DNA of 64,000 nucleotides from Phoronis australis (taxonomy: Eukaryota > Animalia > Phoronida), in contig NMRA01000006.1 in the NCBI GenBank assembly GCA_002633005.1, forward strand, positions 2,131,818 to 2,195,817. Reading direction: 5' to 3'. A program made the position numbers and the translations under genes. Each line of letters opens with the position of its first letter. The first letter of the stretch is position 1. Shown in pieces: positions 1 through 64,000 of the stretch. The notes under the pieces are model-generated. The model saw nothing but the letters and a program-made list of their open reading frames with translations. It was not told where the DNA came from and made no database searches.

Positions 1-58
1 CTGTCTGTTGATGTTTGGTTTAATCTGTTTTTCACGTGATGTCTCTTGTCTGTTTTAG

Positions 59-3000
59 CCACTGAGTACCATTTAGGCTTACTGAAGGCCAAACTAGCCA
101 AGTATCGGGCGCAACTCATGGAGCCGACTGGCAAGGCTGGTGCAAAGGTATTCAAGTTTTAATCATCCTTGACTTGAATTTCACATGATATCAGAAGTAC
201 GCTGTGATTTCTCTGGTTTTCCTACTATAGCTAATTTTATTCCTGGTCACATGATGTTACTTAAGGAGTAATAAACCTACTTTTCCGTCCGAGAAGCAAA
301 CTTTTTGTATAGACCGCTTACCGTTAAAAAAATGTCTCGACTTGCTCCTTACTCGGATGAGGAATGATTTATGGGTTTGCAAAGAACTGACGGTTTGTTG
401 TTTCTTAAGACCACGCTCGGCACATGACACGCTGTCCTGAGCTAATTTCATAGAGCCTCAGCTTGAGCAATAACTAAATAACTAACTGCCTGTTCTTTCA
501 AAGCTCTGAAATCACATTCAAAACGACTAGAGGACCAGATTGAGACCAATTTCATAACGTGTTGGTCTAATTGAAGAGTTGGTCTGTGTGATGGAATGTA
601 GGTTTATTGCTACTTTAAAGAAGCAATAAACTAAGCAATTGTCAAACAAACGAGTTGTTTTAAGGCATTTACCGTTATGATGTCGGTAGTGCATTGTTAA
701 TTATTCGAATCAGAAAAGGTTTTAGAAGATCTTACAGCTGGCTATTGCTTCACACCAGGCTGGTGAAGGTTGTTAGTCACGACGGGTTAATGTCATCTGC
801 CAAGGCAGTAGGGACATGCATTTCAAATCAAACAAAGGGATAAGTATATGATGACGTTGCTTTGGATGAGAAAATACGTTGGAGAAGAAAGTCGTTTTTG
901 AGTATAGTTTTAAACGGCTTTAAAATTGTGTCTAGTGAAAACCTAGTTTGAAGTTTTTGCTAAATGTCAAAGGGAAATTGAAATCTTTGGAATATATTTT
1001 CTGCTGGCAACAATCAACACACTTCAAGTGAAGATATTTTATTCTTTTTCTTAAGAGTTTTGGATTCAATTGTACCACAATTGTCTGGGTTAATAGCCTG
1101 GGCATTTAAACTTGGAAAATAGTGTGTTGATTTGCATTTGAAAAGGAAATTTTTGGAAAGTCAGCGCTTACCTGAAGTGGCAGTATAGCTTAACGACCAA
1201 GGAGTTGCTATGATGTACAAACTGTTTCACTTGCAACAACTAATTAACTCTGCTGCTTGCAAGTCGCAGACAAGCAAATTGAACTGGTTTTTGGAGCTGA
1301 AATGAATATTCACAATAATTTGGTGCTTAAGAAACTAGAACTCTCGGCCACGTGAATTAAGGGTGGGCTTATAACTAATAATGTGCGTTTACAGGTGAAA
1401 ATTTGGAAAATTAGCGAGTGGCAGTTTTGCCGAAAGTTATCTGAACATGGGTGTTGATAGTTGAATCAGATGAATTGTGATACTAAAAATTGGCGTTTTG
1501 TTTACATTTGTGTAATCTCAAAGTTAATTCACCAAACTTGTGCTTTGTTGTGTAAAAGGAAACAAAATCCAGTGTCAGAAAATTGTTAGAAATTGTGTGT
1601 GAGTGACTACTGGATTTGCTTTTTAATCATGATTTGAATTGATGGAGCTAACATTGTTTTTTCAGGGTGAAGGATTTGATGTTATGAAGTCTGGTGATGC
1701 CCGTGTGGCCCTGATAGGATTTCCATCTGTTGGAAAGGTTAGAGCAATTAAAAAATGAGTGATTGTTTTAATTTTGTCTATATTTTAAAACATTACTGAA
1801 CTCTTGCATAAAAATTCTATACCACTGATGCAAAAATAATTAAAAACAATTAATTCATTATTGTATGATCGACAAGCCAAAATATTTGAAATGCTAGTGT
1901 TGTGTCATGTTGCAAGGTGTTTTTAAACACCTTAACTTAAAGATTGTTTAAACTCGCTGGTAAGTGTTAATGAGACCTTGCTTCTTTGCGGTTGTACAGG
2001 ACTGTGTCCAGATGTAGACATCTGTTCCTCCAATTTTTGCAGCGCTATTCATTGTTTTTGGTATTAAAGCGGCATGTTGTATCCTTTTTCAGTCGACCCT
2101 ACTGAACACAGTGACGGAGACCCACAGTGAGTCGGCGTCCTATGAATTCACCACTCTCACCTGTATACCAGGTGTGATTAATGTAAGTATGCCCGGGGTT
2201 GGCAATAGTCCTGCTCTATTAACTTGAGCTAGTTTCTTGGAAAGTTTCATGCTCAATAACAATAATATGACATCACAACATTACATGGCACGCCACAATG
2301 TAAAGCAATGCTGTTGACATAGTGGCAGTGATCTAGTGTTGGAGGGGTAATAATCTTCGTGCCTTCTGTTAAAAACAAATTGTAATTTAGGCCACTACCT
2401 GCTTTACAGCCGCTCTCATGTCGTTTCTTGCTCAGATTGAAAATGGTTTTCGTGATTGTAAAGAAGAAGCTGGTCGTTAATGCTTTACACCAGGTCCAAT
2501 AAGTTGCTCGTCACGGCGTCCTACTTTCAGTCGCCAAGGCAGAATAACCGACAAAGGAACTTCAGGCGATTTATTCTTGCCAATTTCAATTCAAACAAAG
2601 GATCAGTACGCAATGATGTTGCTTAAGTAGAGCAGACACGCCTTTGAAGAAAGATGGTGTTTTTAACACCAGGTCATGGTTTGTAATGACTTTAAATTTT
2701 GATGTTTCGTCAAAGGGTCTGTGTGGTCATGTTCATGTGGACGAACTAAGTTTTATAGGAATGCTGTAACTTCAGTTGTAAGCCCACTGCTCTGTCGAAA
2801 GGTAATTTTGGACTACGTATGTTTAGATGATTGGCTTCTGAAATGTTCTTCAGTTATATTCGTGCAGGTTTGGATACCTGAGATTTGATTCAGGTGTCCA
2901 TGAAAGCAAATACAATTCCGTTTCATATTTAAAAAAGAATACGTTTTTATGATTTTCTGTTGTTTTGTTGCACTATGTATTAATATATTCCAGTATAACT

Positions 3001-6000
3001 TAATATATTCCAGTATAACGGTGCTAACATACAGCTTCTGGATCTTCCCGGAATCATTGAGGGAGCTGCTCAAGGTATGATTGTACGCCATGTTGTAACA
3101 GTAATTTGGCACTTTGTACATTGACACAGAACAGAATGCTCTGTATCTGCTCTCGTTTAAACAGCTGACTCAAAAAGTTTGGTAAGTGGAAGAGTTGTGT
3201 TGGTAGCGGCTTCGCATGTGTGCGTTATCACAAAGCAATCTCCTAATTCTCACTATCATTCGGAATTAAACTCTCTGCTGTTGTGGAGGTGAGAAAATGT
3301 TAAGTTTGTTTGGTTGACCTAGTTTTCAAACGGTAGGGACAGTAAGAAACTTTTGAGGTGAGCGAGACAAGCAAAGAATGATTTATGGCACAGCACTTGG
3401 CTTTTCAAATGTCTGCATTGCAAATTACTACGCAACTGTAAGACTTTATTGGCATTTTAAAACAGTGATAAACATGGCACGAGTGTTTTAACTCGGCAGT
3501 CAAGTGCCTTACTGATGTGCAGCATTATGGGTAAACTCTGCACAATCACAGAGGGCGCTGGAGTATTTCAGGATGTGGCTGTTGAAATGTATGGTGTGTG
3601 CGTGTCCACGTATGTACGTGTGTGTGGTTGAGATGATAGCTTTCTGCTTCATAAACAGTTGCAGGCTATCCGAACAACATGGCTGCGCATACATAGGCAG
3701 TTTCTTCCCTATAAATACGGCTCACAGGCGTGATAAACTCATTTCACACTGCCAAACACGGTGTCGTACTTGCATTTGACCTTTAACTTGTGAGTTGATG
3801 TCAGCTGAGTTTATTGCCGAGGTCTGAGCCCCCTTTGGTTAATTTGTTATCGTATGAAATTAAAGAACTTGCTATTGTAGTCCACTCATTCTGACCTCTA
3901 CATTGACTCCCCTGTTATTTACTTACTAGTGCATTTCGTCCTCTTTCACACATAGGTAAGGGTCGTGGTCGACAGGTAATAGCTGTAGCCAGAACGGCGG
4001 ACCTGGTCATCATCATGCTGGATGCAACTAAGGGATATGAGCAGAGGTTTGTAATTGTTTTGTTGTCATTGATTGTTGTATTCAGTTGTTTTGTCTTTGT
4101 TGTTTGCTGTAACATGCTGGTTTTGTTGTCTAGTGGTAATCCCAATTACATGTGAAAATGATTAAAAATTAAGTGCCTTCAGTTAAGGCCAAAAAAGTTG
4201 CTCCCACTGACTAAAAAGCACCCGACTGCATCAGTGTTGGCCACGGTTCTGTGTCTTTTGTGATAAACTGTACAAAGCAGGTAGGCAAGAGTAAGTTTTG
4301 AAGCGCCATGATTTACCAAGCGATGAGTAAAAAATTCCGCATCATTTTTGTTCGTCTAGTGGATTTTCTGTTTTGAATAAGTCTGCAACTAAAAAAATGT
4401 CTCTCCGCCGACTCGATTTTCAATCAAAAATCAGATCCAGCGGTGCTGTTTGACCTAATCAAGAATTAGCTTGAAAGTACATAGATTGAATGAATTTGTT
4501 TTTTTTTGCGCCGAGGCAGTGGCGAGACATACAGAAATTCAGTGAGCAGAAGTAATTTGAGGAAATACGTTTGTATCTTCATTCTTTGTGTTATTTCAGT
4601 TCATAACGTTTTCAAATATTTTGTCTCGCGTAACTTCTTTTTATGGCATCTTCTGGTGAGAATGCGTCTGACCTTTGTGATAACAATTTTCTGCTCAAAC
4701 TGCGCGATAAAGAATAGCAGTGCCATTCTCGCATATTGAAAATTTACAATTCCAGAATGCTTCTGGAAAAAGAGTTGGAATCGGTTGGAATAAGGTTGAA
4801 TAAAAAGAAACCCAACATTTATTTTAAGGTAAGGCTGTCGAATTAAATTTTGCTTTTTAGTGCGTGAAATTTGACTTGGATTTGGTTTTGTTTTCTTAAT
4901 ATAATTTTACACCCCGTAATTTGCATTGAAGCGGCGTTGTAACATATGACAACAATCAGTTGCAAGGGTCTCAGTTTGATATCTGTTATTCAGTGGAGAC
5001 TTCTGCTCTCAAAGTGCGGGACCCCTGTATGTGACTATAACAGGTGAAACTGTTAAAAGCATCGACGTCTCACTTCGGAAACAATTTTTGGACAACTGAT
5101 ATCAGCCAGGCTGCACTGATTTGTAAAGTATCAGAATAAATTAATTAATATGTGAGAAAATCTCACTCAGCGTATAAAATTTACCAGTGACATCCTAAAC
5201 AATTTTGTTTAGCAGTGAAACTCCCATGGAAAAAACGTGTGCTTCCCAAGTAGTTTTTAGTTCCACACACTGAGTTTGGTTAGTCATGTGATTGGTAATG
5301 TCGTTATGTCCATTATTTATCAATCACAAGTTTACGTTTGCACTTTCTAAATTGTGACGCATGCATCTAATGCTCAAGCACTAGAGCTTCTTACATTTTC
5401 AGTATACTTTGTTCTCATCTTTATTAATTCTAGTCACATTTCAGACTTTAAGTGTGTTTGGATTTTAAATATCTTTAATTTCTGTCACTTGCCAAGTGAT
5501 CCTTCGTGGTACAATACTTTGTGTGCGAGATTCCTGTCTGCAATGTGGGCTCAAATCATAGCCGAGGCTTGTTTTTTCTATTGTTGCCAAAAGGCAATGT
5601 TCTTTTTAACCGCAGCTCTAGTTTGATTAAGGACCATTTCAAATACTACTAGTTTCTTTGTTTCAGCTGAAAAAAGGAGGTGGATTATCTTTCAACTCGA
5701 CCCTGCCACTCACAAAATGTAACGAGAAACTCGTTCAAATGATCCTGCATGAGTATAGTATCCTTGAGTGATAAGAGTATCAATACTGCTATTCATCAGA
5801 ACTTGCAAAATTGTCTCCAGGTCATAGGCTTTTTATATGCTCACATATACACGTGGTGCACATGGCTGTCATTTCTGTTTAGGTAGCTTTCTGGCAAGCT
5901 TCCCAAATTCTGTGAAGGAGCTTCATAAAGTATGCCACATGTTCCTCTAAAATGATAACTGCGGATGTGCCACTAGGAATGCATGCGCAAAGGACTTTAA

Positions 6001-6887
6001 GGAAGGGGCAGTGTAATAGACAGATGAAGATAGAAAAAGGGCAGTAGTGTAACTCCTGGCACTACTGTCACAGTCATTGTTTGCTATCGTGTTCAGATTT
6101 GAAAGTAGTACTTAACCCGTATCCAGAATATTTTAACGCTGAGGTTCTATTTCGAGAAGATTGCTCAGCAGATGAGTTGATAGATGTCATCCAAGGAAAT
6201 CGTGTATATCTACCATGTCTTTATGTAAGTATAGACTCCACGGTGGGATGGAAAGATAGTTGTAGATGTCAAAAAATCCGTGTATTAATTTCACCTTTAA
6301 ACAATCTGTTGGCAAATCTGTGATCGAGACAACCTTACCCGTCAATGGATTTAAAAACTAATTTGGTTATGGTCTCTATAACAGGAAAGTTAGAGGATTT
6401 TAAATGAGTTTTAGTCCACATGGACATTTCTATTTGACATTTGAAAGCCTTCTCAATGAGTGATTGACTTGAATGTAATCAGTACACCACTTCTTGTAGT
6501 GTATGCGATCTCTAAGGCCTTCTGAAATGTGAAGCATGAAATGTGAAGCATTGGGTATGGTCTGCATTGAGTTTTATTTAGTTTTCATTTGTGTTACAGG
6601 TATATAATAAAATAGATCAGATATCTATCGAGGAAGTGGACAAGTTGGCGCGCCAGCCACACTCGGTTGTGATCAGGTAATGAGATGGTCAAGAATATAT
6701 TTCGTTCATGTCCATGTTTCGTTCTATCAAAAGGAGTATGCAGTCATTCATTTGTGCATTCATGTGTACACGAGCATTGATACCAACGCAGTACACCTAC
6801 ACTTTCAGTGTACCGCCATTACTCTTTGACTGAAATACTGTGTGAAGTGGACTCGGGGATTTTGTGTGAGCAAGTGATATCTGTCTC

Positions 6888-6919
<32 letters not shown>

Positions 6920-9387
6920 TGATAATGATAATGAGAATAATCATTATTTATAGAGGATAAAATACAATAGATATAAAACATGCTTTAGCCAAAGGCTAAT
7001 ATAGAGCATGGTCCTCTACAGCAAAAATTAATTCAAACAAATTAAGATAGATTAATAGATTAAATAAGTTGTATTAAATTAAACAGTATTTACAAATTGG
7101 ATTTACAGACTGAATTAAAAATAAATAAATAAAAACTTTTATATGGTATATATATTTATATTTCAACATCAACGTCGCATATCACATCTGACGCAGCCAA
7201 GTCAAGTTATTTTTTGAAATTCATACTGGTACGGGAATTGGGGATAGTTAGGCCTATAAAAGATCTTTAACCCAGCCGCAGAGCGTCGAAAGCCGCGCAC
7301 CGTACCAGTGACTGCTGGCAACTCACCGGGACTCAACTTTAACATCTTTCGCCGCAGAGATAACAACTCTTGGGCTGTCTCCGGTGAGTCCATTCTTTGT
7401 TGAATGATGTTTAGATAAATTAAAAAAAATTGGAGTGACAAAATGGAAGGACAGCTATGATTGACCACAGGTAACTAAATGACATAGTCAACGAACTAGA
7501 ACAATTGACTTGTGTTAGTAAAAAATGTTTTGCTAATTTTGTCTTTGCAGTTGTAACATGAAGCTGAATATGGATTATTTGATTCACAAAATCTGGGAGG
7601 AACTGGCCTTAATCATCGTCTATACTAAGAAGCGTGGTGAACACCCCGATCTCGAAAATGGACTCATCCTGCGTTCTAACTGTACAGTGGAGCATGTGGT
7701 TAGTGACGACTCAAACTTTGTGTTACAAATCTTTCAGTGATATCCAATAAGTTTTCTTCAAGGATTTTCCGAATGCATTAACTATCCTTTCATAATACTG
7801 TTGCACTTGTCCGGGTCAGTGCTAAGGGGCCCGTTCCAAGAAACTGACTTAAGTTCATTTTTAACTTAAGTCTAAGATTTGTCTCAACTTCCAAACTTTG
7901 AAACTTTCAAACAAAGTAAGCTTAGTAAAAATTAAGAAAAAACTGAACCTAGAAACTTTCTTGAAATGGGCGCGACAATAAGTTTTATCTTAAAATTGGT
8001 TGAAATTTGTGATTTGTCTTAGCTTGTCAGTTTTCTTGGAATGGACCCCAGGGCTCTTAAATTAGGGATCTCAATGATCAGGCAGTGAGCGCTTAACTAA
8101 GCGTGGGGGGTTAATACCAAATTTTTGAAAATTCGGGGGTGGGGAATGTTAACCTGAACGGTTGATTCCAGTAAACGTGGTGAACTCGCATGCAAAAGTC
8201 ATGTAAAACACTGTAGGAGTCTATGTACATGTGTTTTCTGCCCAAATAAGATGTGGTAATACTGTAACTCTTTGATTGTTTTTTACTCTAAGGTAAGCGA
8301 GTTTTGTATGGTTTGGGTCCTGAAATTCCAGTGAGGTGTGTGTCTTCAATGACATGGATGCTTTTCAAGGAAGTTTTGATCGAATAAATCAGTGGTTGGA
8401 CGAACCTGGGTGTTAATAAATTAAAATTTTGCGAATTTTTGAGCTGGAAATTTAGCAGAACTTGGGCGTTAACCTGGACAAGTACAATATATCGTGGGGG
8501 TAAGCAACCAAACAGGTATTACTTGCAGCTTCAGGGGAGGTGAGAACGAATAGTTTCCCCAACAATCTGGAATTCATTGCTCTATCCTCCACTTTGAGAT
8601 TTGATGGTGAGCAGATAACTTGACAAGGGGGGGGGGGNTTGTGGGTAGTGTTGACAGAAGACGGTCAAACTAATGTAATAAAAACTGAAGGTGGGATTTA
8701 AATTTTTAATTTGGGGATCCGTAGTTTTTCTGGCATAGCTGTTTACCTATGTGCTTATTGCACAATACACGCCTTAAGTATTGAGAAAATATAACCCATA
8801 GTCACTTATTGTCAATTTTCTTTTGGTATCCAGAATAAAGTTATAGCGAAGGTGACCTAGTCATTCTGAGAATTTAGCCCCTGTAATAGTTATTATCAGT
8901 CATTTTTGTGGTATTGCGTGTTGTTAGATTGTCTTAAGGAAATCCTGGCTTTACTAATGGTATGTTTTTGTTTTAGTGTCATGTTGTTCACAGAACGTTA
9001 GTCGAACAATTCAAGTATGCACTGGTATGGGTAAGTATATTTTCATTTAATTCTTTAGTACTCGGAAGAAATTTCATGTGAAGCGCTAAGAGTGTAGTTG
9101 GCAAAGCCACATCACCTTATTGACTCATTATGATAGTAATCTGTTGCATGGGAATACCACCAGATGGAGTATTCAAAGCTGTAAATTTTGTAAGTGTATG
9201 GTTAATTTTAAAAAGTGTTCCGATTAATTAATTTGGACTGGTATTTGTGGTAGTTCTTATTTAGGTATTTGCAATAACACTAAATTTTACCATTTTCCAG
9301 GGACGAAGTACAAAGTTCAACCCACAGAGGGTCGGTCTGACACATGCCATGTCTCACGAAGATGTTATTCAGATCGTCAAGAAATGA
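59..9387 (+). CDS. DRG2: Developmentally regulated GTP-binding protein 2 (OBG-family GTPase); 5'-partial, 12 exons in window
   Basis: GT-AG exons read by hand: 59-147, 1666-1737, 2093-2182, 3014-3074, 3956-4046, 4756-4828, 5667-5757, 6127-6224, 6600-6676, 7551-7698, 8977-9030, 9301-9387 (TGA at 9385-9387). Translation includes [29 protein letters not shown] (G1), YEFTTL (G2), DLPG (G3), YNKID (G4) and the TGS-domain end [10 protein letters not shown]. These match DRG2 rather than DRG1. All phases are compatible. Confidence 0.96.
265..614. mobile_element. MITE with TTAA flanks
   Basis: TTAA-GGAGTAATAAACCTAC ... GTAGGTTTATTGCTACT-TTAA imperfect TIRs. Confidence 0.55.
5758..6126 (+). other. U12-type (minor spliceosome) GT-AG intron in DRG2
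   Basis: 5' end GTATCCTTG matches the U12 donor consensus RTATCCTT. Branch-site-like TACTTAAC at 6109-6116 lies ~10 nt before the acceptor CAG (6124-6126), with no polypyrimidine tract. The intron splits HEY-K-YFNAEV. Confidence 0.88.
6888..6945. repeat. (AAT/GAT)n microsatellite, possibly a non-LTR retroelement tail
   Basis: ATAATAATGATAATGATAAT run followed by TAGAGGA...TCCTCTA inverted ends. Confidence 0.55.
7826..8049. mobile_element. PIF/Harbinger-like MITE
   Basis: TIRs GGGGCCCGTTCCAAGAAACTGAC / GTCAGTTTTCTTGGAATGGACCCC. Confidence 0.6.
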
Positions 9388-10108
9388 AAATTGTGCTTAC
9401 ATGTGTGGAAACTGATTATACTGCGGACACATTACATGCATAAGCAGTTACCCTTATTCTTAAGCGTATTATTTTGATGAAGAACATGTTGACAGCTAAC
9501 AAATGGAAACTCATTTTTAGAACGTCCAAAGTCGTCTTAACGCTTTGATGAAATGAGTTAGAGACAGGCAACTGTGGAAAAAGTCTGGTCACCGCTCATA
9601 AGGATCTTCTTGAGATTGTACAATTGTTAGTTGGTTCCCACACATGCTTTCTAATACCATTTGACACACCTAAAAATGGGAGTTTCTAATCTGGTTGCAG
9701 ATTGTTTAATAGAAGATGTATAACTTCGCAACATCTTGCGTACTCTCGCTTCATGGTCCTTTTCCTTCTGGTTAGTTCTAACCTTTACACGGGCACCACA
9801 AGTCGTTGTGAAGGCATTAGCAGCCAGCAGGTTGTCTGGCTGACATTTACTAACAGCTCAAAATATAATTTCCGCATCGTAGCGGCTAATCATGTCAGCG
9901 GCATAAATGACTATTATAGTAAAAAATTAGAGTGGCTTGAGCGCCTTTCGAATTTTCTTGTTAATTTGCCTTCATTGTCAGTCAGGAGGGAAGGTTACTC
10001 ATAGAATTTAGCTACCGCCCAGCAGTCATGGCGGGAAATTCCGGGTCACTTTGACCAGGTGGTTTTATTATGTACTCTAGCTATGTCTTAAGTGACACTT
10101 GAAAATGG

Positions 10109-10960
10109 TTTTATGCGCCCACATATTTATATGTGGACGCATTATGCCGTTATCTCCATCCGTCTGGCGCCCGCTGCTCTATCTCGAAAAGCCTTTGACT
10201 AAAGTTCATGAAATTTGTCACATATGTTCCGTTCATGAATGGGACGGCATGAGCGAACTTTCGAACGGATCTGACTACCGGTGTGCCCCCTAGTGGCATT
10301 TTTAGTTTTTTTACGCTTACCTTTGTATCTTCAAAAGTCCTGAACGAATTTTCATGAAATTCGGTATGTAGGCACCTATTAGTGAGATGACCCCTCCATC
10401 AACCAAACCGCTTAAAGGATGATTGTGAAAATTGACATGTATGTGCTTACTATGAAGAGGACGGTTGACGATGATTTTTCGATTTCGACTACTGTGGCGC
10501 CTCCTAGTGGCAATTTTCTTTTTTTGCAACTATGGCTGTATCTCCTATTACTGTTTGCAGGATCTTTACTTAATTTAGCAAGTGTATTTTTATGATGTCA
10601 ACTACGGATGACGACTTTCGGACAGATCTGACTACTGCTGTGCCCCCTAGTTGCAATTTTAATTTTTACGTTCAACTCAGTATCTTCAAAGGTCCTCAAC
10701 AGATTTTTCATAAAATTTTAAATATAGGCATCTATAGGTGTGATGACACTATCTTCCTGTTTTTGGATGGACTTTAGGTATTTTGCACCACCTAGTGACC
10801 TCTTTTTGGTGTCCACCCCTATTATCAACCAAATCATTTGGAAATTGACATGTTCTCAGTGTGAAGGTAACAACAGACGACTTCCAGGTGGATCCAACGG
10901 ACACTGCCCACTAGTTTTTGCAGACATTGAAATTCAGACGGAGTTCACGTGTAGTATTGA
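10109..10960 (+). mobile_element. Second copy of the Helentron/HINE-like element
   Basis: Starts TTTTATGCGCCCACATAT...ATGTGGACGCAT (hairpin), followed by units containing GCCCCCTAGTGG-like motifs. The right boundary is approximate. Confidence 0.6.
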
Positions 10961-11026
10961 AAACGTAAACAAGAAGCATCATGACCCACCTATGTAAGAG
11001 TTTACCTCTACTTTGTTACAATGGAC

Positions 11027-11032
11027 AATAAA
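11027..11032 (+). terminator. Putative polyadenylation signal of DRG2
   Basis: First canonical AATAAA I found after the DRG2 stop; others lie near 11121 and 11303. Confidence 0.3.
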
Positions 11033-11358
11033 AATCAATTATATGGTTTGAGGTCTTTGCCATCATGTTTGGATCTGTTGCTTAAATAATGCAATCATTG
11101 CCAACCGTTTTATCATTGTAAATAAATTTCATTAAAGGTGGCGAAGAACTCAAGGAAATTTGTTTTCCCTTCCTGCAGCTTTGCCAAGGTTAATCATTAG
11201 CCAGGTGTGGATTGGTTCAATTTACATTTTGGCAGTCATACTAGGCGAAAGGCAAACCGCTGCTCAGTTGTTACTACAGTACAAATACTACCAAGTGTTC
11301 AAAATAAAACAATCGGTTAAGTAGAAGAGGCCTAGGACAAGGTCCTATGTACCCTCAA

Positions 11359-11364
11359 TTTATT
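11359..11364 (-). terminator. Putative polyadenylation signal of GW182
   Basis: First minus-strand AATAAA I found after the stop at 12053, giving a 3'UTR of ~700 nt. Confidence 0.45.
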
Positions 11365-12052
11365 ATATCACCATTAGCCAATACAGCTCATCAGTATAGC
11401 TGCACCACACAAGACACACAATACTGACACCTAGTGGTGTCTACAGTGTTGACATATCAGTAACTCCTATAGATTCTAGAATTCAGTGCAAGAGTCCGTT
11501 TTCTCTCAAAAGTCCATCAACACTAGATAAGTCTTGGATATTTTTAGTGCCTCTTGCAGTGAATGCACAACCCATTAGGCCATGGAACAAACAAATGACC
11601 AGATTATTCATTTGGTTAAAAAACATTAAGCACAAAAATGTCGTCATTATCGTCTTCAAATACAAAGAGCACAGAAAACCCTGATGGACGTGGGAGACAT
11701 TATTCATCATCGGAGTGGCAAAGAACGTTTTTCTTATTAAGCAAATCACTAGCATGAAAGACACTGGTTTACTACAATAATAAATTCTCTTCAATAAAAT
11801 GTGCTATTAGCTTCCTAGAAACGTTTAGCACCACAATAAGGTTCGTAGCATTTTCGAGAATATTTTTTTGGTGTTCTTTGCACTCGGAATGCAATATCTC
11901 CAGAATAACACAGACAGACCTATCAAATACTGTTCCCACATAACAGGGTGATTAAAATGCAAGGAGAGATCATCAAAGTTAAGATAATGTTTTTACATGC
12001 CTCAGCTGCGCACCGACACCATAGGATGCATGGGCAGCTCTACACGGCTGGT

Positions 12053-13845
12053 CTACATGGTCTCGCCCAGCAGTCCACCCGGAATCAGATTCATCCCCTG
12101 CGGGTCGTCAAAGTTGGAGCCCCACAGACTCCCCCCTCCCATGCCACCCCAGGGGCTGCCCGAACCGCCACCCCCTCCACTCCAGTGCCCCCCACCCCGA
12201 CCGTACGGACCGGCTGAGCGCGGGGGTGGGCCGCCCGCCCACAGGCTGTGTGAGGGGGGCGGAGCACGAGTGACCTGGATCAGTCGTGATACTTCATCTT
12301 CCGTGGCAAAGTCGACGAGCATGGCACTGTTGCCTAGCATGCACATGTTGAGAGACTTCTGAGCTTTTAAAGCCTGCTCTTGCGTGGAGTATTGCACGAT
12401 AGCTTGGCCACTGTTTGGAATATTGATGAAGCTCAACAGTGGACCGTGCTGAGAGCAGAGAGCTCTCAGAGTGTTTTCATCAATCTAAAACAGATGAGCA
12501 ACACAGTGTACTTACAGTTAATCATTGTAGGTTTGTTCACTGTCTAAACTGAAACACTTCTCCCAAAGTCACAGGAGAACGAGGCAACCTTGTAAACATA
12601 AAACTCAAGAAATCAAGTACTGCCATCATGTCCAGAAGTTCAGTGAGCAGGCGCAGGTAACTAAATGATATAAATGAGCACAGATTTTGGCAAGAAACAC
12701 CTCACTGCCACATTTCAAGGAGGAAACACTCACCTGACTAGTCAAATTCTTTAGAACCAACCAAGGAGAAAGTGGACGGCCGTCCCAGGATCCACCCACT
12801 GAAATCAAAAACAAGACACCATAAAAACCCCAATTTCTACAAATTCTACAGGCAACATTAAACTAAATTACGTTAAATAAATGAAAGTTTAAGTTTTATG
12901 TTAATCAGAGACTAAATTAATACACTGCTAGTGTGAACAGAACAAAAATATAACAGAACAGCTGCAACTTAGAAACAATGCACATAACTGGGAAACAAAA
13001 TTACAGTGCACAACGGACGTTGACCATTGCACTGTCTAAGGATTTATTTACTAACTTGATAACATACTCTGTGAAGATCTTTCACCAGGGGCCCAGGACA
13101 GGCTGCGGTTGAAGCCAACGCCAGATCCGGAGGAGTTGGAGCCCCAGCCGCCTGCGGAGGACTTGGGGAGGAGGCCAGGAGGCGGGCGCGATGACTGCAT
13201 GCCAAGGCCCGACTTGCTGGGAGCACCCCACAGCTCGCTGGAAATAGAGTTGCGTGAGTTTACTGTCTTGAGGTCGGCGATGGTGGAGGCGCGACTGGCT
13301 AAGGACGAGAGGTGGTTGGAGTCGATAGTGTTGAGGCTGTGCGTGCGTGAGCTCAGTACGCTGCCGGGCGTGATCGTCGGGTCTTCCTCCACGTTCTTCG
13401 TGGCGAAGCCCTGCCACGGCTGACCGGGCACAAACTCGGGAATCTCTGGAATATCACTGACGGCGGAGGTTGTCGGTACGGCGGACAGTGATGACACCAC
13501 TGCCGAAATGGGAGATTCTGTCTCCTTACTGGACCCCGGGGCGGCCGAGGAGGTTATGGCACTGGAGGCGGTTGACCAGTCGCGCGAGCCGCCGAGCGGG
13601 GGCAGGCCCCACGACGATCCGCTGGTGCTGGTGTTGGAATCATCTGGTTTGTCAGGGTTGAGATTGGGTGTGGAATGCGATTGGTGTAGACTAGGCTTAC
13701 CCAGCCCTCCCTCCTCCTTGTCCTGGTGCTGAAGCCAGTCAGTGAGGCGGGACTTGGGCTGCTTCGGTGCCGCACCTGGGTCCTGGCTAATAGTCATGTT
13801 GTTGAACTCCTTCTGGACGGAGGCCACCTGCGGGTTGAGAGTAGT
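12053..13845 (-). CDS. TNRC6: GW182 silencing domain exons (PAM2, RRM, C-terminal W-rich tail)
   Basis: Exons 13068-13845, 12734-12798 and 12053-12484; SRLTDW, IPEFVPGQPWQGF, RRM and GGSLWG...LIPGGLLGETM*. Confidence 0.93.
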
Positions 13846-16800
13846 CTGCAATAGAGAAGGCATAAGTGACATGACCACGACATAGAAATATTGAGAACAG
13901 TAAGCTAGGAAACAAAACCCAACACCAATCCCTCACATCACAAGAAGAGAATTTGGTCAAGGCCTATTGAGGACTGAGGCCCGTTTCAAGACTTAAAGAT
14001 TTCCAAGACTTCAGACCATGAAATTTGGGCTATGTCAAGAGGCAAGGCGAAATTCATAAAATACCGTTTCATAAACACAAAGTTGGTTTTTGGTCTTAAC
14101 ACAGACAGAAAAGAATTCCGTTTTTGACATAGGTGAGCATACGCACAGCATTTTCGGTGCCTGTTGCTAATTCACAAAACTGAGGAAGGCGGTGAGTGAA
14201 ACATGGTTTCAAGAATAATCCCGGACTTGAAACTTTAAATGGGAATCTATTAGCATTTTTGATGAAACCAGGATCTTGTTTATTTGATAACACCCTAATA
14301 TGGCTGAAAAGTATCACTTAACATGTGCTGGATAGTCACACTTCATTGCCTCTACAGTACTTTGCCCAGTTCCCAAATCGAAAGCAGATCTTCAATTTGA
14401 CATTGTATTGACATTAAATTTTTAATGATAGTGAAAACATCAACATAACTTGTTCCTCAACAATTTAAACTGACGATAGTCTAAAATTTTGGTCATTAAG
14501 ACCATAAGTCCAATTAAGCATTTTCCGTACAATCTAACTTTCAGTCTCGTAATAGAGTTTGATCTCTAGAAATTCACGACACATGGAAGTTGGCCCAATT
14601 TTGCTCTACGTTAAGACAGAAACAGTTTCACGAATCAGGCCTCTGGTCAGCTAAGCCAGAGCAAAAATATCTCAAAAGCGTCCATCACTTCCATACTTTT
14701 AATTTAAAAAAAAAGCCACGACTGAAACATGAGCTAAACCCAACAGCCCTGCATATGAGCAGTCTAAACACATTTGTTAACTATAGCCCTTGATCAATAA
14801 CTGACCTTTCAAAACAGACAAAAACTGATGCATGTGCATCGCAGGGAAGACACAAACAGGATACCTCACATGTCACCTAGTGGAAGTCATGCATTTTGTT
14901 TACTGTGAACCATTCCAGGTGACTCTGCATGTAGTTTGCATTAAATAAGGTCGACTGCAAACTACACTAGGGGGGAGGTGTGCACTTACCCGCTGAATCT
15001 GCTGTTGGAACTGCATCATCTTTTGCCGTTCCACCTTAAGCTGGTGTTGATACTGTTCATACTGGAGCCGTGCATTGGGGTAGCTGCCCTTGTTCTGACT
15101 GATCTGCTGCAGCAGGTTGGTCAGTTGACGCTCGTTGGTATAAGACTGCAAGACAAAATGGCAGGTGTCATTGAAGGTCATGCCACACAATCATCCAACA
15201 GATCCTGGGATCTGAGCGCAGTACATATCTTTTCGTCACCACTTCGGCGGGGACTCTGAATGAATTCATTTGGATTTCGCATGATCAATCTTAATACCTT
15301 AACAGGTATTGATTTTAAGAGCAAAAATTTGGTTTACTGTAGTCAAGTTTAACAGCCACCCAAACATCAAGGGTTTACTAATCTGACCAAACTGAGCACA
15401 TCAGCCACCAAAAGAAGTTTGAAGAATGTAAAAAAAATTGACTCAAAAATTTCAGCTAGTTTCAATACAATAAAGACACAGCATCAATGAAAACAGTTGT
15501 AGCTGAAGTCGTAACAGCTCGGCGGCACATTTACCTGCAGGAATCCCTGTAGAGAGACAAGAAGTGGCATGGTGATCTGCTGTTGCAGTATCTGAGGGTT
15601 GAGGTGGCCCGTCTGGATGGCCACCTGCAGTTGGCGCAGCATCTGCTGCTGCATCATGGTTGAGTTGTTGCCCGGGCCGCGGATGGCTGTGCCTGGTAAC
15701 AACAAAGGGTCAACTTGAAACATCTGCAAACTATTGCACATTATACAAATCAGGGTGACCAGCTATGGGAATAGCATAAAACGGTCAAAATTCAAAGTGG
15801 ATATAATCCGTACCCATCACATACTGTTATGTAATTGGTTTCTCCGAAGAGACGTGATTCCTGGGCTTGCAAAGAACTGACAGTTCATTATTGCTCGACA
15901 ACACGCTCGACGACCAACAAGGCATTGTTACAAGCTCGATACCACGCTCGACGACCAACAAGGCATTGTTACAAGCTTGATACCACGCTAGACGACCAAC
16001 AAGGCATTGTTACAAGCTTGATAACACGCTAGACGACCAACAAGGCATTGTTACAATTTGAAATGAGAACAGAACAAAGTATTAATGCAACAATCACTTG
16101 CGGGCATGATACTAGAGTGAAAATGAAACAACCGCGCACTAGCAGTCATTAAGACAGAGTTTTACAGACCAAATACAGAAGATGGACCAGCCGATTGCAA
16201 TTTGCTACCTGAAGGCATGCCACCCTGGGGTCCTGGTCGCATGCCCGGCTGCTGCTGATGTTGCTGTTGCTTGTTGTTAATACTGGGTGGGCCACGGTTC
16301 ATGGGAAATTGAGCACTGGACAGAGTATTGGCGGAGGAGAATGGCGGTGGCTGGAACTGACCAATGTCCATCGGGGGCATGTCGCCGCGCAGAGCACCAC
16401 TTTGTTGAAGTTCGGCTGGAAGACGGGACAAGAGACGAGAATGGAACATGGGAGGTGCAAAAACAAACTCTAGTTCAAGTACTCCGCTCTTCAGCTTAGT
16501 TGAATTTTGCCTTACATGGACAGTGTATCTCACTCCAACTGGATTTGACTTACTTGAAACTGTTACACTAGTCTCGATTAAAACATACAAAGATCGAGGA
16601 TATGACGAAATCGAAAAAGGGAGGTAAAGTCCCAAGACATTATCGATGTTTTATGTACTAAACTGAATTCATGCCAACCATTTCACCAACGGAATAGATA
16701 CAACATTCGTAAAGTTTTGAAAAGCTAATCGGAGACGATTCGCCAAACCTCCTCTCACCAAAAAGAAATCAATAACACAATCAGCACGTAACATCAACAC

Positions 16801-19800
16801 ACACACACGCACACACACAAACTCAGGAAACAAGACCTCCTAGACAGCTACACAGCACCAACTCACCAATGGCATTATCCAGATTCATGTCATTGCTGAT
16901 TATTGCTGCAGTGGCCTGATCCTTTGACACGCCCAAGTTCATCAGCAGCTGAATCATGCGGCTCCTCATATGTGGCTGGTTGGAGCCGTACGATGGTTTC
17001 ATGCTGGGCGGCATGCCGCCGCCGCCGCCACCCATGGAGGTGTTGTTGGAGCCCTGGAACATAGAAGGATGTTGAGGCTACAACACCCATGAAGGATACA
17101 TATAAGCAAAGGTAGATGGAATAATGGACATTATAGCTGAACCATGCACTTCCGTATTTCAGGTTAAGTAGGACGAATTTCTAGAAAACGACAGGATGCA
17201 GCTCTGTGAAAGTATACAATTGATAAAAGCCTGTAGACACCAACCTGTCATTAATTGGGTCACACAACCATGTCTTTATTGTAAAAGTTTCAGGAAAAAA
17301 GAAAAGCACATTCAAAACAATGTGCTGGATTACAGTATAAGCAGATATTTTTGAATTTTAAAAAAGCACAAGAAAAGCTAGCGCTTCCTATCCAAATTTC
17401 ATATCTACATAGGCGCATAGCGAAATTCAATTCAAAGCCAACAGCATAAGTGCAAGCAGTCATGGTGCGATTGAAAAATAAAGAAATTAGGTCGCATCGC
17501 ATTCAAGTTTCGGTTAACTTCCATATTAAAGGCTGGAGTCAACTATGATGGTTGAACTGGTGCAGTAGACGTACCCTGCGCATGTTGTTGAAGCCTGCCT
17601 TGCTGCTCCATGAAGAATTGGCACCTTGTGGGTTCCACTCGTCAATGGCCGTGTCCCAGTCATTGTCACCCGATGGGTCACCACTCATCTGTAATGACAG
17701 CAAACAGTTCTTGTCTTGCGCTACACAATGACAGCCAGCAACGAATAGATAGCGCCACCTTTGGACTGAATATAGACAGGCGGGGGGGGGGGGGGGGGNG
17801 GGGGGAAGGTAATAAACACAGTTGAACAGTGGTCAAGGCCCGCACCGTTACCAAAGAACCTGAACTCCAACCACAGGGACAACTTTAGTACGATTCAACT
17901 GTGCTATACAGTTTCTGCGCCGCATGAATTACAGCATAGACAGTTCACCCCACAATAGTAGGCCAACACTCTCTAGCCTTTCCACTACAACAAAACCAAC
18001 CACGATGTCCTTTTCTGAGCTTAATAAGAATAATGAAGCTTATTATTTAAGTCTAGACAACTAAATGAGAATTACTGATACAAAATACAATATTGATCAC
18101 AGCTTCAGCAGTCAAAAATAGCCAATTTCAAAGTAGGATTAAATAAGAATGCAGCGGTTTATTAAGCATTAAAATAACATCTGAGAGCTCCATGTCGACA
18201 ACAGTACATCCATCAATGTCAACGTGCTTTATTTAACAACTCAACATTTTGTGAGGATTGGAACATTGGATCAAAACACTTGACAAACTTACGCCACTGT
18301 GTGAAAATAGATGTCCCGAGGTAATACTAATACTGATACTAAAAAGCACTGAACATGATTTCAAACCAATCCTACATACAAAAAGCCAGAGGTCTCTGGC
18401 CAAGTTACTACACATTGTAAGGGTACCCTGTTAGTGGCTGTAGTTCAGGTTCCATGGTAGGAGTTTTCTGCCCGTGGTAAGGGTGCTTGTCGTATTTTGT
18501 ACAGCGTGGTTAGGGCTCTGCTGTGGGGTAAGAAATCCATGGCCCGTGGTAATGGTTCTCTGAGCAAAGTTGCTTGCTATTTGCTACACATCACATGACA
18601 ACAGAACACACTGACGGACCAAGTATTACCTTCTAGACCAACACAATATTGAAGAAACAAGCTCAGCCAGCCATGACTATTCAGAGGGTAAAAATAACAA
18701 GAAGCCTCACTTCAGCAGTGAAGACAAGCATGCACCGCAACTCAAAACAAATTTTAAGGTTATGTTGGACCTCATTAACATGTTTGTGCAATCAAACTAC
18801 AACAATATTGAGTTTAAAGTGGAATGGAACTTGCACGCTAATTCCTCATCTCTATGATTGCTTGGTCAAATTAGAAACACAACATATAGTGATGATGTGA
18901 ACATGAAGTAGGCTGAAAATGGCCAAATGTTTTTAAGAACGAATTTTGTGTCGAAAATGATCCGCCGTAAATCAATCAACCGTGTCCAGTAAGTATCGTG
19001 ATATGGTGCTGGGAAATAACAGTGCACGATGCGGGCTGTGTCAGCCTGTGAGGCCCGTCATTAGTGCATAGGTTACCTATTTGCAGAATTTTTTGTTTTC
19101 ACATTAACAAGTTGTTAATGAATACAACTGCACTTTCTTTAGCATAGATGATGTTCAAATGGCACTGTCGTTTAGTTCCTGCTATAAATTAGCACAATTA
19201 GGAGCATGCAAATACATCTCCAAGTCGAGAGAAAAGAGCTCATTTTTTGAAAGCAGGAAGCCAGTAGAATTTGCTGTTGATTCAGCCATGTGACCACGTT
19301 CCAGTTAACCAAATTTGAACATTTTTCTAGGGTCCCACATAACCTTAAAACAGTACAAAACACAGCACTCAATACCACATTCAAACTCGATAATGCAGTC
19401 AGGGGTACGTTCCATAAGGCGAGTTTCGCGAGATCACATGGACTAAAGTTGTTAAATTATCGTAGCAAACTGTGCCGCAGTAAACTCACTAGTTCCGTTT
19501 TTCAAGCCATATTTCTTGACACGACTTGCATTAAGGAAAGCAACCCAGAATTAACCACGTTGCACATTAGTATCACTACTGGATGCAGAGTGTCCCTTCT
19601 GGCTAACCTAATGGCTTTTAATGTGAATAAAATAACGAATCGGACAAACTACTTAGTCTACGCTTACCAAATGCAACATGAATTCTTGGACAAAATTAAC
19701 ACAAGGCGATGCACAGAAGACTTTTTAAATCACATGCACATCTAGTGCCATCACTAGCCTGTTCAAAACGTGGCCAGATAAGGATTCACACATCATACAG

Positions 19801-22800
19801 TTTTGGATAAGTGAAGTTGAACGTTGTGCCGTTTGGATGACACGAAGTTCACCGTTCAGTTCATGTCTGCAGCTGCTGTTTTTATTGTTATCATTTGTGC
19901 TATAACCAACCTTTCGCGTCATGTCTGATTCACCCGACCAACTGCCTAAAGACGGGGTCTTTGGTTTAGAGTCACCCCAACTTCCAGGACCTCTCTGAAA
20001 TGAATTCGTCATGGCACACGTCACATAGGTGGGTCAAAACCCATTGATGGAGACTCCCAAAGTTTGGATGACTCGCACCCGGGTAGTGAGCAAAAGCACG
20101 TTTGTCAATCACCAAGATTTAAAAATCCCATGGCAGACTAAAGCCAAGTGTTTTAAAAGTAAAAAAACTTTTAGATTCATAGTTCATTCAATTCAAAACA
20201 CGTTTCAATTGATGGATGCTGAATTGCAGCCAACATCAATGACTGACAAAAATATGTTGCAGATGCAGTCAAGCCTTGGTTTCACTCTACATTCAAGTTA
20301 GTTTAAACTAAGCCTAAACTCCAGGCAGCACAACGCACAATTCAATTTCAAAACAGAAGGCAGCCAGTCAACAAAACGCCGTCTTTTAACCAAGAAAAAC
20401 ACCTTTGGCAATTCGGAACAAGTTTCCAGTTTTCCACTTCGTGTTGACTAGCTGCCTCTAATGACCACAAACATAGTAGATGTTAGTACATGCCGACTAA
20501 CCTGATTGGGACCACTGTCCCACATGGAACTGCCATCCATCTTGGACGGGGGTTGAGGATCTCCCCAGCCACTGCGAGAGTTCCAGATGTCGTCGCTGCC
20601 TCGTCCACCACTAGACGGCGTCATAGGGGTTGAAGGCGTGCTCGGGTTGCTCCAGTTTTGTGGGGTTGAGTGACTCTTCACATCCGGATTGCCCCACACT
20701 GCCGTGCCGTCGTCGATGTTGGAAGGACGCTCACCCCCAGGGAGTGGCTCATCCCAGCCTTCAGTTTTGTCCTTCAGACTGCTGCCCCACATGCCCTGAG
20801 ACTCGACTGGAGTCGGCGGGGGACCCCAGGAACCACCAGGGGGCTTGGCAGGTGCAGCACCCCACGATGAGCTAGGTGGTTTCTCAGGGGCTGACGACCA
20901 AGAACCACTTGGCTTCTCAGGAGCAGCACCCCAGGAACTGCCAGTCTCCTGTCGGTCTTTGGCATCAGCCACAGCTCCCCACACGTTAGTGTTGTTCGTC
21001 AGTGGCTGGGGTGACTGAGTGTTTGGCGGGTCACCCCAGCTGGACGTTGAGGTCTTGTGCTCACGACGCTCCTTCCACGCTGCTCCGTTGCCTTGATCCG
21101 GGTTGCGCCACACCTTGGGATCGTCTATGTCCGGGGCATCCCAGTCGCTGGGAGAAGTGATAACCCCGCTGGTTGGCTTCTTGGTCGACTCCCAGATGGC
21201 AGTACCAGTGTTGGCTGTGTGGTTCCACACAGTGGGATCTTCGACCTTGCGCTTGGTCTCGGGCGATTCAGCGGCTGCCCAGGCCGTGTCCTGGCGAACG
21301 GTGGTTGCTCCCCAACCATCGTTGCTGGTTATGGCACGCTTCTTCTCCATCTCCTGCTGCAGTCGGGCTTGCTCGGCAGGAGACGGCATGGGCGGTTTCA
21401 GGCCCTTACCAGCAGCCTGTGCGAATGTACTTGGTTGTTGAGACTTGGCTTGATTAACATTGGCACCTAATTCACCCTGGACAGGTTTAGCACCCCATTG
21501 GGCCTGAGGACTGGCGCCCCAGGCACTGGTATGAGAACTGATAGCAGTGGAGGACGGGGCTCCCCACTGGGAAGGCGGGGGAGGGTTCCCTCTTTCGGTT
21601 GCACCGGTCTGAGACTTTGTAGCACCACCCCATCCAGTAGCGGTAGTGGTGGGGGCAGGATTTGGCTGGCCCCAACCGGACACCGCATTGGGGTTTGGAC
21701 TAGGGTTTTGGCTGGGGTTGCCCCAGCCGCCTGAGTTGAGAACGCTGTCGGGTGAGGGTGCGCCCCAGCCAGACGTGGCGTCGCCAGCGCCCCACTCTTT
21801 GCCATCACCGGGGCCATTGGCAGCAGACCAGCCGGCCGGCTTGCCCCACATTGCAGATCCACTATCTCCTTGAGCACTTCCTTGCATGGAATTCATTGGG
21901 CGTCCACTGCCTGCACCACTGCCGTTGGCTGGCCCACTCACACTGAGACCCCAGCCGGTAGTCAGAGGATTGGCAGCATTGTCGCCACCGGCCAGGTTTG
22001 GGCTCGTTTGCATATTAAGACCTTGGTTGTTGGACATGGACAAGGGGTTTGACCCCCAGCCAGTAGAGTTCATGCCACGCGGGCTGCTGGCACTGGTCGG
22101 CCAGGCACTCGCGTCACTGGTATTGGCTCCCCAGTCGGCGGAAGCACTCTGCGGAGTAATGGCACCTGGGGGGTCCTGGCCAGAGTTGCTTGAGCTTGAT
22201 ATCACAGATCCGGATTTCACTGATGCATTGTCATTGTCATCTTGCTCTGATTGGTCAATAGATGGCCACGCCTGTCTATCTTTGGAATCCACAATAATTT
22301 CATTGCTTTGTTTCGGAGCATCCCAGTTTGAACGGCCCTGGTTGCTCCAGTTTCCAATCGCTGGACTATCTCTTTGCTGGTGGGCTTCAGACTCTGCAAA
22401 GTAGAAACAAACAGCTAAATACCAGACTGTGATAATAATAGACAGAAAAAAATTCTGCACTTAACCACACAAAACATCTCATTAGTCATTGCTTGTCAGA
22501 TTTCCAATCCCATTAAGACAAGCCGCAAACCAGAGTTGGATGTCACAAGCAACGTCTGGGCACTTTGTGACAGACCCAGGAATCAGCTTCACCATTGCAG
22601 ACTACCAGCCAATCAGATTTCCAAAACGTGCAAGACCTGCTTATAGGCTCAGTCTCAACACAGAAACCTATTGCAGAAATAAATTCTGAAATAAGTGGTG
22701 AAGAGACTGAAACGGACCCCACAATAGTAAGAAGTCTACTTTTTGAATATTATTGTAACAGTGAGCTAAATATGGACGTTGACTCAAAAACAGAAAGTGC

Positions 22801-25800
22801 AGTGCATGAATAACACTACTTCTGCCAGTTTACGAAATCTTAGAAAAATTTCAATAGTCAGATGCTACATATTTCAGAGGGGTGCCAAAATAAAAGGTCC
22901 AACTTTCTACCGATTTTGCTCAACCCAAGGCGTACAGTCAGTCGGGGAGACTGGCCTCAGGCAACACCTACACCCAAACACACGCCATCACTGAATAAAC
23001 TGACTTACCAATATCGTTCCACCCACTACCCGTAGAATTGCCACGATTAACGACATCATCACTGCCCCAACTTGTATTGCTGACCCAGCTGGCAGTGCCT
23101 GTGGAGAGTGGAAGAAAAAATACTGTCATAACACATCTTAACATTTAACTTCCGCTATTAAAAACACATTAGCTTTATTTTGAGCCGAAACGCATTACCA
23201 AGTATTGATTTTTTTTGTGGGCTATGAGTTTGCTTCCAGTAATTAGTTGCAAACACCTAAACTACAACCTAGATTGGTGGTAACAAGACCTGCATTTGAC
23301 AAGGAAGTGAAAATCATGGGCAAGACAGCCCTCACAGTAACTACAATCAATTCTCAAAGGGTTTAATTAAGAGTAGCCACTAGCTGAATTACTCCATCTT
23401 TGAAAGAGGTTGCCAAAATGGTCTATATTGAGGTCATTACCTTCCTCCTTCATCAACGGTAAACTATTCTTCATCATCTAAGAAGATGGAAACCAACACA
23501 AATGAGTAATCGCAAACTGCAGATGGCAGCACATGTCTACTCACCGTTTTGTTTCTTCAGCTGATTGGCTTGATTCATCATCTTGGTTTCGCTGCTCGTT
23601 GTTACACTTGTGACTGACGTGCTGGTCTTCTGTTGAGCAGGAGGTGATTGCTGCTGTTTTTGCTGCTGCTGCTGCTTGCTGGCAAACCTTGGAGGTACCT
23701 AGAACGCAGAGTGCAGCATTCGATGAGCAATCGAGGAAATTAAATGGACAAGACGGAAGGCGGTGCTCAGAAGCAAAGCTGAGCACACCATATGAAATCT
23801 GAAGTTCTGGTTGCTCTAGTTAGGTGGCTGAAATTCTTAATCCTTTTCAATGACTGTCAGCACACCAGTGTTATAAACTAGTAAAATCTGATAATCGAAG
23901 ATATGCAACCATTCACAGCATTTGTTTGAAGACCGAAGCCGTGTGAACCAAGTATCCAGCGTCAAAATGCACTTAATCACCACATCCACAATTCTCAGCC
24001 TAATAATTCATTACGCTGAAGTCACCAAATCGGTTTTTGAACACCCACTTCCATCTGTGTTTCACAAACACCTGATACTCCGAGGGAACCCACATAAACC
24101 AGCAATTGGTTAACTCATCGTGCATATTCTGACCGATTGGTTTAGCATGTATTCAAAACAACTATGCATTCTCGAGGAAAGCAGCTTTTTTAACTAACGA
24201 ATATAAGTTAAATTTTTTTGTTCATCACCAACATTATGTCATTCCTCGCTATTCATATACACCTGTGTTAAAAAGGAAATTCGAAAGCAGAATGTCAACT
24301 TAGCAGAACTAAAACAATGACCAACCTCATTACATCAATAGGTATTAAATTCCAATAACCACAAAATTCTCTCAACACTTCAACTTGCACAAACCGTGTT
24401 TTAAGTGACATCACTGATAAAATCGTATCTCCTAGACCCACAAAGCTTACAACATTTTCTTCAAGATGGGGTTCCACAAATTCTCAATGGGGTCTCATTT
24501 ATTACCACAGACGCCATCTTGCGGAAAAAATCTGCGAGTTTTAAAGCCACAAGTGGATGCCATTGCAGCTATTAAACCTGACATGAACACCACATTCAAG
24601 AATAGATGGCTTTATAAATACAGCTTGCGGGTTGCGCAGTTGCTGCCTGTACACAAAAATGCTCTGATTCACAATAGCTGCAAATTGCTCAGCTCAGGGT
24701 CAATTTCGCAGGAAGGCCTTGGGATTCAGATTGACTCAGAGCCACCGGGTAAAGAGCGAGAGGAGCAAGCGGCTTACCTCTCTGGGAGGATAGGTTTTGT
24801 CCAGCTGCTGTTGCTGCTGCTTGGCGTTCTTCGCCGCGCTTTCCTTCTTCTTCTTATCTTCTTCCTCTTTGGCTTTTTGCTCAGCCAACTACAACAGAAG
24901 AAAGCAACACTAAGTCGATACTACAAACCACCATTCAAGATACGTCACAATTCACACAACTTAAAGCGATATTTTGTAGTGTTTAACTGGCGAAAATCGA
25001 ATTAGGCCATTTATACGCCCATATAATCAGTCTCGTAATATTCCTTACTGTGATAGTTATGCATTTCCGTCACCAATTGAAGTCACAGGCAACACGCATA
25101 AGTGCCATTTTCACTTTTGGGTAAGCCAATATTTACTCAAATCACTGATGGTTGCGATTTTCTTGCTGGTAATGGAAACAGAGAACCCTATCAAGGTAGA
25201 AGGCTGAATTCGATTCTCGTTTTTTTAGCCAACTAAGCAGGGTGAAATGCAGTTTAAAAAAGATCACTTTATTACAGATATTTTCTAAAATGGGTACATC
25301 AGAAGGTAAAATAAAACCTACACAGAAAACAAAATTTGTGTTGAAAAACTCTTAACTACCACAGCATGACACGGTTTTATTTTCGGTTATTAAATCCTGC
25401 CTGTGGGTAAAGCATTCAACTGCAGCCCTCAATTGAATTTCACAAGCTAACACACATTTGGGTAAGCCTTTATCCCGAATTTTATCCTTGAGTCGACTAA
25501 CATTAATTAGGAGCCTGAAAATAGAGATTACCTTTTGCTTGGCCTCTGCCTGCTTCCTCTTTTTCTCCTCCTTTTCTCGTAAGCGCTCTTCTTCCTTGAG
25601 ACGAGCTTCTAATTCCTCCTTTTCTCGCTTCTCACGAACGACGCGATCTCGCTCTTCTCTGAATCAAATGAGGGAATCATCAGTTAGGTTTTACAGTATA
25701 AAGCTCTTGACACGTAAGCGTCAGACTACTTTCCGACAGCGTCTTGAAACCCGGGATATCAAAACTACGGTGAAAGCTAAGCTTTTGCACCTGCTGATAA

Positions 25801-28437
25801 TTCCATATGAACAATGGCCACTGTATACAAATCTCAAATTCAAACATTGTAGAAGGTGGACGGTAAAAAAATGGGAAATTCCCCTGCTTCAAATAACATC
25901 CGCTATTGAAACCCAGTAAAATTTCAGTACAGTGTGTACTTCAGTTAATAAAAACGCAAGCAGAATCTAACCAAACAGAACAAAATGAAAACAACACCAA
26001 CAGGAAAACAACACCAACAAAAGTTTTCCGCTCTACCATATAGAGCAAATACAGCATCAGACATCGGAAAATTGGCTTCGCACACCACTAGCTACCTGTC
26101 TTTGCGCTTTCTATCTTCCGCTGCCTGTCTACTTCGCTCTTCTTCAATCTTCTTCTGTTTCTCGTACTCAGCTTGCTCACGACGCTTCGCTTTCTCTTCT
26201 TCGAGCTTCTGTGTTTTTGCAAGCTCGTCAGCAATCTTTTCCATTTCCTGCTCCCGCCTTCTCTGTTCGGCGGCTTTCTGTTTCTTGCTCTTTGGCTTTG
26301 GCTGAAACGGATGAACGGCGCGCTATTAGTACACGAAGACGATGAAAGGTCAGAACAGACGCGCAAGGTTACTCCGACTAAACCCCAACAACTTACACTT
26401 TCGAATAATATATTACCACCACATGCACTCATGTAAGTTGTGGTTGGCCAATAAGTGACACGTCAAACAATGGCCTAACGGATAATTTCAGAAGTGTGAC
26501 CGGCATCATTTGTGGATGAATACTTTCATTGAATCACTGGTTAACTGTGTAGGGCCAGACAACACATCGAAACAGTGTTACAACTACATGTTAATGTGCA
26601 TAACAAGCTGAATTTATCTTCGTTATGAGCTTTTCTTTCACCAACGATATTTTCTAATAATACAACAAAAAAAAAACTGAGCCCATAGTTCAACGAGAAT
26701 TAACAGGGATTTAGTGCTTAAATTGGAAGCGTTGCACAAAAAGATCCCCACTTTTTTCAATAACATCAGAGATTCAACGGAGTTCACTCTCAATTTGAAT
26801 AAAAGACAATGATCAACTTAGTAGTGAAACATAGGAAAGGACGATCAGTGTTTTTACAAGTCCGCAAATACGTAGTAAATTTAGGGAACTTAAGTTTACT
26901 TTTGATGTTTGGCTGAATTGAAATCCAGTTAGCTGTTAAGACCAACACCTATTCCTGTAACATACTGACAGAGCGACACACGTGAAAATCCACCCCTCCC
27001 AAACATTGAAACAAATAAGGACCAAAAATGCGAACCTAACCAACACGTTCTCCAAACTGGCCCCCAGATTTGAGGCCCTGCAGGTCAACTGACCCGTAAC
27101 TATTTTTTTTTCAAAAACTATTCCCGACTATTGAGATTGTTTAGTCAATAGTAAAACCGTCTCCCTTACTGATGTAGGACACGAACACCTCCTTGAATAA
27201 TCTAACAATGGCAAAAACTTATGTTACGACACACCTCAAGTAATTTATAGCAGCACAGTCAATTCATGTGCAAACATGCAATTCACCACAACAGAGTCGT
27301 ATTACGCCCATTAACATCCATGAATTAGTGAAAAGGTTCTGTTCCCATAATAAATTATAATGAACAGAAGCAACTTAAGTTTTCTTACTTCCTTGCTTTC
27401 ACAAGGACCAGCGTACTTTTGGTGAAGGCCACGGAACCTCTAGAACATAGCCAGAGGTCGAGGTCAAAGCACCAGATTGAAAGAATCAATAGCAGTATTG
27501 ATGAAGTTGTATTCTAGTCTGAACTGTGGAGGTTCATATGTGTTGACTGGTGAGAGATGTTCAAGTCATTCAAACTGTGCAGGTGTTGCGAAAAGTCACC
27601 TTAGAAACAGGAACTTGGCTCGGAGTCTTGGCTTTTGATGCACCTGGTTTCTTACAGTCTCTTTTGATTGCGTCTCGTTCGTCTAAAAGATCGTCTTTCA
27701 ATTCAGCGAGCTACAAGCACACAGAAAAGCACTGCGTAGAGTCGATGCGTTCCCTGAAATTTCCCTCTTATGCAGAGCACAGCACCCTTCAACACTAAGG
27801 GGCCACACGAAATTAGACCAAAAATGACCACTGAAAGAGATTCACGGGCAAAACAATATGAGACTTAACTAAGAGAACAAATGGGATAACACATTTCCTG
27901 TTTGGACTCACGATTTTCTACAAAATGATTGCCCACAAAAAGTAGACATGTGGTAATTTTTGTTAACTATTGTTGCTAAGGTAGCAAAACAGAATGCATG
28001 AATGCGGTAAAGGACTGAAATATGAGGTGTTTAACCTGTATTTCTCGCAAGTAGTTACTCTTCTTAAAACTATACTTTTGTTTATTTCCACGACAGTAAT
28101 ACACGCACACTTGCAGTTTTGAAAGATATCAACAGTCACAATATTGCTGGTAGAGATGTGAACACCACTTTCAGTCAGCAAGGTTCAACATAAAAACAAC
28201 TGCCCTCACCTTCTCTTCTGAAAAGCCTTCGGGTACGCTGACACCGCTTTTCTGCGAATTTTGTATAATATCTACAAATGTGTCGAACTGTCTCTCTGCA
28301 GGATCTATGTCGTCGTCATCATCAATGTACATTTCATCACAGCCGCTAGCTAGAGGCAGCGGGCTGAAGACGACGGACACGCTCCTCTCTGACTTGTCAG
28401 AGAGTAGCTCATTCTCAAAGTGGTCGAAGAAAAGTCT
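12053..28437 (-). CDS. TNRC6: GW182/TNRC6 (Gawky) miRNA silencing effector, core 17 exons
   Basis: Minus-strand exons in 5'->3' order: 28210-28437, 27600-27710, 26096-26301, 25532-25658, 24778-24888, 23545-23698, 23009-23098, 20502-22393, 19911-19994, 17575-17688, 16867-17053, 16209-16415, 15535-15692, 14990-15145, 13068-13845, 12734-12798, 12053-12484. Phases are consistent. Motifs seen: YPPREVPPRF; GW/WG repeats with DDGTAVWG and NTGTAIWE; UBA; Q-rich region; PAM2 (PEFVPGQPWQG); RRM ([26 protein letters not shown]); C-terminal LIPGGLLG. The donor at 16208 is weak. Confidence 0.92.
13977..14642. mobile_element. PIF/Harbinger-like MITE
   Basis: CTG|AGGCCCGTTTC ... GAATCAGGCCT|CTG, with a 3-bp CTG duplication. 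Confidence 0.5.
15902..16056. repeat. 41-bp minisatellite, ~3.8 copies
   Basis: Unit CACGCTCGACGACCAACAAGGCATTGTTACAAGCTCGATAC starts at 15902, 15943, 15984 and 16025. Confidence 0.92.
16867..17053 (-). CDS. TNRC6: GW182 UBA-domain exon
   Basis: Reads RSRMIQLLMNLGVSKDQATAAIISNDMNLDNAI and continues as AEL in the next exon; canonical AG/GT boundaries. Confidence 0.88.
20502..22393 (-). CDS. TNRC6: GW182 large exon: GW/WG-repeat Argonaute-binding region
   Basis: 1,892-nt exon inside ORF 20448..22460. It has dense WG/GW dipeptides plus GWGATTVRQDTAW, NTGTAIWE and IDDGTAVWGNP motifs. Confidence 0.95.
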
Positions 28438-28595
28438 CTGTAATCATAAGATGCGTGCTACTTATTGGTCGTGGGAAAGATCTCAGAAGATGACATAAAA
28501 TAACCAATATGCATGGAAATGGGTGTGTAAGGAAAACACCAAATAAGACCAGAACTGAATTACGGACATACAAGAATCTTGCCAAGGAAGCTCAC

Positions 28596-28714
28596 GTGAC
28601 CAGGTGCTTCGCTTGTAATACATGGCAATATCTTACTATTGTGTTTTCGCGTGGTTCTCTCGTCTATGAACGTACACCAGATATATGATAAGTGGATGAG
28701 ATTTTCTTCAAATT
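28596..28714 (-). CDS. TNRC6: GW182 N-terminal extension exon following the J-like domain
   Basis: Acceptor tccttttcccacaactacag (phase 1), donor cac|gtgagc (phase 0). Reads EFEENLIHLSYIWCTFIDERTTRKHNSKILPCITSEAPGH in frame into exon 28210-28437. An alternative acceptor at 28761 and an in-frame ATG at 28742 also exist. Confidence 0.7.
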
Positions 28715-29990
28715 CTGTAGTTGTGGGAAAAGGACATGCCATGTTTCTTATTTTAGATCCCTAAGCAACTCCAGTCTTTTCAGAATTCATCAAATAATTT
28801 TTTAACAGTCAACCCCTAAGTAGCAACTGGTGAGTTGGGTGAAATCTGAGGTGGCCAATTCAAAGGTGAGATCACAAAATGTTTTCGTTCAGCCAACATT
28901 TGACAAGCGTTTATCCTCAAGGTAGTTGGAATTCATTCTTCTTGGACATTATTTTTGTAAAATGCTTAGAAGAGGGCAACGAGAAAAGAACGTGGTTAAG
29001 GTAATTCTTCACATATTCAGCACACAATACGGCCGACAAGTGAAATTCTATTTTGACAAAGTTCTCCACAAAAATAAAGATTAAGGAGATGTTGGTCCAT
29101 TACCAGAACGGATAGTATTGTGCAGGGTCATAAAACAACATTTGGTAAAGTTTCCATGGTAACCAGTCTTAGGAAATTGGTAAAATGAAAATTTTCGCAA
29201 CCAATTTAGTGCGTAATAAATGCAGAACTACCATACCAGGAAGGTCTCAACAGCTTGTGAGGTAGGTAAGACTGGCTTCAATTATCCCTGCTATAGAGCA
29301 AGAGGAAATAGGGAATTGCTTTTACCATTATTGAATCCCAATAATGTGCCACCTTACACTAGTACAATTATACAGCAACTAAGACCCTCATTTCTTGCAC
29401 ATGAATTCTTGGTAAATTAGGCAATGTGGTGGAACATGGGCTAACGAGAGTTCACCACTATTTCACAAGTATTGATTCCTTTCAATTCTTTGAATGTCAG
29501 TTGAAACTGCAGGTGTGTTTTGAAAATAAATGCAGATATAGCGCAAGGTCACTGTAGTCACTACTGGTCAAAGTTAATGCCAGTTTCAGCATCTTTCAAA
29601 GTACCTCCCAGCTACACCAGCTTTATGTTGCCTAGCAACCACTGGCAATGGCAGCAGTTGCTAGGTTTCACTAATACTGGATAACCCATCACTACTGAAC
29701 ATCTAGTTGTCAAAGCAATTCATAGCAAAGATGAAAAAATAGCAACTTTGTCCGTTTTGTAAACAAACTGTTAAACAAATTTTTACCAACATGTTTAGCT
29801 CCTTGGAGATACTACTTGGAAGTTTGCCCAAGAAAATAAGTTGTGATGGCTTGAATGTTAAACAAATACGTTCAGTTAACTTACATTCGAAAGTCGATAT
29901 TAAACAAAATGCGAAAACGTACCAGATCACAGTCTTCTTTTTTATACTGTTTGATACCTGAAACAAGAGTAGTAACAAGGTACCTAAACT

Positions 29991-30162
29991 ACACGGTCAA
30001 CGGACTCATAAACACGACTCACGGACCTGCAAACACCGTCCACTGACTCACAAACACGGGAACGGACTCACAAAACACGATCCACGCACCCAAATACACG
30101 GGACACGGACTCATATTCACGAGGAAACATGGTTAACGGACCGCCAAACACGGGTCACGGAC
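29991..30162. repeat. Degenerate ~21-bp minisatellite
   Basis: Recurring AAACACGGNNCACGGACTCA-like units. Confidence 0.7.
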
Positions 30163-33100
30163 AAAATGAAGATGTCAGCNTCCAGGCTGAAAGTTGGTTT
30201 CAAGATGGGAGTAACACTGAACTGCCAAGGAAAGATAACTAGCACAGCAGCTGCTCTGAGCATGAAAAAAGTTAAATAGGTCAACGAAAAGGTCAAACTG
30301 CTGATAACTGAAGCAGGCTGTCTGAATGCAGAGCCATACATATTGATTATCTGGGCTGGCTGCAGCACACAGCACAGTCAGTGGGCTGAACAACAAGCAT
30401 AATAAGCCAACTTCAGGGACATTCTCAGCCTACAGTAGACACAATAGCACCACAGGAGTTTCTTTCAATGGTACAATATACACCAACACAAGTAGGGCTA
30501 GGAAACCACAACAGCACCTGGACCATGTAACAGTATCTTTATGAACAAATTTAACTTGGCCTGATGTAAAGTAATACATGCAGGGCAAACAAACATCTGA
30601 TCACATGGTTCTGTTGGCGACTGGCATGTTCATCTGGTCCTTCAAAATATTGGGCAACAGCACAAGGGATTCCTCCCACAGATGAGTTATTAGGGTATGT
30701 GCTTAACAGCAGCTAAATATAGACAAAGCTGACCACAATGTTTGCCTGTGGATGGGGAGGACCACTCTAATAGACTAAACAAGCACTGGTGGACAATATA
30801 TACATGATCATTTTTTACAGTAAATTAGCCAGCTGGTCAGCTGAGAACACCAACATTGATGACATAAATCGAGAAATCACTATACAAACTTCCCACTGGT
30901 CCTACGCAAAGTTCCACAGACACAAGACATTAGCCATTGGGGGATTTGCTGCGAGAATATTCACCTTATGGAATGGAAATGGAGAATTTTAACCCACAAT
31001 TCCATGTTCCAACCAATCATTTGAGGCTATGCCATTAAAAGTTTGCCTATCACTCCTGAGGTCTTTTGTGATGCCGTTCTCTCGCAAGAAATTTGTTCCA
31101 CGGAAGGCAACTCTAGTGCCAGGGTTAAACTAGACAAGTTTTCTCAATGTTGTAGAAAAGTTGAGGAAACAGTATTCCCACAAGCAATGGTAAATTAGTC
31201 AACCAAAAAAAAACAAGCCAGAGACGGCCTTTGATGCCTCCCCTATGAAAAATATATATATACATTTAAAATCACACGCAATTCCCCTAGACAGGCCCAA
31301 AACTGCCCTCAAAGTGAGAAAAGCTTATGCAAAATGTTAGTCTAGTCAAGTCCCCTACACAAAAAATTCCCTCTCATAAGGCACAGGCTCCTTTTCCCTC
31401 AAGTGAGCGAGGGTCCCGAGAGCATTTATCTCAATAACATGACTACTTTGATGATTTATTTCACCTGAAAGCAACAATTACTGAGTGTTGAACAAATACA
31501 ATAACTGCATTGCAACAAAATATATAGAGCATTTTCTACTTGAAAAGCATGGACATTACTGTTTGTACCCTTTGACATTGCCCATCAGATACTATGATCT
31601 TAGAAGACACTGCTCAAACAACCACATATTCAACATAACTGTTTCCACCAAAACCACTTCTTGGAATACGATAACTGCTTTCTACATTCCAGCGATATTT
31701 ACCAACAACAGCCGTGCCCCACGGGAGTGGCACTCTGTTCCCCTCCTAATCACTATTTAGAATTAAAATTAAACTGCTCCTTGCCATTCAAATGCCAATA
31801 ACATTTGCTATATATAGCATTACAACTTACAATACAGACGTGAAAAAGTTGGAATGATGAGCCACTTGGCTCACAAGTGTGTAACTGTTACCAGCCCTAC
31901 CATTTGAAAACTAGGTCAATCATATCATGCGTCTCTTGGCGATGGCAAATGAGAAGAGTTGAAACCAGGAGGTAGGTATAAATACAACCAGTCAGGTAAC
32001 ACACCTTAACTGTAGCAAATGGACAGGTGTTTGCATGTTTAGTAGCCAGAGAAAACAACACACCAGCGGAACGCTACAATGAACTCCGGAGACACGGAGC
32101 TGTTTTGCTTAACATGGCTTCAACAATGAACATGTATGGATTTAACTCAGCGGTGTATATAATCTATAATTCAAGCAAGGTGGGCTATCTAATAATTGCA
32201 ATGGTCACAGGCGATCAATACCAGCACCCTTTAGTATGGGATGTAGAAAAAGAGGCAAGGCTCAACCATTAACAAACATAACACTGGAAATTCAACTTGG
32301 TTCATTTACAAGTAGGTAACAAATGTGTGCAAACCCAGGGTCGTAAACAATTACCAGAGGATTATGTACAAAGAACTGCTACTGGGCAGGCTGAAATCTA
32401 TACAATCCAGCTCAAGTCTCATTATAGTTGTTCACTGCCTCGTAAAGAATTAAAGACTGAACAATGCCAGTTTACAAGCAAATAAGTGTAATACCACTTG
32501 GACAAGCCTTGCTACTAGCTGTCAACTAGAGGGGAAGCCATTCAAATCATGGAGTCCATACTTAACAGCAAAAATAGTGTGCTGTAATTATAGTAATTAC
32601 TGGTCTTATTCAGCTACTTCTGAGCAAGTTCAGTTCAGTCTGGACACAACGCACAAGTGTCAGTGCTCCAACAAACAGACGCAATACAAGGACAAAAATC
32701 TATATTTGAAGCTCCAAATGCTAGAGATAATGGTCAAAGGACGCAAAGATTACTGTCAACTACAACTGGTGGTATCAAACTAACACTGACACACTGCTGT
32801 CTCTGTTATCACTTGTCTGATAATTAGAAGTCAAAGTCTGCTCACTAACAGGTAAAAACACCATTAGCCACCAGAACACATAAACTTTCGAGACCAATCC
32901 GAAAATGATTAAAAACAGCAAACAAGAAAACATTTTCAACTATATAACTTCAAAAATAAAATGAGATTTGTTCATAAGTTTGACAAACACACATATCCCA
33001 TGGGAGCCAAAATCCAAAAATGGCAATTTCGGACCTTTTCATTTTTCAGAAGGCTTTGCCAATACTTCCAATTTTCAACACAGCAACGACAATTTTTAAG

Positions 33101-34207
33101 TTTGTAAAGGATTAATTAGCAGGTACTTGTCTTCTATGAAAAAAATAGAGAATAAAATTTCTCTTGTCCTCCATACTTAATAGGCGAGATGTCACTGAGC
33201 GAGAAGACCCAAGTAACCATGTAATAGCCCTACACGGAGCGAACAAAATGCACAAGTGAACCTGCTTTGAAAAGTCTGGCACTTCTGAGTCAAATTAAAC
33301 AACAATACGACTGAGTGGACTGCATATTCGCGGACATTTGTCTAAGCCAACCAAACTTCTTGCTGTTGGTAAATTGCGACTAACTGTGCAACGGCCATCC
33401 ATACACAGACTTACCCTAGAACGAAGTTACTCCTGAAACAAGCCGACGCTAGGTTTGGGGGCTGTTTGGACATTATTTAAGCTGGTGCAACTTGCCCCAT
33501 CATGGTAGGGTAACTTGTTCTAGAATAACTTGCACCACTTCAAATTGCTGAGTGGTCGTAAAAATGACACAAGCCGTAATTATCAGCTGCCAGCTTATGC
33601 CGTTATATACATACGCGTCTTCTTTTTCACGGCGTATTCACATCAGCCACTCATTGTCATGCACAGAACGACAACTTCTGCCTTGCACCAATCATCAAAT
33701 ACATGTGACTGGACACTCTGCTTAAAGCGGGAAAGTTGCTCCAGTGCAAGTTGTTCTATTGTAAAACTGTGTAATGGACGGGACTTAAAATTGGCAATAA
33801 GCATTGAGAAGTAGTAACAATTTCAATTAAAGGGACCATGATGCCTCGACTAGGCAAAAATTACCTTCCAATGACTAAAAAATTCCCATTCAGTTTAGAA
33901 TCACCTTTACTCACATTCGCAGCTGAATTGATAATGACAGTTGATGGGTATTTTCTCCTCGTCCAAAGAGAATCCCCACACAGAGGGAAAAAGACAACAT
34001 TACGCTCAGGTGAGAGAAGTCCCAGAGCGACCACCACAGCAACACTAGCGGATGCACTGCATTGTTGACAAGGAGAGAGAAATTACAGACGTTTGATATT
34101 TTGGACAGGGGCCATTGATTACCATCTGCCACTTCATGCACACAAGTGATACTGACACACAGAGAAAAAAAACTGGAAATAGCGATGACCAATAAAATTG
34201 AACATAC

Positions 34208-34259
34208 CTGAACAAATATATCTGAAGGCAAGGGATATCTCTTTGAATCTGTCTGGATT
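34208..34259 (-). CDS. J-domain-like helix III exon, probably part of the GW182 N-terminus
   Basis: ttttcag|...|gtatgt boundaries; reads NPDRFKEISLAFRYICS, similar to the DnaJ consensus EKFKEISEAYEVLS; phase 0 to phase 1. Confidence 0.75.
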
Positions 34260-35690
34260 CTGAAAACAGAAAGGTAAGACAAATACAAATGCAGTATACA
34301 TTGTGCTAAAACACAACACCAGAAGCCAGTCACCAGGGAAATGCCCAGGTACACAAACCAACCTGCATCTAATTAGGCGTTCAATCGGCAGTAAGGTCAA
34401 TAACTCCGAACTGGTTAGGGAGATGCTACACAAACTAACAACATCCGGCCCAAGACCTGACCGACAGACTTAGGTACATGTACTAGCTCGGAAAGGTGTG
34501 TAATCGTCGCACAATTATAAAGCAGCAATTAAATGGTGGCCCGTCATCTCATGGTAATTATCACGCATTAAGACCAGTTAATGTATACCAGAGGGATGCC
34601 TAACTAGGAAGTTTGACACGACCAAAATACAGGTGAGCGCACTGGGACAGGACACAGCTAATGACAGATAAGCGAACACTACATAGTTTTCCAGGAATCG
34701 ACAAAAGCGAGTAAATGCTAGAGAATGAGAGCGAAAAAACCAAGGTATAATTGACTTAACTTGTATCACGCATACGTGCACCTGACTGCTGGTGGTTTTT
34801 ATTGGTTGCCCCTTTTTACGAGCCTAAATTTGGAAAGACGAGTGCAAATATGACATCACTTGTATTTTTAAGCAAACATTTTTTTCTGTGTCAAGCGCTG
34901 CTTTTCTAAGTCCTCACTCAACAAAAATCTATAGACCCTGATTTTCTGTTATCAAAAATTAAAATCCATTTCTTTCCGTTTTGTAAATTAGATAATTCTG
35001 TCTTAGCATTCCCAGGTAAGATATAATATGAAAATATTTATGTCACAACTCTGCTTTAAATACTGATAATTTGCTACAAGCCATGTTCATTGTCCCTCAA
35101 AACAGGAGAAAAAGTGCCAGCTACAGAAAGAAAAAATAACTACTTAAGTGTGTCCACTAAAAACGGCCATTGATGGATTCATGACACAAATTGGCATCAG
35201 GTCATGAATTTGATAGATTAAGTTCATAATTTTTGGTAATTAAAAGCTAAAATTATCACAATTCTGGAATCTACTACTGAAATACGTAAATTCTGTTTCC
35301 AAGTATCTGTAAAAACAAGTTCAGTGCGTAAATTCAGTTCGTTTTCGTTGTCATGCAAAATCAAGGTCTCTAAAAATCCAAACAAGCCCCTTGAATTTTA
35401 ACATGGTAAACATGCTTATTCGCAAAAACAACTATAGTTGCACAATTCGTTCACTTGCACTAACAGTTTTATAGCAAAAGTATCAAAATTAATTCGACAC
35501 TTCATAAAAAGTGGAGTAGAAAAAAAAATCGTCTCGCCAGTCATGGCTCATGAGTCAATTGGCAGAGATCCTTTCAGACGTGGCTCAATGTTTCTTCACA
35601 ATATTCCTTTTATTCTTTCGCAGCACAGCTCAACACCATGCATGAAGTACTTTAGTTTCCTTCATCAATGTGAGACGCAAGACGAATTAT

Positions 35691-35810
35691 GGTAATGGTC
35701 TGATACAACGTGGCCGAATTTTGAGAACTAGTTTTCTCAACTGAAAAACAGGCATCAAGCTGGTTCTCAAAATACGGGCACGTTTTATCAGATTGTTGCC
35801 CGAATTCTCA
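35691..35810. mobile_element. Short fold-back MITE
   Basis: ~41-bp imperfect inverted arms TCTGATACAACGTGGCCGAATTTTGAGAAC / GTTCTCAAAATACGGGCACGTTTTATCAGA. Confidence 0.55.
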
Positions 35811-36331
35811 CACTGGAATCATTCAGGAACTGGGTCATGATTCAACCTGCATTTCTCAAAGCAGACAACACATCTATTAAGTCAGAGTGTATTCAAAATA
35901 AGAATATCTAGCAGGGATCAGGAACCAGTGAGGTGATTTTACCTTTTAGGATTTGTGAACTCTGTGCACACGAAACCATAACGCTCAAGAGCACAAGTAT
36001 GTAACAGCATGCTGACTATAGATAAATACATTCTGCTGCGACTGAATCCATCAGGTAACTGGCAAGACCCTGGCAATGCTGGTAGTTAAAACTATCTGTT
36101 CCTGCTGACAATTATTGTGACCAGGCACGCAAATAGGTCACATGAAGATATAACAAGAAGGGTAAAACAGACAGGAGTGAGATTTTCCAAACTACACCGT
36201 AATAGAAACCTGGCATATTTTTTAACCTAGCTGGCCACACGCCAAGCCTGAAACTCAACTGGAGTGGCATTCCTTGCTTACACCCGTTAAGAATGTACCA
36301 TGCAATAGTCTTCACAAACAAGGAAACTTAC

Positions 36332-36399
36332 CCTAGATTCCAAGTCGTTGTATGGGTGATATTTCAGAGCAAAATGCCGATAAGCTTGCTCCGCCTCAC
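36332..36399 (-). CDS. J-domain-like helix II/HPD-loop exon, probably part of the GW182 N-terminus
   Basis: tttacag|...|gtaagt boundaries; reads EAEQAYRHFALKYHPYNDLESR, similar to the DnaJ consensus EIKKAYRKLALKYHPDKN; phase 1 to phase 0. Confidence 0.8.
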
Positions 36400-38290
36400 C
36401 TGTAAAGGTATGGAGAGTTAAACAGGGTTAAGGGAAAAGTTAACACTGCGCCTGATAAAGTGAGATAACCACATCACAATTGGTGTTGACCACCATGGTT
36501 AGAATCCAGGTACAAGAACCAATGTGTAAACAGGTATCATTCACAGATAACAACATACGGTAATACTGGACATTTTAAGAAATAGTGATGCAGGTATACA
36601 TATATATGTGTGTGTGTGTGCCTGTGAGTGTAAGTGTTGGTTGGCAGAAAGTGTGCTGAGCAAACACCAATAGGTAAACAAAACACAGTCCATATTGGGA
36701 AGTGTGAATAGGGAGTTATGAGCCTAATACTTGTAGACACACAATGAAACCATTTCACAGCTGTCACCCACCATGCAGACTGGCAAAGAAACTGGTAATG
36801 AAGTAGTAGCTGTATAGTGACTGCGGGTAATTCTAGGTCTGGTAATGGAATATGGTCTGGGCAACTAAAATTCACATTTATCGATTAAAGCTGTCCAGTC
36901 AATCCTTGCAATTAACAACACATAAAAACTGACACATAAAAACTGACATTCAAAACCACAGCTTTACTCAACACAATACACAAAATCCCAGCCGCAGTAA
37001 TAAATTTAAATGAGCCTTGTTATCTATTTATAGTTTACTGATCCAAAAAATAATTTCACTGACCTAGTCTAGGGTAACGTTTTATGATGCTGATTCAACA
37101 TAAATCAATGCGTTTTCTCATTTCACACAATCTTCCTTCTAAAGTGAAGGAGCTGGTGGAAGCCAACTGATTTGAATCCCCAAAGCATCATAGTAAAAAT
37201 AACAGCTTTTAATTTAAATAACACCAGTCTGACTATCCAGATTGAATTTGTTGTCAATGAACTGTTGAGTTGAATGTGTTCATATATCTCCTCTTAAAGC
37301 TTAAACACTTCCAAGCAAAATACTTAACATCAAGGTGAATTCAAAGTCACACATTAATGTTCAGAGACCTAAATGAAATTAGTTTTTCGCCATCAAAATT
37401 CAATGCAGTCGAATGTTTCACACTAGTTTCAAATACGGATCAATACAGAGTTAAATTGTCACATCTTTTAGAATTTAAACCAAACCCAAATTTAATCAGA
37501 TAAATCTCAGAACATTAAAGTCTTGCTCGAATAATTAAGATTTTTAACACTCTTTCATGCACTCACCACAGTTATTGTAAATTTATAATTGAATTCTTCA
37601 ATTTTCAAAATCTTAAAAATTTGAAAACCGCTTTTCTTGAAATGAAAAATCAGTTATACAGCAGAAATTCAAACTATGGAACATTCTGAACCAAATCAAT
37701 AGCACACAAATTAAACGGAAGATGACTATTGTGCAGTCAATACCTAATGCATATTTTGTGCAGGGCATCAGCACAGTCAGAGAGGCAGCCATTTTGAATA
37801 ATTAATAAGGTCTTGTGGTTAAATGTATGTTGGATGTTTTGATACAATAAGTCAACTAAAATTTCACCAGTTCGAATCAAATGTGGACACAACCTTTCAA
37901 ATTACTTCGGGCGCTATACATAAGTCAAGTTCAGTTGTTCCAAGCACGCTAATTGACGCCACAAAAACTTCGCCCAGTTTGTGGACGACGAATCGAAAAC
38001 GAGTCGTCGACTTCCAATCTCTAACTCAGCTCAGGAAAATTGCAGCTTGTTCATACCTAAGACTTAATGTATAATCATATTATTAATTACTGCAAACGAT
38101 ATAACAACCTAATCATACGCGACACACATCAATTCCAAAGATTAAGTAATAAAATAACGCACACTAAAAATAAATTACACGGAAATTTTTCCCTTCGTCA
38201 ACTGGCTAAGAGGAATTTTGCAACGAGTACCTGCTGCCAGCAATCATTAAAGGCAAGATAGATGAGTATTATGATAACAAAATTACTCAC

Positions 38291-38339
38291 CCGATACACA
38301 AAATACTTCTGAGAATTCTCTATATACAAAATTGAGCAC
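38291..38339 (-). CDS. Candidate upstream exon of the J-like/GW182 gene
   Basis: atccag|...|gtgagt boundaries, 49 nt, ending in phase 1 as required; reads VLNFVYREFSEVFCVS. No recognisable motif. Confidence 0.3.
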
Positions 38340-39015
38340 CTGGATAGAATATAAAAAGGCCAGAAATGCAGTAATCCACTACTCCCTGGCTTCAGAGCAG
38401 TGACCTACAACACAGCATTTCAAAATGTCTATCACTGCACATGCTCATAAAGTCACATGACCTAGTGAGGCTCCGCCGGGTGAAATCGGACAGCAACAAA
38501 AACAAAGCACACCCAGTGGCTGCAAAGTCAATGACTTCATCATTTTACCAGGATTTCTGTGTGTAGAGATCAAGGCAAATAACATGATTTGCAAAATATT
38601 AGAAGATATAAAATACTTCATAGATACATTTAACTGATTTTTTATCCCAAATATAAATGAAGGTAGATCATGCACAAGTTTAATTTTTGACAGGTTCATT
38701 TTTTCATTCTAAAAATGCTATACAAACCAGAAGCTTTGAAAAAATAATGTATTTTAAGTTTGGCTGCTGATACCAATTCAAAACACACACACAACTTGAC
38801 TACAAAAACACAGGGTTCATGCCAAGTACAACATCCCAACAGTCTGTTCAGCCTGGGATTCAGAATTTCATCCAAGGAGGACGGGGTCCGACAAGGGAAA
38901 ATTCATTCTCATTGTTTTCAAGTGAGAATGCATAGTCATTAAAGTACAATACATTTTTTTACATTTTTCATGGTCTGTTGGGGTCTATTTCGCAACGCCT
39001 ATCAAAAATTTTTCA

Positions 39016-40470
39016 CCGTATTTGCCCTAATAAGCGCCCATGCCCCTACAAGCGCTCCCCCACGTGTCTTCAGGCTTTGCTAAAATAAGCGCCCAGTCCA
39101 TGAACACCGTGTACATGCGAAAACAGTTCTAAAATTCTACAGTAACGTCTTCAATTTATCAATAAGATTTGGCAGTCATGAAAAAATCATTGTGCGTGGA
39201 ATTTGTAGACCACGAGCCTCGACGCTATGTCGGTATTTAGCCGTGACTATACACTTCAAACTTCCACCTTGCTTCAAAAAGAACGCAAGTTTTGCTGACG
39301 GATCTTGAGAGGGATGTGTCCTATTATGGTCTGGCCTTTCAGAACTGACGCAGCGTACTTGTGAAAGGGATTGTATTGTATCTTTCCCGCACAGATCTTC
39401 TTCCTCAACAGGAATCCAAATTTCTTTATACACATGAAAACCGCGAATCCGCGAAGACTAATAAAAACTTGACCTTTGTTCAGTTAAAAGCACGTGGCCA
39501 GGAAGCGCGCGCTACATTCAAGTAACTGTCATCGAAGATTAGTCTTTGGGAACTATCTATTCATGAAACGGGTAGCATAGTATCGGCAAGAAATAAATAC
39601 TGGCACTTATTTCCGAATACCGTAAAAAAGTTTGTGTTATTCTTAAGGGGGAACTATTAAATTAGTCGTAAATGGTGTTTTTAAAGTCAAAATGACCCAC
39701 TGATAGTAAACACTTCCACACCCTTACACCCCCTGAAAAAAAACTATTAGACTGTCACGCAACCTTTCACCTGGTGACTCAATATCGGCCTTACCGAGAC
39801 AATGCTCGAGCGTTTTTTTAGCAGATGAGATCAACAAGACTGCTAAATAAAACAGTTCTGCTTTACTGCTTGTGTTAATTTCCTTAGTTACAATGCATAC
39901 CTAGATCGTTACATCCGTTTACTCTGGCAAATCAACTCTGATGACACGCACGCGCTCGCTCACTCACACAATATGCAGACGAACTTCAAAACAAACATCA
40001 CGTGACAACAACACGTGTGTTCGTCCAGAGATTTTTCTCGTGTTGTGGAGTACGATCTAGCACAGATTTGGATTTAATATGCAGTTAATCCTGACTCCAC
40101 AGGAACTTAAAAATCTTAGGAACGCTATTTTGAAAACTTAAGGACTTCAGGTAATTTGTTGAGTCGAAAATATATTTTTACTCAAGAATTCAAGTTGACC
40201 TATCGGCGATCGCAAGGCAGCGACGCATCAGTCGGCGAGTTTTCGCACTGGGATTTTCTGAAAAGTGCTCGTAATTTAATAATTAAGTTTGATAGCAATA
40301 CTCTGTCATAGTTTACGGATGTGACACAGAGCATAAATTTGATGAATTCTAGCTTACGATTTCATCCGTTTCGGAGACCGGGTTTCAACCACTTTTGGGT
40401 TATAATAAGCGCCCCCCTTCCAGAAACGAATTTTTCTAAGCGCCCTGGATGCTTATTAGGGCGAATAGGG
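39016..40470. mobile_element. TIR element with CCGTATT-type ends (Tc1/mariner-pogo-like, non-autonomous)
   Basis: Left end CCGTATTTGCCCTAATAAGC; right end GCTTATTAGGGCGAATAGGG followed by TA; subterminal TAAGCGCCC repeats at both ends. Confidence 0.72.
39176..39457 (-). pseudogene. HIRAN-domain-like pseudogene inside the TIR element
   Basis: Reads SSRIRGFHVYKEIWIPVEEEDL, then after a frameshift YNPFHKYAASVLKGQTIIGHIPLKI, then after a second frameshift FFLKQGGSLKCIVTAKYRHSVEARGLQIP. This fits the RGxHxY...NxxDxxAV...GHxP pattern of HIRAN. Confidence 0.7.
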
Positions 40471-42071
40471 TAATCAAAATTGGATCACTGTAGTCAGACT
40501 CTGAACACAATTAAAATGATGAATTTAGATATATTTTCATGTGAAATAACTGCAGAACTAGGATTACTTATTTTTAGCCCAAGGGTCACATATTAACAAG
40601 GTTAAAACAGTGTCACTTCCGATAATTCCCAATTTCCGTAGCAAAGGGGTTGGTATTATAACAAACAACAATTTCTTGATGATAATACAGGAAAATAGCC
40701 ACTTCCCGCAATACGACAGCGCCTTCTCTGCTTCTGCGGTATTTACCCACAATGCTGCACATCCGTGGCCATGAGACACTAGCAACACAGCTGTACACTG
40801 CTGCTGTGGCAATCACAACTTTATATTGAAATTAGTTTACTCTTCATCATTTTGATATGAATAAAGTTTTAGAGTCGGACAGTAAGTTGCAATGCAGATA
40901 TAAAAATATTTCAAAGCTCAATGAAGTACGATAAAGTTAGCAGGCCTACACTTCGAAAGCTAGATCAATCCCATAAGGTGTTTTCATTACAACTAACTTC
41001 CTGTTTGGTAGTCAGTAGTCCTGAGGACACCAGTTTTCAGAGTCCCGATATCAATCATTCTTTTGTTAATCGCCACGCTAAGTCTTTTGTCCGATGTCAC
41101 CACGAAAACGCCTGAATTATATGCCACGCTGAATGAAAACATTAATGTAAAAACGCATAGACTCAAAACAGTTGTCACCAAATAAAAACCCATTGCAGCA
41201 TTTTGGCCAATTTTTATCATATTTCTTACGTTAAAAAAGGATTTTGCTTTAAAATTTCACGTGGAATTTAATTTCAGAAGTCAAACATATTAAAAAATTA
41301 CCAGTTTCTATCCTTGACACATCAATTTATTTCAGCCAGTATTTTATTGCCAAGAAGACATCACTAATGTGATAATTGCCCTGTACAACACATTAGGAGC
41401 TGAGGTCCAACTTCTGTGATATGAAGGCGGACGGCAACATCGGTTTTCCCCGGTTGATGTAGAGAAACATTGTCCAACCACAAGATACCATTGAACGACA
41501 ACCCGATTTTCTAACGTTCTACCTCCACAAATGAAGATTGAAGATTTCGGTATGTGGCAATTACAGGGTGGGAGAGGAGAGCAACTAGCAAAATATCAGC
41601 TTGATTCACATGGTTTTGCCACTGCTGGAAATCACATTGATATCACAGTATGTCACTTGTCCAGATGCAAGCTAACTGTGCATTAATATTGATCATGTAA
41701 AATCAGTAAATGAGAATATGGTAAGTGCTTCAACCAACAAGACAGCACAGTAACTTCTATAAACATACAGTATAGTAACATGTGTGTAAGAAACTAACAT
41801 TGGGCGTGTAAGACTGATGGTGATGATGTTGTGTGAATGTGAAAGAAAACCCCATTGACAAAGAAGACATCATTTACAGAATAGAAAGTGCAAGTTAAGC
41901 GCTATGGTGACACTGGTGAATAATTTATGACTCTATAATCTTTCATGACAGAAGAAATGAATAATATGCCAAAAGCAGAATTTAAGGTTAACAAAAACAA
42001 TACAGAGGGTTGATATGCACTCACAATAGCACTGCAAACTCTGTGCTTCTGAGTGTGTTTTAGGTACCACA

Positions 42072-42430
42072 AAAATGGTCATTAGATGATGCGGAATGAG
42101 TCAAAGCCATCCGAATTGAGGTCACATCGTCTCTGTAATATATTTCTACCAATATTTGTCAAATTTCATGAAATAAAGCCAATGAACTCCTAAGATATAG
42201 AGGCAAATGCAAAAAACTACTGACACTAGGGGAAACAGTTATAGACCGATTGGTCTGAAACTCATCGTCATCTGTTGCCATATGTAAAGCAGCCCATCTG
42301 CCAAATTTCGCAAAGATCATTCACAGGGTTAAGGAGATGCAGTCATAGATGCAAAATTGCCCCTAAGGGGAGCCAGAATAGTTGAAAACATATGAAAATC
42401 AATGTCAGCTGGGGTCTTTGCCACATGTGT
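42072..42430 (-). repeat. Partial copy of the same ~144-bp-unit repeat family
   Basis: Shares GTCAAATTTCATGAAA, AATGAACTCCTAAGATATAGAGGCAAATG and CACTAGGGG with the 47.4-49.1 kb array. A further decayed copy lies at ~49850-50270. Confidence 0.6.
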
Positions 42431-42480
42431 TATTGATACCATTGTTTTGCTATAAATATACCATTCCTTTTTTTACTAAA

Positions 42481-42950
42481 TTTTACTAAAAAGACAACTT
42501 CACAAGATCCAATTAAGGCAAATGGGTACTACAAAGTTAAAATTAAAGTTTGCACACTTTCTACATTAAAAATAACTGATATAAAGTTAAATTTCTATTT
42601 TTTGCAGATATCGGTTAAATGCAGGATTGTTAATAGGGTTCCACATAATAGGCCCAGAGTAATCTATTAATGGCTACAGCTAACATGCCCAGTCAAGTCC
42701 CACTGCACCTCAAGGACTAGGAATGACTACAGCAAACCGATATATCTTTTTTCAAAGCTAAATTTCACTAAAAGACAGGGTCACATGACCCAATTAATGG
42801 CAGATTGGTAAAAAGTCGAAAATCAAATTCTACACGCTTTCTACATTCAGAAAAAATACACTTTCACAAAGTTACTTTCCATAGTTTTGTACAGATACTA
42901 GCTAAATACAGACTTGTCACTTATGTCCTACAGAATTACCCGGAGTATTG
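42481..42950. repeat. Diverged direct duplication, ~280-bp period
   Basis: ACTAAAAAGACA...CCAATTAA...CTTTCTACATT...CAGATA occurs at ~42485 and again at ~42767. Confidence 0.55.
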
Positions 42951-43369
42951 ACATTTTGGTTTCAAGTTACAATCAAAATCTTCCAGCTTTGTACTTTCAG
43001 AAAATATATACTTTTGTAGCTGGTTAATTTGCAGCAATTGGCAAACCAGACTTGTCAATATGGTACCAGAGAGAAAAGAAATTTATTACAGTGACCAGTG
43101 TTACTTGAACACATAGCCCACTGGACTTATTACAGCGAACAGTATTACTTCAACACTCACCTCACTGAGCTTATTAGTCACTTAAAACAGCCACGAAAAA
43201 CATGTGTTGAATGTGCAGCTCACAGGTGTGTACTGCACGATGGCTCTGTTTCGATACGGTTGCGGGCTTCCTACCGTGTGCTATGTTCACACTCTCCACT
43301 TGTAAGGCCCTCTTCCGGCTGCCACGTGTATTTCAATGTTTAGTTCGCTATGTATATGTTCATTCCAGT

Positions 43370-43413
43370 CATTGCCTGATGATGAGACATGCCGTCTCGA
43401 AATATAGCTAGTG
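43370..43413 (+). ncRNA. Minimal type-I hammerhead ribozyme motif (Penelope-like)
   Basis: CATTGC-CTGATGA-T-GAGAC(ATGCC)GTCTC-GAA-ATAT-A-GC(T)AGTG: stem I, catalytic core, 5-bp stem II, and a palindromic tetranucleotide in place of stem III. Confidence 0.68.
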
Positions 43414-43460
43414 TTTTAATTTGTTTGTTTGTTATGTTTCTTGGTGTTTACTACATACCT

Positions 43461-43500
43461 GCACACCTGAAGAAAGGAGACCGTTCCGAAACTACGAGCG
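43461..43500 (+). ncRNA. Second, degenerate minimal hammerhead motif
   Basis: GCACAC-CTGAAGA-AA-GGAG(ACCG)TTCC-GAAAC-TAC-GAGCG; core and stem II are present, but stem I and the palindrome are decayed. Confidence 0.45.
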
Positions 43501-46500
43501 TACCAGTATCAAGCTTGCAAACAAAAATTCTAGTCGAACTTTAAACCAAATACAAGAACAGCAATGCACACACAATTTGATAAAAAGATCAAAACCATTT
43601 AAGAAATTAAATGAACAAATAATTTCCTTGTACATATCTCTAAGCATGCTGCCTGTGCTTAAGAAGCGTTTCCACCACAATCAATCTCAGTTTAGGCAAT
43701 GAAATAATAAATATTAAACAGAGACTACAAATCAGAAATTTGCCTAGTTGAGACAGAATAATGCATCTAAGATTCCATGCAACAAATCTGAAAATTGTCA
43801 CAAAGGCATCAGTTTCTGACTTAAATGACCAAGACTGATGCCAAGAATTTTCATTACAGTTATTTTCCGTAAAAGAATATTAACAAAGTCTTGGGAGTGT
43901 CAGTAATTAATTAGCAATACTGTCAATTTTTCATGATTGTAAACACCAGTACCATAGACCTGGGCCTATTGATTTTCCAAGATAAATATTTTTAAAATAT
44001 ATTTAAAAGGGTACTCCTGCTGCTTCTGCAGTTAACTCTGGGAACTCAATTTAGCTGGCACATGTACTAGTATGTATTTTGGATGCTCTCTTAGTGGGAA
44101 CTCAAGTTAACAGGCACTTGTACGTATTCACGCAGTAAAGTTTAGCACACTTGTTACCCATCTCAATATCAAACACAAACCAAGTTTCTGATCAATTATA
44201 AAATTACTTTTTTCTCAACTTGGCCATCAAGACATGGTACGATTACCAACCATTGTGTCCGCTGTCCAAAAATGCTTCAAGCTATATGTTTGCTAAATGA
44301 AACAGTTGCACAGAACTAGGAAATGGATCATGTTTATTTTAATAATGTAACCATATGATCATTTTTTCCATTAGAAAGCTAAACTATTTTCACAGGAGAT
44401 CAATTACTGTTGCGAAAAGAATGCGATTTCTGTGCCAACTTTAAATTGCTGTGTAATGAAACAGACATATTTCCCCGCAGACTTTCTGTTGTCAGGATCA
44501 ACATGTTTAAAGATATTTCTCAAAAGTGAAGCATTTCAACTTCCCAGTCCACCACAGGTGTTCAACCTTAAAAAAGTAAGAATCACCATGACTACTAAAC
44601 ATCATAGAAGTCAATAACAACACAGAAAACAGAATAACACTAATGTCAACCCCAATGCAATGGCGAACCTTCCTCATGTTACAAAACATAGACACTGAGC
44701 AGACAAAATCAGAATTTTTGCCTTGTCCGGTTATACAGATGCCTCAGCAAAATGTCGCACGTTAATAATGAGGTAATTTCTGATGCCACTTTCCTTTTCG
44801 TTTACATAATTTTTGTCTGCTTAAACACAGAGCTCCTCAGCTATGGTTTGGTAAAAGCTGCATTTGCACTGTTTAGCTGGATAAAATATTAAAATCAAAT
44901 TTGGACTTCTACTCTCATAAAATTGATCTCATAATGTTCGATAGCATGATATGATTCCATTTCCACCAGCAACAAGAACATCAAAACCATCAAAGTCTAT
45001 TGGGGTTGGCCAACACTTAATTTGCAAATTCAAAAAATGGCGCATGTACGCATTGCATGTGTCTTGGGTTAGTAACGAAAATAGAAACCTATCATAGTAA
45101 GAAATATTACGAAACTGATTTTACAGAGAGTAAAAAGTCTTCTATGACCTGTGCTTTTCATGCTAAGAATTGCATGATGACACTTAGCTTACCTCAAAAT
45201 CCAACTGCTCCCTGGTGGTTTGGTAATTGGCCCAATTATGTTGCACATCAGAATTAATGAGGAGCATATTATTGCAACAGTAACATTAAACAAACATTTT
45301 CCGTTGTAAAAGTGACATTTCCATTTTCAAAACTCAAAAATCTAATTATGACTGATTTTCACAAGCTATTCAAATATGTTATTTGCAAACTTTCAAACCT
45401 GAAGGATAATTCAACAGCCAGAGGCGATTTAATTAACCACAACAGTATGGTGTGTTAGCTCTCAACTGGCAGCTTCTGTGGTGCACTAACCGGTCCAATT
45501 GCCCAATCTTGACCAGTTAGGGGGCCAACACAGGATTCTTTTCAAGTTAGCCAGCTAAACAGGGTGAAAATGCAACTCTAATCATCACTATTGCTATTAT
45601 TTGAAACAATTTAATATTCCACAATGCTCTAAATTCCCTGTTTTCAAGATATTTACAATGCATTGGGTATTGTATTCTGTTTTGGACAACTGAAAGATAC
45701 GGAATTTCAAAAAGAGAGAAATAATCAGTCTCTGAGATATCTGCACTCCTGCATTTTCAACCTGTTGTTTGACAACTTAAAAAGAAAATTTTGCCAAAAG
45801 GCACTTGTATCTATGCAATCAACGAGGTATGTGCTCATTGGCTTGAATCTGTTCCACGCAACTAATTTTGAAAAATATTTAAATATCACTTTGTAAAAAA
45901 TACAAACTGAGAATATACCTATAACTTCTAGTTGCTGAGATAATTTCTATCACTTATTTTTCAGCAAGTTGTAATGTGCTAACAATTGCAGGTGGGGGTA
46001 AACCTTTATTCAGAAATTGTGAAGTGGAAACATTAAACTAAATTTCTGTCTTAGTCCCTTAGTCACGTATCATAGAACAGACCTGTGGTTACAGTTTCCA
46101 TGCTACCTGGGATTGAACTAAGTGACACATCATGTATTCTAGTAATTATCTTAGTACAGGTAAGGGATTGTTCACATGTCATTGCCCATTACATAATCAT
46201 GCCTGTCATTTTTGAAATACACTGAGAGGACTATTATTGAGTAGACTAACTAAGCAAGGCTTTTCTAATTAACTGGGGCACCTTTTATGGCAGACTGGGG
46301 TACAAATGCAGATTAAGAAGGTTCAGCTAGTACTGTCTTTATTACTGTGAAAAGCAGCTGTTTTGGTGGGAAACTGCTGTAAACATTTGTGTTAATACCC
46401 ATGCTCCATACTCATGCAAGCGGGCTACTTTTGAAAATTTTCAGATTAAGAACCCATTGTTCGGCTTAACAGTCACCCTCCACTTTTGAAAATTGACAAC

Positions 46501-47415
46501 TGAGTGCCCTCTGCTCGGACTAGAACACATCAGCATTTTGCTTCAACAAATGTATTCTCATATCAGAAAGGCACGCACTCCAATACACAGATCGGAATAA
46601 TTTCCAGTCCCAACTTCCGAGCGTCATCGACAGGCCTAGAGCAAATGCCTTTGTACTTCAAGTTTGAAGGTCATAAGTGGAGACTGGCTACTAACTCAAG
46701 TTAAGCACACATTTGATCAAGCACCCACCCCCCATTTCCAGGCTCCGCAATTTATGTACCCTACACATTAACCCCAACCTTTATGGTATCCTTTTAAAAC
46801 TTGGCTATACTTGAAATTTGGAAACCTGGATTTTTTGAAAACTTTCAGTCAGAGTGCTTATCCTACGTTCTAGACAGCGATCACAACTTCGAAAATTTTC
46901 CATATCCAATTCAAGTCCATGAAATGTTGATAAATCATTACACTGGCACAGATGGAAAATGTATATTGGAAAAACAAGACAAATCTGCTGGTATGTTTAA
47001 TTCACGAGCACATAATATCGATGTGAAATATTCTACCACCAAGCAGTAGCTTTTTTGCAGCATGTAAATTGACAATTTTTGCACAAATTCTGTGAACAAA
47101 AATGAGATCATTTCTGTATTTTCCCAAGACACACACGCAGAGCTAACAATACTGGCACATGTACAATAACATTTTCAGCAATATTTATCTAAATCTAGTG
47201 ATAAAAACTGCGACTTAATACAGATCTCTCTTAAGTACGCTAAACAGCTACAGTATTGATCGACATGATGGTTTATTGATTTGAGTTAAGTATTCACCAA
47301 TGTGTTTTGATGTAGTGGGCCACACTGGCTAGGTTTGGTTCTCTTTCACACAATTGGTCACGACGGTTCCACCACACCTTCAAATCCCAGACCTACATGA
47401 TATCTTGGAAACCAG

Positions 47416-49127
47416 AACAAGAGCAATGCAGAATGCTGAAATACACCAACGACAGCGACGGAATGTTTTTAGTATCGTCAAAATGGCCACTAGATGGCGC
47501 AGAATATGACAAACCTGTCCGAAATTAGGAAAGTGTCGTCTCTCTAATACAAAACTGTTCGTCAAATTTCATGAAAATCCACCAAGGAACTCAAAGTTTA
47601 CAGAGGCAGACGTAAAAAACAAAATTAGCATTAGAAGACACAGAGGTAGTCGAATCCATCCATCTGATGTCAAGTAAATAGGAATAGACTTGACAAATTG
47701 TGATCTTGCAAGGGGTTTAGTTTATACAGCCGTAGATGCAAAAATAATGTCACTAGGGAGCACAACACAGTTACGTTGGACCCATTTGAATATCCATGCC
47801 AGTCGTGCTCTTGTCAGTAGGAATACAACAGCCAATTTTCATAACGGTTTTCTGAGCAGTTTGGCCAATACAGAAGCAAACAGCAAAAAACAGACTAAAC
47901 AATAATTGACGTGACCACTAGGTAGCGCAAAATATGTTGTATTCATCACAAACTAGAAAGATGCAGCCATCTTCATAAAAGAAATTTGTTTCCAAATTTC
48001 ATGAAAACACCATCAAGGAACACAGAAGAGATGGAGGCACAGGTAAAAAATGCAATTGCTACTGGGGGGCATAGCGGTTGTCAGAGCCGTCCAGTCTTGG
48101 GCACCCACTACCACATGTATAAGAAAACCACCTGCAAAAGTGCACAAACAACATGCAAAGGAATCGAAAGCTGCAACCATAATGACAAAAATACAAAAAA
48201 AACACCACAAGGTGGCGACACATATCTCAGATCTGTCCAAAAATCAATGTCGGCCATGGTCTTCTCATCAGGAACACAACTGCTATGATTCATAATGACC
48301 CTTTGAGCAGTTTGGCAGATAAAGAGGCAAATGCTAAAAAACAAACTCAAAATCATAAAAAAGCCACTAAGTGGCGCAAAATATATTGAATCTGTCCAAA
48401 AATGGAAAGGCATAGTTGTCGCCTTAATAGAAACTCATTTGTCAAATTTCAGAAAATCTATCAATGAACTCCAAAGATACAGAGGGAAATGTAAAAAACT
48501 AAAACTGCCACTAGGGGGCACACCTGTAGTTGGACTGGTCTGAAACTCGCTATTTTTTATCATCTTCATAGTACCATATTTGCCACATTTCACAAACATC
48601 CTTCAAAGAGTTAAGGAAACATAGCCGTGGACGCAAAAACAAATAAATTTTCACTAGGGGTCGCCACAGCAGTCGAACATGTCCAAAAATCAGTGTCAGC
48701 TGCAGCTTTCTCATCAGGAAAACATCTACCAATTTTCATGATGATCCTTTGAACGCTTGGGCTAATAGGAAGGCGGATGTCAATTTTTTTAATTACCACC
48801 AGGTGGCGCAGAATATGTCAAATCTGTCGAAAATGGGAAAGCATCATCGTCTCTTAACTAGAAACCTATTTACTAAATTTCATGCAAATACATCGAAGAA
48901 CTCCAAAGATACAGAGGCAAATGTAAAAAACTAAAATTGCCACTAGGGGGCAGAGCAGTAGTCGAATCTGTCTGAAACTCGTGGCCATCTGTCATCAGCT
49001 TCACAGAAACACATCTGTCAAATCTCATTACGATCCTTCAAGAGGCTTAATAGATACAGCCACCGAAGCTGGACACCCAGAGATGATGGCAATATGCACC
49101 CACATATAACTAGTGGGCGCATAAAAA
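47416..49127 (-). mobile_element. Helentron/HINE-like non-autonomous element with internal ~144-bp tandem array
   Basis: Terminal hairpin ATGCACCCAC...GTGGGCGCATAAAAA (49094-49127) matches, in reverse complement, the start of the copy at 10109. About 11 diverged internal units. The family assignment is structural inference. Confidence 0.65.
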
Positions 49128-50411
49128 TGTACATCAAAGACAAACCCAAATGATGACGAACCCAAGGCAATACGACTTCAACCAACACCCTCCTTCATCA
49201 ATCCTCCACTTCTTTTGTTTATTTAACAGAGATGACGTCAATGGTATAAAATATCCATCTGAGATGATACCCAAGAGGGCAACATCAACCCTGTACAAAA
49301 TAGCTAGCAAATATGACGATACCAGAGAGAGCAAAATAGCACCTGAACAAAATACTTATCAAAGTTGACGAGGGCAAAATACTGCAATGGTAGCATAACC
49401 TTAGCCCTCCTATACGAAACATCTCATTATCTGTCCACTCTATTTTGGAGCTTTGACAACTTCTGGGATTATTATTATTATCAAAATGTCATATTCCATT
49501 TAATAGACACAGGCACCTGCCATACAAAGAGATAATTTTAAGACACCAATAAACATAAGAGATTCCAAAAAAAAACGCAAGACCAACACATGGCTAAGAC
49601 TTATGGCTTCAAGCTATAAATGATTTTAATCAAGAACTTGTCAAAAGATAATTTCATGCACTTTACATCTTTTGATTTCAAGTGGCACTATGTTAAATTG
49701 AATATTTTAGCTTGAAAATAATTGCTTAACGTCAAGGGCTTGATGGTAACAAAATGATGTCAATAAAATCTTGGCACGCCATGCACGTGTGTATTTATAG
49801 CAGATGTCACTGTTGTCAGACAGCCACAAAACAACATGGAGAAATAAAATTTCAAAGAGCAGAACGTTGCAAAAATGATATGAGGTAAAGCAGATGAATT
49901 ATTTATTTCCACATAAAGTTTCATCAATATCAGTCAAAATGTCTCGACAATAACCGTTGAACAAATTCTTGTCAAAAACTGAAACTGCTAATGGGGGATT
50001 GTCACGGCAATCAAAACCATCCAAACATTGACTGGTGTCAGGGAATTCCCATTACAAAAGGCACTGTTAAGTCATTTCACCAAAATTTGACTAAAACAGA
50101 CCATCTTGTCAAAAATACAAAATGACCAACAAGTGATGCCATGATAGTCGAATCAATCATAAAATAAATTAGTGCCGGCGCATCTTTGACACGCAACTAT
50201 GTGCAAAATTTCATCAAAATCGAACTACGGAAAGCAAAAGAAAAACAACATCCGACGGTCGACAGACAGGATGCTAACTACATGCGAATACAATTGATTT
50301 ATGCTACTGCACTAATAAAACCACCTTCATCTCATGCCTGACAAGGATTTGTTATGATTTCAGAGGCTTACAAGAACTGCCTATAACATACATTAATTAC
50401 TGCCTCAAAGC

Positions 50412-50466
50412 AAGCTTGTCACCGAAAGGGGGGTACTTTTAAGTACCCCCTTTCGGTGACAAGCTT
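50412..50466. repeat. Near-perfect 55-bp palindrome
   Basis: AAGCTTGTCACCGAAAGGGGGGTACTT-TT-AAGTACCCCCTTTCGGTGACAAGCTT; a single G bulge. Confidence 0.9.
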
Positions 50467-51730
50467 AAAAGGATATCTCAAACCTTATTCACAAAAACTG
50501 ACCATTTTTACAATAATCCACGTGTCTAGCAAAATACCTGATCTTCACTCTCGGGGAACTTCAAATACGAAAAATATACTGTGTAGAAACACAAAAAAGA
50601 TTTAACAGAACCACCTTGGAACCGCACAACAGCGTGGAAATTTGTTTACTACTTATCCCAGGTCAAAGGTTGTGGGGCTGTCAATCAAATCGATTCTCCC
50701 GCCAGGCAGCTGCGTATGTACCCTCAGTCCTTTCATTCACCGAGTCACCATGATAATGCGTCAACAACGTGTATATATGATAGAAAGATGCCCCGCAAAA
50801 TGAAGACATAACGTAGCTTTCATCCTGAGAGTTGTGTGTCTGCATGCATACCACTGTTGAGAACGAACGGCGTATGCACCTGTGACTTTCTGTATCCATT
50901 TCGTGAATGTTGAAATAATGTATGAGGCTAAGGTCTGTATAGGCTATATTGACCAAAAACAGGTTTTCACCGAACAATTAACCTAAGACCAATAAGACTT
51001 TCACCAGTCTCGTGATTTAATTGGCTTTTTTCTCAGCTTTGGCAAATCAACTTCATTTGAACTAATGAACAAGAGTTCTCAAAAACAGCTCAGTGAATTT
51101 CACTGATACTTTCCAAACGCAATATTTATTCATCAATCTCAAAAACAGTGTTAGGATTTTCGATATAAAGACCTAGTTTTTGGGTAATGTAATAAAGACG
51201 AATATGACTGCTATTTTTTACAAAAATACCTTATGTTTTGCGACTTGATTAGTAACAGAAACCAAATGAAATGCCTATTGAAAATTCCAAACGTTTTTGA
51301 GGTAATTGGTGAAGTTTTCACCTCAAACAAGTTTCATTAAAATCGAACGAGGGGTTATTTTGCTACGAATGTGCCTTTCTTAAAAATGAAATTTTTACTT
51401 AAAAAGGTGTTACCATAATAATAATAATGATAATGGTAATTTTTATATTCCCTGATCTTTTTTCTTTCAGAAAATATATACTTTCACTGGTTGACAAAGG
51501 CTAGTTATACATTTATTAAAGCGTTCCTCATCATCTTCCTGTTGAAAATCATGCAAGGCTTCAACACCTTTCCTCGTGATCGTCTCAAGTGTGTTAATCA
51601 CAAATTTTTCCCCGGATGGAAATTAAAGGCCAATCAGGAAAACTAAACACAAAAATGGTTCACATTTACAGAATATGCAATGAAACCTGTTTGCTCCAGA
51701 TCATACAACTGAAAAGCCTCACAATTTTAA

Positions 51731-51920
51731 TGCCATGCACCTCTGGTGTGGTAGTGTAGATTCGCTAGGGCCATGCATCTCTGGTGTGGTAGTGTAGGGC
51801 TACTGGTGCCATGCATCTCTGGTGTGATAGTGTAGGGCTACTGGTGCCATGCACCTCTGGTGTGGTTAAGTGTAGGGCCGCTAATGCCAGGCATCTCTGG
51901 TGTGTTAGTGTATGGCTGCT
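51731..51920. repeat. 38-bp minisatellite, ~5 copies
   Basis: Unit GCCATGCATCTCTGGTGTGGTAGTGTAGGGCTACTGGT starts near 51732, 51770, 51808, 51846 and 51886. Confidence 0.9.
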
Positions 51921-52442
51921 GAAGACTAAGCTTCCTTTCATTCCGTTCCCATGAGAAAATTGCTCGAAATAATCCCAGTATTTATTCAGGCAAAGTTTTA
52001 CTGGTAAAAAAAATTGCTTTGGGACACAAATTTGCAGGGATTTCCAGTACAATCAAGTTTTGCATGATCAATGAGTTGTACATTTGTTTACACAATTAAA
52101 ATTCCAAGCCAGACTGCTCTGCAGTATTACTCTGAGGCTTATTTATTTATCCAATTAAAAAACAGATGTTATCAGCATCATAGATGTATGTCAAGAGCAT
52201 TTTCAAGACATGCCAATAGGGGCTACAGAACTTGCTGGGATTCTCGATGGGGAGGCAAAAGTATAAAGAATTTCTGTTACAAGATTCTTAAAAAATACCT
52301 AGGGACTTTGAAATACATGGCAAGGTGCCTTGAGAGGGTTTTGCTAGAATCCCTACTCTTTTGAGGTTACTGAGAAAGTAGAGTTATTTTACAGACAAGG
52401 AAATATAACCAAGAAACAGTCACAGCTTCTCTGGAGACTTTA

Positions 52443-52965
52443 TGTCGCTTTCCCATTAGGGGAACTTCGGTTTACCGAAGCTTCGCCGAATCTTTGCTTA
52501 CCTTTCTGACTTAAGACAGCAATATCAAAGTTATTGATAAGATACCAGACGAAGCGGTTCATTCGTACTCTCAAACGAATATTGAGTAGTGGGTTAGAGG
52601 GTAACTCAAAATTGCTCTGCCATTTACGAGTGTTTATGAAAATGCTCAGAATCATTCTTCATCAAATATGCTTTCTTTTATTTATTTATGTGTCTACTGA
52701 GAGCACGTCACACAATAACAAAGAGAATGTTTCGCGAGTTTAGTATGATCATATATCGTTGCCGCGACCTCTACCGATAACTTTGGTGAAGTTTCGCTTT
52801 GACCTTTCCCACTACACCAAAGTTTCGGGGAGTACCAAAAGCTTCACTTTTAAATCTTAATATTTTCACCAAAATTTCGCTTCCAGATTAACTACCGGAG
52901 TTGATGTTTCCCACTTACCGGAACTTTGGTAAAAGCGAAGTTTCCCCTCTAATGGGAAAGCAGCT
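52443..52965. mobile_element. PIF/Harbinger-like MITE
   Basis: ~40-bp imperfect TIRs GCTTTCCCATTAGGGGAACTTCGGTTTACCGAAG / CTTTGGTAAAAGCGAAGTTTCCCCTCTAATGGGAAAGC; TTA and TAA flanks. Confidence 0.62.
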
Positions 52966-54924
52966 TAAAACGTCAAAAGGAAAAATCTTTTTTATTCATC
53001 TTAAGTGAGTGATTTGTGAGGCCATTAAACTGGCTTACTGATACAGTGTGTTCCTTATGTTACCAAACCAACAAGAAACACAACCAGATGGGAAAAGGTT
53101 TAAACCACAGAAATCAATAAGAAATGTGTATACACTTGCTGATGCACACTGAGTGTTATGTTTCATGAATTGAAGCATCTCACTAAATTTTGAGCATGAA
53201 TGTTATTGAAAAAACAAAGTATTGAATAATGAGGCAACTACCTTCACTAGATCCTTTGATACCTTGATTTAGCAATGCATTTCAATTTTTTTTTCAGCTT
53301 GGATTTCGCATGTTCGAGCATGTGTAACCAGACACAAGTCCTAATATTAAACTGAACTAAATGAAAATGAATTTACCGCTAAAACTGTGAATGAAAAAAT
53401 CAGCACGACTCCAACGCAATACGTGACAGATAAAGTTATCACATATTAATCCAATGATTTTAATAAGCTTAAATGTGTTGGTCACCTAAATGAACAAATT
53501 AAATCTCACTCACTGATAAACGAATTTGTTTGCCTAATAAAACATAAAATTCTCCCAAATAATGAGCAGGGAATTGTGCCACTGAACGTCGAGGTGATTG
53601 GGTGGAGGGATTTCGGTAACAAAACATTGGAGAAGCTTAAAAGTCAAAACGTAAGTATTTTTTCCAAGAAAACCTCGAACTAAATCAAATGAGCTTTCAA
53701 TTCATCTAATGGCAATGAATTAATGTCAGTGTACAACAAAAATTAGGCAATGCTTGAAGAGAAAAAAAGTGTCCACTAGAAACTTAGAATTAGACTACCA
53801 AAGGCAAAACCCACTGAAGGTTGCATTTCTTCAACACAGCTAAAAACATTTCCGAATGCTCCCCCCAAAAAGTATAGAGCCAGATAATTCTATTTCTTTA
53901 AAAAGTAGAACCCAGCAGGTAGACATTCTTGAACAAATTTCTAAAACATGGGTGATTGTCTCTTACTTCTGTTCGCTTCTCTGTTCATAGACTGCGGCAG
54001 CTACAGAGCGACTGCCACACATATCTCGAGGAACTGTAACAACACTTCACTGACCCACCTTGACAGCGATCTATTTATAACCCGCCTAGACATTGATCAA
54101 ACCAACAACAACCATGCCACTTTCACCAACAGTGCATTGTTCATAATGGCTGGCTAGTGACCCCAATAGGAAGATGTGACCCACATGCCATTGCAATGTT
54201 TCATTTCTATTTCTAACCAGTTTTCTTATAAAAATCCAAGCTCTTTCTTTCTTTATACTGTATATGATAACTAATTGCTAAAGTATTTAAAGAATTTGTA
54301 TTAAATGGACTACGCACATGGAAATTCTGTTACCGCAGTACATGTTTTCATGAAATCACCAGATAAAACACCAGACAGTAAAGATGTAATAGTCTGCTCT
54401 ACTAGCGCCCTCTATAGATATTCAAGGGAGACAGGCAACTTGAACTTTAGAAAACTTGATGTTGTTTGAACTCACTCCTAATACTCAACAGCATTGCAGA
54501 AAAACTAGTGCCTGCCAGCTTTCAGTAGGCTTCGTTTCAATAAGTTTATCCAGCTTTGCTAACTGAAACCCGAGGACGCTGGTTCTAGCTTCTGTGTTAG
54601 TGAGACAAGATAATAACCACCAGAAGAGAAAAGAAGTTTTTAATTTCAACAGTTTCTGTTCCTGGCGCCTTGCCATCACACTGATAAAATGAGGATATTC
54701 CTTGACCATCAGCTAAAGCAGGAGAACGACAAATATTTTGCTGCAACTGCTTCACAAATATCGGAGGAAGGCCATCCTAATGAATCATTAGAGCCAAATG
54801 CGATAGACCAAAAGTCATTACGAAACAGAAATTCTAATTTTAAACATATCTTGTGCACAGTGAAGTCCTCCTTGAACTGTGAAAAACTGTTAACAACTGC
54901 ACGCTAACTACATTAAAATCTCCC

Positions 54925-56278
54925 CAGGGCTCAACATTAACTTTTGAAGCTACTTGCCCTTCGGGCAAGTAGTTGAAATTTTTACTTGCCCGAACAACGA
55001 ATTCACTTGCCCCAAGTACAATACCAAATAGCACCGTGCATGTGCACCCCTAGGTAATGTGTTACCGTAGGGCTGCCTGGGCTGAGCCTCCTCTTGTGTT
55101 GTGCACGCTAAAAAAAGTTACTATTTGTTTAACGATTCTTCTTATAGAACATTTATTTATAAGGTGTGTCAAAACACTAGAGAGACAAATTAGAAGAGTA
55201 ACTATGGTATCTGAACCATTGTCACACATTCACAGGCGCCGAAATGAGCTAGGGCATGAACTCTCGACACTTCTGCGTATTCATTAGTTTATACGCCCTT
55301 ATGCATTAAACTTGAGTTGTTGCTAACCTGAATTTCAATTTTTGCTATCCGTAAAAATCTTGCCCAGTTTTGGTCATCAGTACCTTGTATTAAATTAAAA
55401 TCAAATTTAAACATATAATAATGCCACATATACTTTTATTTTCAATAAATAATTACATTTTTGAAAAACAGATAGACCGCGAAAAAGTCACCCTTCAGAC
55501 TTCAGAACGGCAATCCCGAAGACCGTATCGTATTCCTCTGCTTCTTTCGGGAGTCGCCACCGGGAGCCGGGAATTCATAAGAATGTCCTTTGGAATTCTC
55601 CCTGAATAAATACCAGGCTTTTTAAACTGCTGTGTAGTGTAGAAAATATGTCGTCAATCCTTCACTTTTTAGCTTTTGCGCTTATCTGTATGACTTACAT
55701 TCGCTGACGAACGCGGTGCTTCCAGCTGTACATGGGTAAACGCCATCAAAAATCAAACGTCATCCATTGTTCACTGTCTCACAGGCCAGAAAACCTAATT
55801 TCCCATGACGTTTCATATTATTGCTTTGATTCTTCCTGAACTTGTTTTTTAGCAACTAAACCAATGCCGTCCAGGCCTGGACGGCTTCCATGTTTAGACA
55901 TTTTGCCAGAGTGCAGACGATCAGTAGTATCACGTGACAACTTATTCAGAAACTGCAGGGCACGTTCAGAGAATCGAAAGGATTTGACCGCGAGTGTCAT
56001 CTGTGCACGCTGCATCACGCTCGATCTATTTTCCTTTCGGTCCTCATTCGAAGACGGATGTTTCTTTGACGGCCACAGGGGCTTTTTCGACGGTTTTTAG
56101 GCTTGTGTCGGGGTTCGTTACTTTGGAGCAATTGTCGAGCAGACAATCTTAGGATCTACTTGCCTATGCGGCTAGCTTTTTAACTTGCCCATCGGGCAAG
56201 TACTTTTCAAATTCCACTTGCCCGACGCAAAATCTACATGTACACGGGCAATCGGGCAACCGTTAGTGTTGAGCCCTG
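54925..56278. mobile_element. Non-autonomous hAT-like element with 5-bp TSD (hAT5-type)
   Basis: TIRs CAGGGCTCAACATTAAC / GTTAGTGTTGAGCCCTG; direct repeat CTCCC at 54920-54924 and 56279-56283; multiple subterminal ACTTGCCC/GGGCAAGT repeats at both ends. Confidence 0.82.
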
Positions 56279-58782
56279 CTCCCAAATTTAGGACAAAAAT
56301 ATGAGTCATCATTATCATTTTTCTTTCCTAGTGTTGTAATTTTTCAAAATGTTGCATACAATACAGAGTTAAAAATAGCAATTAGAATCATTGCTAATAA
56401 TATAGTTCATGAAAAATGAGAAAATTTCACGTGTTCAATATGCCATAGTTTGTAGTAAATTACAGACAAAAGGGTAGATTGATGCAATAAGTTTTGTGTA
56501 TGGTAAAATCTCACCATTTCACATAAAATATTGCCCAAATTGTCTTTCTTCATTTTTCAAGGGCTTCAGTCTAATAATAATTTTTGTTTTTTTCAATGTC
56601 CAAGGGGTTATAACATTGTTATGAACAACGTAAGTTGTTCCAAATATTGTCCCATCATTGTTAAAGAACACAGCTTGAAACTGGAAATTTGGTACTGCTT
56701 ACCTTTGCGAAAAGGTGACAAAATAAAATCCCCCTTGTCCGCCATATTGTGTTAAAAATTTGAGACATTTTACCATAACTGTCAACTACATACAAAAGTA
56801 AGACTTATTAAGTGAACAAGGCATTTGTCTTCACATTGGTGGCAGGCCGTACAGCTAGTTGAACTCACAAACAGGGGACCCATTTGAATGGCGCTTCCAT
56901 GAAAATAAGTAAGAATATCATTTCCTATCAGTTTTTAAAATATAGATAGCACTGCACACCCTTAGTAGTTATGAGTAGTTGGAAAAAAGAAGAAAAGAGC
57001 CTCTGCAAGTTTCCGGACTCACAAGGTGATTGATTCCTTTTGTAGAGAATTATTTATATACGAAAGAGACCCTTTCATAGGCGATTTTGTCAGAAGACAC
57101 CTTTTTATAGGGAAACTGGTTATGAAAAATCACCTCGCAGAGTGGCATGTTGCGTATACCTCTTGAGTGTACCCTTGGGGTGTCAACCTTCCTCGGTGGA
57201 CATTTTCTTCTTCAGAATGTTCAAAATATCTTGTAATCACTCTATTAAACAAGGTACCAAGAGGGCAATATTTTAGAGTTTTTATCATAACAGCTTGGTG
57301 ACAAATGAGCGTAGAGTAAACCTATTATCAACATGCTAAGGCCAAAAGTTGGTTCTGGTCTGTGCTCCACTTGTTTTGAGATCTGCAATCGCTGATTAAC
57401 AAAAAATCCCAACTGCATCAAGTTCAGCGTACATCTTGAGTTTTCTTTATTTTTACGAAAAGCTGCACAAAAGCACCTAAAAAAAGAATTAAAATGTCAA
57501 GATTTGCCAAGCCATCAGTAAGAAAACAAATCACATTCGCTCGTCTTGGTGGATTCTTTTTTAAAAAAGTGAGCACCAAAAAAAATTACCGCACATTCGA
57601 CTTGAAATTCAAGAAAAAAACAGACCAGAACCATCTACACTTTTTCGCGTGTTACCTGAGGGTGGCGCTGCTGTACAGAACTTTCCAGAACAAATGTTTA
57701 CCAATGGATACTATCGCAACCTAAGCCAATTACACATTGGGAGATGTTTACATAGGTGACAAATACACAGCAATCTCTTTTTGCTTGAACATTAACTAGC
57801 AGAAGGCACACTGGCAATTCAGAACTTCTCCATAAGTGCTTGGTCAGGTGTATGACCTTTTCTCACTAAGGGGACAATGTTAGGACCTTTTATATAGCCC
57901 CTGCACTTCAAGCACTCATTAGCAAGATCCCCTAGCTACAATGAGGCAAAGTTTCTGAAAATTGTAGTAATTCAGAACAACGTTAGACACCTTTGAAAAA
58001 AGAAAAAGATCAATTTTGGCAATTATTTCTGTCTAAAATTGGTGAGATTTTGCTGTAAGAAAAATTAAAAATCACTACCATAATTGAACGGTTATGTTCA
58101 AGCATCAATCCAAACATTAGGATAACACAGTAGTTCTTACACAAAGTCAAGAACATTGAGACCAACAAGTTAAACAGCACCACTATGGACAAGTGAAGCA
58201 AGTGGAGTTTTCATTAACATTTGACAGACACTAGAACATCAACTATTGATTTATGGCTTACTTTAAATATGAACTTTGGATTAGCTCTTCATTCAGGTCT
58301 AGAAGACACAAGATAAGTCGCCATTGAAACTGAATAATAATAATAATGATAATGATAATGAAAATGATATTGATAATAACAGTAATGCAATAATCAATTC
58401 CTCCTAGTTACCGACCAGGGCACCGAAATTTGGAAACCCAAAATCAGGGGTGGGCTTAATAACCCGAGTATCGGCACTTAACAAGAAATTTTAATGAATT
58501 AGGGGATGAGCGTTTAAAGGCGAAGGCAACCTTTTTTCATGTCATTTTGAGCTAAAATAAGGTTGGTTAGTTATCCTAGACATATTTTCCACTTAATTAC
58601 AGCTTTTCGTAATTTTGTTAATTACTCGTCCGCTATTCCGGAAGTGACGTTTTAGGAGGCAAGCATTTCACGCCAATTTCTTTTCATATAGTCTGACTGT
58701 GAGAGCTGCCGAGTCACTCATTGTTCTACCTCAGTTGTGTTAAGTTACGTCGTCGTTTGCTTTCATTTACTAGTCAGTCAAC

Positions 58783-59575
58783 ATGCCACACTGTTGCTGC
58801 GTACCGGGATGTACTAATTATCGTCTCACAAGCGCTTTGGGAGTACCTTAGCATCGCTTTCCGATGGATGACACACTTCGCCGTACTTGGCTCGTTCGTG
58901 TGAAGAAAGCAGCGTTACCCGTCCACGCAACGTACAAAGCAGTCGAGAATTACCTTTTGTGTAGCAAGCACTTTCTGCCGTCCGATTACGAAAGGGATTT
59001 GTACGCTGAACTGATGAAGGTCCCTGCGAAACAACGTCTGAAGAAGGATGCCATTCCGTTTGTGTTGATTCCCGGCAGTGCCCCGTCGCCAACCCCGAGA
59101 AGTGCATTTTTGAAGAGAGAAGCCTCGCGAGCTGTGACCAGTACAGTGACTGGAGCCAGTGGAGGCACTTCATCCACTGTCACCCGTGCCTCCGAACGTA
59201 CCCCAGAGCGTGCCATTCCTGGAACCAGTAGTGATTCGCCCTGTGCTGTTTTCTCCAGCCCAGAGCCTCTAAGCAGCCCTGCAGCGATATTCAGTAGTGG
59301 GAGTGATTACAGGCCCAGTTCGACACCCAGTGAAGAGGACAGTTCGTCGTCCAGTGAACAGATCAGTGAGCCAAACTTTGATAAGTTCATTGTGGACTTG
59401 TCTAAAGTGTTGGAGCTATTTAGAAGGTGCCAGGTGTGTGGCGAGGGAGACACACGACACGATGTAAGCAGTTTGGGTGCTCAGGTCACCATCCAGTGGG
59501 AGTGTGTCGCGGGACACTCTGGCAAGTGGGACAGTTGTTCCTCTGTCCGTGATATGCTGGAGGTCCACTTAACCG
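58783..59575 (+). pseudogene. Kolobok transposase N-terminal fragment (THAP domain plus Cys/His region; no DDE core)
   Basis: Reads MPHCCCVPGCTNY...P*HRFP...W...LLCSKHF...LKKDAIPFV (THAP signature, in-frame TAG at 58849-58851), then KFIVDLSKVLELFRRCQVC...C-VAGH-SGKW. Similarity ends around 59570-59590. Confidence 0.82.
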
Positions 59576-59876
59576 TGTCCAGTAGTGGCTCGGCCTCGTC
59601 GAACTCTGAACAGCACAAACATTCCATTGAGGTAGGCATAACAACGCACACAGTGCATTTGCACCAAGATGTGTCACCACGTCTGTCCTCAGTAGCCGCC
59701 TCGTTTCTCTCAACAGCTGCCTGTGCATATGCGTACTCTGCCTCGTTATACTCGGGCTCAAACATGTACCCACCCACTGAATGCCCGTGAAAAAATTCCT
59801 CGTCACCACTGCTGTGAACAAGGTCTCCGTCGCTCACACTACTGTCACTGTGATACGGGGCACCGACTCCAGCCAT
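59570..59876 (-). pseudogene. KolX-like (P2X7 cytoplasmic ballast/Nanor-like Cys-rich) ORF, 3'-truncated
   Basis: Reads MAGVGAPY...GYMFEPEY...RRGDTSWCKCTVCVVMPTSMECLCCSE, the YxFEP...WCxCxxCxxMxTxxExxCCxE pattern of P2X7-ballast-like proteins. Confidence 0.78.
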
Positions 59877-60345
59877 TTTCAGCTTACAACACACTAAACA
59901 TTCCGTAGTTGAGTTCTCTACTAACCTATCTTGCCGCAGAATACTCGCCGATGGAAAGTGGTGGCGACAATTGATGAAAAAACAACACAAAACAAAAGTA
60001 GAATAGAACAGATTCGCACGGTAAACTCAACGCAAAACCAAGTGGCGGGAAACGCTTGCCTCCTAAAACGTCACTTCCGGAGTAGAGGACGAGTAATTAA
60101 TAAAATTACGAAAAGCTGTAATTAAGTGGAAAATATGTCTAGGATAACCAACCAACCTTATTTTAGCTCAAAATGACATGAAAAAAGGTTGCCTTCGCCT
60201 TTTAATCAAACGATCAATCACGTTAACGCCCAAAGATCGAGCTACATTGATGTTGGACTTCAGGTACAAGAATAGAAAAATATCGGTGCACTGTAGACAA
60301 TGTAGCAAGAGGCTCAGCTTCTAGAACGGAGTGATCGTGCTGAGT

Positions 60346-60502
60346 CAGGGGCGGATCCAGGGTTTTTTAAAAAGGGGGGTCGGATCAAGGATTTTTTAAA
60401 AGGGGAATCCAAGTCAACAATTTGAATATTCCAGATTTCACATCACTAAAATCAAGGATATAATGGAAGCCCGGACCCCTTGACCCCCTGAATGTGCCTA
60501 TG
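60346..60502. mobile_element. Short MITE with CAGGGGCGGATCCAG end
   Basis: Decayed right TIR CTGAATGTGCCTATG; TGAGT present on both flanks. Confidence 0.45.
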
Positions 60503-62423
60503 TGAGTAGTTGAGTAGTGTGACCCGTTATGCACTGTATCTTGATTTAAAGTTTTCGTACGTAATAGTAGTGACAATAATCCTGTGTATTCTTCATTTAG
60601 CATTGGGACATGAATTTGCCGGCATTTTAAGTTCCACCAAATTAAGCTGGATTAATATCTGGGGAAAAATTATTCAAGGCCTACATGGTTTGTTGATTTA
60701 ATTAAAATTACGATCGTTATCTGTATTAAAAAAAACACTGGTGCTGGCATGTGCTATATTGCACAGACTGCGTAGTGTCAGTGTCTGCCAATAACTTTCC
60801 AGCATTCATGAATTCATTTGTAGAATTAATCCTGAGTATTTTTCTTGGAATATTTCTGACATTTTCAAATAAGCTGGCCACACTGGTCAAGTGAACGCTT
60901 TCACCGTTTTTACACAAATTAGAATGTGCATGAACCAAAAGAACCATTTAATGTCTCCTTCTGTAGAGAGTAGAAGAGTACGAGTATTTCCCTGCCTGCA
61001 GTGAATAAAACAATGTTCCACAGAAACAAAATGATAGTTACTCAACCGTACGTGAGTTCCGTACTCTTTGAGAGCTATGGTTAATGAGACCCCCCGTTTA
61101 CACTGACATGGGCACTAATCCAAGAAAGTGTCAATTGTGTAAATTGGAGTGGTGTGCCGGGGCATAAAAATGATAATTTGGAGATTTTGTGGATGGGCAG
61201 TAAACCAAGCATAGATGAGTATAATACTATACTAATATGTACAGTAATAAAATTCAGTTCACAATACAGGAAATTTAATACCCCATTACTAATTGTTCAC
61301 AAACAATGCAGGACCCTTCGTCCCCTATGGATGGGGCTGTGCCTTGTAACAGGGAGAATTTTTCCAAGAGGGAAAATCCCCTCCGCCGCCCCCCAAACCA
61401 ATTCTGTCTGTCCATCCTGTTGTGCCTGTCTATGTTTGAGTCTATCAATCTCTATAAAAAACTTCATCAACCTGAGCAAAAAACGTCAAGAATATTTCTC
61501 ACCTAAACCATGCAAGAGACTCATCAAACTCACATTATGGTGACGGACAATAGGTTTAAAGACAGGCACAAACTGTCATATCACACAACATTACAACTAA
61601 AGACAAAAAACGCAAAACATAATTAGGCACATATGGTAGGTGAATATTAAACAGTCAAACAATGTCTCAAGAGAGTTAGCAAGACAGAACTATGAACACT
61701 CATTTCCACATTCAACCTCACTCCAGATAGCACACAATATTCTACTCCTAATTATAGTCATCGATGCGGCAATAATTACACAAGCTGTTCATCAATGGAT
61801 CAACAATCCCTTAGATCTACAACCCAGAAACTGCAAATGCAGTAATCAAGTGAGAAAATAAATTAAATTTTGCATTTTAGTTTTGTTCAAGCTTATGCTA
61901 TAATGTCAGTGAGTTCTCTTCGAAAACGAAAATTGTTCGATTAGTGGTTCCATACTTCTTCATTTTACATATTAATAATATAATTTTGTTCCCATGAAAT
62001 GCACAACACCGGCAGTCCAGAGTATGGGAAAGAAATAATCCAACATGATGACAACAAATTTTAGAAAATAATTTTGCCTTGCATAACCCGTTAGTTTGTC
62101 CTAAAACAATGAGAACCCACAGGCATATTATTATTACTGTTATGACTATTATTATTACTATTACTGTATTACTATTACTATCATTATTGTTATTATTAAC
62201 ACTCTGAAAAGAGCAGTATGAATATTTTAGATATTCCACAATTTTGGGAAAAAGCAGAACCTGCCGTCAAATCAGGACAAACACAAAACAGCATTTTTCA
62301 TCAGTTTTTCATTCCGTGTTTAAGGGAAAAACAACCATTTTTGTAATTACCTTTAGAAAAAACGAAGATCCCTGGATATGTAGCAGATATTTTTCCGTGT
62401 TACTATAGAAAGTGATCTAAATG

Positions 62424-62552
62424 GCCCACATCTTGGTTCTGCATTCAATTCTATTGAGCAGACATGAACCACCAATACAGACCGTGTTTAACAAGGAGAA
62501 AGCCAGTATGACTCCTCAATGGAAGTGAGTGCAAAAAACCAAGATGCGGACC
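62424..62552. mobile_element. Short fold-back MITE
   Basis: Inverted arms GGCCCACATCTTGGTTCTGCATTCAATTCTATTGAG / CTCAATGGAAGTGAGTGCAAAAAACCAAGATGCGGACC. Confidence 0.5.
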
Positions 62553-64000
62553 TCTTGCTGCATTGTTTATGGCACTTTCTATTGTTCCATGGATAGCAAA
62601 TACATGACAGTTGAAGCAACACAGTAAAATGTATTTTCAAGATGTGGTCAACAGATGGTGTGCTGACAAGACTTCAATGTTTGCAACATATTTTCCACGC
62701 CATATTGAGATTGACATATTCATGATTTCCAAGATTGCCAAGGATCTATATTTTTACTCAATGTACCACTTGAAGCCAGCATGCACAACACACCAATATT
62801 ACAACTTCTGAAATGTAGACTTTTTACAGGTGGGTTCACCACTCATATCATCATTCTTTCGCAATATATTTCAGAGACCTTTTCCCCAAAATGGCCAATG
62901 TTGGGGTATGGTAAGATCACAAGTAGAACCCATTTTACACTGTACTGCTTTGCTGTAAAATGTTCCTGTATGAAATGACTTACAGTTGTCAAAATACTGG
63001 ACAGTAAATCATTCATCTACAAAACAAATACTGACAAAGTGTACATGTTTAATGTAGGCTGGCATGATGAAATACTGAAAGATGGCTGAAGTCATGGTGA
63101 TCCAAATGTTGAACTAATATCGCCCTCAATACCGATCATCACACTCAAAGTTTTAGCACAATTGTGATCATCACATGCAAATTTTGAATAATCCAACTCC
63201 AATTTGATAATCACCTCCACATGTTTAGAGCCATCATATTTTTAAACAGTCAAAACTTGAACCATGTCCTTCATAATACCTTATTCACAAACTGGTTAAA
63301 CGCATTTTTGAATGACTTTTGCTAGTAGTAATAATGCCAACCACGACAATGGTTACAAGTGTCACTTTTGACTTTGCTGGCTGTTAGAACTACCCAAAAC
63401 TTCTGTTTTTTACTAGCACTTTAGTAGCCAGACCACTTCAAAGGACAAATATATGCGTCACGAAAATCAAATTATGACAGAGAGTGAAGTACAAGTTTTG
63501 ACAGCAATTTTTGCTTAAAAGCGACTAGGGTGGTGAGGGAACAAACTGACTGTAGGCAAAAATGACCCTTTACAGGCACTGTGTTGTGTATTAACAGACT
63601 TGGCAGTTCACGATATCATTAAAACTAGCTGACGATACAATATTTTTACGTGTCCGATAATGTGTAAGGAATGTAAGACTTGAACTTGGGAAGTCGGCAA
63701 TGTTGCCTATCTCTAAAATTTAGTACATCCTAGCCTTGAGCAAAATAATTAAATTTTTTTCACTCTCCCATTTTTTTACCACATTAACAGTATTCATTGG
63801 TAACAATCAGCTCTATGTTCATTTGTCAATCACCTGACGTAAGCTATAAATCAGTTTTCTATTTGAAACTTATTGTGTTTTAATTTTCCATCAATTTTCC
63901 AAGATGTATGTTCTTTGTCAATGAGTAATTATTCCCATAATTAAGAAAGATTATCTAATGTCTGCTAATGATTGTTCTCAGAAATGAATGTATGTCTGAA

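Follow-up and report, generated by a model that had tools for sequence, protein, structure and literature searches.

J-like exons with an HPY motif spliced in frame into a lophotrochozoan-type GW182 gene

Can a bilaterian GW182 gene retain the J module ascribed to cnidarians? A DnaJ domain is published for Nematostella GW182 (PMC3840309, PMC5314787), as the initial annotation of this locus stated. According to PMC3840309, bilaterian GW182 proteins do not have this domain, and PMC4615383 records it in Nematostella only. We analyzed a 64,000-nucleotide stretch of the Phoronis australis genome (the window), in which three small J-like exons had been annotated ahead of a GW182 gene and read as a chaperone-like module fused to the microRNA effector.

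The assembled minus-strand model has 20 exons, 1733 codons, and 0 internal stops. It contains 39 GW/WG, and the best matches of its GW exon are GW182 proteins of molluscs and a nemertean. Its features are as follows.

38291..38339, minus: farthest upstream of the exons observed; open over 16 codons in frame with GW182, lacking an ATG; joint 38291->36399.
36332..36399, minus: exon encoding helix II and the loop of J; flanked by RNA joints, with Pfam DnaJ (E=0.0085) and PDB matches.
36350..36358, minus: His-Pro-Tyr codons instead of HPD; sequence aligned to DnaJ positions 33-35 of 5nro_B.
34208..34259, minus: exon, J helix III; RNA joints with 17+20 and 15+29 reads, alignments.
29923..29957, minus: 35-nt linker exon, the actual third exon; RNA joints with 15+29 and 12+17 reads.
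28596..28714, minus: third exon as initially annotated, intronic in the RNA-supported form; not among the RNA joints listed.
28210..28437, minus: conserved post-J segment, helical and acidic; RNA joints, homologue alignments, no Pfam family matched.
27600..27710, minus: exon, end of the conserved helical segment; RNA joints, alignment.
24778..26301, minus: exons 26301-26096, 25658-25532, and 24888-24778, with the EQRRR motif and charged coiled coil; RNA joints, motif table.
23009..23698, minus: exons 23698-23545 and 23098-23009, with a Q-rich stretch and the first W motifs; RNA joints; a REVPPRF-type motif straddles the 24778/23698 junction.
20502..22393, minus: large GW/WG-rich exon, Argonaute-hook region; RNA joint 23009->22393, homologue matches.
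14990..17688, minus: five predicted exons (17688-17575, 17053-16867, 16415-16209, 15692-15535, 15145-14990), the middle region, UBA-like and rich in Q; supported by splice sites and an open frame alone.
13086..13845, minus: predicted exon, PAM2/TNRC6-PABC-binding region; PF16608 E=7.4e-09, above the cut-off.
12053..12798, minus: two predicted last exons (12798-12734, 12484-12053), RRM of GW182 type and stop; PF00076 E=7.3e-07, top matches named TNRC6/Gawky.

Exon 17053-16867 alone gave no Pfam match, and the UBA domain may span the junction; a word search for the RRM exon returned 34 candidates, 0 of them significant. A candidate exon at 19994-19934 was dropped because it disrupts the frame.

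RNA evidence comes from the reads of four runs (X1-X4) mapped to the window. Eleven read junctions form an unbroken minus-strand chain from the 38291 end to the GW exon 22393-20502, which upholds the initial placement of the J-like module in frame with GW182. As annotated, exons 36399-36332 and 34259-34208 are bounded by AG/GT and agree in phase, and the joint 36332->34259 is crossed by 17 reads in X2 and 20 in X3. The joint 38291->36399 (2 and 6 reads) adds an exon upstream of the first one annotated, and entry into the GW exon at 23009->22393 carries 16, 29, and 5 reads and one contig. The annotated third exon did not survive: From 34208 the RNA runs to 29957 (15 and 29 reads) and from 29923 to 28437 (12 and 17 reads), and neither of the proposed joints 34208->28714 and 28596->28437 is among the best 15 of 27 RNA joints. 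On a profile of the module, the RNA-supported form scores 154 bits as a single domain, whereas the form with exon 28714-28596 scores 142 bits and is split in two; that exon was therefore rejected as part of the main form. Exon 29957-29923 also brings back the length match to amphioxus. Run X4 shows 0 of the 4 J-region joints but has just 0-5 reads at the other seven, and is therefore uninformative. With short reads, J-to-RRM continuity in one molecule lies beyond reach, and the last 8 junctions are prediction only.

The J-like character of the segment emerges from several searches. The first J exon (21-22 aa) has DnaJ as its sole Pfam match, but the score of 16.6 bits is below the 27.8 cut-off. 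In a PDB search at E<=10, all 23 of 23 matches were J proteins (best E=0.072). Joined, the two J exons reach 25.2 bits on a J profile of 11 GW182 homologues, against a maximum of 10.5 bits in 5000 shuffles (4794 reported), in agreement with the annotated helices II-III. The motif also reads as annotated: HPY is encoded in the DNA at 36358-36350, a non-conservative Asp-to-Tyr replacement within HPD, and no base differing from it in X2 or X3 RNA appears among the best 40 of 41 rows. Residues equivalent to DnaJ Y25, K26 (as Arg), H33, and P34 persist, as does a helix III Phe in the alignment, which we take to correspond to F47. In the 13 residues before the His, cnidarians have 3-5 K/R, Ptychodera 2, and amphioxus 1; the window has 2 together with 2 acidic residues, and its helix II is net neutral, with the basic charge lost.

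Even D->N in HPD abolishes stimulation (PMC13254874), and D35 forms a bridge to R167 (PMC13012618). On this basis, the HPY segment is predicted to be likely unable to stimulate the Hsp70 ATPase. Non-conservative HPD changes in J-like helices also mark the type IV or pseudo-J proteins, such as DNAJB13 with HPL and Pam16 with DKE (PMC13254874); these have full J folds and known complexes, whereas the window offers helices II-III read from sequence.

GW182 models from cnidarians, amphioxus, and Ptychodera match the J segment as well as the ~140 residues that follow it. The window gene shares with cnidarian DnaJ-GW182 (nvGW182) a J segment, a helical and acidic segment, the EQRRR coiled coil, REVPPRF, the GW region, and the RRM; it differs in being bilaterian and in its HPY, its neutral helix II, and the lack of a canonical helix I or AUG among the features found. 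The closest matches to the module are Branchiostoma XP_078692795.1 and KAI8512270.1 and Ptychodera XP_070580602.1, at 43-45% over ~188 aa (amphioxus 44.7% over 188 aa, E=6.6e-41 in a local set; Ptychodera 43.3%). The amphioxus and Ptychodera models combine Pfam DnaJ, UBA, and RRM in one model, the full-length versions being labelled low quality or partial, and they keep the helix I, start Met, and HPD that the window does not show. Alternative amphioxus models (P0027, P0154) break at the same borders as the window exons. HPD is found in 10 of 11 chosen J-bearing homologues, the exception being Xenia with FPD.

In a GW182 tree, built by a quick method without bootstrap or AU test and lacking rows for annelids, brachiopods, and phoronids, the window gene falls inside Lophotrochozoa (SH-aLRT 99) and outside the gastropod and bivalve rows; lophotrochozoans are also favoured by summed BLAST scores. 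All three isoforms seen in the nemertean Tubulanus begin at a Met matching residue 104, and mollusc GW182 lacks the J module. In the scallop Argopecten irradians, the module stands as a separate J protein (XP_069116780.1) with a J domain, acidic stretch, and EQRRR (E ~3e-16 to Nematostella, local set), and DnaJ is its sole precomputed Pfam family; unlike the window, it has an intact HPD, 5 basic residues in helix II, and only 2 GW/WG. J absence elsewhere is judged from annotated models, which can miss small 5' exons.

Set against the published bilaterian absence, the J segments of the window, amphioxus, and Ptychodera indicate that the fusion likely predates its published origin and underwent repeated loss; that it is ancestral and survived into bilaterians is, taken alone, very probable. 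The in-frame fusion of a chaperone-like module to the microRNA effector thus stands as annotated, but its context was incomplete: The HPD-intact amphioxus and Ptychodera versions are a larger result than the HPY of the window, and our literature search found no paper noting the J domain of these TNRC6 models. If true, the fusion moves to the cnidarian–bilaterian ancestor, implying several later losses, and amphioxus offers a chordate in which to test it directly.

Whether the J-like exons are translated depends on the 5' end. The RNA-supported model has no in-frame ATG ahead of residue 104 (28332-28330, within exon 28437-28210). At position 38339, a good acceptor in phase 0 precedes a GTG; the exon may instead be the first one and extend further upstream, in which case an in-frame TAG (38381-38379) lies 14 codons before 38339. 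As a separate observation, this GTG precedes a helix-I-like block by 6 residues, as does Met in Nematostella, Xenia, and amphioxus. The block (exon 38339-38291) ranks 126 of 1081, which is not significant, and its spacing to the His is 15, compared with 20 in 12 of 12 homologues. As in the initial annotation, helix I and the start codon have no confident location: No convincing helix-I exon appeared among 1824 and 1081 donor candidates within 36460-64000, nor in a six-frame test of low power (the true scallop helix I scored only E=1.2). We also weighed the possibility that a spliced leader provides an AUG at 38339, for which a literature search gave no usable support. Two weak signs place the mRNA 5' end probably nearby: At 36332, the loose ends have medians of 98 and 101 (P 0.004-0.05 per run, uniform model), and 7 of 13 upstream bins, compared with 0 of 7 inside, show an intron depth close to zero, the bins being hand-chosen. 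One of two further inside bins also has zero depth, at a likeness threshold that differs from the 7-bin set.

With no upstream AUG and a 5' end seemingly close, the J-like segment may be untranslated. On this possible though doubtful account, the exons are a 5' leader whose start and helix-I exon were recently lost, residue 104 (28332) is where the protein starts, and HPY affects no protein. The stop upstream of 38339 and the Tubulanus start sites fit such a leader, as do J-less isoforms annotated in Nematostella, Hydractinia, and Clytia. The coding record speaks otherwise: the reading frame stays open through 103 codons in five exons, free of frameshifts, and residues 17-103 remain ~30% identical to distant homologues (26/85 aligned to amphioxus), which, together with two out-of-frame ATGs inside this stretch that a start at residue 104 would have to follow, fits protein-level constraint. 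The acceptor at 38339 is strong and in frame, and a small upstream exon is possible among 75 loose ends beyond those listed.

If translated, the segment might act, as the initial annotation proposed, as a type IV pseudo-J that holds Hsc70, or else a partner J protein, at the silencing complex but triggers no ATP hydrolysis, as recruiter or brake; we consider this unlikely, and a decoy role, also suggested there, is unsupported. The retained residues would suit the pseudo-J role, since PMC13012618 lists Y25, K26, and H33 among the Hsp70 contacts and the helix III Phe persists, but helix II has lost its net charge, helix I is missing or unrecognizable with the block-to-His spacing off the invariant 20, and D35A weakens binding in simulation (PMC13012618). 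Such roles are raised as a possibility for type IV proteins (PMC13254874) and HPD was lost independently in Xenia, yet HPY was seen in one species only and no AUG was found ahead of the segment. That the exons are a chance match or a separate gene, or that the host is a cnidarian whose case is already published, is very remote. The exon-level Pfam score, the stand-alone scallop protein, and amphioxus models P0151, P0152, and P0154, whose N-terminal part stands alone, point toward separateness; the continuous RNA junction chain and the E value to amphioxus argue against it, and the tree and BLAST scores against a cnidarian host.

We regard it as somewhat probable that the locus is a lophotrochozoan-type GW182 whose N-terminal HPY J-like segment derives from an ancestral Hsp70 co-chaperone module and is predicted no longer to stimulate Hsp70. 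In cnidarians, amphioxus, and the acorn worm, activation of Hsp70 beside the Argonaute-GW182 complex would fall to the HPD J domain, as proposed for cnidarians in PMC3840309. A free co-chaperone makes a comparable link in Caenorhabditis elegans, where DNJ-12 binds the microRNA Argonaute ALG-1 and connects it to Hsp70 (PMC11194074), whereas the window J segment is fused to GW182 instead. Loss of the Asp would remove the salt bridge to Hsp70, and helices II-III are therefore likely retained as structure within an N-terminal module of 200 residues, or are beginning to decay. As in other animals, silencing would depend on the GW hooks, PAM2, and W motifs; the C-terminal domain of Nematostella GW182 alone represses (PMC5314787). 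Under this preferred reading, the gene would be one stage in a stepwise loss, with the nemertean start at residue 104, the mollusc GW182 without the module, and the separate scallop HPD protein as other stages. A quite unlikely variant has the ancestral J-GW182 freed in bivalves and here translated, from a non-AUG or mini-exon start, as a pseudo-J holding Hsc70 at the miRISC unfired. The proposal that the GW182 J domain couples Hsp70 to Argonaute loading dates from 2013, and the natural series—HPD, FPD, HPY, truncated, split off, lost—is material for testing it.

Folds were predicted for Ptychodera and amphioxus stand-ins of the window N-terminus. The amphioxus model has a long helix matching the EQRRR/charged coiled-coil region. 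Its J domain and the next helical segment score 0.48 together vs 0.01 for the best of 3 controls, with contacts agreeing at least 87% and partner pLDDT at least 66; this is weak support, as in the benchmark the mark was reached at a score <=0.60 by 5 of 78 solved complexes and by all 4 passing mismatches of 180. The post-J segment is left without a fold assignment by Foldseek (no match at E<=0.001, the weaker rows being almost all J proteins) and VIA-align (whose best alignment, with Z 7.0, rmsd 4.3, and 100 aligned, did not exceed the background of helical models), and an Atlas search gave no usable match for it. An Atlas search with the scallop protein placed it with generic DnaJ clusters at 0.87.

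RNA evidence joins the DnaJ-like exons to the GW exon of the GW182 gene. Four public runs under one species label (X1–X4; short reads) were aligned onto 21001–41000, where 11 CT..AC joints link 38291 continuously to the GW exon at 22393. The four joints nearest the 5′ side are as follows.

Spliced RNA joints at the J segment, with supporting reads
38291->36399, minus strand: 2 reads in X2, 6 in X3
36332->34259, minus strand: 17 reads in X2, 20 in X3
34208->29957, minus strand: 15 reads in X2, 29 in X3
29923->28437, minus strand: 12 reads in X2, 17 in X3

The remaining seven carry 10–34 reads in X2/X3, and all seven recur in a 1294-base X1 contig that differs from the window almost nowhere. The reads are short, and none covers J to RRM in one molecule. 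The initial annotation had proposed three small exons as a J-domain-like start of GW182, and a sequence check upheld their canonical splice ends and open frame. Its third exon, 28714–28596, is absent among the 15 best-supported of 27 joints; a 35-base exon at 29957–29923 occupies its place. Against a profile of the homologous module, the form with 29957–29923 scores 154 bits in one piece and the form first proposed 142 bits in two. The J-like feature is real, with that one exon corrected. At 23660, in a Q-rich exon, most RNA reads carry a three-base insertion, a length polymorphism.

The full gene model comprises 20 exons from 38339 to 12053 (1733 codons, 39 GW/WG dipeptides, zero internal stops), with eight splice-site predictions added to the RNA-supported junctions. 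Single exons match TNRC6-PABC_bdg (E=7.4e-09) and RRM_1 (E=7.3e-07) in Pfam. Candidate exon 19994–19934 was left out for its broken frame as bounded; it is otherwise exon-like, with AG/GT ends and GW-type codons. A quick maximum-likelihood tree, built from the C-terminal 1000 residues of 23 proteins and with no annelid, brachiopod or phoronid rows, places the gene together with four named molluscs and one nemertean at SH-aLRT 99. It lies outside the gastropod–bivalve clade and separate from four cnidarians. Two rows that we take to be vertebrate cluster with hagfish.

The J segment corresponds to helices II–III of a J domain. For the helix II exon by itself, DnaJ is the sole Pfam match (E=0.0085, under cut-off), and J proteins make up 23/23 PDB matches; both J exons joined score 25.2 bits (highest shuffle, 10.5). 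The HPD position reads HPY, with no RNA base differences there among those listed. Aligned to DnaJ in 5nro_B, the segment retains the residues at positions 25, 33, and 34 and has Arg at 26 and Tyr at 35; helix II is neutral in charge. HPD is needed for Hsp70 stimulation and even HPN is inactive (PMC13254874), and D35 pairs with R167 of Hsp70 (PMC13012618). Tyr for Asp, together with the neutral helix II, leads to the prediction that this J segment would have lost Hsp70 stimulation. A functional reading of HPY is not well supported.

Related proteins carry the same module order: J, ~140 conserved helical/acidic residues, then an EQRRR coiled coil followed by a REVPPRF motif. Among 57 proteins of at least 1000 aa from the 150 best RRM matches, some not GW182 and many incomplete, three matched the J profile: two Branchiostoma models and Ptychodera. 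Two profile searches, which scored 7994 and 7989 candidates, yielded 5 and 19 further matches respectively, mostly cnidarian; these searches are insensitive, and the homologue survey is therefore thin. The cnidarians among these matches include Nematostella, Hydractinia, Hydra, Clytia, Rhopilema, Sanderia, and Xenia. Amphioxus shares 44.7% identity with the window over 188 aa and Ptychodera 43.3%, and each combines Pfam DnaJ, UBA, and RRM within one model. HPD is found in 10 of 11 hand-chosen J-bearing homologues; Xenia sp. has FPD, a second HPD loss.

The module is absent from the Pecten, Patella, Haliotis, and Potamilus models. Argopecten irradians has a stand-alone J protein of 1873 aa (XP_069116780.1, XP_069116779.1) with the GW182-type N-terminal module, including an intact HPD and the EQRRR motif; it contains just 2 GW/WG and lacks a GW region, and is either a fission product or an old paralogue. 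The REVPPRF-type motif after the charged region (window 24778/23698 junction) is common to the window, cnidarians, amphioxus, Ptychodera, and vertebrate-looking TNRC6 proteins. The vertebrate N-terminal extension, which PMC4615383 reports as absent from invertebrates, may be a remnant of the module.

The J-GW182 fusion is already known from cnidarians. PMC3840309 reports DnaJ in every cnidarian homologue and in no bilaterian GW182, proposing an Argonaute-loading role; PMC4615383 reports it, among 448 genes, in Nematostella only; and PMC11194074 connects ALG-1 to HSP-1 through DNJ-12. "HPD" is absent from the main texts of these three and of PMC5314787. No report of a bilaterian J-GW182, nor of the degenerate lophotrochozoan HPY form, was found in print among the papers listed by literature searches that reached a minority of subscription journals. 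The presence of the fusion in bilaterians is well supported.

The earliest in-frame ATG is residue 104 (28332; counted from 38339), preceded by two out-of-frame ATGs, and Tubulanus (nemertean) models start at the equivalent Met; a less likely reading takes the J exons as plain 5′ leader. Against a plain leader, 103 codons stay open across five exons, and residues 17–103 retain ~30% identity to distant homologues. We consider it fairly likely that the J segment is translated in some isoform. A second RNA alignment (36201–56200) lists no spliced joints upstream of 38291, and the lengths of loose ends, together with intron depth, weakly suggest that the mRNA 5′ end is nearby. Searches of 36460–64000 turned up no canonical helix-I exon, one of the tests being low-powered. 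Exon 38339–38291 shares its end phase with the helix-I exon of amphioxus and may have diverged from it by descent; the exon's helix-I score ranks only 126/1081, with spacing five residues under the invariant value. A GTG at 38339, in weak context directly after a strong splice acceptor, falls where Nematostella, Xenia, and amphioxus have their start Met, as measured from the helix-I-like block.

Nematostella, Hydractinia, Clytia, and amphioxus have annotated isoforms that start from alternative first exons and in which J is missing or truncated; a conserved switch between long and short forms may exist. Five hydrozoan-like GW182 proteins begin at a Met at the helix III end, reflecting either truncated calls or J loss.

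Helices II–III may be kept for a structural role in the N-terminal module. Predicted structures of the Ptychodera and amphioxus modules give a J fold, then four helices, then a long helix. Weak support (score 0.48; best control 0.01) was obtained for the amphioxus J packing against the segment that follows it. With scores of at most 0.60, the mark was reached by only 5/78 solved complexes and by all 4 of the 180 mismatches that passed. Such packing is compatible with a structural reason for keeping helices II–III. The Nematostella GW182 C-terminal domain alone represses tethered mRNA (PMC5314787), so silencing output would not require the J domain.

Other features of the window are as follows.

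Additional features
within 58852–60026, plus strand: THAP domain (PF05485, E=1.7e-08)
within 58852–60026, minus strand, opposite THAP: P2RX7_C-like frame (E=0.0001)
46873–49540, 42050–42410, 10100–10800: copies of a single dispersed repeat (67–75% identity)

The 58852–60026 interval is likely a transposon remnant, and the dispersed repeat copies draw RNA reads from other loci.
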